DNA from: Alphaproteobacteria bacterium | GTDB lineage: Bacteria; Pseudomonadota; Alphaproteobacteria; RF32; CAG-239 | Length of the DNA stretch: 49,462 nucleotides | NCBI GenBank assembly: GCA_045126755.1 | Contig: JBGVOY010000139.1 | Coordinates: forward strand, 1-49,462 | Direction of reading: 5' to 3' | In this document: positions 1 to 49,462 of the stretch, one piece after another | Numbering within the stretch: the stretch's first letter is position 1 | Layout: each line of letters starts with the position of its first letter | The notes under the pieces: model-generated | Told to the model about the DNA's origin: nothing | The model's database searches: none | What the model saw: only the letters and a program-made list of their open reading frames with translations | Translations under genes and position numbers: made by a program

Positions 1-242
1 ATTACTTCGTCGTAGTGAACGTTTTTGAGAAAACCTTTCTTGGCGAACCTGTTTTCAGCATCTTTGCTTAAGTAGGTGGCATTGGAAATCAGAATAATCT
101 TTAATCCGGTCTCTTCTCGCAGTCTTTTACACTCTTCAACCGCCAGAGGTTCAAACTTACCATCGAAAGTCAGAACTCCGTAGTTGTCAAGTATTGCATA
201 CTTGCAATCTGTGTGCTTGAGCACATCTTTAAAACTTCTCAT
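1..242 (-). CDS. HAD-superfamily hydrolase (subfamily IIA-like), first 80 codons only; gene continues off the left edge
   Basis: Not in the ORF track. ATG at 242-240 on the minus strand, open to base 1. My translation MRSFKDVLKHTDCKYAILDNYGVLTFDGKFEPLAVEECKRLREETGLKIILISNATYLSKDAENRF... shows hhhDxxGVL (motif I-like) and hhhISN (motif II-like) spacing as in HAD IIA enzymes. Confidence 0.4.
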   Translation of the reverse strand, partial: MRSFKDVLKHTDCKYAILDNYGVLTFDGKFEPLAVEECKRLREETGLKIILISNATYLSKDAENRFAKKGFLKNVHYDEV

Positions 243-302
243 ATACAAAAAAATTTGGTTACTGCATGGATTGTAACCAAATTTTCTTATTTTGTCAAGT
301 TG

Positions 303-1319
303 TTATTTTCCGAATACCGTGTCTTTTAACAACTTTAAATTATTTTGGATAATCGGTCTTGCTTTTTGAGCACCTTTTGCCAATTTTTCTTCAACTTCAT
401 CAAAATGAGCCATATAGTAATTATACATTTCTCTGGCAGATTTTGTTTCAGCCAAAACCGCATCAAGAAGCATATTTTTTATGTGTCCGTATCCCAATTT
501 ACCTTGTTCCAAACCTTGAGCCATTTCAGCAACCTGCTCTTCAGATGCTATTGCTTTATACATCTGATACACCAAAATCTCATCAGGGTTTTTAGGTTCT
601 TCCATCGGACGCGAATCGGTTTTTATGGAAAAGACAGCTTTTTTAATTGCTTTATCTTCATCAAAAATAGGAATTACGTTTCCGTAGGATTTGCTCATTT
701 TTCTACCGTCAATACCGGGGACGGTTGCAACATTTTCTTCTATATAGTATGTCGGCAATTTAAGTAAATCTTTATTGTAGTGTGCATTGATTGCCCCTGC
801 AATATCACGAGCAATTTCAACGTGTTGAATTTGGTCTTTACCGACCGGAACAATGTCTGTTGAATATGCTAAAATATCTGCAGCCATTAAGGTCGGATAT
901 GTATAAAGGCCCATATTTATTCCATCATCATCAGGTTTTGAGTTCAAGCGGTTTTTATCGACACAAGCTTTATATGCGTGCGCTTTATTCATAAAGCCTT
1001 TTGGAGTGTAGGCATACAAAATAGTTGTAAATTCATGAATTTCGGGAATGTCAGATTGACGATAAAAAACAGATTTGTCGGCATCTAAACCAAACGCAAG
1101 GTAGATACATGCAATTTCTTTTAGTTTCTGATTAAGAACTTTAGGGTCTTTTTCAGCATTGATAGCATGATAGTCGGCAATAAACATATAATGCTTACCA
1201 CCGCTTTGAAGTGCTTTTTTACCCAAATTCAATGCCGGTTTAATTGCTCCCAAATAGTTTCCGATATGTGGAGTGCCGGTCGGTTTTACACCGGTTAATA
1301 CTGTTTTACCCTTAAACAT
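303..1319 (-). CDS. trpS: Tryptophan--tRNA ligase
   Basis: 338 aa. Class I aaRS HIGH-type motif (TGTPHIGNYLG) near the N-terminus and KMSKS (GRKMSKSYGN). Size and motif spacing are typical of bacterial TrpRS. Confidence 0.9.
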   Translation of the reverse strand: MFKGKTVLTGVKPTGTPHIGNYLGAIKPALNLGKKALQSGGKHYMFIADYHAINAEKDPKVLNQKLKEIACIYLAFGLDADKSVFYRQSDIPEIHEFTTILYAYTPKGFMNKAHAYKACVDKNRLNSKPDDDGINMGLYTYPTLMAADILAYSTDIVPVGKDQIQHVEIARDIAGAINAHYNKDLLKLPTYYIEENVATVPGIDGRKMSKSYGNVIPIFDEDKAIKKAVFSIKTDSRPMEEPKNPDEILVYQMYKAIASEEQVAEMAQGLEQGKLGYGHIKNMLLDAVLAETKSAREMYNYYMAHFDEVEEKLAKGAQKARPIIQNNLKLLKDTVFGK

Positions 1320-1436
1320 ATTTAATAAACCTCTTTTTTAAAGCTTTTTATTTATTTTCTTGTTGTAATTGATTTGAAAAGAAGATAATCTGCTTTCTGG
1401 TTTAAATCAATATATTTTTAATAGGACGTTTAAAAG

Positions 1437-2723
1437 ATGTTGGATATAAAATTTATCATAGAAAATACAGATACCGTTCAAGACGGGCTAAATAAAAAAG
1501 GCTACACAAAAGATATTTTAGATTTAGATGCCTTAATTTCATTACATAAAGAAATCAACAAATTAAAAACTTCTTCACAAGCTATTGCTGAAGAAAAAAA
1601 TAAATTAAGTGCTTCTATTAAATCAGCATCAGCAGACGAACGTCCGTCCATTATTGAAAAAAGTAAAGCTTTGGGCGAAGAATTTAAAGTTTTACAAGAA
1701 CAACTCAATGTAAAACAAGCAGAGTTTGATTTGATGATGCTTAAAATGCCCAATATGCCATCTGCCGAAAGTCCGATAGGTCCTGATGACAGCGCAAACG
1801 TTGTTCGCAAAAAAGTCGGCAACATAAGAGAATTTACTTTTACCCCTCGTGACCATATTGAATTGATGGAAATAAACGATTGGTCAGAAATGGAACGAAT
1901 CGCCAAAGTTTCAGGCTCAAGAACATACGCTATCAAAAATGATTTAGCTAAGCTCGAACTTGCCATGCACATGATGGTTTTGGATAAACTTCGTGAACAT
2001 GGCTTTACGGTTATCACCGTGCCGTCAATTTCTAAAGAAAAACCGCTTTACGGACAAGGATATTTACCTTTTTCAAGAGATGAAGTTTATCATTTGCCCA
2101 ATGACGATATTTACCTTTCAGGAACTGCCGAACTTATTTTAAACTCTTTAAGAGCAGACGAAATTTTAACCGAAAACGAGTTGCCGATTTTGTATGCAGG
2201 TTTCTCTCCATGTTTCAGACGTGAAGCAGGTGCCGCAGGTAAAGATACACGAGGCTTGGTTCGTGTTCACCAATTTATGAAAACCGAACAATTTGTAATT
2301 TGTAAAAATGATTTAAACGAGAGTGAAAAATGGCATAAAAAATTGCTCGAAATTTCTGAAGAAGTTTTGCAAGATTTAGAACTTCCTTACCAAGTGTTGG
2401 AAGTTTGCACCGGTGATATGGGAGCTCCTAAATATCGTCAGTATGATTTGGAAGCATGGGTTCCAAGCCAAAATTGTTATCGTGAAACACACTCTTGCTC
2501 CAACATTACCGAATGGCAAGCAAGACGCACAAATTTAAGATATCGTGAAAATGAAAGCGGTAAGGTTAAATTTGTTCACACCCTTAACAATACAGGAATT
2601 GCCACCCCTCGTGCTTTGGTTCCGTTTATCGAAAATCATCAAAACGAAGACGGAACGGTTAACATTCCTTCTAAATTACAACCTTATATGGGTGGTAAAA
2701 AAGTTATCGGTAAAAACTGCTAG
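1437..2723 (+). CDS. serS: Serine--tRNA ligase
   Basis: 428 aa. N-terminal coiled-coil arm. Class II motifs: FSPCFRREAG...GLVRVHQFMKTEQF (motif 2) and NNTGIATPRALVPFIENHQ (motif 3). Confidence 0.93.
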   Translation: MLDIKFIIENTDTVQDGLNKKGYTKDILDLDALISLHKEINKLKTSSQAIAEEKNKLSASIKSASADERPSIIEKSKALGEEFKVLQEQLNVKQAEFDLMMLKMPNMPSAESPIGPDDSANVVRKKVGNIREFTFTPRDHIELMEINDWSEMERIAKVSGSRTYAIKNDLAKLELAMHMMVLDKLREHGFTVITVPSISKEKPLYGQGYLPFSRDEVYHLPNDDIYLSGTAELILNSLRADEILTENELPILYAGFSPCFRREAGAAGKDTRGLVRVHQFMKTEQFVICKNDLNESEKWHKKLLEISEEVLQDLELPYQVLEVCTGDMGAPKYRQYDLEAWVPSQNCYRETHSCSNITEWQARRTNLRYRENESGKVKFVHTLNNTGIATPRALVPFIENHQNEDGTVNIPSKLQPYMGGKKVIGKNC

Positions 2724-2749
2724 TTTTTATTTGTTATACATAAAACTTG

Positions 2750-2776
2750 AGGACGTTGCAATCAACGTCCTTTTTT
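2750..2776. terminator. Rho-independent terminator between convergent serS and the pilin-like gene
   Basis: Perfect 9-bp stem AGGACGTTG / CAACGTCCT with loop CAAT, followed by TTTTT. It lies between two convergent stop codons. Confidence 0.7.
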
Positions 2777-2777
2777 G

Positions 2778-3431
2778 TTATTCTTCAGGCCACTTCAGGC
2801 TATAAGCATACGACAGATTGCGATTGTTATCTTCTACTGCTTTAGAACAAAAATCAAAAGCTTTTGTAACGCTTAGATTTTTTAGACAACCATCACCGGA
2901 ACAATACTTATCTCCGTAATAAGAAGCAAAAACCTTTACCGTACTGGTATTGTTTGTGGAAACTAATTCCACATACCAAATACTATCATGATACTCTTTA
3001 ATTAAGTTAAACAAATTAGTACATACTTCTTTGGCCATATTATCTTTGGCCATATCAGCATAAAAATTCATGGATGTAACAGCTTTATTCGGTGCCGGCC
3101 CCCAATTTGCAACTACACCGTCTAATATTTCAATTTTATTATTGAAAACATCATAGATATAATTTTCGTCATTTTTTTTAATCATCTCTTTGGGTATAAC
3201 TTCAAGTTTTTTAAGCATCGGAATAATTGATATACGCGGAGAAACCCTAACCAACGGATGATGATACCCAATGTAACTGATAACTTGATTTATCTGGTTA
3301 ATTTGCTTGTTCATTTTATATTTGGTCATCGCTTTAGAATAACCGGCAATAGCACCTACCGATAAAACACCGATAATTGCCAATACTCCAAGCATTTCTA
3401 CCATACTTCTGCCGATTTGATTTATTTTCAT
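2778..3431 (-). CDS. Type IV pilin / pseudopilin-like protein (paralog A)
   Basis: Short leader MKINQIG, then RSMVEMLGVLAIIGVLSVGAIAGY, giving Glu at +5 and a hydrophobic helix (class III signal-peptide architecture). C-terminal Cys pairs (YCSGDGC...FC). I prefer the ATG at 3431 over the track start (GTG at 3443). Confidence 0.6.
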   Translation of the reverse strand: MKINQIGRSMVEMLGVLAIIGVLSVGAIAGYSKAMTKYKMNKQINQINQVISYIGYHHPLVRVSPRISIIPMLKKLEVIPKEMIKKNDENYIYDVFNNKIEILDGVVANWGPAPNKAVTSMNFYADMAKDNMAKEVCTNLFNLIKEYHDSIWYVELVSTNNTSTVKVFASYYGDKYCSGDGCLKNLSVTKAFDFCSKAVEDNNRNLSYAYSLKWPEE

Positions 3432-3567
3432 ATAAAAAATCACTCACAAATAAAACACTATCTTTTTTGTATGCTAAAACAAATACATTTTGTTGTAAAG
3501 ATATTTTGTCAGAGCAAACTTGAATTTTTCTTTTAATATTGCTACTTTTAGTAAAAGGATTAAGCAG

Positions 3568-4254
3568 ATGAAACAAAAATATAACTTAAACATAAAAAAA
3601 TTAAAAGTAGCGGTATTTGACTGGGATAATACTTTAGCCGAATCAAGAACAGCACTTGTGTATTCGGTTAATAAAGTGCTGAAAGAATATGGTCTTAATG
3701 ATTGGGAAATTGAAAAACAAAAACGAAATAATAATCTGTCTTTTAAAGATAACTTTGTAAATATTTTTGGCGCCAATGCCGATGAAGCTTATAAAAAATA
3801 CCGAACAATATATTTAGAAAATGTTGATAAACTGATTACAACTTTTCCTAAAACTCATGACGTTCTGAATTTTTTAAAAAATAACGGAATAAGTTTAATG
3901 ATTATGAGCAATAAAGAACGTGTTTTGTTAGAATATGAATTGCCTCTGCTTTTTAATCCGTCGCTTTTTGATAATGTAGTTTGCGGACACGAAGCGCAAA
4001 AAGACAAACCTTATGCCGAGCATTTGTGGTGGACAGTAAAAGATGTGTTTTTACCGGAACATATAACTCCGGAAACAGTCTGGGTAATCGGTGATAGTCC
4101 GCAAGACAGCAGTTGCGCAAAAAATGCCGGAGCAAAAGCTATTCGAATCGGTTCATCTATTTGGGGAGATGATGAAGTTAAAAAAGATGAAATTTATTTT
4201 TTTAATTCATTTGTGGATTTTTATGATAGTTTGCTTTTATCAAATAAAAAATAA
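3568..4254 (+). CDS. HAD-superfamily phosphatase (phosphoglycolate-phosphatase-like)
   Basis: Motif I VAVFDWDNTL, motif II LMIMSNK, motif IV VIGDSPQDSSCAKNAGA. The track start at 3520 is TTG. The ATG at 3568 is preceded by AAAGGA, so I favour it. Confidence 0.7.
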   Translation: MKQKYNLNIKKLKVAVFDWDNTLAESRTALVYSVNKVLKEYGLNDWEIEKQKRNNNLSFKDNFVNIFGANADEAYKKYRTIYLENVDKLITTFPKTHDVLNFLKNNGISLMIMSNKERVLLEYELPLLFNPSLFDNVVCGHEAQKDKPYAEHLWWTVKDVFLPEHITPETVWVIGDSPQDSSCAKNAGAKAIRIGSSIWGDDEVKKDEIYFFNSFVDFYDSLLLSNKK

Positions 4255-4285
4255 GTTAAAATCATGTAAGGTTTAATGTTAACGA

Positions 4286-5368
4286 TTGAAAGTTATGGCA
4301 CTTAATAACAATAAAGAACTGTATGTAAAGAAAACCAAGCAATTTTTGCTTTATGGTTTTGTGTTATTTTTGCTGATTTTTAATATTTTCGTGTTCTGTC
4401 GTTATATTTCTTCTAATCCCGAATATACAATAAATTATCAAACTCCGACAGACGAGATGAAAGAATTTCGCAATCCGTTAATGGGTATGTTTTTTACCGA
4501 TAATCAAAACAAAATAAAGCTTGTAGTTTTACCGGATATGATAAATCAGCACCGCAGCATAAGATACCCTAAAATGCTAAATATCGATAATCAGCCGACA
4601 GTTGTAATTAAAAATGAAAAAACAACCGAAAAACATCTGCAATATTTACAAAGAAAGATGTCAAACATCAGTATGATCAGCGATATTGAAAAAATTTATA
4701 ATGATGCAATAATTGTGTGGTTTGATAATGTTGAAAATCCGCTTGAAGATTTTGAAAAAATTAAAAATTATGCAAAAACACATAAATTGTATCCGAAAAC
4801 TTTTGATATGATAAATTATAAAAAAATAAACTCAGATACTGTCAAGAAAAAGGCATATACACTAGATGAGCAACAAAAAAATTTATCTTCTTTTGTTAAT
4901 AATTATCGCCCTGCTTTAAGTGCTTTTATTAAGAATTATTCTTCGCTTAAAGGGTATGATAAAAGATTAAACGATAAAGCATCCTCTGTTGTGGTCGTTT
5001 GCGACGACAACAAAATATGCGAAGAATTTACCGATTTGAGTTTTGATAAATCTGTTTTGAAATCGATATCCGAAAACTTACATCAAGCAAACAAAAAATA
5101 CCCTGATAATAACAAAAAAATCTTTTTACTTACCAAACTTGAAAAGCATGATTTTAATTCAGAAAAAGAGTTTTTTGAAGAGTTGAACAATTCTTTCGGC
5201 GTTATAATGGAAAAAGGTTTATTATCAGGAATGATGATGCCTTCATATTGGGATTTTTACCCTGATAAAAAAGAGTTTATAAAAAATTTAAAAATAAAAT
5301 CGGGTATAAATCCGGATTATTGGAGCAACGATATTCAAATATATTTTTTTAAAGCAGTGGAGATATAA
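4286..5368 (+). CDS. Membrane-anchored protein with AMMECR1-like C-terminal motif
   Basis: One N-terminal TM segment (FLLYGFVLFLLIFNIFVF). The C-terminal GVIMEKGLLSGMMMPSYWDFYPDKKEFIKNLKIKSGINPDYWSNDIQIYFFKAVEI follows the AMMECR1 pattern hGhIhEkG..G.hLP....d.eeF...l.KaGl..d.W....I..F.a. Start uncertain: TTG at 4286 or ATG at 4295. Confidence 0.4.
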   Translation: MKVMALNNNKELYVKKTKQFLLYGFVLFLLIFNIFVFCRYISSNPEYTINYQTPTDEMKEFRNPLMGMFFTDNQNKIKLVVLPDMINQHRSIRYPKMLNIDNQPTVVIKNEKTTEKHLQYLQRKMSNISMISDIEKIYNDAIIVWFDNVENPLEDFEKIKNYAKTHKLYPKTFDMINYKKINSDTVKKKAYTLDEQQKNLSSFVNNYRPALSAFIKNYSSLKGYDKRLNDKASSVVVVCDDNKICEEFTDLSFDKSVLKSISENLHQANKKYPDNNKKIFLLTKLEKHDFNSEKEFFEELNNSFGVIMEKGLLSGMMMPSYWDFYPDKKEFIKNLKIKSGINPDYWSNDIQIYFFKAVEI

Positions 5369-7081
5369 ATGAAAATAAACGGTTATGATTTAAATTTAAC
5401 AGAAAACGAACTCGATGATATATTAAATAACAAATGCCGTAATGTAGAATTGATATCGAAAGATTTTGAAGCTTATGTAAATCTTTCGGATAATGACAAG
5501 AAAGCTTTGGAGCATTTGGTAAACGCCTCTGAAATTATTAACGATATTGCGTTAGAGCAAGATCATCCTTTGAATAAAAGCTTTAAACAAGCATTGGAAA
5601 TATCTGCTTCTGAAAATACTCATGCAAAAAAAGCTTTGGAGCTTTTTAACAGTTTAAACGGAGTTGCCGGACACAACGGAGTTGATAAAGAACCTATACA
5701 AATTTTTAAAAAGGTAGAATTATTAAAGGGGAAAAATTTTTATCCTGAAGATTTAAGCGTAAAAGAATTTCATCAAATACTTTTTGAAATGGCCGGTAAA
5801 AATAAATATGCGGAAATACAAAATATATTATCTGCCAGAACTATGGTCAGAAGAAAAAATAACGAACTTATCGGAATTGATTATACCGAGTATTTTGCAG
5901 CAGAATTTAATCAACTGGCAAAAGAACTTGAAGAAGCCGCTCAATTTTGCACCGATGAAAATTTCAAACAATATTTAAATTGGCAAGTTAAAGCCCTTTT
6001 AAATAATGATGAAAAGCTTGATATGGTTGCCGATAAATATTGGGCCTCTATGCAAAATTCAAATCTTGAATTTACTATTTCAAGAGAAAATTATGCCGAT
6101 GAAATGACCGGAACAATTTTTGATAATTCTGATTTGGTAAGCATAATGCAAGCGCATAATATAGAAATTGTTTCAAAAGATACTTTAGGTTGCAGAGTTG
6201 GTCTGATAAATAAACAAGGTACTCAATTTATTTTAGAATCATTAAAAAGTTTGCCTCATCTTGCAAAATGGATGCCAAACAGTAATCAATATGAACAAAG
6301 CATCGGAGCTTTTGATTCAAAACAAACCATGGTCGATGTCGATTTAATTGCATTAACCGGCGATTATGCTCAATGTCGCGGAGGGATTACAACCGCACAA
6401 AATTTACCTAACAATGATAAATTATCGGTAAAAAGCGGCGGCGGAAGACGTAATGTATATCATCGTCAAGTGCGCATGAGCTCTGATAAACAACGTGAGA
6501 AAAAACTTTTAGACGCATTGGTTGATGCAAAATTACATAATTATTTTGATACCGAATCTATTCATAGTTTTGTTATCGGACATGAAAACGGGCATTCTTT
6601 AGGCCCTTTAAGCGAATATCAAAATGCGTTGGGTATTTATAAGCATATTATTGAAGAACACAAAGCAGATGTGATATCCATTGCATCTATGGAAGAGCTC
6701 TCCGAAAAGTTCAATTTATTTGAAAAAGAATATTTAAAAACAATTTATACATCTTGGTGTGTCGGCTTGTTTTTAAAAGCAAAACCGGTTTTTGCAAACC
6801 CGCATCGTGTAGCTGACTTAATTCAATTTAACTATTTGTTTGAACACAATGTTATCTTTTTCGATGAAAACAAAAAAATACACATAAGTTTTGATACTCT
6901 TTCATCAACAATGTATAAATTGTTGGAAGAAACCATCAATATTCAACTTTCAAAATCTGCAAATAAGGCCAAGGAGTTTATTGACAGATGGGCATATTGG
7001 GGAGAAAATTCAGAATATATTGCTTCTGTTCAGAAAGAACTCGGAATAAAACCGTATATCAAAATTGTAACTAAATTTTAA
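5369..7081 (+). CDS. Zinc metallopeptidase, M49 (DPP III)-like
   Basis: 570 aa. HExxH (VIGHENGHSLG) followed about 30 aa later by IIEEHKADVIS, matching the second M49 motif EExK/RAE/D. The ATG directly abuts the upstream stop codon (GGAGA SD inside the upstream gene), so the two genes are translationally coupled. Confidence 0.5.
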   Translation: MKINGYDLNLTENELDDILNNKCRNVELISKDFEAYVNLSDNDKKALEHLVNASEIINDIALEQDHPLNKSFKQALEISASENTHAKKALELFNSLNGVAGHNGVDKEPIQIFKKVELLKGKNFYPEDLSVKEFHQILFEMAGKNKYAEIQNILSARTMVRRKNNELIGIDYTEYFAAEFNQLAKELEEAAQFCTDENFKQYLNWQVKALLNNDEKLDMVADKYWASMQNSNLEFTISRENYADEMTGTIFDNSDLVSIMQAHNIEIVSKDTLGCRVGLINKQGTQFILESLKSLPHLAKWMPNSNQYEQSIGAFDSKQTMVDVDLIALTGDYAQCRGGITTAQNLPNNDKLSVKSGGGRRNVYHRQVRMSSDKQREKKLLDALVDAKLHNYFDTESIHSFVIGHENGHSLGPLSEYQNALGIYKHIIEEHKADVISIASMEELSEKFNLFEKEYLKTIYTSWCVGLFLKAKPVFANPHRVADLIQFNYLFEHNVIFFDENKKIHISFDTLSSTMYKLLEETINIQLSKSANKAKEFIDRWAYWGENSEYIASVQKELGIKPYIKIVTKF

Positions 7082-7122
7082 GGGTTATAAAATAAAATGG
7101 AGTATATGAAAAGGAGAATAAA

Positions 7123-7494
7123 ATGTTTGGAAAGTTAGTATATGGACAATATTCATTAAAAGAAACCTTTTGGAAATTTGGTGTTTTTGGGATTTTTGCA
7201 GTTTCTTTTGTTGCAAAAATTTTCGGTGCATTCTTAAATCAAAAGTTAAACGGAATGAGCCTTAAATATTACTATACACATCGCTTTTCAATGCTTGATA
7301 TCGATAACTTGATGTTGTTCTTAACCATCGGATATTTTGTGTGTATGACAGCTCTGGTTTTGTATTCCGTAATGGTTTGGTTAGGTATATGGAGAAGCGC
7401 AAAAGAATACGACAAAAGTGCTTGGTTAGGACATTTAGCAAAATTGTTTATTTTGCTCGTTATGTATACCGGCTTTAAATTTGCATACTTATAA
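7123..7494 (+). CDS. Small integral membrane protein (3-4 TM)
   Basis: 123 aa with several hydrophobic helices (FGVFGIFAVSFVAKIFGAF, LMLFLTIGYFVCMTALVLYSVMVWLGIW, LAKLFILLVMYTGF). AAGGAG SD 7 nt upstream. Confidence 0.5.
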   Translation: MFGKLVYGQYSLKETFWKFGVFGIFAVSFVAKIFGAFLNQKLNGMSLKYYYTHRFSMLDIDNLMLFLTIGYFVCMTALVLYSVMVWLGIWRSAKEYDKSAWLGHLAKLFILLVMYTGFKFAYL

Positions 7495-7506
7495 CTTAAG
7501 GATTTT

Positions 7507-7674
7507 ATGATGAAAAAACTGATACTGCTCTCAATAATATTGTTAGTTACCGCTTGTAAGGGAATTGTCGCAGGTGAAATGTCTGAAAAAAGAAAACGCC
7601 TTTACGAAATCGGCAATGAAGAAAATTACTGTGATAAAAACCCTGACAGATGTATAAAAGGGGTTGCTTGGTAA
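7507..7674 (+). CDS. Small lipoprotein (55 aa), below the ORF-track size cutoff
   Basis: My translation is MMKKLILLSIILLVTACKGIVAGEMSEKRKRLYEIGNEENYCDKNPDRCIKGVAW. It has a lipobox LVTAC. Packed 12 nt after the upstream gene and 18 nt before the pilin-like gene. Confidence 0.5.
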   Translation: MMKKLILLSIILLVTACKGIVAGEMSEKRKRLYEIGNEENYCDKNPDRCIKGVAW

Positions 7675-7692
7675 TATTTAGGAGGCCCTAAT

Positions 7693-8337
7693 GTGCTTTT
7701 TTGTATAAAATACAAAATATCCAATATACAACAACTAGGTCGCAGCATGGTTGAAATGCTTGGCGTTTTGGCCATTATCGGAGTTTTAAGTGTTGGGGCC
7801 ATCTCCGGTTATGCTTCGGCTATGAATAAATACAGGCTAAATAAATTAACAGAACAATTAAATACCATAATTTCCGCTGTAAGCAGATATCACGGTAGTT
7901 TAACAAATATTGATAAATCTGCTCCCGGAGGTGGAAATGGTCCATCATTAATTCCTTTTCTCATGGTTCTTAATGAGATTCCCAAAGAAATGATTAAAAA
8001 AAATGTGAAAACAGCTATTTATGATATATATAAAAACTCTATAGATATATATAGGCACAATACAGGTTATACCGGAATTATTATCAATATAAATAACAAC
8101 TCCAATGGTATTGAAACTTGCAGAAACCTTACGCAAATTGCTGTCCCGTTCAGTGACGAGTTATCAAGTCTGATGTTTAGAGTTAGCCATAATGCCAATT
8201 ACACGTCATATTACGGAAAAGGATGCAAACCATCGCAAAGATGTTTAAAAAATTTTAAGCTGTCTGATATTTACGACCTATGCGATAGCTGTAAAGAAAG
8301 CATAAACAGTTGCACATTTTTGTTAACATTCCGATAA
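7693..8337 (+). CDS. Type IV pilin / pseudopilin-like protein (paralog B)
   Basis: GTG start 7 nt after GGAGG. Leader ends ...QQLG, then RSMVEMLGVLAIIGVLSVGAISGY, almost identical to paralog A. Shares the internal IPKEMIKKN motif and C-terminal Cys pairs (GCKPSQRC...LCDSC). Confidence 0.6.
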   Translation: MLFCIKYKISNIQQLGRSMVEMLGVLAIIGVLSVGAISGYASAMNKYRLNKLTEQLNTIISAVSRYHGSLTNIDKSAPGGGNGPSLIPFLMVLNEIPKEMIKKNVKTAIYDIYKNSIDIYRHNTGYTGIIININNNSNGIETCRNLTQIAVPFSDELSSLMFRVSHNANYTSYYGKGCKPSQRCLKNFKLSDIYDLCDSCKESINSCTFLLTFR

Positions 8338-8348
8338 AGAATCATATT

Positions 8349-8468
8349 TGTTTTTTATAAAAAGTGAGTTTTGCGTAGCAAGACAGAACTTTAGTTCGAA
8401 CGCCGACGTATTTTAAATTGAAAAAAACTCCCTGACGGGAGCTTTAGAAACTGGCGCGCTCGGCGGGG
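8349..8468. repeat. Direct repeat copy 1: displaced 17-nt tRNA-Arg 3' end plus about 100 nt of tRNA-downstream flank
   Basis: TGGCGCGCTCGGCGGGG (8452-8468) is identical to the 3' end of the tRNA at 8696-8712. The preceding ~100 nt, including hairpin CTCCC-TGAC-GGGAG, aligns at roughly 80% identity by eye with 8594-8695. Confidence 0.75.
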
Positions 8469-8593
8469 CTGGAGGCAAAAAATATTCCGTCGGAATATTT
8501 TTAACGACAGGCGAAAGTTTGTTGTTGAGCAAACAAGCATCGCGACGTGATGCGAAACTTACAAACTGAGTGACCGAAGCGAAGTTAACGAAC

Positions 8594-8712
8594 TTTTTGT
8601 TATAAAAAGTGAGTTTTACGCAGCAAGACCGAACCTCGGTTCGAACATCGCCGAGTTTAAAAAATTAAAACTCCCTTTCGGGAGCTTTTAAGATATGGCG
8701 CGCTCGGCGGGG
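8594..8712. repeat. Direct repeat copy 2 (functional tRNA 3' end plus its terminator flank)
   Basis: See copy 1. Identity stops exactly inside the T-stem of the tRNA: GGCGGGG then GTTCGAA here, versus CTGGAGG in copy 1. Confidence 0.75.
8657..8685 (-). terminator. Rho-independent terminator of tRNA-Arg
   Basis: On the minus strand: GCTCCC-GAAA-GGGAG followed by TTTTAATTTTTT, starting about 10 nt after the tRNA CCA end. Confidence 0.65.
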
Positions 8713-8772
8713 TTCGAACTCACAACCTTCTGATCCGTAGTCAGATGCTCTATCCAATTGAGCTACGAGCGC
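8696..8772 (-). tRNA. tRNA-Arg (anticodon ACG), CCA encoded
   Basis: Reverse complement is GCGCTCG-TA-GCTC-AATTGGATA-GAGC-A-TCTGA-CTACGGA-TCAGA-AGGTT-GTGAG-TTCGAAC-CCCGC-CGAGCGC-G-CCA. It folds as a cloverleaf with a 7-bp acceptor stem and anticodon loop CT-ACG-GA. There is one A-C mismatch in the T stem. Confidence 0.9.
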
Positions 8773-8784
8773 ATAACAAAAATG

Positions 8785-8813
8785 TTAATAAAGCAAAATA
8801 ATTTATTTTGCAA
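8785..8813 (-). promoter_or_regulatory. Sigma70-like promoter for tRNA-Arg
   Basis: Minus strand: TTGCAA (8813-8808), a 17-nt spacer, then TATTAA (8790-8785). The -10 element ends 12 nt before the mature tRNA 5' end. Motif match only. Confidence 0.4.
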
Positions 8814-8922
8814 GCATTATTTTTAATTTTTTTAAAATATTTTTCTCTTTACAAGAATATTTACTTTTGTTATCGTCCGCCCATCTTACAAGTATTATGT
8901 CAAATTTAATAAAATAACTATT

Positions 8923-9282
8923 ATGTCAGGGTATATTATTACTGCTTTATGTATATTTTTACTTGAAGCGATTTTGGTTTATACGCAGTATAAAAACCAA
9001 CTAATTTATTTGATGAAAAATAAGCTGATTTTGGCTTTTTGCCATAGCTTGTTATTTTCTTTGTTATATTTTTTGACCGATGCAAATTCTTCTAAAACTT
9101 TTGTAATTTATGCTTGCTATGTATTTTTGTATGTATCCGTAGCCGAGCGTATAAACGCAAAGTATTGTGTTGAATATTACTTTGATACATACGTCAAAAA
9201 CATTAACATAAAACAGCTCAACAGATATATAGGACTTAGTATTTTGCTAACTCTTATAACGTTATTTATATGGTATCTGTAA
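8923..9282 (+). CDS. Hypothetical membrane protein
   Basis: 119 aa with 3-4 hydrophobic segments. No obvious SD. Followed by a strong terminator. Confidence 0.4.
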   Translation: MSGYIITALCIFLLEAILVYTQYKNQLIYLMKNKLILAFCHSLLFSLLYFLTDANSSKTFVIYACYVFLYVSVAERINAKYCVEYYFDTYVKNINIKQLNRYIGLSILLTLITLFIWYL

Positions 9283-9292
9283 TAAACTTATC

Positions 9293-9321
9293 AGAAGGTG
9301 GAAGACCACCTTCTTTTTTTT
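9293..9321 (+). terminator. Rho-independent terminator
   Basis: AGAAGGTGG-AAGA-CCACCTTCT followed by T7. Confidence 0.75.
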
Positions 9322-9420
9322 ACAAAAAAATTGTGAACACTTGTTTTTTTACCTTTAGATTTTGTGTATCTGTGATATTGTTTATTATAGTAAACATTAA
9401 CTTTTAAATGGTCGAAGACA

Positions 9421-10539
9421 ATGAAATTTATAATTGAAAGAGCTATTTTATTAAAAACACTCAGCCATGTTCAGAGCATTGTTGAGAAAAGAAACACCAT
9501 TCCGGTATTATCAAATGTTCGTATTGAAGCCTTAGGTGACGGTATAAGCTTTAAAGCTACCGATATGGACACGGAAATTACCGAAATAACTGATGCTAAA
9601 ATTATTGAACAAGGAGCAACAACTGCCCCTGCTCATATGCTTTATGATATTGTTCGTAAGCTTAATGACAGCTCAGAAGTAGAACTTACTTTCCCTGATG
9701 AAAAAGGTCAATTAAGCATTGCATCCGGACGTTCTAAATTTTCGCTTTCTACTATTGCCGTAGAAGATTTCCCTGTTATATCAGGTGATGAACTTCCCAC
9801 TAACTTTGTAATGGCAAAAGAAGAGCTTAAAGACGTTATTGACCGGACTCAATTTGCAGTTTCAACCGAAGAAACCAGATATTATTTAAATGGTATCTAC
9901 ATTCATGCAAAAACAGAGGGTCAAACCAATGTGTTACGCATTGTAGCAACTGACGGTCACAGACTTGCTTGTGTAGAATCGCCGTTACCGGCCGGTGCCG
10001 AAAAAATGGAAGGAGTTATCATTCCAAGAAAAACCGTTGCCGAAATCAGAAAACTTCTTGACGATACAAAATCAGAGAACATTGCAATTTCATTATCCGA
10101 AAATAAAATCCGTTTCGTATTGGAAGATATTACCTTAACTTCAAAACTTATTGACGGAACATATCCGGATTATGAAAGAGTTATTCCGACTGACAATGAT
10201 AAAATCTTGGAAATTGGTGTAAAAGCCTTATCTTCTGCCGTTGATCGTGTTTCTGTTGTTGCTGAAAGAACAAGAGCCATTAAGCTCATTACCGGTAAAA
10301 ATCATATTGTTCTTACAACATCCAGTCCTGATTTAGGCAGTGCGTTGGAAGAATTGGAAGCAAAGTATGAGCAAGATGCTTTAGAGGTTGGTTACAATTT
10401 CCGTTATCTTTTAGATATTTTATCTGAAATCAGAGGCGAAAATGTTAAAATCAGCTTCTCTGACGGCTCATCACCTTCTGTTATCCACGACACATCTGAT
10501 GCAAGTGCAATTTACGTTTTAATGCCTATGCGCGTATAG
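9421..10539 (+). CDS. dnaN: DNA polymerase III beta sliding clamp
   Basis: 372 aa. N-terminus MKFIIERAILLKTLSHVQSIVEKRNTIPVLSNVRIEA and C-terminus ...YVLMPMRV are typical DnaN. It directly precedes recF. Confidence 0.93.
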   Translation: MKFIIERAILLKTLSHVQSIVEKRNTIPVLSNVRIEALGDGISFKATDMDTEITEITDAKIIEQGATTAPAHMLYDIVRKLNDSSEVELTFPDEKGQLSIASGRSKFSLSTIAVEDFPVISGDELPTNFVMAKEELKDVIDRTQFAVSTEETRYYLNGIYIHAKTEGQTNVLRIVATDGHRLACVESPLPAGAEKMEGVIIPRKTVAEIRKLLDDTKSENIAISLSENKIRFVLEDITLTSKLIDGTYPDYERVIPTDNDKILEIGVKALSSAVDRVSVVAERTRAIKLITGKNHIVLTTSSPDLGSALEELEAKYEQDALEVGYNFRYLLDILSEIRGENVKISFSDGSSPSVIHDTSDASAIYVLMPMRV

Positions 10540-10555
10540 ACAGACGGTGGTTTGA

Positions 10556-11767
10556 TTGGATAATTTAGCAATTAAAATAAATGAAGTTGTGAAAGAAAAG
10601 TCAGGCGTTTCGCGCCTGACTTTAACCGACTTTAGAAACTATGCGTATTTACGTATAAATGCTGATTTATGTCCGATTATACTAACCGGTGAAAACGGAA
10701 GCGGTAAAACAAATATTTTGGAAGCAATATCCTTTTTAACTCCGGGACGCGGATTAAGAGGGGCAAAACTTGCTGATATAAAGCGTATTACGCCGGCTAT
10801 TGTAACGACACAGTATCAATCTTTGAATGAAGCGCTTAACTGGGCTGTTTCCGGTGTTATCAAAAAAAATGATGAAGAATATAATTTAGGAACAGGCGCT
10901 CAAAAAAGCCAAAGAGAATCCGAAGATGAAGTAAGAACATTTGAAAGACGAATCGTGCAAATTGACGGGCAAAAAGTATCTTCACAGGCAGAACTGGGAA
11001 AATATTTATGCGCAATTTGGATAACACCGCAGATGGATAGGTTGTTTTTAGGCGGAACACAACCAAGAAGAAGTTTTCTGGATAGAATTGTATACTCTTT
11101 TGATGTTGAACACGCAAAACGAATCGCAAATTTTGAACATCTGTATAAACAATGGTATCAGCTTTTAAAAAGCGGTTCAAATGACAATGGCTGGTTGCTG
11201 TCTTTAGAAGAAGAAATGGCCTGCTTAGGTGTCGCTATTGCCGCTGCCAGAAGAGAATTGGTCGCCAGACTTAATACTTTTATTGAAAATGAGCCTGACG
11301 ATGTCTTTCCGAATATTATGCTTGAACTTGATGGCACTATTGAAAAAATGCTTGATACAATGGCTGCTGTTGATGTGGAAGACTTTTATATTTCAAATTT
11401 AAAAAAATCTCGCAGAAGTGTTATCAATAATGATTACGTCGACGGAGTAAACAGAACCGATTTTAAGGTATATTATAAGAAAAAATATATGCCGGCCGAA
11501 TTGTGCTCAACCGGTGAGCAAAAATCTTTGCTTGTCAGCATAATTTTGGCACAAACAAAATGTCAGATTTTAGATAAAGGGTTTGCTCCGGTTTTGTTAC
11601 TTGATGAAGTAACCACCCATTTAGATGATATAAAAAGAGATGCACTGCTGCATAAAATAAAAGACTTAAAACTTCAAGCTTGGATTACATCAACCGAATC
11701 GCAAATTTTTGATGTTTTAAAAAATGATGCCCAATTTTTTAGTGTAAAAAACAATCAAATATTTTAA
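10556..11767 (+). CDS. recF: DNA replication/repair protein RecF
   Basis: Walker A GENGSGKTNILEAI, ABC/SMC signature STGEQKSLLVSIILAQ, Walker B VLLLDEV. TTG start after GGTGG. Confidence 0.9.
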   Translation: MDNLAIKINEVVKEKSGVSRLTLTDFRNYAYLRINADLCPIILTGENGSGKTNILEAISFLTPGRGLRGAKLADIKRITPAIVTTQYQSLNEALNWAVSGVIKKNDEEYNLGTGAQKSQRESEDEVRTFERRIVQIDGQKVSSQAELGKYLCAIWITPQMDRLFLGGTQPRRSFLDRIVYSFDVEHAKRIANFEHLYKQWYQLLKSGSNDNGWLLSLEEEMACLGVAIAAARRELVARLNTFIENEPDDVFPNIMLELDGTIEKMLDTMAAVDVEDFYISNLKKSRRSVINNDYVDGVNRTDFKVYYKKKYMPAELCSTGEQKSLLVSIILAQTKCQILDKGFAPVLLLDEVTTHLDDIKRDALLHKIKDLKLQAWITSTESQIFDVLKNDAQFFSVKNNQIF

Positions 11768-11778
11768 GCAAAAAATTT

Positions 11779-11806
11779 GCCCCCGATGTTATCGAGGGCT
11801 TTGGTT
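11779..11806. terminator. Hairpin between convergent recF and a small minus-strand operon
   Basis: GCCCCCGAT-GTT-ATCGAGGGC (8 of 9 bp paired) followed by a weak T-tract, TTTGGTT. Confidence 0.45.
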
Positions 11807-11811
11807 AGTAG

Positions 11812-12012
11812 TTAGTGTTTGTTTGGCTGTTTGTTCAGCCGATTGAACTTTTCGAGTTCTTCCATAGCCTCATCTCTGACGACTATGGCACTCGGAGGAG
11901 GTGGTTTTTCACCTGTAGGGCGGGAGCTTGTCGGGGCATCTTTTGCAGCCACAACTCCTAGCCCAAGGATAGCTGTTATGATAGCAACCATCCAATTTAA
12001 CATTTTCTTCAT
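11812..12012 (-). CDS. Small exported/membrane protein with Pro-rich segment (orphan)
   Basis: 66 aa. Signal-like MKKMLNWMVAIITAILGLGVVAA, then KDAPTSSRPTGEKPPPPS. Starts 4 nt after the stop of the upstream 122-aa ORF. The overlapping plus-strand ORF (11819..12028) has no such features. Confidence 0.4.
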   Translation of the reverse strand: MKKMLNWMVAIITAILGLGVVAAKDAPTSSRPTGEKPPPPSAIVVRDEAMEELEKFNRLNKQPNKH

Positions 12013-12016
12013 AGCG

Positions 12017-12385
12017 CTATTTGATTAATGGTTTATAACGAGGAAAGCCGTTTATTGTATCCACCTGCACATACCTCACACCACTGATTTCAAACTCCTT
12101 ACCGACATTGGTCTCTGAGCTTACATCAATGTCATCAATCAGTGCATACTTTGTGCGCTTGATTGAGAAAACAACCTGCTGTTCTCCGCACCTTCTTACT
12201 GCCGCAATAAACGGGATGTTTTCTGGAAAGTGGTGAACGTGATGGCGAAGTGTCATCTTTACGAGTCTTACATTGGACTCTGTAGGCTCAAGGTTGTTCT
12301 TTGCGATGTATTCGTTAACCTTTGCTGTAAGGGTAAGCAGATTGACGTTCTCAAGAGCTGCTACGTTCTTTTTAATATTTTTCAT
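12017..12385 (-). CDS. Hypothetical protein (orphan, GC-richer than surroundings)
   Basis: 122-aa intact ORF. I recognise no motif. Co-oriented and nearly contiguous with the 66-aa ORF. Confidence 0.45.
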   Translation of the reverse strand: MKNIKKNVAALENVNLLTLTAKVNEYIAKNNLEPTESNVRLVKMTLRHHVHHFPENIPFIAAVRRCGEQQVVFSIKRTKYALIDDIDVSSETNVGKEFEISGVRYVQVDTINGFPRYKPLIK

Positions 12386-12629
12386 ATCTTGATAATTTTT
12401 AATTCACTTATGATTAAAGCATATTTTTTTGACTATTGCAAGCAAAAAATGACAAAATAGTAAAATTTTTTCACTTTTTTCTAAAAACCTACTTTTATCT
12501 CTTATTTTTTGCCTATAAACAAAAAATATTTTATACAAAATTAAAAAAAATATCCGAATCGGTATTGCAATATTTTATTGCTTGTGATAAATTGTGCGCA
12601 ATTACTAATTATTCTAAAACACAATATTT

Positions 12630-12956
12630 ATGGAAACACTCGAACTTATACAAGGTTTAATGTTTGTCGGTGTAGCTTTGTTAGCACTTGTTACTGTCAT
12701 CTTTTTGCTGATACGATCAAGCAGACTCGACAAGGTAAAGACCCACGAAGATTTAATGCGCGTCTTTAAAAGTGATGACAAGTTCTTTGCAATTGCCGGA
12801 CCAACATTATTTGTTATTATGTCTGTGATTATGCTGACAGGAGCACTTATCTCTTGGCCTGATTTTTGTGCAATGCAGCTTTTAGGCATCATCCTTTCGG
12901 CATTTTGGCTTTTGCTTGCTGTAACAGTTGTTATCGCAATGCTCAAAAAGAAATGA
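12630..12956 (+). CDS. Small membrane protein (3 TM)
   Basis: 108 aa with three clear hydrophobic helices. A terminator follows immediately. The antisense ORF 12614..12946 is judged a shadow. Confidence 0.5.
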   Translation: METLELIQGLMFVGVALLALVTVIFLLIRSSRLDKVKTHEDLMRVFKSDDKFFAIAGPTLFVIMSVIMLTGALISWPDFCAMQLLGIILSAFWLLLAVTVVIAMLKKK

Positions 12957-12960
12957 TTTT

Positions 12961-12986
12961 AAGCACTCCTCGGAGTGCTTTTTTAT
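12961..12986 (+). terminator. Rho-independent terminator
   Basis: AGCACTCC/GGAGTGCT inverted repeat followed by TTTTTT. Confidence 0.65.
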
Positions 12987-13058
12987 TGACTAAAAACATA
13001 TTTTATGTTAAAAATATGTCTAATAACAGATTTTTGTGTAAAGTAATATTTTTTATCT

Positions 13059-13472
13059 ATGTATCATTCTTTCATCTTGATTTCATCCCCACAGATATGT
13101 GGCGATGAAAAGTTCAAAAGACACAAGCAACTGGTTGCATCTTACCCCGGAGTTTTTGCGGAAATTGTAGATATTGTTGCCTTTAACAGCGACGATGTTA
13201 CAAAAATTCCGACTATGGTTAAAGAAATTCTTGATGACTACAAAACAAGAACTTTCACCGACGAAAACCATGCCGTTACTACGATTATGTCTTCAGCTTA
13301 CGCCGAGATTATCGCAAAAAAGAAACGAGCTATTCCGGAAGGCATCAAGAACTTTCTTACCAAATACGAAATCGAGGTTTGCGACGACAACTGCCTGTAT
13401 CTTTCTGTACCTGACTACATGGTTACACTTGCCAACTACATGTCAGGTGAACTGCTTAAAAAGAATGCTTAA
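13059..13472 (+). CDS. Hypothetical protein (orphan)
   Basis: 137-aa ORF. I recognise no motif. Followed by a strong bidirectional terminator. Confidence 0.4.
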   Translation: MYHSFILISSPQICGDEKFKRHKQLVASYPGVFAEIVDIVAFNSDDVTKIPTMVKEILDDYKTRTFTDENHAVTTIMSSAYAEIIAKKKRAIPEGIKNFLTKYEIEVCDDNCLYLSVPDYMVTLANYMSGELLKKNA

Positions 13473-13473
13473 G

Positions 13474-13508
13474 AAAAACACCCTCGCCTTTTTGCGAGGG
13501 TGTTTTTC
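13474..13508. terminator. Bidirectional rho-independent terminator
   Basis: AACACCCTCGC-CTTTTT-GCGAGGGTGTT, flanked by an A-run upstream and a T-run downstream. It sits between convergent genes. Confidence 0.75.
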
Positions 13509-14027
13509 TTATTGGTGCGTTACAATATGTTCAACATAAGGTTTTAAATCTTTTAATTTATCTCTAAAAAACATAGGATATGCTTCATATTTATCTAGCA
13601 TATCAATTTCAAGCCATTCCATACGTTCATCTATTGTATTGTTAAGTGTTTTACTATGACTGTTGAGTTCTTTTGTTCCGCGCGGTTTCATTAAAAAATA
13701 AAATGTAATTTCATGACAATCAAGTCCTTTAAGCATTCCGTCATTACGCTTAAAAAAGTTCTCCTGCACATAAGCCAAACGGTCAATTTCATAAGCAACG
13801 CCGGTTTCTTCAAAAACCTCACGTTTAACAGCTTCCTCGGCAGTTTCGCCAAGTTCTATCGCTCCACCGATAGAATAGTAATAATTTTCCGAATCGTTAG
13901 TAGCAAATAAAACTGAATTATCTTCTATGATAATTGCAGCAGCTCTTAAACGAAAGCGCTTGTTATCTGCGGTTTGAAAACATACATCACTGTTAAGCGA
14001 ATCTATAACGTTTGAAATTTTGCTCAT
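13509..14027 (-). CDS. NUDIX hydrolase
   Basis: Nudix box GGAIELGETAEEAVKREVFEETGV (Gx5Ex7REUxEExGU). Confidence 0.85.
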   Translation of the reverse strand: MSKISNVIDSLNSDVCFQTADNKRFRLRAAAIIIEDNSVLFATNDSENYYYSIGGAIELGETAEEAVKREVFEETGVAYEIDRLAYVQENFFKRNDGMLKGLDCHEITFYFLMKPRGTKELNSHSKTLNNTIDERMEWLEIDMLDKYEAYPMFFRDKLKDLKPYVEHIVTHQ

Positions 14028-14106
14028 TTATCACTCCCTTGTCTTATAAAAACAAAATCCGCTGTCATTATGTTTATAAAAAATAAGAATGCAATAAAAA
14101 ATTTTA

Positions 14107-14146
14107 CAAAAAAAAATCCTACAATTTATGTAGGATTATTTTTTAT
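14107..14146. terminator. Terminator downstream of hsp20
   Basis: ATCCTACA-ATTTA-TGTAGGAT, flanked by A9 (a T-run on the minus strand) and by TTATTTTTT. Confidence 0.65.
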
Positions 14147-14155
14147 TAGGAAAAA

Positions 14156-14644
14156 TCAGTTGTCTTTTTTTTCTGATTGTTCTTTATTTTTTTTCTTAAC
14201 ATCAATTTTTTTAAACTTTGCTTTTTGATGTTGTAATTTTGGAATATTCAGACTTAATACACCATTTTCATATTCTGCTTCTGCCATATTATAATCTAAA
14301 TCCAACGGAAGCGGAATGGTTCGCTTAAACATTCCATACGAAATTTCCTTAAAATAATTATGTTTTGCGCTTTCTTCCGTTACATTTTGCTTTTCACCGG
14401 AAATTGTAAGGTATCCGTCTTCTGATATTTTTAAGTCAATATCCTCTTCCTTTATCCCCGGAACTTCAGCAATTACCATAACAGATGTCTTATTTTCGGT
14501 AATATCGACTTTTGGTTCAAAACTACCCACATCTCCACTACCGAAATCAAAAAAATAATTCCATAAACTACGAAAATCATGTGAATGATTTGCACTTACT
14601 AAAGCTTCAGTTTTTTTATTTGAAGCTGAAACCATGTCATTCAT
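14156..14644 (-). CDS. Small heat shock protein, Hsp20/alpha-crystallin family
   Basis: 162 aa. Alpha-crystallin core VDITENKTSVMVIAEVPGIKEEDIDLKISEDGYLTISGEKQ...AEYENGVLSLNIPK. AAAGGAG SD. Confidence 0.85.
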   Translation of the reverse strand: MNDMVSASNKKTEALVSANHSHDFRSLWNYFFDFGSGDVGSFEPKVDITENKTSVMVIAEVPGIKEEDIDLKISEDGYLTISGEKQNVTEESAKHNYFKEISYGMFKRTIPLPLDLDYNMAEAEYENGVLSLNIPKLQHQKAKFKKIDVKKKNKEQSEKKDN

Positions 14645-14669
14645 TAGCTTACTCCTTTGTTAGAGTTTT

Positions 14670-14849
14670 TTAATAATCCCAGCGTTCTTCTTCAATTTCA
14701 ATTACTTCTTCATCCATAGGGGCTGCATTTTTACATCCGCAGCCGCAACCTTTAGAAGTATCTGACTTTGTTGAATCTTTCGGATAAGCACTGCTGGTTG
14801 CATTTTCATTTTTTTGATTTGTGGTTGAATTTTGTTTTTTATCAAACAT
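14670..14849 (-). CDS. Small acidic protein with GCGCGC motif, co-transcribed with hsp20
   Basis: I prefer the internal ATG at 14849, preceded by AGAGGA. Product is MFDKKQNSTTNQKNENATSSAYPKDSTKSDTSKGCGCGCKNAAPMDEEVIEIEEERWDY. It ends 25 nt before the hsp20 start. Confidence 0.4.
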   Translation of the reverse strand: MFDKKQNSTTNQKNENATSSAYPKDSTKSDTSKGCGCGCKNAAPMDEEVIEIEEERWDY

Positions 14850-14868
14850 ATTTTCCTCTCTTTCATTG

Positions 14869-14897
14869 ATTATTGATTTGTGTTTAGTGTATTGCAA
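14869..14897 (-). promoter_or_regulatory. Sigma70-like promoter for the small ORF-hsp20 pair
   Basis: Minus strand: TTGCAA (14897-14892), a 17-nt spacer, then AATAAT (14874-14869), about 20 nt upstream of the ATG. Motif match only. Confidence 0.35.
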
Positions 14898-14898
14898 T

Positions 14899-14937
14899 AA
14901 AACTGCACCATTAAAATATGATGCAGTTTTTATTTTT
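14899..14937 (-). terminator. Terminator downstream of RNase J
   Basis: AAAACTGCA / TGCAGTTTT stem with a 14-nt loop and T-rich flanks on both strands. Confidence 0.5.
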
Positions 14938-14965
14938 TAATCTAAACATTAGGATAGAATATGTA

Positions 14966-16771
14966 TTATCTTTTTTTGCCTTTTCTTGCTCTTGCAATAT
15001 CAACGGCATCTAAAGTTTTTTTCTTTTTCGCCTTCGGTTTTACTTTTTTCGATTTCATAGATTCTCTGTTCGGCAAGTCGTCAGCTTTTTCTAAAAATTT
15101 ATGAAAATTAGAATAATTTTCATCACGTGGTGAAAACTTTTGAACATTAGCAACTTCACAAATCTTGGAAATCGGTTCATAATCTTCCGTAACTTCCCAG
15201 TATTCTTTTAAGCCTTCTAAAGGAATATCTCTGTCTGCAAAAGGATTTGGACTGATTGAACGAACAGCAATCCATGTAAGAGGTGTAAGTTTTGGCTCAA
15301 TGAGTGAGATTTTTCCATCTTCAACATTTATGCCCTCGTTATTTTCAATCAAGCACACATCTATTCCAAGCTCTTTCATCAACTCAGCAGTATCCTGACA
15401 TTGTTCCGGATTTCCGTGCACAGGAAAAACTATCATATCAATTCCGGCTTCTTTATATATTTTCATCAATTTGACAAGATTTTCTTTATTAATATGTCCG
15501 GAATCTTGCATTTTAACTTCTTCAAAATTACCTACTTTTTGTGAAGAAGGGCTCATCACAACAACGGCTCCCTGAGAAGCAAAAAGTTGCAACATTTTAG
15601 GGCCTGTTCTGCCGTTAATTTCATCAATGATACGCTGACGCGCAATAACCAAAACCTTATCATCAACACGTAATACAGGGTGCAAATCAAGTGCCATCTT
15701 AGTTGCTGATGACATAGGAATCGGTGATATTTCATCAACACCGACATTGTATTCGTAGTTTTCTAAACCTTGTGCAAAAGCACCTGTATTTACAATGTAT
15801 TTGAGTTTAATTTTATCGTCAGCTAAATATGATTTTAAGTTACCCTTATATACAACATCATCAAAATCAGTATAGCCACTCAAAGTCATAGCGTTTTTAA
15901 CCAGATTTAACCATTTACCGTCTAAACATACTTTAGTGCCTAATCTTCTTGCTGCTTCAATATCTATAGCAATATTCTGAACACTTCGAGATATTACCGG
16001 TGAAATAATTATAGATTTATCCTTATGTTTTTTAATTACATTGTATGTGTTTTCGATTGCTTGCTCATAACCTATACGTTCTGAACCGTTAGGTGAAGTT
16101 GATGTAGAATCGATAAACATCATTACCGGTAAGCCTATAGATTTTAAATAGTTTGTATGACTATCTACATTAAAGCTCTTACCTACAGGAGGTTCTTCTG
16201 TATGGAAGTCTCCAAAATTATTAGATACCGCAAATGGTTTGCCATCATCATATGTAACGGTTACAAAGCCAAGAGGATCACATGTTGAGTGACCGACAGC
16301 AAAAGCTTTAACGGTTATATTATCACCTACTTTAACAATTTCACCATCTTTAACTCTTTCAATATCAGGCTCGGATAAACCTTCTTCTCTGAAAGCAAGA
16401 CGAATAAGATTTCTGGTAAAACCGTCAGTCTTAATCGGAGGGAGTTTATAGCCCATTTTAACATAGTTTATGAGCCCACCGACGTGGTCTTCGTGCACAT
16501 GGGTTAAAAACAATGTTTTTACAGGTGTTAGAGCTTTAGTTTCCACTCCTGTTTTAGGGTCAACTCGGTCAAAATAGTCATCCACTTTAGGAAAAGCAGC
16601 AACAAATCCTGTTTCATAAGGTGTAAAAATTGAACCTAAATCAAACATTACAACATCGGTATTACCCTTAGCGTCGGTATGTTCAATTACCGAGCAGTTT
16701 CCACCGATACGATCTTTGTTTACACCACCTATATATTTAACAGTTGTTTTTGCTTTATCTTTTTTTGCCAT
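14966..16771 (-). CDS. rnj: Ribonuclease J (metallo-beta-lactamase / beta-CASP family)
   Basis: HxHxDH motif LTHVHEDHVGG. About 600 aa, with a Lys-rich C-terminal tail. I prefer the ATG at 16771 (MAKKDKAK..., preceded by GAGGGT) over the track start at 16825. Confidence 0.8.
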   Translation of the reverse strand: MAKKDKAKTTVKYIGGVNKDRIGGNCSVIEHTDAKGNTDVVMFDLGSIFTPYETGFVAAFPKVDDYFDRVDPKTGVETKALTPVKTLFLTHVHEDHVGGLINYVKMGYKLPPIKTDGFTRNLIRLAFREEGLSEPDIERVKDGEIVKVGDNITVKAFAVGHSTCDPLGFVTVTYDDGKPFAVSNNFGDFHTEEPPVGKSFNVDSHTNYLKSIGLPVMMFIDSTSTSPNGSERIGYEQAIENTYNVIKKHKDKSIIISPVISRSVQNIAIDIEAARRLGTKVCLDGKWLNLVKNAMTLSGYTDFDDVVYKGNLKSYLADDKIKLKYIVNTGAFAQGLENYEYNVGVDEISPIPMSSATKMALDLHPVLRVDDKVLVIARQRIIDEINGRTGPKMLQLFASQGAVVVMSPSSQKVGNFEEVKMQDSGHINKENLVKLMKIYKEAGIDMIVFPVHGNPEQCQDTAELMKELGIDVCLIENNEGINVEDGKISLIEPKLTPLTWIAVRSISPNPFADRDIPLEGLKEYWEVTEDYEPISKICEVANVQKFSPRDENYSNFHKFLEKADDLPNRESMKSKKVKPKAKKKKTLDAVDIARARKGKKR

Positions 16772-16899
16772 TGTTACCCTCGCTTGCTTGCAATTACTGC
16801 CGTAATGATACACCTTTTTTGACAAAATGCAATATTTTTTTATGTTAAAACTTGATTTTTTTTATCTTGGAATTATTTCTGTGGCAAAGGAGATATAAT

Positions 16900-17373
16900 A
16901 TGAACAAATTTTTACGCTTTACATATAGTTTTGCAACTGTTGCCGTTACTGCCGCAGTTGCCGCATTTTTTTCGTTACAGGCAATGAAAACATTTTATCC
17001 GAGTTTAAATATGCCGCTTTTTTCTCCTCCTGATTATGTATTTGCACCGGTTTGGTCGGTTTTATATACACTGATGATTTTTTCATACTATATTGTCTTA
17101 AACTCTACCGACGCTATTCAGACACAAAGCGCAACACTTTTATTTTTAGGTCAGCTTTTTTTACAAATGCTTTGGTCATACGTATTTTTCGGTATCGGGT
17201 TTTATGCACCGGCCATAGTAGTAATATTATTGATGATTTGGACTGTCTATAAAATGATTGAACGTTTCAAAAGCATTAACAAAATTGCCGGAAATTTACA
17301 ATATCCCTATCTTTTATGGCTTATATATGCCGCATATTTAAATATTGGAATCGCATATTTGAATGCAAATTAA
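16900..17373 (+). CDS. tspO: TspO/MBR tryptophan-rich sensory protein
   Basis: Five TM helices. Motifs PPDYVFAPVWSVLYTLM and WSYVFFG. ATG at 16900 is preceded by AAGGAG. Confidence 0.8.
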   Translation: MNKFLRFTYSFATVAVTAAVAAFFSLQAMKTFYPSLNMPLFSPPDYVFAPVWSVLYTLMIFSYYIVLNSTDAIQTQSATLLFLGQLFLQMLWSYVFFGIGFYAPAIVVILLMIWTVYKMIERFKSINKIAGNLQYPYLLWLIYAAYLNIGIAYLNAN

Positions 17374-17452
17374 AATTTTACTAGACTTTACCCGAAGATT
17401 GCTTTATTTTGTTATAGCTAAAAAATAATGATAATTTTTGGGAAGAAATTAA

Positions 17453-20086
17453 ATGACTACAAGTGTAAAACAAATAAGAAAAACTTTTTTAGATTATTTT
17501 GCAAAAAATAATCATAAAATTATTCCGTCATCTTCTTTGGTGCCGGATAATGACCCTACATTGATGTTTACAAACTCCGGAATGGTTCAATTTAAGAATA
17601 TCTTTACCGGTAATGAAACCCGTGATTATAAACGAGCGGCCTCTTCCCAAAAATCTGTTCGTGCCGGCGGTAAGCACAATGACCTTGACAGCGTTGGTTA
17701 TGACGTTCGTCATCATACATTTTTTGAAATGCTCGGCAACTTCTCTTTTGGTGATTATTTTAAAGAAGAAGCTATTAAATATGCTTGGGAATTGGTTACC
17801 AAAGAATTTTGTTTACCTAAAGAAAAGTTAGCCGTTACCGTTTTTCATACAGATGATGTAGCACGCAATTTATGGAAAAAAATCTCAGGTCTTCCTGATG
17901 ATAAGATTATCGGTATTGCTACAAAGGATAACTTCTGGCAAATGGGCGATACAGGTCCTTGCGGATACTGTTCGGAAATTTTTTATGACCATGGTCCCGA
18001 AGTTTGGGGCGGCTTACCCGGAACACCAGAAGAAGACGGCGACAGATGGATTGAAATTTGGAACTTAGTGTTTGATGAATTTGAAGATTTACCTGACGGC
18101 TCTCGTGTTGAACTGAAACAAAAATGTATTGATACCGGAATGGGATTGGAGCGTATATCCGCAATTTTACAAGGTGTTCATTCTAACTATGATATTGACT
18201 TATTCAAAAACTTGGTAACTGATGTTTGTAAGTTTGCCGGAACCGATATTGAAAATAAAAACCTTACATCTTCATACAATGTAATTGCCGATCACTTACG
18301 TTCGGCATCGTTCTTGATTGCTGACGGTGTATTGCCGTCAAATGAAGGCAGAGGATATGTATTGCGTCGTATTATGAGAAGAGCAATGCGTCATATTTAT
18401 ATGCTGGGCGTTCATGAACCAATGATGTATAAACTGCTTCCTTCGTTGCAACGTGAAATGGGTGAAGCTTATCCTGAACTTTATCGTCATGAAGCACTAA
18501 TCAGAGAAACCATTAAAGCCGAAGAAACTCGTTTCGGCCGCACATTGTCTAACGGCTTAAAATTACTTGATGAAGAAACAAAAGATTTGCATGAAGGCGA
18601 TGAGTTAAACGGTCAGACTGCATTTAAGCTTTATGATACATACGGCTTCCCTCTTGACTTAACCGAAGATGCCTTAAAACTTAAAAACATCAAAGTCGAT
18701 ACCGATGGTTTTAATGCCGCTATGGAAAAACAAAAAGCTGAAGCTCGTAAAAACTGGGCAGGCTCCGGTGATGCAGGTGTTGAAAAAATTTGGTTTGAAT
18801 TGCAAGAAAAATTAGGAACTACCGAATTTTTAGGCTATAATACATTAAAATCAGATGCTCAAATTTTGGCTTTAGTTCAAAACAACCAAGAAGTTGACGA
18901 AGTAAAAGAGGGTGATTTTTACTTAGTTGCAAATCAATCTCCTTTTTATGGTGAATGCGGCGGACAAGTCGGAGATATCGGAAAAATTATCAATTCTGAT
19001 TTTGAGGCAAAAGTTATTGATACCAAGAAAAAACTTGACGGTTTGATTGTTCATGTTTGCAAATTGATAAGCGGAACTGTTAAAAATCAGACATTTGCAT
19101 CATTTGAAGTTGATGAAGTAACTCGTAATCAAATTAGAGCAAATCACTCGGTTACTCACTTGGTTCATAAAGCATTACGCACAGTTTTGGGCGACCATAT
19201 CGCACAAAAGGGTTCGTTAGTGGGTCCGGAAAGAATGCGTTTTGACGTTTCACATAATAAACAAATCAGTCCGGATGAAATTTTGCAAGTAGAAAATTTG
19301 GTAAATGCTGCAATTAGAAGAAACTTAAATGTAAATACCGTTATAATGAATAAAGAAGAAGCGGTAAACTGCGGCGCTATGGCCTTATTCGGTGAAAAAT
19401 ATGCCGATGAAGTTCGTGTTGTGAAAATGGAAAAAGACAATGAAGTTTATTCTTCTGAACTTTGCGGCGGAACTCACGTTAATAGCACCGGAGATATCGG
19501 ATATTTTAATATTGTTTCCGAATCTGCCGTCGGAGCCGGTATCAGACGTATTGAGTGTGTAACCGGACTTGGTGCCGAAAGATTTGTTCAAAGTATTGAA
19601 AACAAACTTCATGGTGTGTGCTCACTTCTTAAAACCAATGTTAATGATTTAGAGGCAAGAATTAACAACCTTCTGGAAGAAAAGAAAAAACTTGAAGCAG
19701 ATATTTTTAACCTGAAGAAAACATTTGTAAGCCATAAAAGTGTTGATAATCAGGATAAAATCGGCACTGTAAACGGTATTAAATTTGTAGGTAAAATTGT
19801 AAATGGTGTTCATCCTAAAGAACTTAAAGCTTTCGTTGATGAAATTAACCAAACAATCGGTTCCGGTGTCGTGGTTTTGGCATCTGACAAAGATGATAAA
19901 GCATCTGTTGTTGTTGGGGTTACTCCTGATTTAACCGATAAATATTCGGCTGTAGATATGGTAAAAGCCGCGTCTGTCATTGTAGGCGGAAAAGGCGGAG
20001 GAGGAAGAGCTGATATGGCTCAAGCCGGTGGCCCTGATGCATCAAAGCTTCAAGAAGCAATAGATGTTATCAGAAATATGATATAA
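17453..20086 (+). CDS. alaS: Alanine--tRNA ligase
   Basis: 877 aa. Contains MFTNSGMVQFK, KHNDLDSVGYDVRHHTFFEMLGNFSFGDYFK, the editing-domain motifs HSVTHL...CGGTH, and a C-terminal DHHA1 GGKGGGGRADMAQAGG. Confidence 0.95.
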   Translation: MTTSVKQIRKTFLDYFAKNNHKIIPSSSLVPDNDPTLMFTNSGMVQFKNIFTGNETRDYKRAASSQKSVRAGGKHNDLDSVGYDVRHHTFFEMLGNFSFGDYFKEEAIKYAWELVTKEFCLPKEKLAVTVFHTDDVARNLWKKISGLPDDKIIGIATKDNFWQMGDTGPCGYCSEIFYDHGPEVWGGLPGTPEEDGDRWIEIWNLVFDEFEDLPDGSRVELKQKCIDTGMGLERISAILQGVHSNYDIDLFKNLVTDVCKFAGTDIENKNLTSSYNVIADHLRSASFLIADGVLPSNEGRGYVLRRIMRRAMRHIYMLGVHEPMMYKLLPSLQREMGEAYPELYRHEALIRETIKAEETRFGRTLSNGLKLLDEETKDLHEGDELNGQTAFKLYDTYGFPLDLTEDALKLKNIKVDTDGFNAAMEKQKAEARKNWAGSGDAGVEKIWFELQEKLGTTEFLGYNTLKSDAQILALVQNNQEVDEVKEGDFYLVANQSPFYGECGGQVGDIGKIINSDFEAKVIDTKKKLDGLIVHVCKLISGTVKNQTFASFEVDEVTRNQIRANHSVTHLVHKALRTVLGDHIAQKGSLVGPERMRFDVSHNKQISPDEILQVENLVNAAIRRNLNVNTVIMNKEEAVNCGAMALFGEKYADEVRVVKMEKDNEVYSSELCGGTHVNSTGDIGYFNIVSESAVGAGIRRIECVTGLGAERFVQSIENKLHGVCSLLKTNVNDLEARINNLLEEKKKLEADIFNLKKTFVSHKSVDNQDKIGTVNGIKFVGKIVNGVHPKELKAFVDEINQTIGSGVVVLASDKDDKASVVVGVTPDLTDKYSAVDMVKAASVIVGGKGGGGRADMAQAGGPDASKLQEAIDVIRNMI

Positions 20087-20087
20087 A

Positions 20088-20117
20088 CAAAGGGGAGAAT
20101 TTTCTCCCCTTTGTTTT
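20088..20117 (+). terminator. alaS rho-independent terminator
   Basis: CAAAGGGGAGA-ATTT-TCTCCCCTTTG followed by TTTT. Confidence 0.8.
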
Positions 20118-20193
20118 GCGTTTGTCATCTGTAGTATCTAATCAGTTTTCTTAATATATAAACACCATCTTAGCCAAGAAATTTTGCAGATAC

Positions 20194-20225
20194 AAAAAGC
20201 CGCCTTTTACATAAGGCGGCTTTTT
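20194..20225. terminator. Bidirectional terminator downstream of the Cys-rich protein gene
   Basis: AAAAA-GCCGCCTT-TTACAT-AAGGCGGC-TTTTT. Confidence 0.75.
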
Positions 20226-20238
20226 GTATGTTATCAGA

Positions 20239-22803
20239 TTATACACATTGACCAAGTCTGAAACTACCTGTTTCATCGTCTTTAACACATTTTAATACAA
20301 ACGACTTTCCTAATGCGGCACAATCTGTTTCAGTATCATCATAATCACACGTTGTTGCGCACTTCGTCGGATAAGACTGACCACCACACTCAACATAGTT
20401 TGTAGCAAATCCTCCCGTGCTTGCACATCCCTCAACCGTTACGCGATTGTAGATTGGTGATTTATTACCTGCACAGTCTGTCCCTGTGGCATCACAAGAC
20501 GCATAGTAATAACATCCTTGTGGTGCTCCTGAAACCGAAACTTGATAATTTCCATTAGCAAGTTTTGTTTCAAACAATGTTGATTTATTGGTTAAAGAGC
20601 AGCCATCAGTTGCATAAGGGCAAGGAGAAACGTTAATATATGTGCTATACAAACCACTTCCACATACTTTAACATCCGAACCTTCAGGAATTACTGTTTC
20701 AAGCACTGCTTCATACCCATCAGGAACAGTCACTTTATTATAACCGAACTTACTGCAATATGCTTCTGAACCACATTCTGCATAAAATGCACATTTTGTA
20801 GATGAATTTTTTGTTTCCGGAACTATACCCACCTCGACTTTTTTGTATTTAGACTTACCAGATTCGAAAACATAACAATTTTCATTACCGGTATATTCTG
20901 CGTTATTATATTGATCGCACGGGCTAGTTGCTTTTACACATTCTGTAGAACAATGAACCCAAGAACCATCATTTGAGGTATATAACTCATGACCTGAAGG
21001 ACATACTTCTTCATACAGCTTACCGCAACTATCTACAGCACCTTCAAAAAGCACTGCTCCGCCACCTTTACAATGATCTTGATTGCTAACTATAGATGTA
21101 AAATAGCCATATTGTTTAGCAAATCCGTCACAGCCTGTTTTTACATTTCCGGTAAATACATAGCTTCCTACCACATCACCTTTTTTCATACCGGCGGTAA
21201 TCTCATAAACATTACAAAGCGATTGTGAAGCGCTATCATTTTCGTTATTACACTTACAATTTGAAGCAAATGTTTTACCTCCGCAAGTAATTGAAGTGCC
21301 ATCATTTGCGTTAAGACATGTAGCCACCGGTAACCCCTTAACCGGAGAATATTTTCCTGCGCAGTCTGGCTCTTCGCTTTCGCAAGAATGAAGTCTGACA
21401 AGTTTTTCTTGTTCAGCATCAATCGGCTGACATTTTTCAACTTCATAATAACCGTTATTAAGATATGCCTGAGCATCAGCAGCAGTTAATACCAGTTCGC
21501 AAGAACCCTTATCGTTTCTGTAAGCTACATCACCTTTGTAAACACCGTAACACGTTTCTGCAACTTCACATGTTTGGTAAAATGTTCCTTTAGAGTTAAC
21601 ACAAACATCTCCTTTACCATACAAACCTTCACTGCAAGAAACATATCCTTGGCAAGTATTTTCAACACAAGATTTACCATCAGAGGATAATTTGTACCCC
21701 GGTTTACATCCTGCTACGGCATAGCAACCTAAACTGTTGGAAGCACACATCGCATTTGAAAAACTGCTCTGACAATCTGCTAATGTTTTGTACTCACACT
21801 CTAAACATAATTTAGCTGCAGAATCAAAAGGACAAGCAACATAGTTATCCGAACAAACCGTGTCAATATAACCCAGTTCGGCACAAATTTCATCATTTTG
21901 TTTCTCGCATAATTGTTCATAATCAAAATATCCGTCGATACAGGTGCAATTATTACCGCAGAAACCGCCTAAATTATCACCGATACCCATAACTGAAGAC
22001 TGGCAACTGATTAAAGGATCATTTCCTATAAATGAATATTGTGAGTCAGAACAACCATTGACACAGCTTGATTTATTTTCTTGATATGTTACACCGCACT
22101 TACATTCTAACGTAATGGCATTAAGATTGTCGTAGCATTTGTATTGCATAACATTGTTAGGTTGACTTGTGCAGTTATCATCAACGCCGACACAACAATC
22201 ATCAGCATCGGAAACCCAGTTATTTTTACCGGTTGCCGGACATATACATTGAGCATACCAATCGCCATCGGCATCGGTACACTTACCGCTTCCGGTTGCA
22301 TTATCACCGCATTTGTAATACCTGTCTCTGTTACATTTACACTCTTTATACTTGCCGCCACAAGAAACACCGACGCCTACCAATCCGTCAGCGGCAGAGC
22401 ATTCTTTATTATAGGAAGAATCGCAAACACATTTACCCTGCTGACATGTTGTCTGGTCTTCACCTTCAGCATTTGTACCGCTACAAGTTGCTCCGGTACA
22501 TACATAACCTAAGCTTTCATCACATGGAACCCAATAGTTTGTATTGGAACAGCAATCTTCCGGCTTGTATAATTCTATACCGCCTTCTTTACATGTATCG
22601 GCAGAACTGGGGGGAGTATCACAGAATGTATAACCCGGACAGTTGGTAAACGGAGCGAAATTGTTGCCTAAACATGCGTCATCCAGTATACCGTCACCGT
22701 CAAAATCATTACCGCCGCCTAAAAAACACACTCTAGCTTGAGAAACAGCACTTAAACACAGCACGAAACCCAAAATTAAAATTGACAGCTTAAACTTATT
22801 CAT
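20239..22803 (-). CDS. Large secreted cysteine-rich protein (854 aa, about 10% Cys), unknown family
   Basis: I prefer the ATG at 22803 (GGGGG SD 6 nt upstream), giving signal peptide MNKFKLSILILGFVLCLSAVSQA. My manual count is about 83 Cys. Recurrent CGG(K/Q)x(Y/F)xxxCxC-type motifs: SCGGKYKECKC, TCGGKTFASNCKC, ECGGQSYPTKCATTC. Confidence 0.7.
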   Translation of the reverse strand: MNKFKLSILILGFVLCLSAVSQARVCFLGGGNDFDGDGILDDACLGNNFAPFTNCPGYTFCDTPPSSADTCKEGGIELYKPEDCCSNTNYWVPCDESLGYVCTGATCSGTNAEGEDQTTCQQGKCVCDSSYNKECSAADGLVGVGVSCGGKYKECKCNRDRYYKCGDNATGSGKCTDADGDWYAQCICPATGKNNWVSDADDCCVGVDDNCTSQPNNVMQYKCYDNLNAITLECKCGVTYQENKSSCVNGCSDSQYSFIGNDPLISCQSSVMGIGDNLGGFCGNNCTCIDGYFDYEQLCEKQNDEICAELGYIDTVCSDNYVACPFDSAAKLCLECEYKTLADCQSSFSNAMCASNSLGCYAVAGCKPGYKLSSDGKSCVENTCQGYVSCSEGLYGKGDVCVNSKGTFYQTCEVAETCYGVYKGDVAYRNDKGSCELVLTAADAQAYLNNGYYEVEKCQPIDAEQEKLVRLHSCESEEPDCAGKYSPVKGLPVATCLNANDGTSITCGGKTFASNCKCNNENDSASQSLCNVYEITAGMKKGDVVGSYVFTGNVKTGCDGFAKQYGYFTSIVSNQDHCKGGGAVLFEGAVDSCGKLYEEVCPSGHELYTSNDGSWVHCSTECVKATSPCDQYNNAEYTGNENCYVFESGKSKYKKVEVGIVPETKNSSTKCAFYAECGSEAYCSKFGYNKVTVPDGYEAVLETVIPEGSDVKVCGSGLYSTYINVSPCPYATDGCSLTNKSTLFETKLANGNYQVSVSGAPQGCYYYASCDATGTDCAGNKSPIYNRVTVEGCASTGGFATNYVECGGQSYPTKCATTCDYDDTETDCAALGKSFVLKCVKDDETGSFRLGQCV

Positions 22804-22893
22804 AATAACCCCCATAGGTAAATAGACCTTACTTGTAAATATTTTATCAAATAAAGTTATAATTGTCAACGAAGCTTTTTGTTTTTTTTAAAA

Positions 22894-23490
22894 TTATTTG
22901 CTTTTTTGCCTTAAGTCAGCAATCAAATCATCAATGCCGTTTTTTGACTTTTTGATGTATGCGGTATATTCGTTTCGGGCAGTTATCGCTAAGCTGACAT
23001 TTTCAATTATGATGTCGACTACTTTTAAATTTCCGCCGGTGTCTTTTACTCGCCATATAACCTTTGCAGGCGCGCCTTGCGGCATAGGAACGCTTGTGTT
23101 TACAAAAATCTGATTTTTTGAATTAGACGGACTTGTTCCGTTAAATATAAAATTTTTGCCTTTAAATTCATCAAATCTTTTTGACCATGTTTTAATATTC
23201 ATCTGACGATATACTTTTATAAATTCGGCCCTTTGCTGCGAGTTAGCTGCATTCCAATAACGGCCAAGAACAAATTTGCCTATAAAATCTAAATCAAGAT
23301 ATTGATTAAAAAGCTTTTCAAAACGAGCATCTTTATCTTTTTGCGAAACATCAGCATTGATAATCTGTTCAATACCTTCATTAGTCAATTTCTTGATAAA
23401 TTCTTCCGCTTTTTGTGCTTCTGTCTGAGCTAACGCAGAATAGGAAAATGCCATGAATAAAGCCAAAAACAATGTAAAAATTTTCTTCAT
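22894..23490 (-). CDS. mlaC: Phospholipid-binding periplasmic protein MlaC/Ttg2D-like
   Basis: Signal peptide, then the typical D..FIGKFVLGRYWNAANSQQRAEFIKVYRQ pattern. Adjacent to mlaA. The ATG at 23490 is preferred over the TTG at 23496. Confidence 0.7.
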   Translation of the reverse strand: MKKIFTLFLALFMAFSYSALAQTEAQKAEEFIKKLTNEGIEQIINADVSQKDKDARFEKLFNQYLDLDFIGKFVLGRYWNAANSQQRAEFIKVYRQMNIKTWSKRFDEFKGKNFIFNGTSPSNSKNQIFVNTSVPMPQGAPAKVIWRVKDTGGNLKVVDIIIENVSLAITARNEYTAYIKKSKNGIDDLIADLRQKSK

Positions 23491-23508
23491 AACCAAACAC
23501 CTTTCTTT

Positions 23509-24264
23509 CTATTCAAAATCTGCTTCAAAGTCAAAATCATAACTGGGAACATCTTCTGTTTGTTCATCTTGAGAACATAAACTTACAAACTTTTTCCGAT
23601 TTTGCATAAACGCAGATTTTGTTGCTGCGTAAAAATCAACCGAAGATTGTTCAAGACCATCTAAAAGCTCCATATTTTCAGCTCTCAAATTTAAATATTT
23701 CAAACCTGTTGCACTCCATACGATAGTGTCATATTTTGCGTTATTGGAGTTAACTAAAGACCAATATAACGGGCTCATATAAGCATCGGCAGTCCACCCT
23801 AAAACGTGTCTCGGAGTTGATGGTCCGACAATAGGCAAAACAACAAAAGGTCCATCCGGAACACAATATTTTGCCATCGTTGCATCAAAAGAGTTTTTCT
23901 TTTTTTCCAATCCCCAACCGGAAGCAACATCAAAAGTTCCAAGCAATCCGAGTGTTGTGTTAATTACAAACCTGCCCGCAGAAACCCCCGTGTTTTTGAC
24001 TTCTCCTTGCAACAAATTGTTTATTGCATAAGCCGGTTCTTCCAAATTATTAAAAAAGGAACTTACTCTTGTTCTGATAAATTTATTTGTTACCTTTTTA
24101 TATCCTTTAGCAACCGGTTTTATAACTTTTTTATCCACCTGATAGTTAAAATCAAACATTGCTCTGTTATATGTTTCCAATTTAGTCTCTTCATGGTAGT
24201 TTGAAACGGAAGAACATGATGTTAATCCGGCTAAAACTAGTACGAGCAAAATTTTTTTATTCAT
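23509..24264 (-). CDS. mlaA: Outer-membrane lipoprotein MlaA/VacJ
   Basis: Lipobox LTSC. Contains NRAMFDFNYQVDKKVIKPVAKGYKKVT...FFNNLEEPAYAINNLLQG, characteristic of VacJ/MlaA. Confidence 0.8.
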   Translation of the reverse strand: MNKKILLVLVLAGLTSCSSVSNYHEETKLETYNRAMFDFNYQVDKKVIKPVAKGYKKVTNKFIRTRVSSFFNNLEEPAYAINNLLQGEVKNTGVSAGRFVINTTLGLLGTFDVASGWGLEKKKNSFDATMAKYCVPDGPFVVLPIVGPSTPRHVLGWTADAYMSPLYWSLVNSNNAKYDTIVWSATGLKYLNLRAENMELLDGLEQSSVDFYAATKSAFMQNRKKFVSLCSQDEQTEDVPSYDFDFEADFE

Positions 24265-24449
24265 TTAGCTATCCTTTGGTTTTATATATTTCTCTCCATA
24301 AATATAGCAAGTTTATTGAGTAAATCAACAAAAATTTGTTTAAAACAGGTATGGTTTTGTTACAAACAAGAAATGTTTTGTGTTTTGCATATTTAACCGA
24401 TTTAACTTATTATCGCTTTAGTTAAAAATATTGAAAAGGAAAATTAAAC

Positions 24450-25610
24450 ATGACTAACAAACCAGAAAAACCTATTAACTTGTTTGATTGTGCTGCTTCT
24501 CAAAAAGTTATCGGACAAGATAAATTTTTAGATGCTTTCAAAAAAATTTTAGATCATGGTGCATATTGTCAAGGTCACGAAACTCGTGAATTAGATCAAA
24601 AATTGGCTGAATATTCCGGCACAAAATATTGTGCAACATGCGGATCCGGAACCGACGCATTAACTTTGGCCCTTATGGCATGGGATGTTAAAGAAGGTGA
24701 TGCAGTGTTTGTTTCTTCATTTACCTTCGTTGCATCTGCTGAAGCTCCCGTATTGTTAGGCGCAACACCAATCTTTATTGATTCTAAACCTGATACATAC
24801 AATATGGATCCTGCAGACTTAAGACGTGCTATCGAAATGGTTAAAAAAGAGGGAAAACTTAACTTGAAAGCTATTATTCCGGTTGATATTTTCGGTTCTC
24901 CGTGCGAATACGATGAAATTATGAAAATTGCTGAAGAATATGGTATGAAAGTTTTATCTGACTCTTGCCAATCTTACGGTTCGGTTTATTATGGTAAAAG
25001 AGCCGGTTCTATCGCTGATATGACAGCTACTTCATTCTATCCGACAAAACCTTTAGGCGGATATGGTGACGGAGGTGCCGTATTTATCAATTCAGATAAA
25101 GAAAATGAACTTGTTAAATCTGCTCGTGTTCACGGTATGAGCCCGACTGACCACTATGACAACGTTCGTTTAGGTATGACAGGTCGTATGAACACATTCC
25201 AAGCTGCAGTATTATTACAAAAACTCACTGTTTTTGAACAAGAACTTAAAGACAGATACACTATTGCAAAACGTTATGACAATGAATTAAGTTCTTATTT
25301 CGGCAAACAAAAGATTTTAGATAACTGCCAATCTGCATACGCTTTATATACCATCACTTGTGAAAATCGTGATGAGCTGATGGCTTACTTGAAAGAAGCT
25401 GGTATTCCTTGCGGTGCATACTACCCACGTCCGGTAAATACACAAACAGCTTATGCAAAATGGAATACCCGTTCATTACCGGTTTGCGAAAAATTATCCA
25501 AAACAGTATTGAGTATTCCGATGCATCCGTATTTAGATAGCGACGTTCAATCTTATATCATTGAAAAGATGAATGAATTTGCATCAAAATATGAGGCAAA
25601 AGCCGCTTAA
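24450..25610 (+). CDS. DegT/DnrJ/EryC1/StrS-family PLP-dependent sugar aminotransferase
   Basis: 386 aa. GSGTDALTLAL, PLP-lysine context SFYPTKPLGGYGDGGAV, and SIPMHPYL near the C-terminus. Confidence 0.85.
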   Translation: MTNKPEKPINLFDCAASQKVIGQDKFLDAFKKILDHGAYCQGHETRELDQKLAEYSGTKYCATCGSGTDALTLALMAWDVKEGDAVFVSSFTFVASAEAPVLLGATPIFIDSKPDTYNMDPADLRRAIEMVKKEGKLNLKAIIPVDIFGSPCEYDEIMKIAEEYGMKVLSDSCQSYGSVYYGKRAGSIADMTATSFYPTKPLGGYGDGGAVFINSDKENELVKSARVHGMSPTDHYDNVRLGMTGRMNTFQAAVLLQKLTVFEQELKDRYTIAKRYDNELSSYFGKQKILDNCQSAYALYTITCENRDELMAYLKEAGIPCGAYYPRPVNTQTAYAKWNTRSLPVCEKLSKTVLSIPMHPYLDSDVQSYIIEKMNEFASKYEAKAA

Positions 25611-25623
25611 TAAACATAGCATT

Positions 25624-25652
25624 AAAAAACCTCCCAATCGGGAGGTTTTTTT
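25624..25652. terminator. Bidirectional terminator between the aminotransferase gene and virB11 (end of the T4SS operon)
   Basis: AAAAAA-CCTCCC-AATC-GGGAGG-TTTTTTT. Confidence 0.8.
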
Positions 25653-25664
25653 ATTTTATTTTTA

Positions 25665-26633
25665 CTAGGTAACTTCAGTAATTGCACGCAAGTTACCATC
25701 ACGATTGATTTGAACAACCCTTAATTTATGGCGCATTTCCTCAATCGTTTTTACTCTGTCAATAGTAGGATATGTGTGCAAAATACGGTCTGTAAATGCC
25801 TGATATGCAGCTTCTGAACTTTCAGCGTGAATTGTTGCCAAGCAGTTATCGTGACCTGAACCCATCAACTCCCATAATGCACCGGCATTAGATGTTGAAA
25901 TCTCACCTCCGATAATGGCATCAGGTGTAAAACGAACCACCAAGTCAATAATTTTTGCATAATCCATTTCGTTAGTTTGCTCGGTACGAGATAATGTTAA
26001 ATGCACTCTGTTCGGATGCGGAACCAAAAGTTCTCGGGTATCCTCTATGGTAAGCACTCTTTTATGAATATCTAAAATTTTTAACAAGTTATTCAAAAAA
26101 GTTGTTTTACCGGTTGAGGTTGCACCACTTACCAAAATATGATCGCCCCTTTTTATACTCAATAACAATCTTTCATACGGATCTTCAGGATCTTTAATAT
26201 CTTTCAGTGGGTTTATCTTATGCAAAGCTTTTCCTTGTGTTAATCCGTAATCGGATAATCCGAATGCAACGTCATCACTGTGAATACGAATTGTTAAAGC
26301 AACACCGCCTGTTAAATCATCATTATCATACATAACGTTACGGCCTGCAATCGCCGAAAAACGGTGGTCTCCCGGTATAGTTGCATAAACAACCGGAGAA
26401 CCTTGAACAGGGTCAAACGGAAGTTCGTATGTATTTGCAATAATATACAGCAAATCTGTTAAATATTCTTTGGAAAGTTTTTCATCTTTATACATTACCC
26501 ACGGATATGCTCTCTTGCCGCGTAGCCTTAACCATATCTGCCCTGCTTTATTGATGGCTACTTCCTCAATATTTTCCTGATTATACCAATATGATAATGG
26601 CCGTAAAACTGATTCTAATACCGTAAAACTCAT
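25665..26633 (-). CDS. virB11: T4SS ATPase VirB11
   Basis: 322 aa. N-terminal ...EEVAINKAGQIWLRL, Walker A SGATSTGKTTFLN, Asp box LTIEDTRE, His box GHDNCLATIHA. Last gene of the operon. Confidence 0.9.
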   Translation of the reverse strand: MSFTVLESVLRPLSYWYNQENIEEVAINKAGQIWLRLRGKRAYPWVMYKDEKLSKEYLTDLLYIIANTYELPFDPVQGSPVVYATIPGDHRFSAIAGRNVMYDNDDLTGGVALTIRIHSDDVAFGLSDYGLTQGKALHKINPLKDIKDPEDPYERLLLSIKRGDHILVSGATSTGKTTFLNNLLKILDIHKRVLTIEDTRELLVPHPNRVHLTLSRTEQTNEMDYAKIIDLVVRFTPDAIIGGEISTSNAGALWELMGSGHDNCLATIHAESSEAAYQAFTDRILHTYPTIDRVKTIEEMRHKLRVVQINRDGNLRAITEVT

Positions 26634-26644
26634 ATCTTTATCCT

Positions 26645-29600
26645 TTAGAATAATGCTCCGGATTGTTGGTTATATGTCGATGCCGTAGCGCCTGTTGACG
26701 GAGGCGGAGGTGGTGCTCCGTTGTATATCGGAGCACTTCTTGAAGGCGTCTTTTTCTTAGCCGGAGCTTCATCGATTAAACCACCTGACGGTTGAGCCTT
26801 TTCATCTTCGGCACCCATTACGTGAACGGAACCGCCTCCTGAATTTGCCTTATCATCGCCATCTTTACCTTGAACATTACCTTCTCTACCGTTAATCAAG
26901 ACACCGGAAGGATCATCTGATTCCTTTTCATCTTCCAATTCACGGGCAGGTGTTCTTATCCATAAATCTACTTTCGGATATATTATAATACGTGTTCCGG
27001 CAGGCACATAAGCAACTGCAGAAATATCTGTTTTATCTTTCAATATCTGTTGGAAAATATTGTTCATACCGTCAACAAAGTTATCTCTGGCTTCTTCTGC
27101 AGCCTGAGCTTTAGCATTTTGAACAGAGTTACCGTTTGAATCGGTTGTCGTTTCACCTGCTGCTGCTACATAAGTAATTGCACTTGTAAGAGATGTGGTA
27201 ACAAGAGGCAACGTGTATTTCTTAAGTAATTGTTCATCAATATAGCCAAGAGCTCCTGATTTACCTTGAGCATCACCCGTAACCGCATTGGCAAACTGGA
27301 ATGCGGAGCCATCGGGCCTTATCAAACGCTCCCAAGTAATACTTACCCTTACGGAACTTCCGGAGCTTCCGCCTCCAAATCCGCCCATAGAGCCCATTAC
27401 CCGGCTTCCTGCAGGAATTACTATATTTCTGCCGACTTCCGCATAAATATTTCTTTCAACGATAGCCGTAACAGGAACGCCATCGGCTCCTGACATAATT
27501 GTTCTTGCCAGCACTGCAGGAATAGGTTTATCGGCTAATATCATTTCGCTCATATCAACACGCCAAGAAGATATATCTCGAGCTACACCTTCCCAGTGCG
27601 TAGCCGTGCCGTCATACGATTCTTTATTTATTTTTGTAGATACTTTACTAACCGAAAACTCTTCTCGGCGTAAATTGTGCGCAGCACTGATTCCGTATGC
27701 GCGAATAGGATCATATCTTTCACCGGGACCATATCCGCCTCCGGGGCCTAAATTACTTACCTTATTACCTTCTCCGTATGCTTCGCCGGCACCCATAACA
27801 CCCGCCGGAACAAACATTGTTTCGGCAGAAGTTTTTTTAATTTCTTCCACTCCGGCCAATTCTCCGTAGTTATCTATAATAAGTCCGTCATTAGTTCTTT
27901 TACCTATAACGTTTCCGTTTACGTCGATAACATCATTGTTTTCTAAAATATTACCCAGAAAATTCCCATCAGGGTTAATAGCAATACCTATCACTTGCAT
28001 TTTTTTATCTTTTACTTGAGGTTCTTCTGTTATTTGTTCGGGAATTTCAATTTCACCAACCTGAATCTGTTCCTCTTCTTCAACATTTTTAGGTTTTTTA
28101 ATTATAATCGGTTTTCTTGTATTGTAATATTGCAAATAACGTGCTTTTGCCAATAATTTTCCGTTTTCATCTCTAACTTCACCGCTTCCGGATACTTTAC
28201 CTGCAACTGCATATTCGTTATCAACGACATCTCCGTCTATTAAGAGTTCTCCTATTACTTTATTATTTTTATCGCGAATAAAATAGTCTCTTGAACCACG
28301 TCCGATTATTTCATAATTCTTGTTTACCAAAAATCCTCTATCGGCTGTTCCGAGCGTTGTGCCGGCAAACGATGTTACGGAACCTGCCTTTGTAAGATAA
28401 CCGATAGCAAAATTATCTTTATCATATACGTAAACATCGTATAAAGCATATCCCAATTCTTTTCTTCCGGAAACTACCAATCCGTCGTAATTTACTTTTG
28501 CCAATACTTCATTTTTATCGTTAACAACTTCAGCCTTCTGGTTAACTCTACCCATAAAATTATTTTCGTTATCAAAAGCAAAACGATATTTAAAAGCAAC
28601 ACCTAATATTTTTTCGGCATCTTCAGATACGACCGTTCCGTCAGGTCTTACATATCCTATAACTTCGGAATTTTCATTTATAACCTTACCCGTTGTTAAT
28701 ATTCTGCCGATAATAACATTCTTAAAATTCATTACCGGTCCGGGTTCAACAACAGAAGCCTGAAAAACATTATCGTCGTTATATAAACGGCCATCCGATT
28801 TAACACAGCCCAAATCACGATTTTGATAGTCAATAGCTCTGCTTACACCATTGATGTTTGCAATAAGTTTTCCGTCAAAGTTAATCAATGAGCCTTTTTT
28901 AGGAGCAAAACCAACCATTGTTCCTACATCACTGATAACTTGATTGTTTGCTAATATCTTGCCTAAAACAACATCTCTGCCGTTTCGCACATCGCCTTTA
29001 GGGCTTACAACACCGATATATTCGCATACATTATTCACAACACTGTTAAAATCAGCCGTTTGACCGATAACGGAACCGTCGATTCCGCTGACTAAATTAT
29101 TGCTGATAGCTTTACCTATGATATTTCCGGCATAATTTTTTACTTCTCCGTTATGTTCCGCATAACCTAACATATTACCGTTAAAACCGATTACCATAAA
29201 TGCCCTGCCTATATTACCCGATACAGGCATCATATTTTCTGATACAGACTGAGTAGTTTCCACAACATCATATTCCGGAACTATTTTTGCCGTTATATTA
29301 CCTTTTCCATCCGTAATAAAATTGTTTTGCGCCAAAAACGGCATAATTTTACTGTCTAGCCCTATTGCATAATAAATATCGGATAATTGAGTTGAATATA
29401 TGTTATTATCAGCATCAATAACTTCTCCATGCTGTGTAATTTTTAAACCCAATTCTGTCGGAACACCGTTTATTTTTCCATCAATACCCACATATCCTTT
29501 AGGCATACCTGCCTGTGTATATGTATCGGATAATTCCAGTGTATTACCAATCAGCACGCTATCTGAAGAAAAAACATATCCGAAAGGAGATACTTTATAA

Positions 29601-30841
29601 CTGACATTCGCAGATGAAAAATCTGCCCCTGTTCCTTTAAGCCCGAGAACATCATTTGATGTTGTAATAATCAATGATGTATCTGCTCCGGCTCCCAATA
29701 TTCTGCCTATATTATCATAAACATAGTTTCCTTTTGTGTAGCCCATAAGTGTTCCCGACATAGAAATCGCAGAGCCGTTACTAAGCGCCATAGCAGTTAA
29801 ATTACCTAAGTAGTCAAAAACAGGACCAGTATATGATAATTGTCCCACAATTTTTCCGGTATTATCATAAACCATGGCTCTTGGCCCTACATAGCCTATG
29901 ATATCCTCTGAGCGAGCGACTTTACCTTCGGGCATAATTCGGCCTAAATATTTACCGTTAAAATCATTTGCAGTTGCTGCTATATCAACAAAAAAACCGA
30001 TAACTTCGTTGTTTGCATTTACTATTTTATTATCAGCACGAAGCCTGCCCACAACATTACCCTGATTTATAACTTCTCCGTTGTATGTTATAAGACCTAA
30101 ATAATTACCTACATTATCAAATGCGTATCCGCTAATTACCGTCCTTCCGATAACTTTATCGGTATTATCATACACATATCCGTTTGCGTGAACACTACCT
30201 ATAGTTTTAGTATCAAAATCGGTTACTTTGCCGCCGGGGGCGATACTACCTATAAATTCTCCCGTTGAAGATACTACCATTTTAGATGAAATTAAACGTC
30301 CGTCCAGAGTATATCTGCTTCCGCTGTTTTTATAAGCATACCCTGACGGAGATACAAAACCTATGTTCTGTCCGTCTATACTGACATATAAACCATCACC
30401 GGTCAAACGTCCCACCGTTTTTCCCGAATCATTATAAACTAAGCCCGGATATAAGACAGAACCTAAAATATTATATGAGTCATCTACAACCAAAGCATTA
30501 GGAAGTGTCTTACCTATTATTTTTCCAGAAGGTAAGCGAACCGTTCCGTCATTGTTTACTTTTCCCAACAATTTATTGTCATTTCCTATAACAACACCTT
30601 GAGGAACAACACCACCTATTATGTTACCTTCCGTATTGACTATAAAACTGTCTGCCGTAACGTTTCCGATTATTTGATTATCAAGCCCTACAACAGAACC
30701 ATCCGGTATAACCTTTCCGATAACTTTACCGTTAAAATCTATGGCAGTTATTTCGTTTGCGTAAACATACTTTGCCGTAACAATCATTACGGTTAATAAA
30801 ACTAAAAAAGCTCTAAATATTTTATTTAATGTTTTTTGCAC
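26645..30841 (-). CDS. virB10: Giant VirB10 (1398 aa): signal-like N-terminus, about 870 aa of 17-residue repeats, TrbI/VirB10 core, Pro-rich C-terminal tail
   Basis: The C-terminal ~220 aa match the VirB10/TrbI core pattern: DKPIPAVLARTIMSGADGVPVTAIVERNIYAEVGRNIVIPAGSRVMGS...ITWERLIRPDGSAFQFANAVTGDAQGKSGALGYIDEQL...VPAGTRIIIYPKVDLW. GTG start 1 nt after the upstream stop. Sits in the position virB9-X-virB10-virB11. Confidence 0.85.
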   Translation of the reverse strand: MQKTLNKIFRAFLVLLTVMIVTAKYVYANEITAIDFNGKVIGKVIPDGSVVGLDNQIIGNVTADSFIVNTEGNIIGGVVPQGVVIGNDNKLLGKVNNDGTVRLPSGKIIGKTLPNALVVDDSYNILGSVLYPGLVYNDSGKTVGRLTGDGLYVSIDGQNIGFVSPSGYAYKNSGSRYTLDGRLISSKMVVSSTGEFIGSIAPGGKVTDFDTKTIGSVHANGYVYDNTDKVIGRTVISGYAFDNVGNYLGLITYNGEVINQGNVVGRLRADNKIVNANNEVIGFFVDIAATANDFNGKYLGRIMPEGKVARSEDIIGYVGPRAMVYDNTGKIVGQLSYTGPVFDYLGNLTAMALSNGSAISMSGTLMGYTKGNYVYDNIGRILGAGADTSLIITTSNDVLGLKGTGADFSSANVSYKVSPFGYVFSSDSVLIGNTLELSDTYTQAGMPKGYVGIDGKINGVPTELGLKITQHGEVIDADNNIYSTQLSDIYYAIGLDSKIMPFLAQNNFITDGKGNITAKIVPEYDVVETTQSVSENMMPVSGNIGRAFMVIGFNGNMLGYAEHNGEVKNYAGNIIGKAISNNLVSGIDGSVIGQTADFNSVVNNVCEYIGVVSPKGDVRNGRDVVLGKILANNQVISDVGTMVGFAPKKGSLINFDGKLIANINGVSRAIDYQNRDLGCVKSDGRLYNDDNVFQASVVEPGPVMNFKNVIIGRILTTGKVINENSEVIGYVRPDGTVVSEDAEKILGVAFKYRFAFDNENNFMGRVNQKAEVVNDKNEVLAKVNYDGLVVSGRKELGYALYDVYVYDKDNFAIGYLTKAGSVTSFAGTTLGTADRGFLVNKNYEIIGRGSRDYFIRDKNNKVIGELLIDGDVVDNEYAVAGKVSGSGEVRDENGKLLAKARYLQYYNTRKPIIIKKPKNVEEEEQIQVGEIEIPEQITEEPQVKDKKMQVIGIAINPDGNFLGNILENNDVIDVNGNVIGKRTNDGLIIDNYGELAGVEEIKKTSAETMFVPAGVMGAGEAYGEGNKVSNLGPGGGYGPGERYDPIRAYGISAAHNLRREEFSVSKVSTKINKESYDGTATHWEGVARDISSWRVDMSEMILADKPIPAVLARTIMSGADGVPVTAIVERNIYAEVGRNIVIPAGSRVMGSMGGFGGGSSGSSVRVSITWERLIRPDGSAFQFANAVTGDAQGKSGALGYIDEQLLKKYTLPLVTTSLTSAITYVAAAGETTTDSNGNSVQNAKAQAAEEARDNFVDGMNNIFQQILKDKTDISAVAYVPAGTRIIIYPKVDLWIRTPARELEDEKESDDPSGVLINGREGNVQGKDGDDKANSGGGSVHVMGAEDEKAQPSGGLIDEAPAKKKTPSRSAPIYNGAPPPPPSTGATASTYNQQSGALF
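28150..30750 (-). repeat. Coding repeat array in virB10 (about 51-bp / 17-aa period, degenerate)
   Basis: Recurrent x-D-G-x-V-V-x-x-x-G-N-I-I-G-x-V units, e.g. GKVIGKVIPDGSVVGLDNQIIGNVTADSFIVNTEGNIIGGV. Boundaries estimated by eye. Confidence 0.7.
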
Positions 30842-30842
30842 T

Positions 30843-33800
30843 TTAGTTCCTCCGATTTTGAGCTACTTCTTGTAAAGCATATCCCACAACTTGTTTATCT
30901 ATATTAACAAACGAGCCGTTACTTTTCAAATATCCTATTTCTTTTCCGCTTGAACCTATAACTTTACCATCTGATGATAAATATCCTAAATATTGACCAT
31001 CGCTTGATAATACTGCCGTTCCGATTTTAAATATCTGCCCGATAATATTGTTCTGATTATCTATAGCTAAACCGCCGGAAAGTGTTCTGCCTATTATACT
31101 GTTATCCGACGATCTGATACTTCCGTCAAATGCAACAAATCCGGCTACTTTATCCTGATTATCAATCACGATATCACCGCTTACAACTTCACCGATAATT
31201 TTACCGTCAGTGCTGCTTACTTTACCGTCTGAATGAACATTTCCGATTATTACGTTTTTAGTGTTTATAACAGCTCCTTCCGGAAGAACCGAACCGATTA
31301 CGTTACCGCCAAAATCAACCACCGTTCCACGTTTTAATACACTCAAATTTTTATCGGTAGAGCCTCCGGGTAAAACAAAAGTAACAAGACGCCCTTTCAA
31401 ATCTGAAACCTCGCCTCTTTCATTTGTATAACCCTTGTATGCGCCGAACAAATCTATAACCGTATTTTGTTCTGTTTGTTCACCCAATATTTTACCGGTT
31501 TTATCCAAAATTAAACCGTTTAACGCATATAAAGCAACTTCTTGACCGAGATCTGTCAGCACTCTTCCTGACGGAGTTACATATCCGAGATATGAACCGT
31601 CATAACCTATTGCCGCACCCGTTTTCACAACGGAACCTACATATTTCCCTTTATCATTAAACCAACGCCCTTGTGTATCGACTGTTCCCAAATCATCCCC
31701 AAATCGATTAACCACACGGCCGTCAAAGTTTACAAAACCTTGCGCATTACCGTTTATATCGGTAACATATCCGGTCGGCATCATTTTACCTGCAATAGCG
31801 CCATAAAAGCTTAATCCGTCGCCATATATTTTATCAACCGGCATTCCGCTATTGTCATAAACTTTTCCGTCAGCAAATATTCTGCCGATTTCTTCGCCGG
31901 ATGAGTTTATTATCCTATTAAATTCAGGTAAAGCTACTCCGATAATGCGGTTATTTTCGCTAACTATATATCTGTGAAGCAACAATTTTGCTCCGGGATA
32001 ATCTTTCAGTGTAAATGTTCCGTCAGACTTAAACGTAGTAAGCAAATTACCTTTCATATCAAACACATAAAAGTTATTGTTGATTTTTCCCAGATATTTA
32101 CCTTCGGAACTATAAATTTCTTTATCTTCGGACACACAACCTACTCCGTTGCCGTTTGATGCTACCACTTGTCCGTAAGGTGATACAGTGCCTAATTTTA
32201 TACCGTTTGCCATATATCCCGTTTTATACTCTGCGACATATCCGATAACATCACCTTGTTCATTTAACACCGTGCCATCCGGATTAGTGCAACCGACATA
32301 ACTTCTGTTATTGCTTACAACGCCTTGTTCGTTGGCATAACCTAAATAATTACATTTATTATCAAATACCCTACCCGTCTTAACCGGATGCCCGACATAT
32401 TTTCCCATAGCATCGTATATTCCGCCGTCAAGACGTATTCTATATGGTAGAACCTGATTATCTTTTACTATTTTACCGGTTTTATCCAGTATACCAATGT
32501 TATTACATCCCCAACCTACTATAACTCCGCCGGACACTCCTTTTCCTATATATCTGGCCCCGCTTTTATCTTTTATCAATCCGTTGGGAAGTATTCTGCC
32601 GACAACTATACCTCTTTCAGATGTTACATCTCCGTTTTCGGCAATTATACCCATAACATCACCTGTAGGAGTAACGGGAACAAGCTCTGTTTTAACAACA
32701 CTTCCTATTGAAGATTTATCATAAACCACAACCCTTCCGTTTTCATCAACTCTGCCGATAATATTTCCCTGCCCGTCAACAGCATTGCCGTTTCCGTCGA
32801 CGTATCCGACTACATTTCCGTTTTCATCAACAATTACATTCACATAATCACCGGCTTTACCTATAACTCTTCCTGCTGCATCGACAATCGTTCCGTCTTC
32901 TTGCATTTTACCGATTACATTGCCCGCAAAATCGATTACGTTACCGTTTTCATCCACATACCCGATTACATTTCCGTTATTATCATAAGCAAGACGTCTG
33001 GAATCTCCTATTTTACCGTTTGTTGCAACAATACTACCGTCTTCTTTGGCATGTCCGATAACTTTGCCGTTAGAAGACACTACATCTTTTTCATGATTAA
33101 CATATCCGATTACATTTCCGTTTTCATCAACTGCGACATCAGCACTTCCGCCCAATTTAGCATAGATTATTCCGTCAGCCCCAATCAGAGTGCCGTCTTC
33201 TTGTATTTGTCCCAGAAGTGTGCCATCCATATTGAATATACTTCCGTCTTCTTGCATTCTGCCTAAAAGTGTTCCGTCAGCATTTAAAACTGCTTTTTCT
33301 TCACTAACATTACCGATTTCTTTACCGCTTTTATCGACAACAGTTCCATCCGGTAAGGCCATCCCTATCAGCTTACCGTTTTCGTCAACGACCGTCCCGT
33401 CAGGCAAGGCCATTCCTACCAACTTACCGCTTTCATCATAAACTAAATTATTTTCACTAATGGTCCCCATTAGCTTACCGTCTGCGCCGACTAAATCTTT
33501 TTCACCAAAAACTTTTCCTTCTACATTTCCATTTGCATCAACAACGGAATTCTTTTCATATTTTTTACCGATTATGTTACCGTCTACATCGACAACAGTG
33601 CCGTCTTTATTTGCTTTATACAATAAATTACCGGTTTTATCAACCACTTCTCCGTCTTTAGTTTTTGCACCGATGAAATTGCCGTTTGCATCAAAAACAG
33701 CTTTATCCGTACTTTTTTTACCTACAATATTACCATTTTTATCTATAAGATTACCTTCAGCATCGGTCTGATACAATTTGTTGTGATTTAAGTCTACTAT

Positions 33801-35639
33801 TGTTCCGTCAGGTAAGGCCATTCCTATTAACTTACCTTCATTGTCATAAACAGGTTTGCTTTCACCAACTTTACCTATTACATTACCGTTTGCATCGACA
33901 ACAGTTCCGTCAGGCATAGCTTTTCCGATTACATTACCGTTTTCATCAACAACCGTTCCGTCAGGAAGAACTCGTCCTATAACATTACCGTTTTCATCAT
34001 AAACTAATTTTTCTTCGCCGACAAAACCAAGCGAACTTCCATCTTCATTATAGAGGACGTTTCCATCGCCTAACACACCTAAAACATTGCCGTTTTCATC
34101 AACGTATGTTTCATTTTCGACAACGCTGCCTATTAACTGTCCGTCAAAAGTAAGCGCATTACCGGTTTCATCGATATAACCGATAACTTTACCGTCATCA
34201 TCATAGACAAGTTTTTTCTCTTCACCTATGCGACCGATTTGTTTTTCGGATAGAGCAAAAGCTTCACCGTTTTCATCGACATAACCTACAATGTTTCCGT
34301 TTTCATCAACGATGGAATTGTCCGGCATCACTACACCTAAAACATTTCCTTCATCATCTGTTACCGTGCGTCCTGATTTGCTGACGAAACCGATTACATT
34401 GCCGTTCATATCGACAACTTCACCGTTTTCATTTAATCTGCCTAAAACATTGCCTTCAAAATCAACAACTGTTCCGTCATCTAAGACACGTCCTATAACG
34501 TTACCGTTTTCATCATACACAAAACCGGCGTCGACCGCTTTACCGATTACATTACCGTTTTCATCAACAACTGTTCCGTCAGGAAGAACTTTACCTATAA
34601 CATTTCCTTCAAAATCAATAGCTTTTCCATCGGGTGTAACATAACCGATAATATTTCCGCTTTCATCGAAAATAAGTTTTTTGTTACCGGCAACACCTAT
34701 AATATTTCCGTCTTTATCGACAACCAACCCGTCAGCATTCACGCGTCCGATAATATTACCGTCTTCATCACGCACATAACCTTCATCATCGATATATCCC
34801 AAAACTTTACCGTCAGGACCATAAGCAACTCTCAGCTTTGAAGTATCTGCCTGAACTTTACCGACGACATTACCGTTTTCATCTATTACGTTGCCGTTTG
34901 CATCTATTGTGCCTATGACGTTACCGTTTTCATCAACCGCTTTACCATCTGCCGTAACTCTGCCTATGATGGCACCTTCGCTATTTTTAATAACTTTTTC
35001 ACCTGCAGATGAAGCCCCTGCTCCTGAAGAAGTTTCGCAATAGTTACAGTCTTCTTTTACTACGGCTCTTCCTTCTACCGGAACTTTTTGAGCTTTTGCA
35101 TTGGCAGCACTGACATTTGTTTCGTGCCAAGATACAATGTAATTGTTTTGAACATTACCTGAAACAACCGGCGCCCATTTCATTGTTACGTTACAGGTTT
35201 GATTACCTCTTAACTCGGCTCCTGTACACTCATCAACAAAAGTAAAACCGTCAAAAGGAGGTTCAGCCAGCTTAACCGACACAATTCGTATAGACGCTTT
35301 GCCGTTTGTTCCTATTGTCAAAACATTTATAGCTTCAGTTCCTAAAACAACTTGCCCCATATTTATCGGATCGGGAGTAGTTGTTATAGGGATTTCTTGT
35401 TCAACAACATCGTCAAATTCTATTCCGTTCATCAGAGGAGATGTATCCTCCTCTATTCCCAAAACATCATCATCTTCGGTAAACACAACTTCTTGCTGTT
35501 CTATCATGCCCGAACCGCTTGAAAACAATAAAATAAGTCCGAACAAAAACACTACAAACGAGGTTATACCGACAATTAAGATGATACGGTTTGTCTTACG
35601 AACATAACGTTCCGATGATGTTAAAACTTCTTTGCTCAT
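30843..35639 (-). CDS. Giant T4SS-embedded repeat protein (1598 aa): cytoplasmic tail, TM anchor, beta-sandwich-like domain, about 1380 aa of 17-residue repeats; no named family
   Basis: N-terminus ...RKTNRIILIVGITSFVVFLFGLILLF (TM). Residues ~85-175, MGQVVLGTEAINVLTIGTNGKASIRIVSVKLAEPPFDGFTFVDECTGAELRGNQTCNVTMKWAPVVSGN, follow the ASH/HYDIN ('choice-of-anchor D') beta-sandwich pattern. Repeats of IGKVLPDGTVVDENGNV run from there to the C-terminus. ATGA overlap with the virB9 stop. Confidence 0.8.
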   Translation of the reverse strand: MSKEVLTSSERYVRKTNRIILIVGITSFVVFLFGLILLFSSGSGMIEQQEVVFTEDDDVLGIEEDTSPLMNGIEFDDVVEQEIPITTTPDPINMGQVVLGTEAINVLTIGTNGKASIRIVSVKLAEPPFDGFTFVDECTGAELRGNQTCNVTMKWAPVVSGNVQNNYIVSWHETNVSAANAKAQKVPVEGRAVVKEDCNYCETSSGAGASSAGEKVIKNSEGAIIGRVTADGKAVDENGNVIGTIDANGNVIDENGNVVGKVQADTSKLRVAYGPDGKVLGYIDDEGYVRDEDGNIIGRVNADGLVVDKDGNIIGVAGNKKLIFDESGNIIGYVTPDGKAIDFEGNVIGKVLPDGTVVDENGNVIGKAVDAGFVYDENGNVIGRVLDDGTVVDFEGNVLGRLNENGEVVDMNGNVIGFVSKSGRTVTDDEGNVLGVVMPDNSIVDENGNIVGYVDENGEAFALSEKQIGRIGEEKKLVYDDDGKVIGYIDETGNALTFDGQLIGSVVENETYVDENGNVLGVLGDGNVLYNEDGSSLGFVGEEKLVYDENGNVIGRVLPDGTVVDENGNVIGKAMPDGTVVDANGNVIGKVGESKPVYDNEGKLIGMALPDGTIVDLNHNKLYQTDAEGNLIDKNGNIVGKKSTDKAVFDANGNFIGAKTKDGEVVDKTGNLLYKANKDGTVVDVDGNIIGKKYEKNSVVDANGNVEGKVFGEKDLVGADGKLMGTISENNLVYDESGKLVGMALPDGTVVDENGKLIGMALPDGTVVDKSGKEIGNVSEEKAVLNADGTLLGRMQEDGSIFNMDGTLLGQIQEDGTLIGADGIIYAKLGGSADVAVDENGNVIGYVNHEKDVVSSNGKVIGHAKEDGSIVATNGKIGDSRRLAYDNNGNVIGYVDENGNVIDFAGNVIGKMQEDGTIVDAAGRVIGKAGDYVNVIVDENGNVVGYVDGNGNAVDGQGNIIGRVDENGRVVVYDKSSIGSVVKTELVPVTPTGDVMGIIAENGDVTSERGIVVGRILPNGLIKDKSGARYIGKGVSGGVIVGWGCNNIGILDKTGKIVKDNQVLPYRIRLDGGIYDAMGKYVGHPVKTGRVFDNKCNYLGYANEQGVVSNNRSYVGCTNPDGTVLNEQGDVIGYVAEYKTGYMANGIKLGTVSPYGQVVASNGNGVGCVSEDKEIYSSEGKYLGKINNNFYVFDMKGNLLTTFKSDGTFTLKDYPGAKLLLHRYIVSENNRIIGVALPEFNRIINSSGEEIGRIFADGKVYDNSGMPVDKIYGDGLSFYGAIAGKMMPTGYVTDINGNAQGFVNFDGRVVNRFGDDLGTVDTQGRWFNDKGKYVGSVVKTGAAIGYDGSYLGYVTPSGRVLTDLGQEVALYALNGLILDKTGKILGEQTEQNTVIDLFGAYKGYTNERGEVSDLKGRLVTFVLPGGSTDKNLSVLKRGTVVDFGGNVIGSVLPEGAVINTKNVIIGNVHSDGKVSSTDGKIIGEVVSGDIVIDNQDKVAGFVAFDGSIRSSDNSIIGRTLSGGLAIDNQNNIIGQIFKIGTAVLSSDGQYLGYLSSDGKVIGSSGKEIGYLKSNGSFVNIDKQVVGYALQEVAQNRRN
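30870..35003 (-). repeat. Coding repeat array (51-bp / 17-aa period, roughly 80 units by length)
   Basis: Spacing between successive (I/V/L)G dipeptides is 17 aa in the regular stretches, e.g. IGYVTPDGKAIDFEGNV|IGKVLPDGTVVDENGNV|IGKAVDAGFVYDENGNV. The C-terminal third is more degenerate. Confidence 0.75.
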
Positions 35640-37354
35640 TGCACTCTTACCACGCTACAGAATACCCCATTACGTCCCAAATGACCGCAAATTTCATCGC
35701 CGACATCTATTGATTGAACAGGACCTATTCTTAAATGGAACAACTCTTTGCCTTGTCCGTCGGCAGGTGCATCAACGGAATAAAACGGTTTATACTCACC
35801 TAAGATAGAATTATATCTGGTAGATAATTCATACCATAAATCTTCTAAGTTACTGACATTGGCATCTGTTCCCAATTCAACGGAAATACTTGCAGAATCT
35901 TCATTTTCGAAACCTTTACCGAAACGATATCCGTTTAAAGCTCCGTTATTTGCAAATCCTTGCATTAAAGCACTTTGTTTTGTATTGCCGCCCATTCCGG
36001 ATACAAAAGAGCCTGAAGCGTTACTATTATTTCCGCCCTTTGCATATTCCGGAATCAGCAATTCGCCGTTAGGTCCTAATTTTACCGTATATTCACCGAC
36101 TAAACTTTCCGAACCGCCACGAGATGATGCTAAATAACCATTTTGTGCATTATTCTGTGCGTTGGAAACATTTTCTGCTCCGGTGCCTAATGTTATTGAG
36201 CTGGAAATAGGGGCTACATTTACCGGAGCCGGTTCTTCTTTTTTGTTAATATCTATAAACTCAAAACCTTGAACAGAACTTTCTCCGCTTGGAGTTTTTC
36301 CGCCCGGAAATGCGAAAGGCACATCCCAGTCATTTGTTTCTGCCATAGGAGCAAACTCTGTTCCTTGGTCATCGGAACGGCGCAATTTCAAACAAACAAT
36401 TCTTTTACCGTTACGAAGAACCATATCACCGACACCTTCTACGATAATCAAACGATTATCCGGACCTGCCGTGCGGAAACCGACCGGAGTTTCAGCTCTT
36501 TCAACAATCAAAGTAACTATAGGTCTTTGCACCATACTTAAAGCTCTGTCACCGAAATCGATGTATGTAAAGATGTCATCACGCCACACTCTCTCCGGCG
36601 CTATAACAACATCATCGGGGTTTGGAACATATACTTCAACATCAAAACGCAACTTTGTCGGATCAAGAGGAATGCTCTTAATCCAATCTTCTTTTTGATT
36701 TCTTTTTGTGAAAGTAGCGTCTACATTGTTTTTACTGCTTTTAACGGCTCCTCCGGATGTTCCCGTTCTGGAAGAACCGCCGGCCACTCCCGACATAGAG
36801 CCGTCTCCATTAACATCATCGACAACTTCGATATCTATCACTGAGTTTGTTAAACGCTCCGTATTAAAACTTTCACTCTTGGTGTAAAAAACATACTTAT
36901 TACCGGAACGACCGAAAACTATTATGTTTGTATCAAGACCGACTTTACCGCCCTGAGGATATAACAAAAGTGTATTCGGCCCCGAAATTTCAGCAGTAAA
37001 GTTTTTACTGTCACCGATATAAACATCTTCTAAAAGTTCCCATTCAGGAAAGTTTATCAAAGTAAGCATTCCTTCTCTTAAACGAACAGGCAACACCAAA
37101 TCAGGCGACCAATAATATTTTGAATAAGCAGGCTTAGTCTGTCCTTCACCCAAATTTTGCAAAGGATCTAACCACGCACTTTGAGTCATACCTATTGACC
37201 CAAATCCTAAATAATCTAAATTTTGAGGCGCATATACACCCTGCTGATTATTAGCCACACTGTCAAGGCTATCAATAGTAGCCTGAGCATTCGCACCGGT
37301 GGCGGTTAAAACCAACGCCATAACAGAGAATATTTTAGTCGCTATATTTTTCAT
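35636..37354 (-). CDS. virB9: VirB9 (572 aa) with Gly/Ser/Asn-rich linkers and a SPOR-like C-terminal domain
   Basis: Signal peptide MKNIATKIFSVMALVLTATGANA. VirB9 NTD pattern (LVLPVRLREGMLTLINFPEWELLEDVYIGDSKNF...TNIIVFGRSGNKYVFY) and CTD pattern (PERVWRDDIFTYIDFGDRALSMVQRPIVTL...GFRTAGPDNRLIIVEGVGDMVLRNGKRIVCL). For the tail, see findings. Confidence 0.85.
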   Translation of the reverse strand: MKNIATKIFSVMALVLTATGANAQATIDSLDSVANNQQGVYAPQNLDYLGFGSIGMTQSAWLDPLQNLGEGQTKPAYSKYYWSPDLVLPVRLREGMLTLINFPEWELLEDVYIGDSKNFTAEISGPNTLLLYPQGGKVGLDTNIIVFGRSGNKYVFYTKSESFNTERLTNSVIDIEVVDDVNGDGSMSGVAGGSSRTGTSGGAVKSSKNNVDATFTKRNQKEDWIKSIPLDPTKLRFDVEVYVPNPDDVVIAPERVWRDDIFTYIDFGDRALSMVQRPIVTLIVERAETPVGFRTAGPDNRLIIVEGVGDMVLRNGKRIVCLKLRRSDDQGTEFAPMAETNDWDVPFAFPGGKTPSGESSVQGFEFIDINKKEEPAPVNVAPISSSITLGTGAENVSNAQNNAQNGYLASSRGGSESLVGEYTVKLGPNGELLIPEYAKGGNNSNASGSFVSGMGGNTKQSALMQGFANNGALNGYRFGKGFENEDSASISVELGTDANVSNLEDLWYELSTRYNSILGEYKPFYSVDAPADGQGKELFHLRIGPVQSIDVGDEICGHLGRNGVFCSVVRVQ

Positions 37355-37369
37355 TTTACATTACACCTT

Positions 37370-38119
37370 TTATTCTGGTTTATTACGAGAAACATTATAT
37401 CTGCCAACGGTAAAACCTATCGGATTATTAAGTCTTTCGCCATATTTAACATTTTTCTTGCGGTAACCTACTCGTAATGACACCGTCCAATATTCCACTT
37501 TAGGCGCAGGAGATGACGGATACATATCTCTTGTTTCGTATTCAACTTGCCATATACCATTACCGAGATCGTTAACTGTCATAATTCTGACAGAACGTAC
37601 CAAACCTTTCTTTTTAATAGTATCCAAAGCCTTTTTTGCCGTTTTTTCAATAAATGTCTGATACACTGCAGATGTTGACATCTCTTGTATCGGACCACCC
37701 GGAAGCCAACGAGATTCCATTTCTTTGACATTACTTGAAAAAGCACTACGCAGAAGCACATATTCACGAACAAACGTTTCCGTTATTTCTTTTCTGCTTT
37801 CCATATTTGAAAGAGGCTGAATATTGTATACCTGTTCTTGCTTATTTTCAAAAGTCAATATAAACGACTCAAGACGATATAAAGGTAAAAGCTGTCCTAT
37901 TGCCAACATAAGAACAATATTACAACATAAGCTCACGGCAACAACTACGGCAAACGCACGTGCTGTCCACAAATATCTGCGTTCACCCGCATTGACGATA
38001 ACATCATCATTATCTCTTCTGCCTGCAGGTGCATTTGCCCTTCTGATATTTTGACGGGGGGCACCTTGGCGACCTGCTATCAACCTTTGCTGTGTATTAT
38101 TGCCTAAGCGTTCAACCAT
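37370..38119 (-). CDS. virB8: VirB8 (copy 2, Arg-rich N-terminal tail)
   Basis: 249 aa. Bitopic: TM AFAVVVAVSLCCNIVLMLAIGQL. Periplasmic NTF2-like domain with ...FVREYVLLRSAF... and the signature NNPIGFTVGRY near the C-terminus. Confidence 0.85.
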   Translation of the reverse strand: MVERLGNNTQQRLIAGRQGAPRQNIRRANAPAGRRDNDDVIVNAGERRYLWTARAFAVVVAVSLCCNIVLMLAIGQLLPLYRLESFILTFENKQEQVYNIQPLSNMESRKEITETFVREYVLLRSAFSSNVKEMESRWLPGGPIQEMSTSAVYQTFIEKTAKKALDTIKKKGLVRSVRIMTVNDLGNGIWQVEYETRDMYPSSPAPKVEYWTVSLRVGYRKKNVKYGERLNNPIGFTVGRYNVSRNKPE

Positions 38120-38126
38120 ATTGCAC

Positions 38127-38315
38127 CTATATTGTTGCTACAAACCAATCAGGAAGTGTGTGCGGAAGTTCAACTTCAATACATGCACACGGCGATAATT
38201 TAAGTTCGTTTACATCTTTACCAATACCCACAGGTTCCGGTTCATAATATGTACCGAACATACCACACGCAGATAAAAGTATAAGTGCAATCAATAAAAT
38301 TATTTTTTTATACAT
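38127..38315 (-). CDS. virB7: VirB7-like small lipoprotein
   Basis: 62 aa. Lipobox LLSAC. Additional Cys (SPCAC). Located between the two virB8 genes and 7 nt upstream of virB8 copy 2. Assigned by size, lipobox and position only. Confidence 0.5.
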   Translation of the reverse strand: MYKKIILLIALILLSACGMFGTYYEPEPVGIGKDVNELKLSPCACIEVELPHTLPDWFVATI

Positions 38316-38464
38316 TGCAATGTTCCTTATAATAAATATGTCTAGACACTATCACATTAAACCCTTTATTTTAAAAAGTCTAACATGAACCTCACGAATC
38401 CCCAACTTATTAACAAATTAGAATTCGTTTTAGCATATCATAAACTAAAAAGATTTAAAATAAA

Positions 38465-39223
38465 TTAAAGAATTTCAACTTCTGTTTGAGAATATTTAGT
38501 AACCGTAAATCCCAACGGATTCATCAAACGTCTGGATAAAAAATACCTTTCAGGTATAAACGATGCTATCATAGACACAGTCCAATACCTTGTTACAAGC
38601 ACCATTTCGCCTGTTGTTTCATTACGATTCGAAGGTGATAAGTCATAAGTCTTAAAGTCAACTTTCCATAACGGAGATTTTTCTCCTCCGACCTTTCCGA
38701 CAGATATAATATCTACTTCACGTGAAATTTTATCTTTATACAGTTGTTGCAATTTTTGCTCACCGTCCTTAAAAAACTCATTAAAGACAGGTATCGAAGA
38801 TAAATATGAAACCATACCGCCGGCATACCATCTGGTTTGCATCTCTTTTGTATCGTATATAACCGTATTGCGCAAAATAACATATTGCCGTATAAAAAGC
38901 TCCATCATTTGTCTTGAAGACGGCATATCCGTTGATATGGCTTCATATCTTATCATTTCGTCTGAGTTATCTTGCTTGATTATCAAAAACGGCTCTACAT
39001 GAACTTCAGGCGCAAGCTTAAACAACACTAAAGAAGCACTGGTAAAAAACATCAAAGATAACATAGCCAAAAAAGCCATAAATCTTGATAACCAGCAATA
39101 GTAGTGTTCTCTGGCCGATGTTTTGCGAACATAGGTATCGGTTATATAATTTAACTCCACCCTTCTGTTTTGTTCATCGGTTATTGACAACGGTCTGTTA
39201 GTTGCGCCTAATTGATTATTCAT
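38465..39223 (-). CDS. virB8: VirB8 (copy 1)
   Basis: 252 aa. TM FMAFLAMLSLMFFTSASLVLF. Contains FIRQYVILRNTV and MNPLGFTVTKY. AAGGAG SD. Confidence 0.85.
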   Translation of the reverse strand: MNNQLGATNRPLSITDEQNRRVELNYITDTYVRKTSAREHYYCWLSRFMAFLAMLSLMFFTSASLVLFKLAPEVHVEPFLIIKQDNSDEMIRYEAISTDMPSSRQMMELFIRQYVILRNTVIYDTKEMQTRWYAGGMVSYLSSIPVFNEFFKDGEQKLQQLYKDKISREVDIISVGKVGGEKSPLWKVDFKTYDLSPSNRNETTGEMVLVTRYWTVSMIASFIPERYFLSRRLMNPLGFTVTKYSQTEVEIL

Positions 39224-39238
39224 ATTGAGTAAAGCTCC

Positions 39239-42200
39239 TTAATATACCGCACAATAAGGTTCTACAAACTCATTAAGATTTTTCTTATGAGATTCTTCAG
39301 CTTCTTTATCGTATTCAGATTGAGCCGCTCTATCTGTTTTTTCTCTTTTTATTCTTTCCTCTAATTCTTTATCAGGCTTCATATTATCGGTAAGTTTAAC
39401 AAGTTCATCGCTATCTTGTTTTAAGATTTTGCAAACATTGTCGAGAACCGCAATTTTTTCTTCAATCATGTCATTTTTAGGACTACTCTTGATGGAATTA
39501 ACGGTAGGACAAGCCTCATTAAAAAGTTTTGTTTTTCCATTATCGATAGCAACTAAAATCTCTTTATATGTTTTTTCATCAGATAAATCAAAATTTTCTG
39601 GCGGAACATAATCAAACTTAGCAAACTCGCCTTTCAATGTTTCTCGAGCTTCCTGAACCTTAACATCTAATTCATTCAAAGTTTTTTGATATTCCATTTC
39701 AAGCTCTACAAAACCTAAGAAGTTACCTATCTGATTTTTATTAAATACACTGTTATCTGCTCTATGTTTTTCATATACATCGTATTTATCTTCTTTATCC
39801 GTTGTTTCTTTAAGCTTGTCTAAATATTTCAATGTTTCAACATAAGAGCTATCAAATACCATACCGGTATCTCCGTTATTGGCGAACATCTTCAGCTCGC
39901 TGATTTTAGGAGCCGAAGAGCCCAAACTATCGGTTTTAACAATAAAATCATCACTTTCGTCTTTTAATTTAATTTTTATGCGATACGTTCCCAATAGTTG
40001 GTTGACGTCAATCTTTTCAATGTGATGACAAATCGCTGCGCCCTCCTCCTTCGGTGTAAGACTAATACCGCCTATCATATCAACCAAATATCCCGATACG
40101 CAAGGATACAAACCGCCTCTTGCTCTATAATCTGCAGCCGGAGGAATGTTTTCTTTGTCTTCTAACAATGAAGCCACGCTTACATGTCTGTCAACAAATC
40201 CTCTGTCTCCCAGTATGGTTTCCCATATTGCAGGCATTTCATAGCCATAATCCAAAAGACTTTCGTAAGGCATTGCACCGGTTTGTTTGTTTATAGCCAA
40301 TGTTTCATAGTCAATACCGTCGAAGTGAACAATTTCTCTGACCGGCGGTGTATAGCTTCTGTTTAACTTATTAGGCGCTGCAAAATCTTTTTCTTGCGGA
40401 GCCAAGCCTACAAAATAGTCTGTGCTGGCAGCATAACAACTGTTACTCGGACAAATTTTTTCAAACAATGCTTCTGCCACTGCTTTTTTTGCAGCAGTCT
40501 CAATAGTTGATATTGTGAGATAACCTGAAAGCATTCCTGCAGACAAATTAAGTTTAGGACTTTTAATATCATCCATAACAGAAGTATGTATTGACAATAT
40601 TTGATTGTGTTTATCCGGATTATATTTATCATCACCCAATGCCGTAATATCGGTATAGCCTCGGTTAATTGCAGAAATTGCATTCTGTTTAACTTGCAAA
40701 GCAGCAGAATCCGCTATTGATATTACCGTGCTGAAAATACGTCCTTTAGTAGTCGCAACAGATGATACATTATCAGATAATGTCTTTACCACTTTTCCTT
40801 CAATTTGTTCAAAAGAAGATTGCAACTGTTGTTCTTTTTGTTGTTGCAAGCTTGCTATAAGTGCAGCATATTTGTTTTTTGTATCTTCCAGTTCCTTTTT
40901 TGCTTGTTCCAGCTGAGCTTCCCATACATCAATACCGTTTCGAGCAGAATCTATTTCAGCTTTCAACCCTTTAAGTTCTGAAGCTGCAGTCTTTGCTTTA
41001 TCTTCAGCTTCTTTTTTATTTTTTCTTGCCGAATCTGCAAAACCATCCATTTGTTCTCCATCTTTCGTTTCTACCCACTTTTGGCGGTCAGTCGAAATAC
41101 CTAGCATTGTATCTTCAGCATCTATTGAACCTTTGTGTTGAATATATTCTTCAACTTTGTCGTTATATGCTTTTTTTGCATTGTTTAAATTAACATTAAA
41201 CTTATCAAGTTGCTCGTATGCTGTTTTTATTTTATTTTGAGCAGCCTGCTCGGCGGCTAAAAAGTTAGCTCTTTGAGTATTTATATTGCTCTCAAGTTGA
41301 GCTTGTAAAGCATAAATCGGATCAGTTTCTTCAGATACTGATATAGCGTTTTTGAGGTTATTGATACCGGAAGTAATATAACTTTTAAGTTCATTTACTT
41401 CTACACCGTGAACATATTTATTTGTATCCTGAACACACTCATCTTCTTCGTCGTCTTCATCGCATTCGGGCGGAGGAGGCTGAATACCGAAAATAGAAGA
41501 ATTGATTTTTTCCGCTATTGCTATTGATATCTCACGCAAATCCATATTATTTACGAATACCCCCATATTTTTATATTTCAAATCTAAATATTGATCATAA
41601 AAATATTTTTCATCTTCCCATAAATCATATTTGCGTTTGAAACTGCCATACTCATCAGATGAGCCCCTACTCATGCCCTCACCTACTTTTTTAGCAACCT
41701 CAGAGCCGATTTGCCAACCTAAAACATCTCTTTCTCGGTCAAGTTGCTCAAATTCAAGCTCTTTTGAAGGTTTAACCATTGACCTGTCGTTTGCCGTATT
41801 ATTATCCACAATATCTGCTTCTTGTTTTTCCATTTCTTCCATATCTTTTTGTGAAGAGGATACTTCAACGTCATCTGTTAAATCTGCAGCATTTTTTACA
41901 TCAATAGAATTATTTAATTGGATTACAAAATCATCTGCCGCAAACGTACGACCGCTGTTTTCCGAATCTGCCGTGGCATCGCCGCTTTCTGAATCATCTG
42001 CAACCTCTAGTGCCAAAAGTGCCTTTGCTTCTTTATATGAACCGATTGCATACCCCGACAAACCGGAGCGATTTTCATAGCTGTTAAGACCTGCTTTAGT
42101 GCAAATTTTTGTTTTATCGTCCTCACACAACATATACCCTGAAACAATATGGTCTAAATTTTCATCGGTTACCGCCATATTTCTGTCGCAATATACTGAA

Positions 42201-43540
42201 TATTCATTTTCGTTTATTATATACTTGCAACCCTTACCTATCCAAGCAACTTCAGGGTTATTATAATAACGTCCCAAATGCGACATAACACATTTTTCGG
42301 ACGCATATAATTGGGCAATAGACTTTTGGTGCAATTCTTTCATACGGTGATATTCAACAAAAGTTCCCTTAAAATTATCTAACTGCTGTTTCAGGTTATG
42401 AGCCTCTAACGCTTTATTAAGCTTTAGTGTAAGATCTGATACCAACAAACCTTCATCAAAGTTATCTTCTGCACCCTCAAAAGGCGATTTGGCAACTCTG
42501 GGTTTGGTTTCTATTAACTCCCAGTTCTTATTTTTACTGTCTATTTTATCCTTTAATTTACCTTTTATATTTTGTTTGAAAAATTCTCCTATTTGAGCAT
42601 ACGATGAAGTCCGGCTCAATTCAAAATATGAGTTAGATGAAGTTTTATCTCCGGCATCTTCTGTCTCTTCTTCTGTTTCTTCTTCAGGTAAAATTCCTCC
42701 GCGAATAGCTTGAGCTGCTTCATATTGAGCTTCTAAAGCACTTAATTCTTCAGTTATTCGCAAAATAGAATCATAAGTAGATGAAACGGCGTAGTAGTTA
42801 GTCCAACTTCCTAATTCGTCATTAGCTTCGGCAGCTTCACCGCCTATTTCCGCTTCTCCTGATGTTTCGCCTAAAACATACTTTTTACTCATACTGCTTA
42901 TATCTTCTTCAATAGCGTCCATTCTGTTTTCTAAATCTCGAGTGGCGATATAAAGTTCTATCATGGCATCGTTGCTGAATTCGACAGCTTTATCTCTATA
43001 TTTTTTCTTTACGCCCTCTTTATCGTTAGGATATTTCTCAATAATTTCCTGCGGATATTTTCCGAATAAAACTTCAAAACCTTCAACTATTGAATCTTCT
43101 GAAGATATATCCACAATTTTTGACTCTTCAATTTTTCGGGAGCTGGCAACAGCTGAAGCGCCTTTTTCTTTTTTATGCAAAGCACCGACAAATTTATTGA
43201 TACCTGATTTGACTTTTTCAATGGCTCCTTCAACTTTATCTTTTACATTATCAACAACATCGGTAATTTTCTCTTTTACATTTTCTTTGAAATTATCAAC
43301 CCGTTCTTTCAGATTCATAATCTTTGCTCTAGCGTTATTTACTACATTTTGAGCTTTTTCCATGGGGGCAGATATAGCAGAATCTCCTATCCCTTTAGTT
43401 GCACCTGCTGCGTCACCTGCAACATCAAGTGTCGGAGTTATCGGTGTAGGAGGAAACATAAAAGCTTTTGTATTGCTTGCAATAACAAAACTTATCAAAG
43501 CTGCTATAAAACAAATTTTAAGTATAGAACACTTTTTCAT
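39239..43540 (-). CDS. Giant secreted coiled-coil protein (1433 aa), T4SS-associated, unknown family
   Basis: I prefer the ATG at 43540 (GAGGTG SD), giving signal peptide MKKCSILKICFIAALISFVIASNTKA. No further TM segments. Long heptad-like Lys/Glu-rich stretches, an acidic patch (PPPPECDEDDEEDEC) and several Cys clusters. Confidence 0.7.
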   Translation of the reverse strand: MKKCSILKICFIAALISFVIASNTKAFMFPPTPITPTLDVAGDAAGATKGIGDSAISAPMEKAQNVVNNARAKIMNLKERVDNFKENVKEKITDVVDNVKDKVEGAIEKVKSGINKFVGALHKKEKGASAVASSRKIEESKIVDISSEDSIVEGFEVLFGKYPQEIIEKYPNDKEGVKKKYRDKAVEFSNDAMIELYIATRDLENRMDAIEEDISSMSKKYVLGETSGEAEIGGEAAEANDELGSWTNYYAVSSTYDSILRITEELSALEAQYEAAQAIRGGILPEEETEEETEDAGDKTSSNSYFELSRTSSYAQIGEFFKQNIKGKLKDKIDSKNKNWELIETKPRVAKSPFEGAEDNFDEGLLVSDLTLKLNKALEAHNLKQQLDNFKGTFVEYHRMKELHQKSIAQLYASEKCVMSHLGRYYNNPEVAWIGKGCKYIINENEYSVYCDRNMAVTDENLDHIVSGYMLCEDDKTKICTKAGLNSYENRSGLSGYAIGSYKEAKALLALEVADDSESGDATADSENSGRTFAADDFVIQLNNSIDVKNAADLTDDVEVSSSQKDMEEMEKQEADIVDNNTANDRSMVKPSKELEFEQLDRERDVLGWQIGSEVAKKVGEGMSRGSSDEYGSFKRKYDLWEDEKYFYDQYLDLKYKNMGVFVNNMDLREISIAIAEKINSSIFGIQPPPPECDEDDEEDECVQDTNKYVHGVEVNELKSYITSGINNLKNAISVSEETDPIYALQAQLESNINTQRANFLAAEQAAQNKIKTAYEQLDKFNVNLNNAKKAYNDKVEEYIQHKGSIDAEDTMLGISTDRQKWVETKDGEQMDGFADSARKNKKEAEDKAKTAASELKGLKAEIDSARNGIDVWEAQLEQAKKELEDTKNKYAALIASLQQQKEQQLQSSFEQIEGKVVKTLSDNVSSVATTKGRIFSTVISIADSAALQVKQNAISAINRGYTDITALGDDKYNPDKHNQILSIHTSVMDDIKSPKLNLSAGMLSGYLTISTIETAAKKAVAEALFEKICPSNSCYAASTDYFVGLAPQEKDFAAPNKLNRSYTPPVREIVHFDGIDYETLAINKQTGAMPYESLLDYGYEMPAIWETILGDRGFVDRHVSVASLLEDKENIPPAADYRARGGLYPCVSGYLVDMIGGISLTPKEEGAAICHHIEKIDVNQLLGTYRIKIKLKDESDDFIVKTDSLGSSAPKISELKMFANNGDTGMVFDSSYVETLKYLDKLKETTDKEDKYDVYEKHRADNSVFNKNQIGNFLGFVELEMEYQKTLNELDVKVQEARETLKGEFAKFDYVPPENFDLSDEKTYKEILVAIDNGKTKLFNEACPTVNSIKSSPKNDMIEEKIAVLDNVCKILKQDSDELVKLTDNMKPDKELEERIKREKTDRAAQSEYDKEAEESHKKNLNEFVEPYCAVY

Positions 43541-43551
43541 AATACACCTCA

Positions 43552-44766
43552 CTATTTTGCTCTGACACCGTCAAGAAAACTTTTCTTCTTTTCATCCGAA
43601 TTCATGTCTTCTTCCGTAAATACATAATTATCCAAATTTAATGACGCAGGGTCCTTATCGTAGTTTTTCAGGCGATAATCCTGATTTAACATATTTAATG
43701 CAGTTCTTAATTTCATATCAATAATCAAAAGTTTGTTATATTCGTGCAAAACCTCTGTTTCTTGTATGGTTTGTTGTGTTTGCATCCCCAGTGCCGCTAC
43801 TTGTTGGTCTGCAGCTTCCATATTGTCTTGTATACGATGCAACTCTTCATCCATTTTATCAAACTTATTCCTGAATTTAACACCGGCTACAAATGCCTCA
43901 GCCATAGAATTTATCAGCTCTTGGGACCTGTGTTTTCTTTTTTTATCGACATTTTCCGAAATTTCAGCTTCTTCAGGCATTAAAAAGTTTGCCTGAATAA
44001 CTGCATTATACTCTTGAGTTTTGGTTTCATCATCTTTTTTGAGCATACCTTGTATTGATGAAGCCGAAAATAGTTTAGTAGCAAGCGTTCCGGCAGCCAA
44101 TAAAGCATAACTTTTGAGCTTTTGTTTAACCTGTTCTTTTTGCTCGGCCAGTTTTTGATACTTTTCATCGTTATTTAAAATCTGACTGTCTTGGCTTTGC
44201 AAATCGGCTATTGACTCCTCATATTCTTGAACAACCCCTTGTGTCTGATTTATTTCTGCTTGTATCGTCGCTTTGGTTTGTTCATCTTCTGCATCGTTTA
44301 GCATCTGATTTAAAATTTTCAGATTTTCTTCTGCAGTTAATTTTTTTCCGGCATATTCTGTCGCTAAAGCTTCTTTTCTGGCTTCTATTTCAAATTCTAA
44401 ATTTTCGTCTTCACGCTCTAGCTGTTTTTCTGTTCCTGCCAGTTTTTCTTGAGCTTCGGCTTCTTCATCTTCGTATGTTTTATCATCTTCCCCTTCATAT
44501 CCGGGCTTTGTTGCTTCTAATTTAGCACGCACATCATCTACAAGCAATTTAGTTTTTTCCAAATAAGCTTTAACCTGTGTTCCTCTTTGTATAATCTCTT
44601 TTGTTGCAGCGGCCGTATCCGTTACGACACCGGCGGCATCGCCAACCGTTGTGCCAAAAACAGTAAACCTTTCAACAATAGCCAATCCGTCTATTTTAAG
44701 ACCGGAATTTGCGCCGAACGGAAAAAATGCCAACAAAAAAACAAACAAACCGATAAATTTTCTCAT
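43552..44766 (-). CDS. Secreted coiled-coil protein (404 aa), T4SS-associated
   Basis: Signal peptide MRKFIGLFVFLLAFFPFGANS. The rest is helical and rich in Glu, Lys and Gln. Its start overlaps the upstream stop (TAATG). Confidence 0.65.
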   Translation of the reverse strand: MRKFIGLFVFLLAFFPFGANSGLKIDGLAIVERFTVFGTTVGDAAGVVTDTAAATKEIIQRGTQVKAYLEKTKLLVDDVRAKLEATKPGYEGEDDKTYEDEEAEAQEKLAGTEKQLEREDENLEFEIEARKEALATEYAGKKLTAEENLKILNQMLNDAEDEQTKATIQAEINQTQGVVQEYEESIADLQSQDSQILNNDEKYQKLAEQKEQVKQKLKSYALLAAGTLATKLFSASSIQGMLKKDDETKTQEYNAVIQANFLMPEEAEISENVDKKRKHRSQELINSMAEAFVAGVKFRNKFDKMDEELHRIQDNMEAADQQVAALGMQTQQTIQETEVLHEYNKLLIIDMKLRTALNMLNQDYRLKNYDKDPASLNLDNYVFTEEDMNSDEKKKSFLDGVRAK

Positions 44767-45479
44767 TATTCATCTCCTTCGCCATCTTTATTGACATAGT
44801 TCTGAATCTCAACCATATATTTTTGTGATAAAATGTAGGCCTGAGTTTCTAAAATAGTGTTCAAACGCTTAGCTGAAGCAAGGTTTAAATCTTTTGCCGC
44901 TTCCTGAACTCTTTCAACCGTGCTTAAATCAGGTTCTTCGGTTTCTTCTTCTAAAAGCTCTTTCCTTTTAAGAAGCGAGCGAGCAAACAATACTCCCGAA
45001 TTTTTAAGTTTTGCCTTATTTATTTGCTTATTCATTTCTTTTTGAGTTGCAATATTGTCAAGTCCTCCGGCTTGTCTGTTATGGCTTTCTTTGACCTTAT
45101 TCATTCGTTCGACTTCAATTTCGGGGTTATTAGGATTATCAGCCTCTGTATTTTGTAAAAATGACATTGTAAATGTTTTTAATACACCGGCAGGATCATT
45201 TTGTATATCTTCTATTTTTTCTTTTAGTGATTTTGCGCCGGATTCAATTTTTTCAACTCCATCCTTTGCTTTACCGTATATATCACGTCCGGTAAGAGCC
45301 AAACTTTTCACCTTTTCGGCTGCTGCCGCTATATCTTGTATCTGTTTTCCCCATTGTCCGGGTAACGATACTGCATACTGAACAACTGTGTTAATAGGTT
45401 CAATATCTGCCTTGGCCGGATATGAAAACAACATCAGGCTAAGAAACAGAACCGTATATTTTGTTATATTTCGTTCCAT
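44766..45479 (-). CDS. Secreted helical protein (237 aa), VirB5-sized
   Basis: Signal peptide ...LFSYPAKA, then a helical, coiled-coil-like sequence. Size and position (after virB4) fit VirB5/TrbJ-type minor pilus proteins. I see no decisive motif. Confidence 0.6.
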   Translation of the reverse strand: MERNITKYTVLFLSLMLFSYPAKADIEPINTVVQYAVSLPGQWGKQIQDIAAAAEKVKSLALTGRDIYGKAKDGVEKIESGAKSLKEKIEDIQNDPAGVLKTFTMSFLQNTEADNPNNPEIEVERMNKVKESHNRQAGGLDNIATQKEMNKQINKAKLKNSGVLFARSLLKRKELLEEETEEPDLSTVERVQEAAKDLNLASAKRLNTILETQAYILSQKYMVEIQNYVNKDGEGDE

Positions 45480-45490
45480 AGCCGTATTCC

Positions 45491-49462: not shown

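Follow-up and report, generated by a model that had tools for sequence, protein, structure and literature searches.

[quoted passage not shown] The locus described here raises the question of how this connection would be made by a VirB10-like protein of 1398 aa that carries a very large repeat region and begins with a hydrophobic stretch which, judged by its sequence, looks like a cleavable-type signal peptide and not like the usual inner-membrane anchor of VirB10. The gene lies in a stretch of DNA of 49,462 nucleotides, referred to below as the window. The hosts of the split giant VirB10 discussed here are uncultured gut Alphaproteobacteria, and no description of a giant VirB10 filled with hairpins, about 130 in all, and encoded by two adjacent genes was found in the literature.

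Domain organization of the VirB10 ORF

The ORF and its parts are located in the window as follows:
26645-30841 (-), putative outer-membrane half of a split VirB10, 1398 aa (stop codon 26645-26647; GTG start 30839-30841)
30758-30841 (-), predicted Sec signal peptide, aa 1-28, with the cleavage site between VYA and NEITAIDF
28127-30757 (-), about 51 beta-hairpin repeats of 17 residues, aa 29 to ~905, Pfam beta-flower type
27998-28126 (-), flexible acidic/Lys-rich linker, aa 906-948, modelled as disordered (pLDDT 32-48)
27842-27997 (-), basal module of three hairpins, aa 949-1000, present in almost every aligned family member
27542-27841 (-), conserved Gly-rich pre-barrel segment, aa 1001-1100, with NLGPGGGxGPGERYDP and a helix
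26963-27541 (-), VirB10/TrbI beta-barrel domain (PF03743), aa 1101-1293
27026-27229 (-), helix-loop-helix at the position of the outer-membrane antenna, aa ~1205-1272
26648-26962 (-), disordered C-terminal tail, aa 1294-1398 (~105 aa), pLDDT ~30

The sequence-only reading had described an enlarged VirB10 with a TrbI core, repeats, a linker and a tail; all of these are present, in the order 17-residue hairpins, acidic linker, three hairpins, barrel and disordered tail. The core that it placed at 26950-27610 agrees with the PF03743 match at nt 26963-27541 (aa 1101-1293, E 5e-29, 101.8 bits, with the cut-off at 35). Profiles and structures of the VirB10 family match the C-terminal domain, among them the NCBIfam ComB10 and VirB10 models (the ComB10 model is the best, below its own cut-off), ComB10 (2bhv, E 3.7e-23), CagY, Xanthomonas VirB10 and TraF by sequence in the PDB, and CagY, VirB10, TrwE, TraF, ComB10 and DotG in Foldseek. 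As a monomer, the barrel with its antenna was modelled with low confidence (pLDDT 40-60). The VirB10-like part had been assigned to the last ~330 aa, but the part conserved in the family is ~450 aa, including the three hairpins and the Gly-rich segment. The glycines of the basal module are nearly invariant (alignment A1; pLDDT ~78-86), and distant small relatives have similar short hairpin stretches ahead of the barrel. The pre-barrel segment, with invariant columns G1032-D1044 (alignment A1) and a helix at model residues 346-362, would correspond to the I-layer arm of canonical VirB10. The acidic/Lys linker noticed earlier (KKPKNVEEEE...VKDKK, aa 915-947) belongs to a region, aa 906-948, with 27% identity and 13% gaps among orthologues. 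The tail is of low complexity, as previously described (G 13%, P 10.5%, A 10.5%), whereas its supposed Pro-rich character comes down to a single PPPPPS run. It ends ...PPPPPSTGATASTYNQQSGALF and contains short conserved motifs, namely two (V/P)LIDD-like motifs, VVY, PPPPS and a terminal hydrophobic pair (..LF), of which L1397 is invariant and F1398 at least 90% conserved (alignment A1). The endings LF, LL, LI or MF occur across loci, as well as in eight of the ten unsplit giant proteins described below.

The repeats, previously estimated at ~870 aa, occupy 873 aa, or ~51 hairpins of 17 residues, and the best three autocorrelation lags are 17, 34 and 51; no comparable periodicity was seen over aa 1001-1398. 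The protein matches the beta-flower families PF21785 (149.9 bits in seven stretches) and PF21784, which are related to DUF3659; the DUF3659 link suggested in the earlier reading is borne out by PF12396: the adjacent repeat protein matches it at 144.7 bits, and precomputed matches exist for most orthologues. AlphaFold2 models of aa 25-720 (696 residues; pLDDT 91.3, pTM 0.89) and aa 700-909 (pLDDT >90) are all-beta and rigid, with a regular strand-turn-strand pattern, as expected from the beta-rich character proposed for the repeats. A pTM this high (0.89) across 696 residues is perhaps easier to reconcile with a compact or closed body than with a long rod.

The N-terminal repeats are conserved as strongly as the barrel, with a mean identity to orthologues of 61-78% and almost no gaps over aa 51-300, and each hairpin keeps its position across genera. 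No tandem DNA repeats were found in the hairpin region; the only one in the ORF (24 nt, 9-nt period, 27348-27371) falls in the barrel region. A VirB10 ORF of 1390-1570 aa followed by VirB11 was found in 78 of the 80 related species genomes examined, and the metagenome orthologues range from 1368 to 1767 aa among the best 120 of 1085 matches.

Predicted signal peptide and the adjoining upstream ORF

Among 55 distinct orthologue N-termini, position -1 of the predicted cleavage site is A in 50 and S in 5, with A, V, G, S or L at position -3, in agreement with the -3/-1 rule in all 55; the call was made by sequence rules run by a script rather than by a trained predictor. The hydrophobic core measures 8-18 aa in 51 of these N-termini (range 5-21), and the mature N-terminus is conserved among orthologues as xEITA(I/V)(D/N)FNG. 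Alternatively, the N-terminus may act as an uncleaved signal anchor.

A candidate for the missing anchor is found in the upstream ORF, with the following features:
30843-35639 (-), putative inner-membrane half of the split VirB10, 1598 aa
35520-35639 (-), conserved cytoplasmic N-terminus (SKEvLTxSErYVrKTNRIIL) and one transmembrane helix, aa 1-40 (alignment A4)
35130-35387 (-), Ig-like domain of ASH / choice-of-anchor-D type with a conserved Cys pair, aa ~85-170
30846-34997 (-), about 80 hairpin repeats, aa 215-1598, with conserved ends and a variable-length middle (aa ~500-900)
30849-30853 (-), GGAGG ribosome-binding site for VirB10, within the codons for the terminal NRRN of the upstream protein

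The hydrophobic window of this protein is at aa 15-33. Its Ig-like domain was identified by NF012200 (E 5.5e-4) and by PF15780, precomputed on orthologue fragments, and C138 and C149 are invariant. The upstream array has the same period of 17 and matches PF21785 (365.6 bits in 15 stretches), PF21784 and PF12396. Across 68 orthologues its middle shows 48-72% gaps, aa 901-1598 are gap-free and the last 34 aa are nearly invariant; the orthologues measure 1101-2446 aa, and a 51-nt tandem DNA repeat is located at 33869-33999.

The upstream half directly adjoins VirB10 in 76/76 loci, within the gene order VirB4 ... VirB8, VirB7-like, VirB8, VirB9, upstream half, VirB10, VirB11. VirB6, VirB2, VirB3 and VirD4 were not visible within the window. 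VirB9 has a weak SPOR-like end (E 0.2). At the junction, the stop codon TAA of the upstream ORF occupies 30843-30845, and GGAGG stands 7 nt ahead of the GTG start. The upstream protein ends in NRRN in 75 of the 76 loci and in NQRN in the remaining one. The embedded GGAGG is intact in ~70 of them, the others having AGAGG, GGAGA or AGAAG. It lies at a distance of 5-12 nt from the start codon, which is ATG, GTG or TTG; the stop is TAA, TAG or TGA, and the stop-start spacing varies from 1 to ~8 nt.

Unsplit relatives, a probable gene fission and alternative explanations

A profile of the first 215 aa of the upstream ORF retrieved ten proteins of 1498-2363 aa, each matched at its own N-terminus, as well as many tandem domains of ASH / choice-of-anchor-D type. 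The ten giants also have a TrbI core at the C-terminus, with TrbI and beta-flower domains confirmed by Pfam in four, and no internal hydrophobic segment was found in them; many independent contigs encode them at an unvarying length. The N-terminal 230 aa of the upstream ORF align to these unsplit VirB10 N-termini with 25-32% identity (E 1e-14 to 3e-27). When the C-terminus of the upstream half is joined to the mature N-terminus of VirB10, the product aligns end to end with the continuous hairpins of the unsplit proteins, suggesting that the break occurred inside the hairpin array. A simple neighbour-joining tree of the barrel domain (~230 residues, no support values), rooted with small membrane-anchored relatives, places the split forms in a single clade nested among the unsplit giants, suggesting a single fission event. 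Together, the signal peptide, the anchor on the upstream ORF, the unsplit relatives and the barrel tree argue that a giant VirB10 underwent gene fission. The sequence-only reading was thus right about the VirB10 homology and the enlargement, while the protein that it described would be only half of the VirB10 unit, the upstream ORF being the other half.

We consider it probable that a giant VirB10 was split inside its array and that the two resulting arrays come together again in the periplasm and so bridge both membranes. In an ancestral VirB10, the periplasmic stretch between anchor and barrel would have been replaced by more than 100 17-residue hairpins of beta-flower/DUF3659 type, giving a protein of ~1500-2400 aa, and the gene would later have broken inside the array in the clade of the window. 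The upstream ORF would have kept the cytoplasmic N-terminus, transmembrane helix, Ig-like domain and ~80 hairpins, whereas the downstream ORF, with its ~51 hairpins, linker, three basal hairpins, barrel with outer-membrane helices and tail, would have gained a ribosome-binding site, start codon and Sec signal peptide. Coupled translation of the two halves is suggested by the GGAGG inside the final NRRN codons and by a junction kept in every locus. The downstream half would then be exported, lose its signal peptide and form the outer-membrane core with VirB9 and the VirB7-like lipoprotein. Its rigid, conserved N-terminal hairpins may dock onto the conserved hairpins at the C-terminal end of the upstream half, where the gap-free aa 901-1598 and the last 34 aa are candidate docking ends, restoring the connection from inner to outer membrane in a very large periplasmic scaffold. 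The span would be set by the variable-length middle of the upstream half, and the short motifs and hydrophobic end of the tail may dock on another subunit.

It is unlikely, if still plausible, that the halves are no longer one unit, so that the 1398-aa protein forms an outer-membrane core without an inner-membrane link, the upstream protein acts separately as an accessory subunit and the hairpin array does another job, e.g., peptidoglycan, lipid or cargo binding. [quoted passage not shown] However, all 76 loci retain the adjacency and the coupled junction, as well as nearly invariant ends flanking the break, the unsplit relatives show that both arrays were formerly one continuous body, and no support for ligand binding was obtained.

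That the repeats serve as a contingency or antigenic-variation device, with secretion switched by recombination, appears improbable. [quoted passage not shown] The hairpin region of the 1398-aa ORF, however, has no such DNA repeat, its hairpins are conserved in position and almost gap-free across genera, and the ORF length stays within narrow bounds; only the middle of the upstream protein varies, and length tuning would be restricted to that segment at most. Still less credible is a single polypeptide made by a +1 shift at AAC-UAA-A. Skipping the U of UAA would put the ribosome in frame with the GTG ORF, and the Shine-Dalgarno-like GGAGG just upstream gives a superficial likeness to the prfB frameshift site. 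Yet stop type, spacing and start codon differ across loci, leaving no conserved fixed shift site, AAC re-pairs poorly in the +1 frame, and the fusion would leave a conserved signal peptide, cleavage site included, buried midway along a periplasmic protein. Finally, a wrongly broken gene or misassembled repeats can practically be dismissed: repeat-rich genes are often misassembled, and one related genome (L081) has a probable frameshift with an antisense ORF called in place of the gene, but the same break, complete with stop codon, ribosome-binding site and signal peptide, recurs in 76 independent species genomes, a 1398-aa protein 99% identical to the window VirB10 exists in independent data, orthologues carry an unbroken repeat region with hardly any gaps, and the 78 genomes and the metagenome proteins keep the same length.

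Comparison with known systems

The hairpins score far above the curated cut-offs of the beta-flower/DUF3659 families (PF21784, PF21785, PF12396; clan CL0395) and have the [DNEQ]xxG tip motif described for the beta-flower fold (PMC10584680). The beta-flowers on record each form one small closed barrel (8-12 strands) and have no known function, whereas here 50-120 unbroken hairpins occur within a secretion-system subunit. The comparison with YD/Rhs shells (Rhs effectors, Tc toxin BC, teneurins), suggested earlier, holds locally, with similar hairpin geometry and pattern (Foldseek E 1e-23) and an RHS_repeat/YD match in the neighbouring protein, but the global folds do not superpose (TM ~0.1, rmsd ~29 Å). 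The window period of 17 residues is shorter than the YD repeat of ~20, and no Rhs core or toxin domains were detected.

The closest solved barrel by sequence belongs to ComB10 of the H. pylori ComB DNA-uptake T4SS, a small canonical VirB10 without repeats; this similarity gives no information on a shared substrate. The window barrel also matches the dome of DotG, which is a single, membrane-anchored protein. DotG/IcmE of the Legionella Dot/Icm system has a VirB10-like C-terminus and a repeat-rich middle, a proposed periplasmic 'collar' (bioRxiv 10.1101/2023.03.22.533729). Its repeats, with the 10-residue motif [KR]-x-A-G-[FY]-..., are of a different family from the window hairpins.

CagY of the Helicobacter pylori Cag T4SS (1927 aa) likewise has a C-terminal VirB10 barrel after a very large periplasmic repeat region, and its barrel matches that of the window by sequence and fold; as the earlier reading had recognized, the beta-rich repeats enlarge the window VirB10 at the periplasmic position where CagY has repeats too. 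The T4SS of CagY is an 'expanded' one in which VirB9 (CagX) is enlarged (PMC9371333), and the CagY repeats are encoded by recombining DNA-level repeats that tune function (PMC5954226). In contrast, the window repeats, 17-residue beta-hairpins, come from another family and keep fixed positions, and the repeat region of the VirB10 ORF lacks DNA repeats. CagY is one polypeptide of 1927 aa, whereas the window VirB10 comes as two, with a signal peptide, and the split halves total 2996 aa, the unsplit relatives reaching 2363 aa.

Gene context and domain content of the enlarged VirB10

The window is chromosomal (dnaN, recF, several tRNA synthetases and mlaA/mlaC are present), and its T4SS cluster lies entirely on the minus strand in the order VirB4, four coiled-coil ORFs, VirB8, a lipoprotein, VirB8, VirB9/CagX, the neighbour of VirB10, VirB10 and VirB11. 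Genes for VirB6, VirB2, VirB3 and VirD4 were not recognised in the window, whose end lies just upstream of VirB4.

Features of the T4SS cluster
25665-26633, minus strand, VirB11
26645-30841, minus strand, VirB10 ORF, 1398 aa, GTG start
30843-35639, minus strand, neighbour ORF, 1598 aa, with a short cytoplasmic N-terminus, one transmembrane helix, an Ig-like domain and about 80 hairpins of 17 residues
35636-37354, minus strand, VirB9/CagX, 572 aa, enlarged
37370-38119 and 38465-39223, minus strand, tandem VirB8 paralogues
38127-38315, minus strand, lipoprotein ORF between the VirB8 genes, 62 aa, lipoprotein signal MYKKIILLIALILLSAC
39239-47101, minus strand, four predicted secreted ORFs between VirB4 and VirB8, in order from VirB4 536, 237, 404 and 1437 aa

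Canonical VirB9 is about half the size of the protein found here, which has a C-terminal extension of about 250 aa with a SPOR-like (peptidoglycan-binding) look at its end; a SPOR domain assignment was rejected, the Pfam E-value being only 0.2. A duplicated VirB8 characterises the rvh system of Rickettsiales. The 62-aa lipoprotein is probably a VirB7-like subunit of the core complex; a 65-aa ORF was seen at the equivalent position in the related genome L081. The four ORFs at 39239-47101 have signal-peptide-like N-termini and long helical or coiled-coil-looking sequences without significant Pfam matches, and the 536-aa member contains a Ser/Gly-rich low-complexity stretch with the motif SSSSSSGGMIDTA in three copies; the four could be VirB5-like components or parts specific to this system. 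Beside mlaC, an 876-aa ORF (20239-22869, minus strand) has only a weak cEGF match and otherwise no family match.

Barrel and gene context place the 1398-aa protein in the VirB10 family. A VirB10-like C-terminal domain, proposed in the sequence-only reading, was recovered by the TrbI/VirB10 profile PF03743 on aa 1101-1293 (E 5e-29; 101.8 bits, cut-off 35), ComB10 and VirB10 as the top NCBIfam models, each under its own equivalog cut-off, and comparison of the C-terminal 448 aa with solved structures, where Helicobacter pylori ComB10 (E 3.7e-23) was followed by weaker matches to CagY, Xanthomonas VirB10 and pKM101 TraF. Foldseek searches with the C-terminal model gave a probability of 1.00 to CagY, VirB10, TrwE, TraF and ComB10, and DotG was also matched. 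In VirB10 barrels, a two-helix antenna forms the outer-membrane channel. Helices predicted at aa ~1205-1226 and 1243-1272, with low pLDDT (40-60), mark a candidate antenna site, and the ComB10 alignment extends across this region. The gene lies between VirB9/CagX and VirB11, an order kept in related loci.

Two canonical VirB10 features are missing from the 1398-aa chain. The inner-membrane helix and cytoplasmic segment are not found together with the barrel, the anchor being on the upstream ORF, and there is no proline-rich region between anchor and barrel, a position occupied by hairpin repeats (G 13%, V 11%, N 9%). The acidic linker (aa 906-948) and tail (aa 1294-1398) are present as first reported, and the only proline run of the protein sits in the tail.

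Instead of an anchor, the outer half (the 1398-aa protein) has a predicted signal peptide with a short hydrophobic core and an AxA-type site. When sequence rules for signal peptides were applied to 55 distinct orthologue N-termini, the residue preceding the motif xEITA(I/V)(D/N)F was A in 50 and S in five, position -3 was A in 38 and V in 13 (otherwise G, S or L), an uncharged core of 8-18 residues was found in 51 of the 55, and the mature N-terminal end was nearly invariant. The canonical VirB10 anchor has about 20 residues. From the -1 and -3 residues, the short core and the conserved mature end, the outer half is therefore predicted to be cleaved by signal peptidase I; the pattern is unlike that of a canonical VirB10 anchor. 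VirB10 itself is expected to bridge the inner and outer membranes (PMC9371333).

Conservation and structure of the hairpin array

Scanning one genome per species, we found 329 genomes with a VirB10 relative. The best 80 of these 329 are all metagenome-assembled genomes of gut, rumen or faecal Alphaproteobacteria from humans, deer, goats, horses, chickens and other hosts, a few of them with binning mislabels. A VirB10 ORF of 1390-1570 aa (except for the length of three ORFs cut by contig ends) is followed by VirB11 in 78 of the 80. A full-length protein search returned 1085 proteins at E <= 1e-20; among the matches listed, the best of the 1085, lengths range from 1368 to 1767 aa, Pfam content is identical and one copy is 99% identical.

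An assembly artefact or frameshift is ruled out by the junction common to 76 loci and by this independent 99%-identical copy. A missing or frame-broken repeat region in orthologues, which the sequence-only reading had named as evidence against its view, was not seen: the repeats are intact and nearly gap-free against 60 orthologues, with mean identities of 61-78% for aa 51-300, 51-85% for the barrel, 27% for the linker and 22-37% for the tail. No tandem DNA repeats were found in the hairpin region of the ORF, the only one within 26645-30841 being a 24-nt array with a 9-nt period in the barrel region (27348-27371); recombining in-frame direct DNA repeats of the CagY type are thus absent from this gene. 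Taken together, the near absence of gaps, the identity levels and the lack of DNA repeats imply that every hairpin has its own conserved identity, and the alignments point to a stable structural array.

Short homologues of 430-840 aa were rejected as intermediate forms, as they begin within the repeats and have neither signal peptide nor anchor; in L081, the one case checked for them, what lies there is a giant gene, either mis-called or frameshifted. Public gene calls for the VirB10 family are unreliable, often truncated, antisense or misnamed, and the T4SS is therefore easily missed in gut metagenome annotation. Many database entries are fragments beginning within repeats, and the proteins P0071 and P0113 are among those with unreliable calls. 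At L081 4264-11302, an antisense 1489-aa ORF was called in place of the VirB10-family gene, and one 1394-aa orthologue carries the source name 'ribosomal protein L27'.

The approximately 870 aa of 17-residue repeats noted earlier were borne out by autocorrelation of aa 28-900, with lags 17, 34 and 51 scoring best and about 51 repeats over 873 aa, and no such signal was obtained in the C-terminal 400 aa. Pfam assigns the repeats to PF21785, the '5-fold beta-flower' family, with 149.9 bits (cut-off 38) in seven stretches of the 1398-aa protein, and to PF21784 of the same beta-flower type (clan CL0395; 36.1 bits against 25). In their published description, beta-flowers are small closed barrels with no known function (PMC10584680). 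No super-period of 68, 85 or 102 residues, corresponding to four, five or six hairpins, was detected by profile autocorrelation. The beta-flower fold is a closed shallow barrel of four, five or six hairpin 'petals'.

AlphaFold2 models were built with 42 orthologues for two overlapping segments, each as a monomer. Throughout aa 25-720 (mean pLDDT 91.3, pTM 0.89), strands of five and of three to four residues alternate regularly with turns of four to five residues, in keeping with the earlier description of the region as beta-rich. In the second segment (aa 700-1398), pLDDT exceeds 90 for the repeats as far as aa 909, a disordered linker follows, and the three basal hairpins at aa 949-1000 reach pLDDT ~78-86; the barrel remains at 40-60, which is expected because a monomer was modelled outside its ring, and the tail at ~30.

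Of the two repeat types that the sequence-only reading had suggested for comparison with the array, the YD/Rhs type applies to the local hairpin and not to the shell fold. Foldseek matched the repeat model to Rhs, teneurin and Tc-toxin YD shells in the PDB at E 1e-23, but only locally (rmsd ~29 Å) and with TM-scores of 0.08-0.11, values that may be lowered where repeats of 17 residues and longer ones drift out of register; no RHS_repeat match was found on the 1398-aa protein, and YD repeats wrapping into a closed Rhs shell are thus not what the array resembles. A viral structure library gave tail fibres and MORN repeats at low probability only. The DUF3659 likeness (PF12396) stands for the upstream half (144.7 bits against 24.8), for most orthologues in precomputed annotation and for the unsplit relatives described below, whereas the 1398-aa protein itself has no match at E <= 0.01. 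From the models and the local Foldseek matches, the hairpin unit is therefore predicted to be YD-like or beta-flower-like and the array to be rigid.

The upstream half and its unsplit relatives

The two ORFs meet in the sequence ...AAT CGG AGG AAC TAA A GTG..., where the upstream ORF has a GGAGG within its last NRRN codons, 7 nt ahead of the VirB10 start. In all 76 loci the upstream ORF ends in ...SNGSFxxxDKxVxGYxLxEVAxNRRN (one reads NQRN), and a GGAGG-type site 5-12 nt ahead of the VirB10 start is intact in about 70 of them, a layout as would be expected for translational coupling. The last 34 aa of the neighbour are nearly invariant, and on the other side of the break aa 51-300 of mature VirB10 are 61-78% identical. 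The upstream protein ranges from 1101 to 2446 aa across orthologues, and this variation is limited to its middle (aa ~500-900, 48-72% gaps), the N-terminal module and the last 700 aa being gap-free and 40-67% identical. The only sizeable tandem DNA repeat of the region falls in this variable middle:

33869-33999, within 30843-35639, 51-nt tandem DNA repeat, 2.6 copies, 85% matches

Given the range of orthologue lengths, the middle segment seems to expand and contract.

The neighbour's hairpins match PF21785 (365.6 bits), PF21784 and the RHS/YD repeat models. A profile of its first 215 aa, built from 18 sequences, was searched against 1.84 billion representative proteins. Many matches are unrelated proteins with tandem Ig-like domains, and ten proteins of 1498-2363 aa were matched from profile position 1 at their own N-termini. 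These unsplit giants contain both halves in one chain: all ten have the TrbI core motif near the C-terminus, eight end in LF, IF or MF, and TrbI together with beta-flower domains was confirmed by Pfam in all four scanned. Their only hydrophobic helix is at the N-terminus, and a period of 17 residues runs all along the chain. Many independent contigs encode them at unchanged length; one of the clusters counts 141 members of 2201 aa. A word-based search with the neighbour's N-terminus had given fragments only; the giants emerged from the exhaustive profile search.

By BLASTP, the N-termini of the neighbour and the unsplit giants share 25-32% identity over ~200 aa (E 1e-14 to 3e-27), and the barrels of split and unsplit forms 39-52%. 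When the last 120 aa of the neighbour are joined to the first 122 aa of mature VirB10, the composite aligns over its whole length with uninterrupted hairpins of the unsplit proteins; the exact fission point was not located by BLAST on the unsplit proteins, where repeat segments align in many registers. In a neighbour-joining tree of barrels, without support values and rooted on small anchored relatives (611-823 aa), the split forms are one clade inside paraphyletic unsplit giants. The two ORFs are thus very probably, by origin, the two halves of a giant VirB10, and the nesting of the split clade makes a small VirB10, enlarged by hairpin expansion to a giant one that underwent a single fission within the array, the simplest history suggested by the sequences. 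The small relatives are a possible starting point for the hairpin expansion. The neighbour's N-terminus matches five small distant VirB10 proteins collinearly but weakly (phmmer, 16 bits), a similarity given no weight here. P0079-P0083, of 611-823 aa, are distant VirB10 relatives in other uncultured lineages, of which one bears the label Rickettsiales; all five have a membrane anchor, a region that by eye resembles an Ig-like domain with Cys, and two to three hairpin-like repeats before the barrel.

A proposed two-piece VirB10 and its relation to known systems

We propose that the two halves would be made together and that the outer half would be exported, cleaved and incorporated into the VirB7/VirB9/VirB10 outer-membrane core. 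Through docking of its N-terminal hairpins with those at the C-terminal end of the anchored half, the cross-envelope link would be restored and a very large periplasmic scaffold built, analogous to proposals for the CagY and DotG repeats. The neighbour's variable middle would determine the span, the flexible linker would uncouple the array from the core, and the conserved motifs and hydrophobic C-terminal end of the tail may bind a partner. We consider re-association of the halves in the periplasm an evenly balanced proposition; combined with the much firmer case for a split origin, this makes a split giant VirB10 with re-associating halves, taken overall, a reasonably probable reading. The complete picture of a natural two-piece VirB10, an envelope-spanning and energy-sensing connector with inner- and outer-membrane halves rejoined via beta-flower-type arrays and a span set by the variable segment, is put forward more tentatively.

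VirB10 is treated as the sole T4SS subunit reaching from the inner to the outer membrane, and it passes ATP-driven changes on to the gate in the outer membrane. An order-level group of common uncultured gut and rumen Alphaproteobacteria appears to have rebuilt this subunit, with relatives in at least 329 species genomes. The largest unsplit VirB10 seen has 2363 aa, and inner and outer half add up to 2996 aa; one clade shows a clean break of the gene, with an apparent gain of a signal peptide by the outer half. The two-piece reading, if true, would provide the first cellular role for the beta-flower/DUF3659 fold. Re-association of the halves would provide a natural test of whether gating of the outer-membrane pore depends on covalent continuity of VirB10, as well as a new route to large periplasmic structures like those of the Cag and Dot/Icm machines. 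We know of no previous description of a split VirB10, and found no paper in the literature searched that ties RF32, gut Alphaproteobacteria, beta-flower or DUF3659 to T4SS.

The nearest known proteins are CagY and DotG, the repeat-bearing VirB10 homologues of expanded T4SSs. The RF32 VirB10 differs from both in its beta-flower/DUF3659 hairpin repeats, the stability of these repeats, its size and its division into two parts, of which the barrel half has a predicted signal peptide. In particular, the CagY repeats recombine (PMC5954226), whereas the hairpin array described here appears stable, with its positions fixed.

Follow-up and report, generated by a model that had tools for sequence, protein, structure and literature searches.

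A giant, repeat-expanded VirB10 probably encoded as two genes in a clade of gut Alphaproteobacteria

Among T4SS subunits, VirB10 is regarded as the only one that physically bridges the two membranes, relaying ATP-dependent signals from the ATPases at the inner membrane to the gate in the outer membrane. Canonical VirB10 is a bitopic protein of the inner membrane that reacts to ATP consumption by VirD4 and VirB11, and its C-terminal barrel forms the lining of the outer-membrane core complex; to our knowledge, every canonical VirB10 carries its N-terminal tail, transmembrane (TM) anchor and C-terminal barrel on one chain. CagY (Cag7) of H. pylori, a repeat-expanded VirB10 homologue of 1927 aa (PDB 6x6j and 6odi), is one chain, and the DNA copies of its repeats are highly similar and recombine in vivo, modulating function. 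DotG (IcmE) of Legionella and Coxiella, from a type IVB system, resembles VirB10 and contains a long stretch of pentapeptide repeats. The beta-flowers (Pfam PF21784/PF21785, clan CL0395) are small stand-alone closed barrels of ~100 aa and 8–12 strands, in which hairpins close into a shallow 4-, 5- or 6-fold barrel (Durairaj et al., 2023, PMC10584680). The searchable literature yielded no description of a naturally split VirB10 and nothing relevant on the T4SS of RF32 or gut Alphaproteobacteria or on DUF3659.

The window (the whole 49,462-nt stretch of DNA analysed) contains an unbroken, ATG-initiated ORF of 1598 aa, here called X, which lies between virB9 and virB11 in a VirB-type operon, the position of VirB10/TrbI genes, and is tagged in current genome annotation as 'DUF3659 domain-containing' or 'hypothetical' (Table 1). 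The initial annotation had described a TM-anchored repeat protein between virB9 and virB10 whose start overlaps the virB9 stop codon; the ORF, TM helix, linker and beta-sandwich were all found, and the overlap is present as ATGA. The ORFs upstream at 39239-47101 gave no informative match in NCBIfam or Pfam. The exact X sequence is not on record in public assemblies, a PDB sequence search with X returned zero matches, and a Pfam search found no TrbI domain in it.

Table 1. Features of the X locus in the window
Feature	Position	Strand	Details
Gene X, probable N-terminal half of a split giant VirB10	30843..35639	-	1598 aa; ATG start; stop codon 30843-30845
Basic cytoplasmic tail of X, conserved	35586..35639	-	aa 1-18, MSKEVLTSSERYVRKTNR; ATG overlaps virB9 TGA as ATGA
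Single TM helix of X (signal-anchor)	35520..35585	-	aa 19-40; hydropathy peak at 19-37, KD 2.97; AlphaFold helix 8-39
Acidic periplasmic linker of X, predicted disordered	35388..35519	-	aa 41-84; pLDDT <50 at 42-78
ASH/PapD-like Ig beta-sandwich of X	35061..35387	-	aa 85-193; pLDDT ~90; Foldseek, Pfam ASH
Regular 17-aa beta-hairpin repeats of X	32640..34976	-	aa 222-1000; copy number differs between species
C-module of X, degenerate repeats, fixed length	30846..32639	-	aa 1001-1598; predicted rigid all-beta; tail ..EVAxNRRN
GGAGG Shine-Dalgarno (SD) for virB10	30849..30853	-	inside last codons of X (CGG AGG), 7 nt 5' of GTG
virB10, C-terminal half	26645..30841	-	signal peptide, ~1050 aa of repeats, TrbI barrel domain
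Predicted Sec signal peptide of VirB10	30758..30841	-	aa 1-28; rule-based; site between ..KYVYA and NEITAIDFNG
TrbI/VirB10 C-terminal domain	26963..27541	-	aa 1101-1293; Pfam PF03743, 5e-29
virB11 ATPase	25665..26633	-	
virB9	35636..37354	-	572 aa; CagX domain and weak SPOR-like C-terminus
Two virB8 paralogs	37370..39223	-	37370-38119 and 38465-39223; flank the lipoprotein ORF
Lipoprotein ORF between the virB8 paralogs, VirB7-like	38127-38315	-	62 aa; lipobox LLSAC

Hydropathy and the AlphaFold model showed that X begins with the cytoplasmic tail and single TM anchor that characterize VirB10/TrbI proteins. Residues T7, E10, Y12, K15 and T16 of the tail are nearly invariant among orthologs, and the basic tail before the helix and the acidic linker after it suggest, by the positive-inside rule, an N-in topology. 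A Foldseek search with the modelled segment 85-193 identified a PapD-like beta-sandwich fold, with the ASH domains of HYDIN (2e6j, TM 0.66), CEP192 (6fvi) and OCRL1 (3qbt), together with MSP, as best matches, in agreement with the ASH/HYDIN-type domain that had been read from the sequence. The Pfam ASH model (PF15780) gave 18.4 bits (E 0.0025) with X, against a gathering threshold of 27, and matched 18 of 22 orthologous N-modules at E <=1 (best 1.4e-5). Cys138 and Cys149 within the Ig domain are invariant among orthologs; just past it, Cys198 is nearly invariant and Cys201 invariant.

This N-terminal region is homologous to the matching part of TrbI-bearing VirB10s. Residues 1-211 of X align with two giant VirB10s (P0100 and P0103) from their residue 1 (to 208) at 30-32% identity (E 6e-29 and 3e-28), and the cytoplasmic tail is still recognisable in the giants (MNEELLSSSDKYLKKSNR). 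Among the best 120 relatives of X, 78 combine the N-module with a TrbI domain (2015-2609 aa), whereas 35 are X-type proteins without TrbI. An exhaustive search of 1.84 billion representatives showed that the complete N-module occurs solely in these two architectures; the more distant carriers (P0310, P0239, P0238 and P0288) are all unsplit. In unsplit loci, the order is VirB8-small ORF-VirB8-VirB9-giant VirB10-VirB11 and the X gene is absent; in two of them (L089 and L090) the start of the giant virB10 and the stop of virB9 overlap, as the X start and that stop do in the window. The N-module homology, together with the signal peptide that stands in its place in the downstream VirB10, points to X as the N-terminal half of a split VirB10.

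Both in the N-module tree and in the TrbI-domain tree, the latter rooted with ComB10 and Xanthomonas VirB10, the split clade was reciprocally monophyletic with the clade of giants; this topology indicates that the split arose by a single event. Since the two clades are sisters and not nested, the topology leaves the direction of change undecided and it was judged by parsimony: the unsplit state is taken as ancestral because canonical VirB10 is single-chain and the unsplit form is more diverse.

The structure relatives of the VirB10 C-domain in the window are ComB10 (2bhv, 1.8e-23), CagY, Xanthomonas VirB10, TrwE and TraF. Where VirB10/TrbI proteins connect the inner membrane with the outer-membrane core complex through a single polypeptide, two ORFs were found in ~70 genomes, with a stop codon ending the first and with an SD and a new signal peptide for the second. 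A rule-based prediction found a signal-peptide-like VirB10 start in 54/55 orthologs, with an AxA-type site preceding the conserved motif [QN]EITA[IV][DN]F; the NRRN tail of X and an SD-preceded virB10 start were each present in 55/55. The distance from the X stop to the virB10 start is 1 nt in the window and 1, 2, 3 or 4 nt among species. The junction motifs (VirB10 signal peptide, mature N-terminal motif and X tail) are confined to the split clade and occurred in 0/78 giants. Tiled phmmer searches, position-specific HMMs, comparison of HMMs with the partner and by hhalign, and the junction-motif search did not locate the break point in the giants, because repeat alignments are possible in numerous registers and the giants lack the junction motifs. 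X and VirB10 together measure 2559-3499 aa, whereas the giants have a median length of 2276 aa, implying that the split involved more than a simple cut. The lengths of X and VirB10 showed a weak negative Spearman correlation (-0.30, not phylogeny-corrected).

Self-identity of X at a lag of 17 residues was 0.27 against a baseline of 0.077 and fell off via lags of 34, 51 and so on; the same analysis showed no higher-order 85-aa (5 x 17) super-period in the sequence. A PSSM scan with chaining recognised 69-70 units in X, compared with at most 4 in shuffled sequence, the commonest spacing being 17 (50 times); their consensus, GNVIG.V.PDGTVVDEN, is a circular permutation of that reported in the initial annotation. 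The figure of about 80 copies given there is fair for the span, since the units cover residues 222-1581 and this fits 80 x 17 aa, but roughly 70 are individually recognisable. X scored 365.6 bits in 15 stretches against Pfam Bflower_2 (PF21785), exceeding the gathering threshold of 38, and 144.7 bits against DUF3659 (PF12396), and its score against RHS_repeat summed to 71.9 bits with no individual stretch significant. The repeat family is indeed common to X and VirB10, in which Bflower_2 was also detected in the window (3e-44, 30-38 units). The suggestion of duplication or exchange between the two genes fails as a recent event: their repeats are typically ~26% identical and 36% in the best case (L078), and their mutual identity is no higher than that of either to the giants.

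The DNA copies of the X repeats are 60-75% identical, with a maximum of ~86% over 80 nt, and TRF detected just 2.6 near-tandem copies. An independent Logan assembly (L085), reached via the window VirB11, which was on record in public assemblies, encodes a VirB10 of 1398 aa and an X that is nearly identical in sequence and also exactly 1598 aa long. The concern that the array length might be an assembly artefact is thus unlikely to apply, given the divergence of the DNA copies and the reproduction of both lengths. Related short-read contigs are often broken or frameshifted inside the repeats.

X ranges from 1086 to 1832 aa across species. The length differences are restricted to the regular repeats (479-785 aligned positions between orthologs), mostly in steps near 17 aa, whereas the last 598 aa are constant, with 597-598 positions aligned in 12/12 orthologs compared. 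This C-module, which contains four cysteines invariant among orthologs, is predicted as one rigid all-beta body (pLDDT 89.6, pTM 0.86). Foldseek matched its model to Rhs cores at E ~1e-14, yet the global TM-scores with Rhs, Tc and teneurin shells were 0.05-0.09, implying that its shape is not that of an Rhs cocoon; Pfam found no toxin or Rhs core domain in X.

X was intact in 68 of 72 species-level loci, with dN/dS of ~0.05-0.3, and it is under purifying selection and translationally coupled to virB9 and virB10 in ~70 species-level genomes. Co-occurrence with virB genes, proposed as a check on the first reading, was borne out: the order VirB9-X-VirB10-VirB11 was seen in all loci with enough flank, including 3/3 found from the VirB10 side. 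The split X ORFs in L001, L003 and L004 were considered as phase variation or pseudogenes, and this was rejected; they are exceptions, and L001 contains scaffold Ns.

In sum, one clade of gut Alphaproteobacteria probably encodes a giant repeat-expanded VirB10 as two genes, with X as its inner-membrane half. The ancestor would have been a single VirB10 of 2000-2600 aa, composed of tail, TM anchor, acidic linker, ASH Ig domain, ~100 hairpin repeats and TrbI barrel, and this one-gene form would persist in the sister clade. After the split, X would have retained the tail, the anchor, the Ig domain, the variable regular hairpins and the fixed 598-aa rigid hairpin module, while the downstream gene would have kept the other repeats and the outer-membrane barrel and gained its own Sec signal peptide. 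The two proteins would be made as a coupled pair, given the 1-4-nt spacing and the SD within the last X codons, and may re-associate non-covalently in the periplasm, plausibly via the conserved C-module of X and the conserved mature N-terminus of VirB10. Re-association would re-establish the link between inner and outer membrane and the ATPase sensing that canonical VirB10 provides as one chain, and the hairpin arrays may form a large periplasmic scaffold around the channel. More tentatively, the covalent VirB10 bridge might be naturally severed in a large, widespread clade of gut and rumen Alphaproteobacteria, with X and the outer-membrane half held only by docking of rigid hairpin modules; the ~2400 repeat residues per pair might then build a megadalton periplasmic beta-scaffold unlike any solved T4SS.

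The same end product would arise if a whole giant virB10 had been duplicated in tandem and reciprocal loss had removed TrbI from the upstream copy and the N-module from the downstream copy, in which case the X C-module and the VirB10 N-region would be paralogs. This route is conceivable but somewhat doubtful. HMMs of these two regions both give long collinear matches to one central degenerate stretch of the giants, the matches overlapping rather than being adjacent, and X plus VirB10 exceed the giants by ~300-1200 aa, as duplication would have it; however, the repeat arrays can be aligned in numerous registers that score alike (hhalign 425/408/392), the ~26% identity brings X and VirB10 no nearer to each other than to the giants, and expansion after a split explains the extra length equally well. 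The initial annotation had seen in X a new structural T4SS subunit, inserted in the virB9-virB10 interval. That X is a real and conserved T4SS component, intact, coupled and constant in position, is supported, but 'new' and 'inserted' are not, as its N-module is homologous to the N-terminus of the giants. The corresponding scenario, in which X was independently invented as an accessory spacer, ruler, sheath or fibre and the giants are later X-VirB10 fusions, is improbable. It draws on the lack of a TrbI domain in X and on the sister relationship of the clades, which leaves direction free; yet tail, TM anchor and barrel stand in a single chain in canonical VirB10 and likewise in the PDB relatives, a pre-fusion VirB10 would first have had to lose its own anchor, the three junction motifs are restricted to the split clade, and the distant N-module carriers are all unsplit. 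A precise ruler is disfavoured by the length spread of X between species, and a free surface fibre by its inner-membrane anchor.

Slightly less credible again is the view of X as a surface-exposed, fast-varying adhesin or antigenic module, with recombination among its repeats tuning or disguising the T4SS. CagY offers a precedent for modulation via repeats, regular-repeat copy number does vary by species in mostly ~17-aa steps, and X is disrupted in some assemblies. However, the repeats are ancient and well separated at the DNA level and would serve frequent homologous recombination poorly; the whole of X is under purifying selection; the C-module is constant in length and positionally conserved; a near-identical strain has an X of equal length; and X is inner-membrane-anchored and homologous to the periplasmic region of VirB10. 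The reading of X and VirB10 as one gene, either broken by assembly or sequencing error or joined by programmed recoding, could appeal to the 1-nt gap and to the short-read contigs that break or frameshift in the repeats, but it is effectively refuted by the two-gene structure, which recurs in ~70 independent genomes at species level and in which signal peptide, SD and X tail are conserved, and by the identical lengths in the second assembly; moreover, recoding would lack a conserved frame relation, because the spacer is 1, 2, 3 or 4 nt depending on the species.

A naturally split VirB10 under selection in dozens of species would provide a ready test of the need for chain continuity and would point to the surfaces that carry the signal. 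If the proposal is true, a severed VirB10 would show covalent continuity to be unnecessary for energy coupling or channel gating. The system probably matters for interaction with the host or with neighbouring bacteria, since it is chromosomal and conserved in common uncultured gut Alphaproteobacteria. The annotation of X could become 'N-terminal part of VirB10', and the beta-flower/DUF3659 hairpin family would gain its first clear cellular context.

With the Rhs/YD shells (T6SS Rhs effectors, TcB/TcC and teneurins), X has in common the local hairpin geometry and a YD-like motif (..VYDENGNVIG..), and with beta-flowers and DUF3659 a hairpin repeat with the turn motif [DNEQ]xxG. The beta-flowers are small, whereas X has ~1360 aa of continuous hairpins, the last 598 aa of which are predicted to form one rigid body; the PDB contains no beta-flower structures to match X. 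As here, the periplasmic part of a VirB10 homologue has been enlarged independently by short tandem repeats in DotG, but with another repeat type, in one polypeptide and in a type IVB system. CagY resembles the window system as a VirB10 enlarged several-fold by repeats between anchor and C-terminal domain, but its repeats are of a different sequence kind, in contrast to the 17-aa beta-hairpins, diverged DNA copies and split gene seen here; alongside CagY and DotG, the present locus would be the third independent instance of a VirB10 made giant through repeat expansion. Like X, the canonical VirB10/TrbI proteins (A. tumefaciens VirB10, pKM101 TraF, R388 TrwE, Xanthomonas VirB10 and H. pylori ComB10) occupy the slot right after virB9 and have a short cytoplasmic tail and one N-terminal TM anchor. 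Their short proline-rich periplasmic linker is replaced here by an Ig domain and ~100 beta-hairpin repeats, their C-terminal TrbI barrel resides here on the partner gene of X, and their one polypeptide corresponds here to two, the barrel half having its own signal peptide.

The long repeat protein encoded between virB9 and virB10 (designated X) had been taken in the initial annotation for a new type IV secretion system (T4SS) subunit. A search with full-length X recovered, besides X orthologues, hundreds of 2000–2600-aa proteins carrying X-type repeats and a C-terminal TrbI (VirB10 barrel) domain. These giant VirB10s start with the N-module of X (MNEELLSSSDKYLKKSNR, then a TM helix, linker and Ig domain) and are 30–32% identical to X residues 1–211 (E 6e-29 and 3e-28); among the best 120 matches, 78 combined the N-module with TrbI and 35 were X-type. 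Giant loci are ordered VirB8–small ORF–VirB8–VirB9–giant VirB10–VirB11, without X, and in L089 and L090 virB9 and the giant gene overlap at the virB9 stop codon, as virB9 and X do. In an exhaustive phmmer search against 1.84 billion representatives, only X-type proteins and giant VirB10s carried the complete N-module, the most distant carriers being unsplit; the remaining matches were to the Ig domain alone, in tandem copies in unrelated large proteins. Judged from its relatives (ComB10, 1.8e-23; CagY, Xanthomonas VirB10, TrwE and TraF), the C-domain of the window VirB10 is a bona fide VirB10 domain. Given this domain, the shared N-module, the synteny of the X-less giant loci and the VirB10 signal peptide, X plus VirB10 is very probably the counterpart of one giant VirB10, that is, a split VirB10. 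X is thus a real T4SS part, as annotated, but the N-module homology and the loci without X imply derivation from VirB10 rather than a new insertion.

X homologues were found inside T4SS loci, which answers the concern that they might occur mostly elsewhere. A scan of GTDB species representatives gave 245 loci, all from Alphaproteobacteria MAGs of gut, rumen or faecal origin (some carry the label 'Azospirillum sp.' or 'Ca. Scatocola'), and the N-terminal 222 aa of X retrieved 64 metagenomic relatives, every one truncated. All fetched loci with enough flank were ordered VirB8–VirB8–VirB9–X–VirB10–VirB11; all three loci located through VirB10, without recourse to X, also carried X, and X was a single intact ORF adjoining virB10 in 68 of 72 loci. 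In some relatives X is broken early in the repeat array (loci L004, 4700–5000, L003, 10915–10930, and L001; proteins P0051, P0052 and P0055). A frameshift at one shared spot affects three independent protein clusters of the L004 subclade, an in-frame TAA occupies a conserved Leu position in L003, L001 has scaffold Ns, and many short-read fragments, such as P0011 (79 members), finish in out-of-frame repeat text. The disrupted genes may be either real pseudogenes or variants, or errors.

The X reading frame proved real, and its 17-residue period is well beyond chance, with a self-identity of 0.27 at lag 17 against a 0.077 baseline, harmonics at 34, 51 and onward, and no additional peak at lag 85. 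A PSSM with chaining scored 69–70 units against at most four in shuffles; they cover residues 222–1581, leaving space for 80, in line with the approximate number originally proposed. The PSSM consensus is GNVIG.V.PDGTVVDEN, of which the initial one is a circular permutation. Pfam assigned the repeats to Bflower_2 (365.6 bits in 15 stretches), also Bflower and DUF3659, with weak RHS_repeat similarity; the Bflower_2 match in VirB10 bears out a repeat family common to both proteins. This beta-flower hairpin family dates from 2023, when it was defined on the basis of AlphaFold models (PMC10584680). DNA copies of the repeats are 60–75% identical (maximum ~86% over 80 nt), TRF found just 2.6 near-tandem copies, and in an independent Logan contig (L085) X is nearly identical and again 1598 aa long, with a VirB10 of 1398 aa; the array is therefore not prone to misassembly, and an artefactual length is unlikely.

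The N-terminus of X consists of a basic, conserved tail and a signal-anchor TM helix followed by an acidic segment, a charge pattern that predicts an N-in orientation. The AlphaFold model of residues 1–720 (47-sequence alignment, mean pLDDT 72) has a helix at 8–39, a disordered acidic stretch at 42–78, a confident beta-sandwich at 85–193 (pLDDT ~90) and regular short hairpins thereafter. Foldseek matched the sandwich to ASH/PapD-like domains of HYDIN, CEP192 and OCRL1 and to VesB/VesC Ig domains, and Pfam ASH matched 18 of 22 orthologous N-modules (window X itself scored below threshold), so the earlier ASH assignment was right. This Ig domain (~85–170) has relatives in very large proteins that are otherwise unrelated, with as many as 34 copies in tandem (the 4358-aa P0185 is one of many in the phmmer search); it is therefore a member of a broad bacterial family of Ig repeats.

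In 12 pairwise comparisons of X orthologues, length varied only in residues 216–1000, where 479–785 positions align, and the last 598 residues (the C-module) aligned fully in 11, with 597 in L006; X ranges from 1086 to 1832 aa across scored species-level loci. The C-module has four invariant cysteines, and in the model it forms a single rigid, all-beta body (pLDDT 89.6, pTM 0.86). Since Rhs/YD shells matched it only locally in Foldseek (E ~1e-14, TM 0.05–0.09), the modelled fold has no globally similar solved structure. In all three X regions dN/dS was ~0.05–0.3, with dS saturated, and purifying selection acts on X.

Translation of X is tightly coupled to that of VirB9 and VirB10. The X ATG overlaps the virB9 TGA as ATGA, as already noted, and at the end of X (..EVAxNRRN) the codons CGG AGG give a GGAGG Shine–Dalgarno 7 nt upstream of the virB10 GTG. 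The X–virB10 spacer is 1, 2, 3 or 4 nt depending on species, so the relative reading frame varies; this rules out conserved recoding across the junction and favours coupled re-initiation. VirB10 of the split clade, in which X and VirB10 are two genes, starts with a Sec-type signal peptide whose AxA-like site lies just before a conserved [QN]EITA[IV][DN]F (predicted in the window between ..KYVYA and NEITAIDFNG).

The minus-strand order in the window is VirB4, four ORFs, VirB8, 62-aa lipoprotein, VirB8, VirB9, X, VirB10 and VirB11, then the chromosomal DegT, MlaA and MlaC.

Coordinates of the T4SS genes and their neighbours in the window
Feature	Position	Strand	Remarks
DegT-type aminotransferase, MlaA, MlaC, 876-aa ORF	20239-25610		directly downstream of virB11; housekeeping envelope genes
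VirB10	26645..30841	-	X-type repeats ahead of TrbI domain; Bflower_2 3e-44, 30-38 units
X	30843..35639	-	1598 codons, ATG start
VirB9	35636-37354	-	572 aa, unusually long
62-aa ORF	38127-38315	-	between two virB8 genes; lipoprotein signal (MYKKIILLIALILLSAC...)
Four ORFs between virB4 and virB8	39239-47101	-	536, 237, 404, 1437 aa

The 62-aa ORF is probably the VirB7-type lipoprotein of this T4SS, and a 60–70-aa ORF fills the equivalent slot in all related loci, split and unsplit. The C-terminal ~100 aa of VirB9 (..FHLRIGPVQSIDVGDEICGHLGRNGVFCSVVRVQ) gave a full-length but weak, sub-threshold match (E 0.04, 14.7 bits) to SPOR, which is peptidoglycan-binding; VirB9 of locus L095 has a weak precomputed SPOR match. 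The four ORFs had no informative match in Pfam or NCBIfam; three have an N-terminal hydrophobic segment only, and at the threshold applied the 237-aa ORF has none. Neither a polytopic VirB6-like protein nor a VirB2 or VirB3 could be recognised within the window. Because the neighbours are housekeeping envelope genes (the 876-aa ORF is without a family match) and the layout is identical in near-identical strains (L085–L087), the T4SS is chromosomal and stably placed, with no obvious mobile element. About 8.4 kb downstream of the giant-VirB10 gene at locus L091, an alphaproteobacterial MAG contig, two adjoining genes (25063–26642) encode mTERF domains (PF02536), a family usually found in eukaryotic organelles.

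Two NJ trees, one of the TrbI domain (rooted with an outgroup) and one of the N-module, set the split clade (72 and 81 members) apart from the giant clade (78 members), each monophyletic, indicating that the split arose in one event and that the halves were co-inherited afterwards. Because canonical VirB10 is one chain and sequence divergence is wider among the unsplit forms, we infer that the change ran from unsplit to split. The X tail ..EVAxNRRN, the signal peptide and the mature VirB10 N-terminus were absent from all 78 giants, being confined to the split clade. The split may have come about either by a clean cut or by tandem duplication and reciprocal loss. The degenerate regions of X and VirB10 both map to the giants' central part and the pair exceeds a giant by 300–1200 aa, consistent with duplication; however, the mapping registers are ambiguous and the X and VirB10 repeats are just ~26% identical, which argues against it.

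The longest split-type VirB10 (L078, ORF 14187–20504, 2106 aa) has ~650 extra residues that score 261 bits against the X C-module HMM (typically ~104) and share 36% identity with the X of the same locus (typically 26%), which hints at an old repeat transfer or duplication between the two genes in this lineage. Over 69 split-clade loci, X and VirB10 lengths were weakly anticorrelated (Spearman -0.30, p 0.013, uncorrected for phylogeny), and no genome combined an X of at least 1450 aa with a VirB10 of at least 1600 aa.

VirB10 contacts the ATPase platform of the inner membrane with its tail and TM region and lines the outer-membrane core complex with its C-terminal barrel. In a split VirB10, the inner-membrane half would come from X and the outer-membrane half from VirB10, the two docking in the periplasm most plausibly through the X C-module and the conserved VirB10 N-terminus, a mechanism to which we give an even chance. 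The hairpin arrays of both would build a large periplasmic scaffold, the variable regular repeats of X acting as a tolerant spacer and not a precise ruler.

A literature search found no account of an X-type T4SS or of a split VirB10. The closest known relatives of X are canonical VirB10, CagY, DotG, beta-flower/DUF3659 proteins and Rhs/YD shells. The shells resemble X only locally, and beta-flower/DUF3659 proteins share its hairpin but are small stand-alone barrels. X differs from canonical VirB10 in its missing barrel, its Ig-plus-hairpin expansion and its split state, whereas CagY and DotG are likewise repeat-expanded VirB10 homologues but single chains with different repeats.

Follow-up and report, generated by a model that had tools for sequence, protein, structure and literature searches.

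A divergent SPOR-family domain at the C terminus of a VirB9-type protein in Alphaproteobacteria

An uncultured gut alphaproteobacterium with a small genome (GCA_045126755.1) encodes a type IV secretion system (T4SS) whose VirB9-type outer-membrane core protein ends in a SPOR-family domain. Its sequence homology and predicted fold establish this domain as a true, though divergent, SPOR homologue. The gene, referred to here as virB9-SPOR, was identified from the ORF list and from Pfam CagX and SPOR matches; it lies at 35636..37354 on the (−) strand of the window, the 49,462-nucleotide stretch that makes up the whole contig JBGVOY010000139.1, and encodes 572 residues plus a stop codon. From the comparisons and models described below, we put the probability at roughly 0.5 that the VirB9 SPOR domains act as a multivalent, low-affinity device that anchors or positions the machine on the sacculus, using a ligand other than the textbook one or binding more weakly.

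From its N terminus, the virB9-SPOR protein consists of a signal peptide, the VirB9/CagX core, a disordered linker, and an 86-residue C-terminal domain. The signal peptide, read from the sequence, is of the Sec type and spans residues 1–23 (37286..37354, (−) strand; MKNIATKIFSVMALVLTATGANA), with cleavage probably occurring before a Gln at an A-N-A motif. The core, composed of an N-terminal β-sandwich and a C-terminal domain (residues 78–322; 36389..37123, (−) strand), matches Pfam CagX (PF03524) over profile positions 4–195 of 198 with an E value of 1.6e-13 and a score of 51.4 bits, above the gathering cut-off of 34.2 bits. A profile search of the whole genome returned this protein alone as a CagX match, with a score of 53.9 bits. 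Against the NCBIfam equivalog of P-type VirB9, TIGR02781, the score is 37.2 bits and the cut-off is 217.7; by these profile comparisons, the protein belongs to a divergent VirB9 subfamily and is not an equivalog of Agrobacterium VirB9. AF2 predicts a β-sandwich for the N-terminal domain of the core (residues 76–177, pLDDT ~80), and the VirB9 C-terminal domain (~225–325) is of low confidence in the monomer model. A sequence-profile search matched no VirB9 chain in the PDB.

The linker (residues 330–486; 35897..36367, (−) strand) was delimited by composition, conservation, and pLDDT. It measures 157 residues, of which 36% are Gly, Asn, or Ser versus 23% in the remainder of the protein, close to the Gly/Asn/Ser-rich stretch of ~150 residues described in an earlier note on this DNA. 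The linker is predicted to be disordered (AF2, pLDDT 26–40), and an alignment of 120 homologues displays low conservation and many gaps along its length. In the same alignment, the C-terminal 86 residues (487–572; 35639..35896, (−) strand) have a column conservation of 0.72–0.96, on par with the VirB9 domains. Selection holds the SPOR domain as tightly as the VirB9 core, and the linker varies freely.

The genes surrounding virB9-SPOR, all on the (−) strand, place it in a virB-type operon with the order virB8, virB9, (β-flower protein), virB10, virB11. A virB8 paralogue is found directly upstream (37370..38119; Pfam VirB8, E 7e-22) and a second one farther away (38465..39223; Pfam VirB8, E 1.2e-13). 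From the ORF list, a 62-residue lipoprotein with the lipobox LLSAC is encoded between the two (38127..38315) and is a candidate VirB7 by size, lipobox, and position only. Directly downstream, the first bases of the next gene (30843..35639) coincide with the final 4 nucleotides of the virB9-SPOR ORF; its product is a 1598-residue membrane-anchored protein of β-flower repeats (Pfam Bflower_2, E 3e-111); in most relatives these repeats and the VirB10 C-terminal domain form a single fused protein. A 1398-residue VirB10 follows, containing repeats and a TrbI/VirB10 C-terminal domain (26645..30841; Pfam TrbI, E 5e-29; NCBIfam ComB10/VirB10), and then the VirB11 ATPase (25665..26633; Pfam T2SSE, E 1.4e-21). 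At the other end, virB4 (47147..49444; Pfam CagE_TrbE_VirB) is the last gene of the operon before the contig breaks off. As the earlier note had remarked of VirB1 transglycosylases, no SLT/VirB1-type domain was found in the window; since the window stops 18 nucleotides upstream of virB4, a virB1 may lie beyond it. In five relatives, the long contigs that carry the T4SS are likewise devoid of an SLT/VirB1-type domain. An AmiC-type amidase is encoded in the genome, and denuded glycan can therefore exist.

The assignment of the tail to the SPOR family was first proposed in the earlier note, whose quoted tail is identical to the last 83 residues from Ile490 (codon 35885–35887). In the profile search suggested there, Pfam SPOR (PF05036) aligns over positions 9–76 of 76, but its score of 14.6 bits (E 0.041; 13.8 bits in the genome search) is below the gathering cut-off of 21 bits. 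The cut-off is passed by 7 of 18 nearer VirB9-type orthologues (best E 5.8e-7), and several homologues have precomputed assignments to both PF05036 and PF03524. A phmmer search with the last 99 residues yielded 93 proteins, and 57 of the 59 remote matches have a Pfam SPOR assignment, the best at E 2.5e-34. The library searched held 1.8 billion sequences, and the phmmer E values to genuine SPOR proteins range from 1e-11 to 1e-4. When the tail family was aligned by hhalign with 23 canonical alphaproteobacterial SPOR domains, the probability was 99.55% and the E value 2.1e-23 over 81 columns. This canonical set matches the SPOR structures of CwlC and FtsN; the sequence profile of the VirB9-tail family itself retrieved no SPOR structure from the PDB.

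Structure prediction agrees with this assignment. SPOR domains adopt an RNP-like β-α-β-β-α-β fold, in which a four-stranded sheet is backed by two helices, and the earlier note had expected such a fold here. The AF2 model of the tail (pLDDT 84.4) has this topology, with strands at positions 17–24, 49–55, 65–71, and 94–97 of the model and helices at 27–40 and 76–87. In a Foldseek comparison with the PDB, the three top-ranked entries are SPOR structures, one of CwlC (1x60) and two of RlpA (6i09 and 6i05), each with a probability of 1.00 and a TM-score normalised to the target (TMt) of 0.67–0.68; every match besides the CwlC and RlpA SPOR domains has a TM-score below 0.5.

The fusion is widespread. 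A relative is encoded in at least 583 species genomes, and in a 401-genome sample of the class, the fusion is found in 22 of the 78 VirB9-bearing genomes, from at least 13 alphaproteobacterial families. The tail is absent from the canonical VirB9 proteins of this sample, whose CagX E values lie between 1e-45 and 1e-74, which bears out the statement in the earlier note that canonical VirB9 has no SPOR domain. Core and SPOR domain are within one ORF at all 11 loci checked, and the order virB8-virB9-virB10-virB11 is repeated at 16 loci from other families. A giant repeat-bearing VirB10 (1280–2838 residues, whole or split) is encoded alongside at 14 of the 15 other-family loci with a readable downstream gene; one lineage, G077, has kept the SPOR domain next to a VirB10 of just 843 residues with no detectable repeats. 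The VirB9-SPOR fusion is ancient, and the T4SS that hosts it is a distinct chromosomal lineage of small-genome, gut-associated Alphaproteobacteria. In the literature, no paper was found that links SPOR with VirB9 or describes the fusion.

The VirB9-linked and canonical SPOR domains differ in the glycan groove and the overall charge. In RlpA, Q270 and F274 touch the glycan directly, and the side-chain amide of the Gln is a hydrogen-bond donor to the lactyl carboxylate (PMC6895207). The RlpA basic patch of R302, R309, and R311 takes the MurNAc lactyl carboxylate, and F274 stacks on GlcNAc. By alignment, the Gln position (RlpA Q270, FtsN Q251, DamX Q351) is occupied in the VirB9 tail by Glu493 (codon 35876..35878, (−) strand); Glu is found here in 177 of 179 VirB9-linked domains, whereas among 66 canonical domains 53 have Gln and 7 have Glu. 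At the F274 position, the end of strand 1, the VirB9-linked domains have Asp in 161 of 179 and an aromatic residue in none, and the canonical domains have Phe, Tyr, or Trp in 45 of 66. Both the strand-1 Gln and the stacking aromatic are thus absent from the tail. The basic patch is kept in part. Arg542, the equivalent of RlpA R311 (codon 35729..35731, (−) strand), lies in an LRIGP motif and is invariant (179/179), the R309 position is His in 161 and Arg in 17 of the 179 domains, and the R302 equivalent is not placeable; one to two Arg/His of the patch and both cysteines are retained under an overall negative charge. The domain studied here has a net charge of −6. The VirB9-linked domains average −3.6 with a pI of 4.9, compared with +1.2 and a pI of 7.7 for canonical alphaproteobacterial SPOR domains, and acidity calculated in this way is unfavourable for a polyanionic ligand. 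Because Glu replaces the key Gln, Asp replaces the aromatic, and the domain is acidic, tethering to the wall is plausible but unproven. With its glycan-gripping residues replaced, the tail would probably contact the wall in a non-textbook manner, either through a wall feature other than that bound by FtsN and RlpA or through weaker binding. Of the proposal in the earlier note, the SPOR family membership of the tail is borne out, and tethering of the core complex to the sacculus by the established denuded-glycan mechanism is not supported in the form given there.

Anchoring to the sacculus could proceed as follows. VirB9 would form a ring of roughly 14 copies beneath the outer membrane, so that ~14 SPOR domains would dangle into the periplasm from each machine, on linker tethers that should be long enough for the peptidoglycan layer. 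There, the domains would most likely hold or position the machine on the sacculus through multivalent, low-affinity contacts. A fixed Glu now stands in place of the Gln whose hydrogen bond to the free lactyl carboxylate marks recognition of denuded MurNAc, and a mechanism other than that of denuded-glycan recognition would operate. Such anchoring may lend stability to a machine of unusual size, in which VirB10 is giant and a dedicated VirB1-type transglycosylase is lacking. A precedent for an effect of the chemical state of peptidoglycan on T4SS localisation is cited in PMC10838918. More tentatively, the Glu-type SPOR domain on VirB9 might constitute a new functional class, directed not at denuded septal glycan but at a different wall feature, at a protein partner such as the giant β-flower VirB10, or at the formation of an extra periplasmic ring. 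If so, the domain would form part of the structure of a T4SS type that is common among gut Alphaproteobacteria and has not been described before.

Several observations also suit a SPOR fold that has been repurposed and no longer binds peptidoglycan, with the β-flower repeats of VirB10, VirB5-like exported proteins, neighbouring copies in a self-ring, or a non-peptidoglycan glycan as its partner. The canonical groove residues are gone, the domain is acidic, giant repeat-bearing VirB10 proteins co-occur with it at nearly all readable other-family loci, and whole-surface conservation is very strong, as suits a protein interface. However, lineage G077 keeps the domain without detectable VirB10 repeats, the tail retains traits of wall-binding SPOR domains in its LR(I/V)GP motif, in Arg542, and in both cysteines, and a floppy tether of 157 residues is more typical for reaching a distant layer than for a contact within the complex. 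Loss of peptidoglycan binding is accordingly possible, though we do not favour it.

Textbook SPOR function, in which the tail would bind amidase-made denuded glycan at the septum and target or tether new T4SS core complexes there, and therefore to new poles, is doubtful on the residues present and in our estimate improbable. The SPOR homology and fold of the tail are genuine, Arg542 is invariant with His or Arg at the R309 position, an AmiC-type amidase is present, and Glu may be tolerated at the Gln position, since some ordinary SPOR domains have it. The Q251E substitution in FtsN weakens denuded-glycan binding and septal localisation, yet the latter is roughly halved rather than abolished (bioRxiv 10.1101/2024.05.13.594014), and 14-fold avidity could compensate. 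Against this stand the family-wide fixation of both Gln→Glu and Phe→Asp, the acidity of the domain, and the inability of a carboxylate to donate the hydrogen bond that the RlpA Gln makes to the lactyl carboxylate (PMC6895207). That the SPOR likeness is due to chance or that the tail is a non-functional remnant, as its own sub-threshold Pfam score and the lack of a PDB SPOR chain among the matches of its family profile might suggest, is highly improbable and already contradicted by the hhalign E value of 2e-23 against canonical SPOR domains, the preponderance of SPOR proteins among the remote phmmer matches, the SPOR identity of the best fold matches, and a conservation that, in at least 13 families, is as strong as in the VirB9 core.

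The VirB9 tail shares its family and fold with the SPOR domains of FtsN, DamX, DedD, and RlpA (E. coli, P. aeruginosa) and CwlC (B. subtilis), as well as the R-x-G-P motif; its helix-1 Trp and two cysteines are typical of alphaproteobacterial SPOR domains. It differs in having Glu for Gln and Asp for the stacking Phe/Tyr, in being acidic rather than neutral or basic, and in its carrier, which is a ring protein of a secretion system instead of a division protein, an amidase, or a lytic transglycosylase. Similar to VirB9, TrbG, TraO, TrwF, and CagX of P-type T4SSs, virB9-SPOR has the CagX profile, a signal peptide, and a position between virB8 and virB10, but it is ~250 residues longer than canonical VirB9 owing to the linker and SPOR domain. 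A peptidoglycan-binding component is known in the T4SS outer-membrane core of the Legionella Dot/Icm system, where DotK is an OmpA-like lipoprotein; DotK differs from VirB9-SPOR in its fold, in being a separate lipoprotein, and in belonging to a type IVB rather than a type IVA-like system. Other trans-envelope machines follow the same design of carrying their own peptidoglycan-binding module: TagL/TssL in the T6SS (OmpA-like), the LysM domain of TsaP and the AMIN domain of PilQ in type IV pili, and MotB in the flagellum. To our knowledge, none of these contains a SPOR domain and none is part of a T4SS.

A T4SS must cross the wall, though how minimal VirB-type systems are fixed or positioned on peptidoglycan is poorly understood, and a domain of wall-binding type in the 14-fold ring at the outer membrane would solve this problem in a new way. 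Hundreds of uncultured species from gut and rumen have kept VirB9-SPOR together with a giant VirB10, and the SPOR domain provides a direct experimental handle because in isolation it is only 86 residues. The fixed exchange of Gln for Glu is a natural experiment on SPOR specificity, from which a second ligand class may emerge for a domain family hitherto associated with denuded glycan at the septum.

The VirB9 protein that carries the C-terminal tail is encoded on the minus strand by an open reading frame of 572 residues (35636..37354), with the tail at the 3′ end of the gene. The contig, which is the window end to end, belongs to a 1.47-Mb genome in 184 contigs that is estimated to be 100% complete, and a genome search returned this protein as its sole VirB9. 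Residues 78-322 match the CagX/VirB9 profile of Pfam (E 1.6e-13; 51.4 bits, cut-off 34.2). The protein belongs to that family at the Pfam level and is not an equivalog of P-type VirB9. The surrounding operon is of the virB type and runs in the order virB4, four exported proteins without Pfam hits, virB8, a 62-residue lipoprotein, a second virB8, virB9-SPOR, a 1598-residue β-flower repeat protein, a 1398-residue VirB10, and virB11. Only 18 nt of the contig remain upstream of virB4 (49445-49462), so the window lacks virB2, virB3, and whatever else the operon carries at its 5′ end. The stop codon of virB9 shares a 4-nt overlap (35636-35639) with the ATG of the 1598-residue repeat-protein gene that follows it, which suggests that the two genes are translationally coupled.

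The protein has the same anatomy in the full-length AlphaFold model and in an alignment of 120 homologues: a signal peptide (residues 1-23), a very conserved segment (about 58-82), a β-sandwich N-terminal domain (76-177; pLDDT about 80) followed by a Gly/Ser-rich spacer, a conserved C-terminal VirB9 domain (about 225-325) that AlphaFold models with low confidence as a monomer, a linker (330-486), and the C-terminal domain (487-572). The linker, described in the earlier note as Gly/Asn/Ser-rich and about 150 residues long, is indeed a variable, gap-rich stretch of 157 residues with 36% Gly+Asn+Ser and a pLDDT of 26-40. The tail peptide quoted there is likewise present, from Ile490 (codon 35885-35887) to the last residue. 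Column conservation of the C-terminal domain among the 120 homologues (0.72-0.96) matches that of the VirB9 core. The full-length model is poor overall (pLDDT 52) and supports only independent folding of the N-terminal and SPOR domains and disorder of the linker. Taken together, the protein is shown to be a periplasmic VirB9 in which a disordered tether of 157 residues leads to a conserved domain of SPOR fold, kept by strong purifying selection.

Two shorter elements also stand out in the alignment. Residues 58-82 (QSAWLDPLQNLGEGQTKPAYSKYYW, window 37109-37183), just before the N-terminal domain, have a column conservation of 0.96 with many invariant residues and rank among the most conserved parts of the protein; the CagX profile reaches just the last five of them (from residue 78). 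Within the otherwise variable linker, a short, moderately conserved motif, GEYTVKLGPNGELLIPEY (residues about 419-437, window 36043-36099), is retained by closer families (e.g. QYDIQVGQSEIVVPRYG), is missing from distant ones, and is disordered in the AlphaFold model; a role as a short linear binding motif is conceivable.

By descent and by predicted fold, the tail is a SPOR domain, as the earlier note had proposed. A phmmer search of 1.84 billion representative proteins with the last 99 residues gave 93 matches, in which 57 of the 59 remote ones are Pfam SPOR proteins, which usually have two or three such domains each (best E 2.5e-34), and 7 of the 18 nearer VirB9-type proteins exceed the Pfam SPOR cut-off on their own; several close homologues carry the precomputed pair PF05036+PF03524. 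The tail alone covers positions 9-76 of the 76 in the profile and scores under the Pfam threshold (E 0.041; 14.6 versus 21 bits). Profile-profile alignment by hhalign of 31 VirB9-linked tails with 23 canonical alphaproteobacterial SPOR domains spans 81 columns at 99.55% probability (E 2.1e-23). Among PDB sequences, no SPOR chain was found with the profile of the tail family, and nothing at E ≤ 0.01 with the full-length family profile; the link to solved structures was therefore made through the canonical alphaproteobacterial domains, whose profile matches the SPOR structures of CwlC (E 7e-4) and FtsN, and through a fold search. With the family alignment, AlphaFold predicts a β-α-β-β-α-β fold for the tail (pLDDT 84.4), and the top three Foldseek matches in the PDB are CwlC (1x60) and the SPOR domain of RlpA (6i09, 6i05), with a probability of 1.00 and target-normalised TM-scores of 0.67-0.68; lower matches are generic ferredoxin-like folds with TM-scores below 0.5. 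The phmmer, hhalign, AlphaFold, and Foldseek results thus give homology and a SPOR-type fold, rather than the missing profile match and unrelated fold named in the earlier note as grounds for abandoning the assignment. Two seemingly chimeric database proteins, P0123 (478 residues; a DUF2961 segment, a partial CagX core, and the SPOR tail) and P0130 (176 residues; part of the tail, then unrelated sequence), are probably assembly or gene-calling artefacts.

Relatives were found by full-length alignment search in at least 583 species-representative genomes; the best 80 of these are all uncultured Alphaproteobacteria from the guts of humans, ruminants, rodents, and birds, and all align through residue 572. 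Of 401 evenly sampled alphaproteobacterial genomes, 26 match the tail and 78 match CagX, and 22 genomes of 0.9-2.6 Mb, from at least 13 GTDB families, have both in one open frame (485-605 residues). Core and tail lie in a single open reading frame at all 11 loci checked. Consistent with the view that canonical VirB9 lacks a SPOR domain, no tail match was found among the canonical VirB9s of this sample (CagX E 1e-45 to 1e-74; frames mostly 270-450 residues, a few longer ones unchecked). Three genomes (G002, G018, and G199) have a short canonical-type VirB9 (292-325 residues) on one contig and a SPOR-fused VirB9 on another; two distinct T4SS lineages therefore coexist in each of them.

The order virB8-(virB8)-virB9-SPOR-virB10-virB11 is kept in 16 loci from other families, where VirB10 is giant (1280-2838 residues), either whole or split over two or three genes, with one exception. 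The exceptional lineage (G077, 0.9 Mb; locus L099 on contig C4, 9463-13526) has the tail and a VirB10 of just 843 residues, in which β-flower repeats were not detected. The tail therefore either predates the expansion of VirB10 or is independent of it, and the idea that it exists only together with VirB10 repeats is weakened. The G077 tail is more divergent, and its insert ahead of strand 3 is longer.

In crystal structures of the RlpA SPOR domain with glycan, Q270 forms a hydrogen bond with the lactyl group of denuded MurNAc, A273 makes a main-chain contact, F274 stacks on a sugar, and R302, R309, and R311 accommodate the lactyl carboxylate (PMC6895207). The VirB9 tails were aligned with 66 Pfam-positive SPOR segments, 179 unique VirB9-linked domains were counted, and hhalign confirmed the pairing at Q270. 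At this position the VirB9-linked domains have Glu in 177 cases and Gln in 1, whereas the canonical domains have Gln in 53 and Glu in 7. The F274 position is Asp in 161 of the 179 and never aromatic (Phe/Tyr/Trp in 45 of the canonical 66), and the R309 position is His in 161 and Arg in 17 (canonical Arg, 53). Arg at the R311 position is invariant in the VirB9-linked set (canonical, 41 of 66), and both cysteines and the helix-1 Trp of the tail are common to canonical alphaproteobacterial SPOR domains. In the 572-residue protein, the residues at the Q270, F274, and R311 positions are Glu493, Asp497, and Arg542, and the cysteines are Cys556 and Cys566. The tail is acidic, with a net charge of -6 in the 572-residue protein, and the VirB9-linked family averages -3.6 (pI 4.9) versus +1.2 (pI 7.7) for the canonical set. 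The tail is a SPOR family member by homology and fold, yet two glycan-binding residue features are missing. Glu at the conserved Gln position also occurs in the seven ordinary SPOR domains counted here (including P0161, P0163, P0200, P0203, P0210, and P0211), four of which stand first in their protein; a Glu-type subclass of SPOR domains may occur naturally outside T4SSs.

These residues bear on what the domain binds. A SPOR fold repurposed for another ligand, whether a protein partner, itself, or another glycan, is a tentative possibility; the altered groove fits such a change, and the invariant Arg, a canonical feature that the tail retains, speaks against it. De-N-acetylated, positively charged glycan as the ligand of a Glu groove is unsupported because a search of the genome for CE4 polysaccharide deacetylases (PF01522) found none. 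Genuine denuded-glycan binding, which the earlier note had cited as established for SPOR domains, or septal targeting is rather unlikely. The homology is secure, and the genome encodes an AmiC-type amidase; the established activity cannot simply be transferred to a domain that is acidic, lacks the F274 aromatic, and has Glu for Gln. This is the same substitution as FtsN Q251E, a mutation used for weakening denuded-glycan binding, with which septal localisation of the isolated domain was roughly halved (bioRxiv 10.1101/2024.05.13.594014). That the SPOR likeness is chance or a remnant is very improbable, the sub-threshold Pfam score standing against the hhalign and Foldseek matches and the conservation of the tail.

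As the earlier note had stated, the window has no VirB1: no SLT/VirB1-type domain was found in it, which is weak evidence alone, given that the sequence stops 18 nt short of virB4 on its upstream side, and none was matched on the T4SS contigs of five relatives (up to 337 kb). The single SLT-domain open reading frame found in the genome, a 203-residue secreted protein (locus L005, contig C159, 1168-1779), lies on another contig among housekeeping genes and was rejected as the missing VirB1. Relatives carry a Slt70-like open reading frame of 580-676 residues, which was not found in the 184-contig assembly. Besides the AmiC-type amidase, the genome encodes three ordinary SPOR proteins.

Built-in wall anchors are known from other envelope machines, namely DotK in Dot/Icm, TagL in the T6SS, TsaP and AMIN domains in type IV pili, and MotB; none of them is known to use a SPOR domain or to be a VirB9 fusion. 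A full-text literature search found no paper joining "SPOR domain" with VirB9, and, judged by titles and abstract openings, papers on "SPOR domain" with "type IV secretion" or VirB9 with "peptidoglycan-binding domain" do not point to a fusion. VirB9-SPOR would, by analogy, work like these anchors. As VirB9 forms rings of roughly 14 copies directly below the outer membrane in T4SS core complexes, each machine would carry about 14 tethered SPOR-fold domains able to reach the sacculus. With a probability of about 50%, these domains would jointly anchor or position the machine on the wall, with low affinity.
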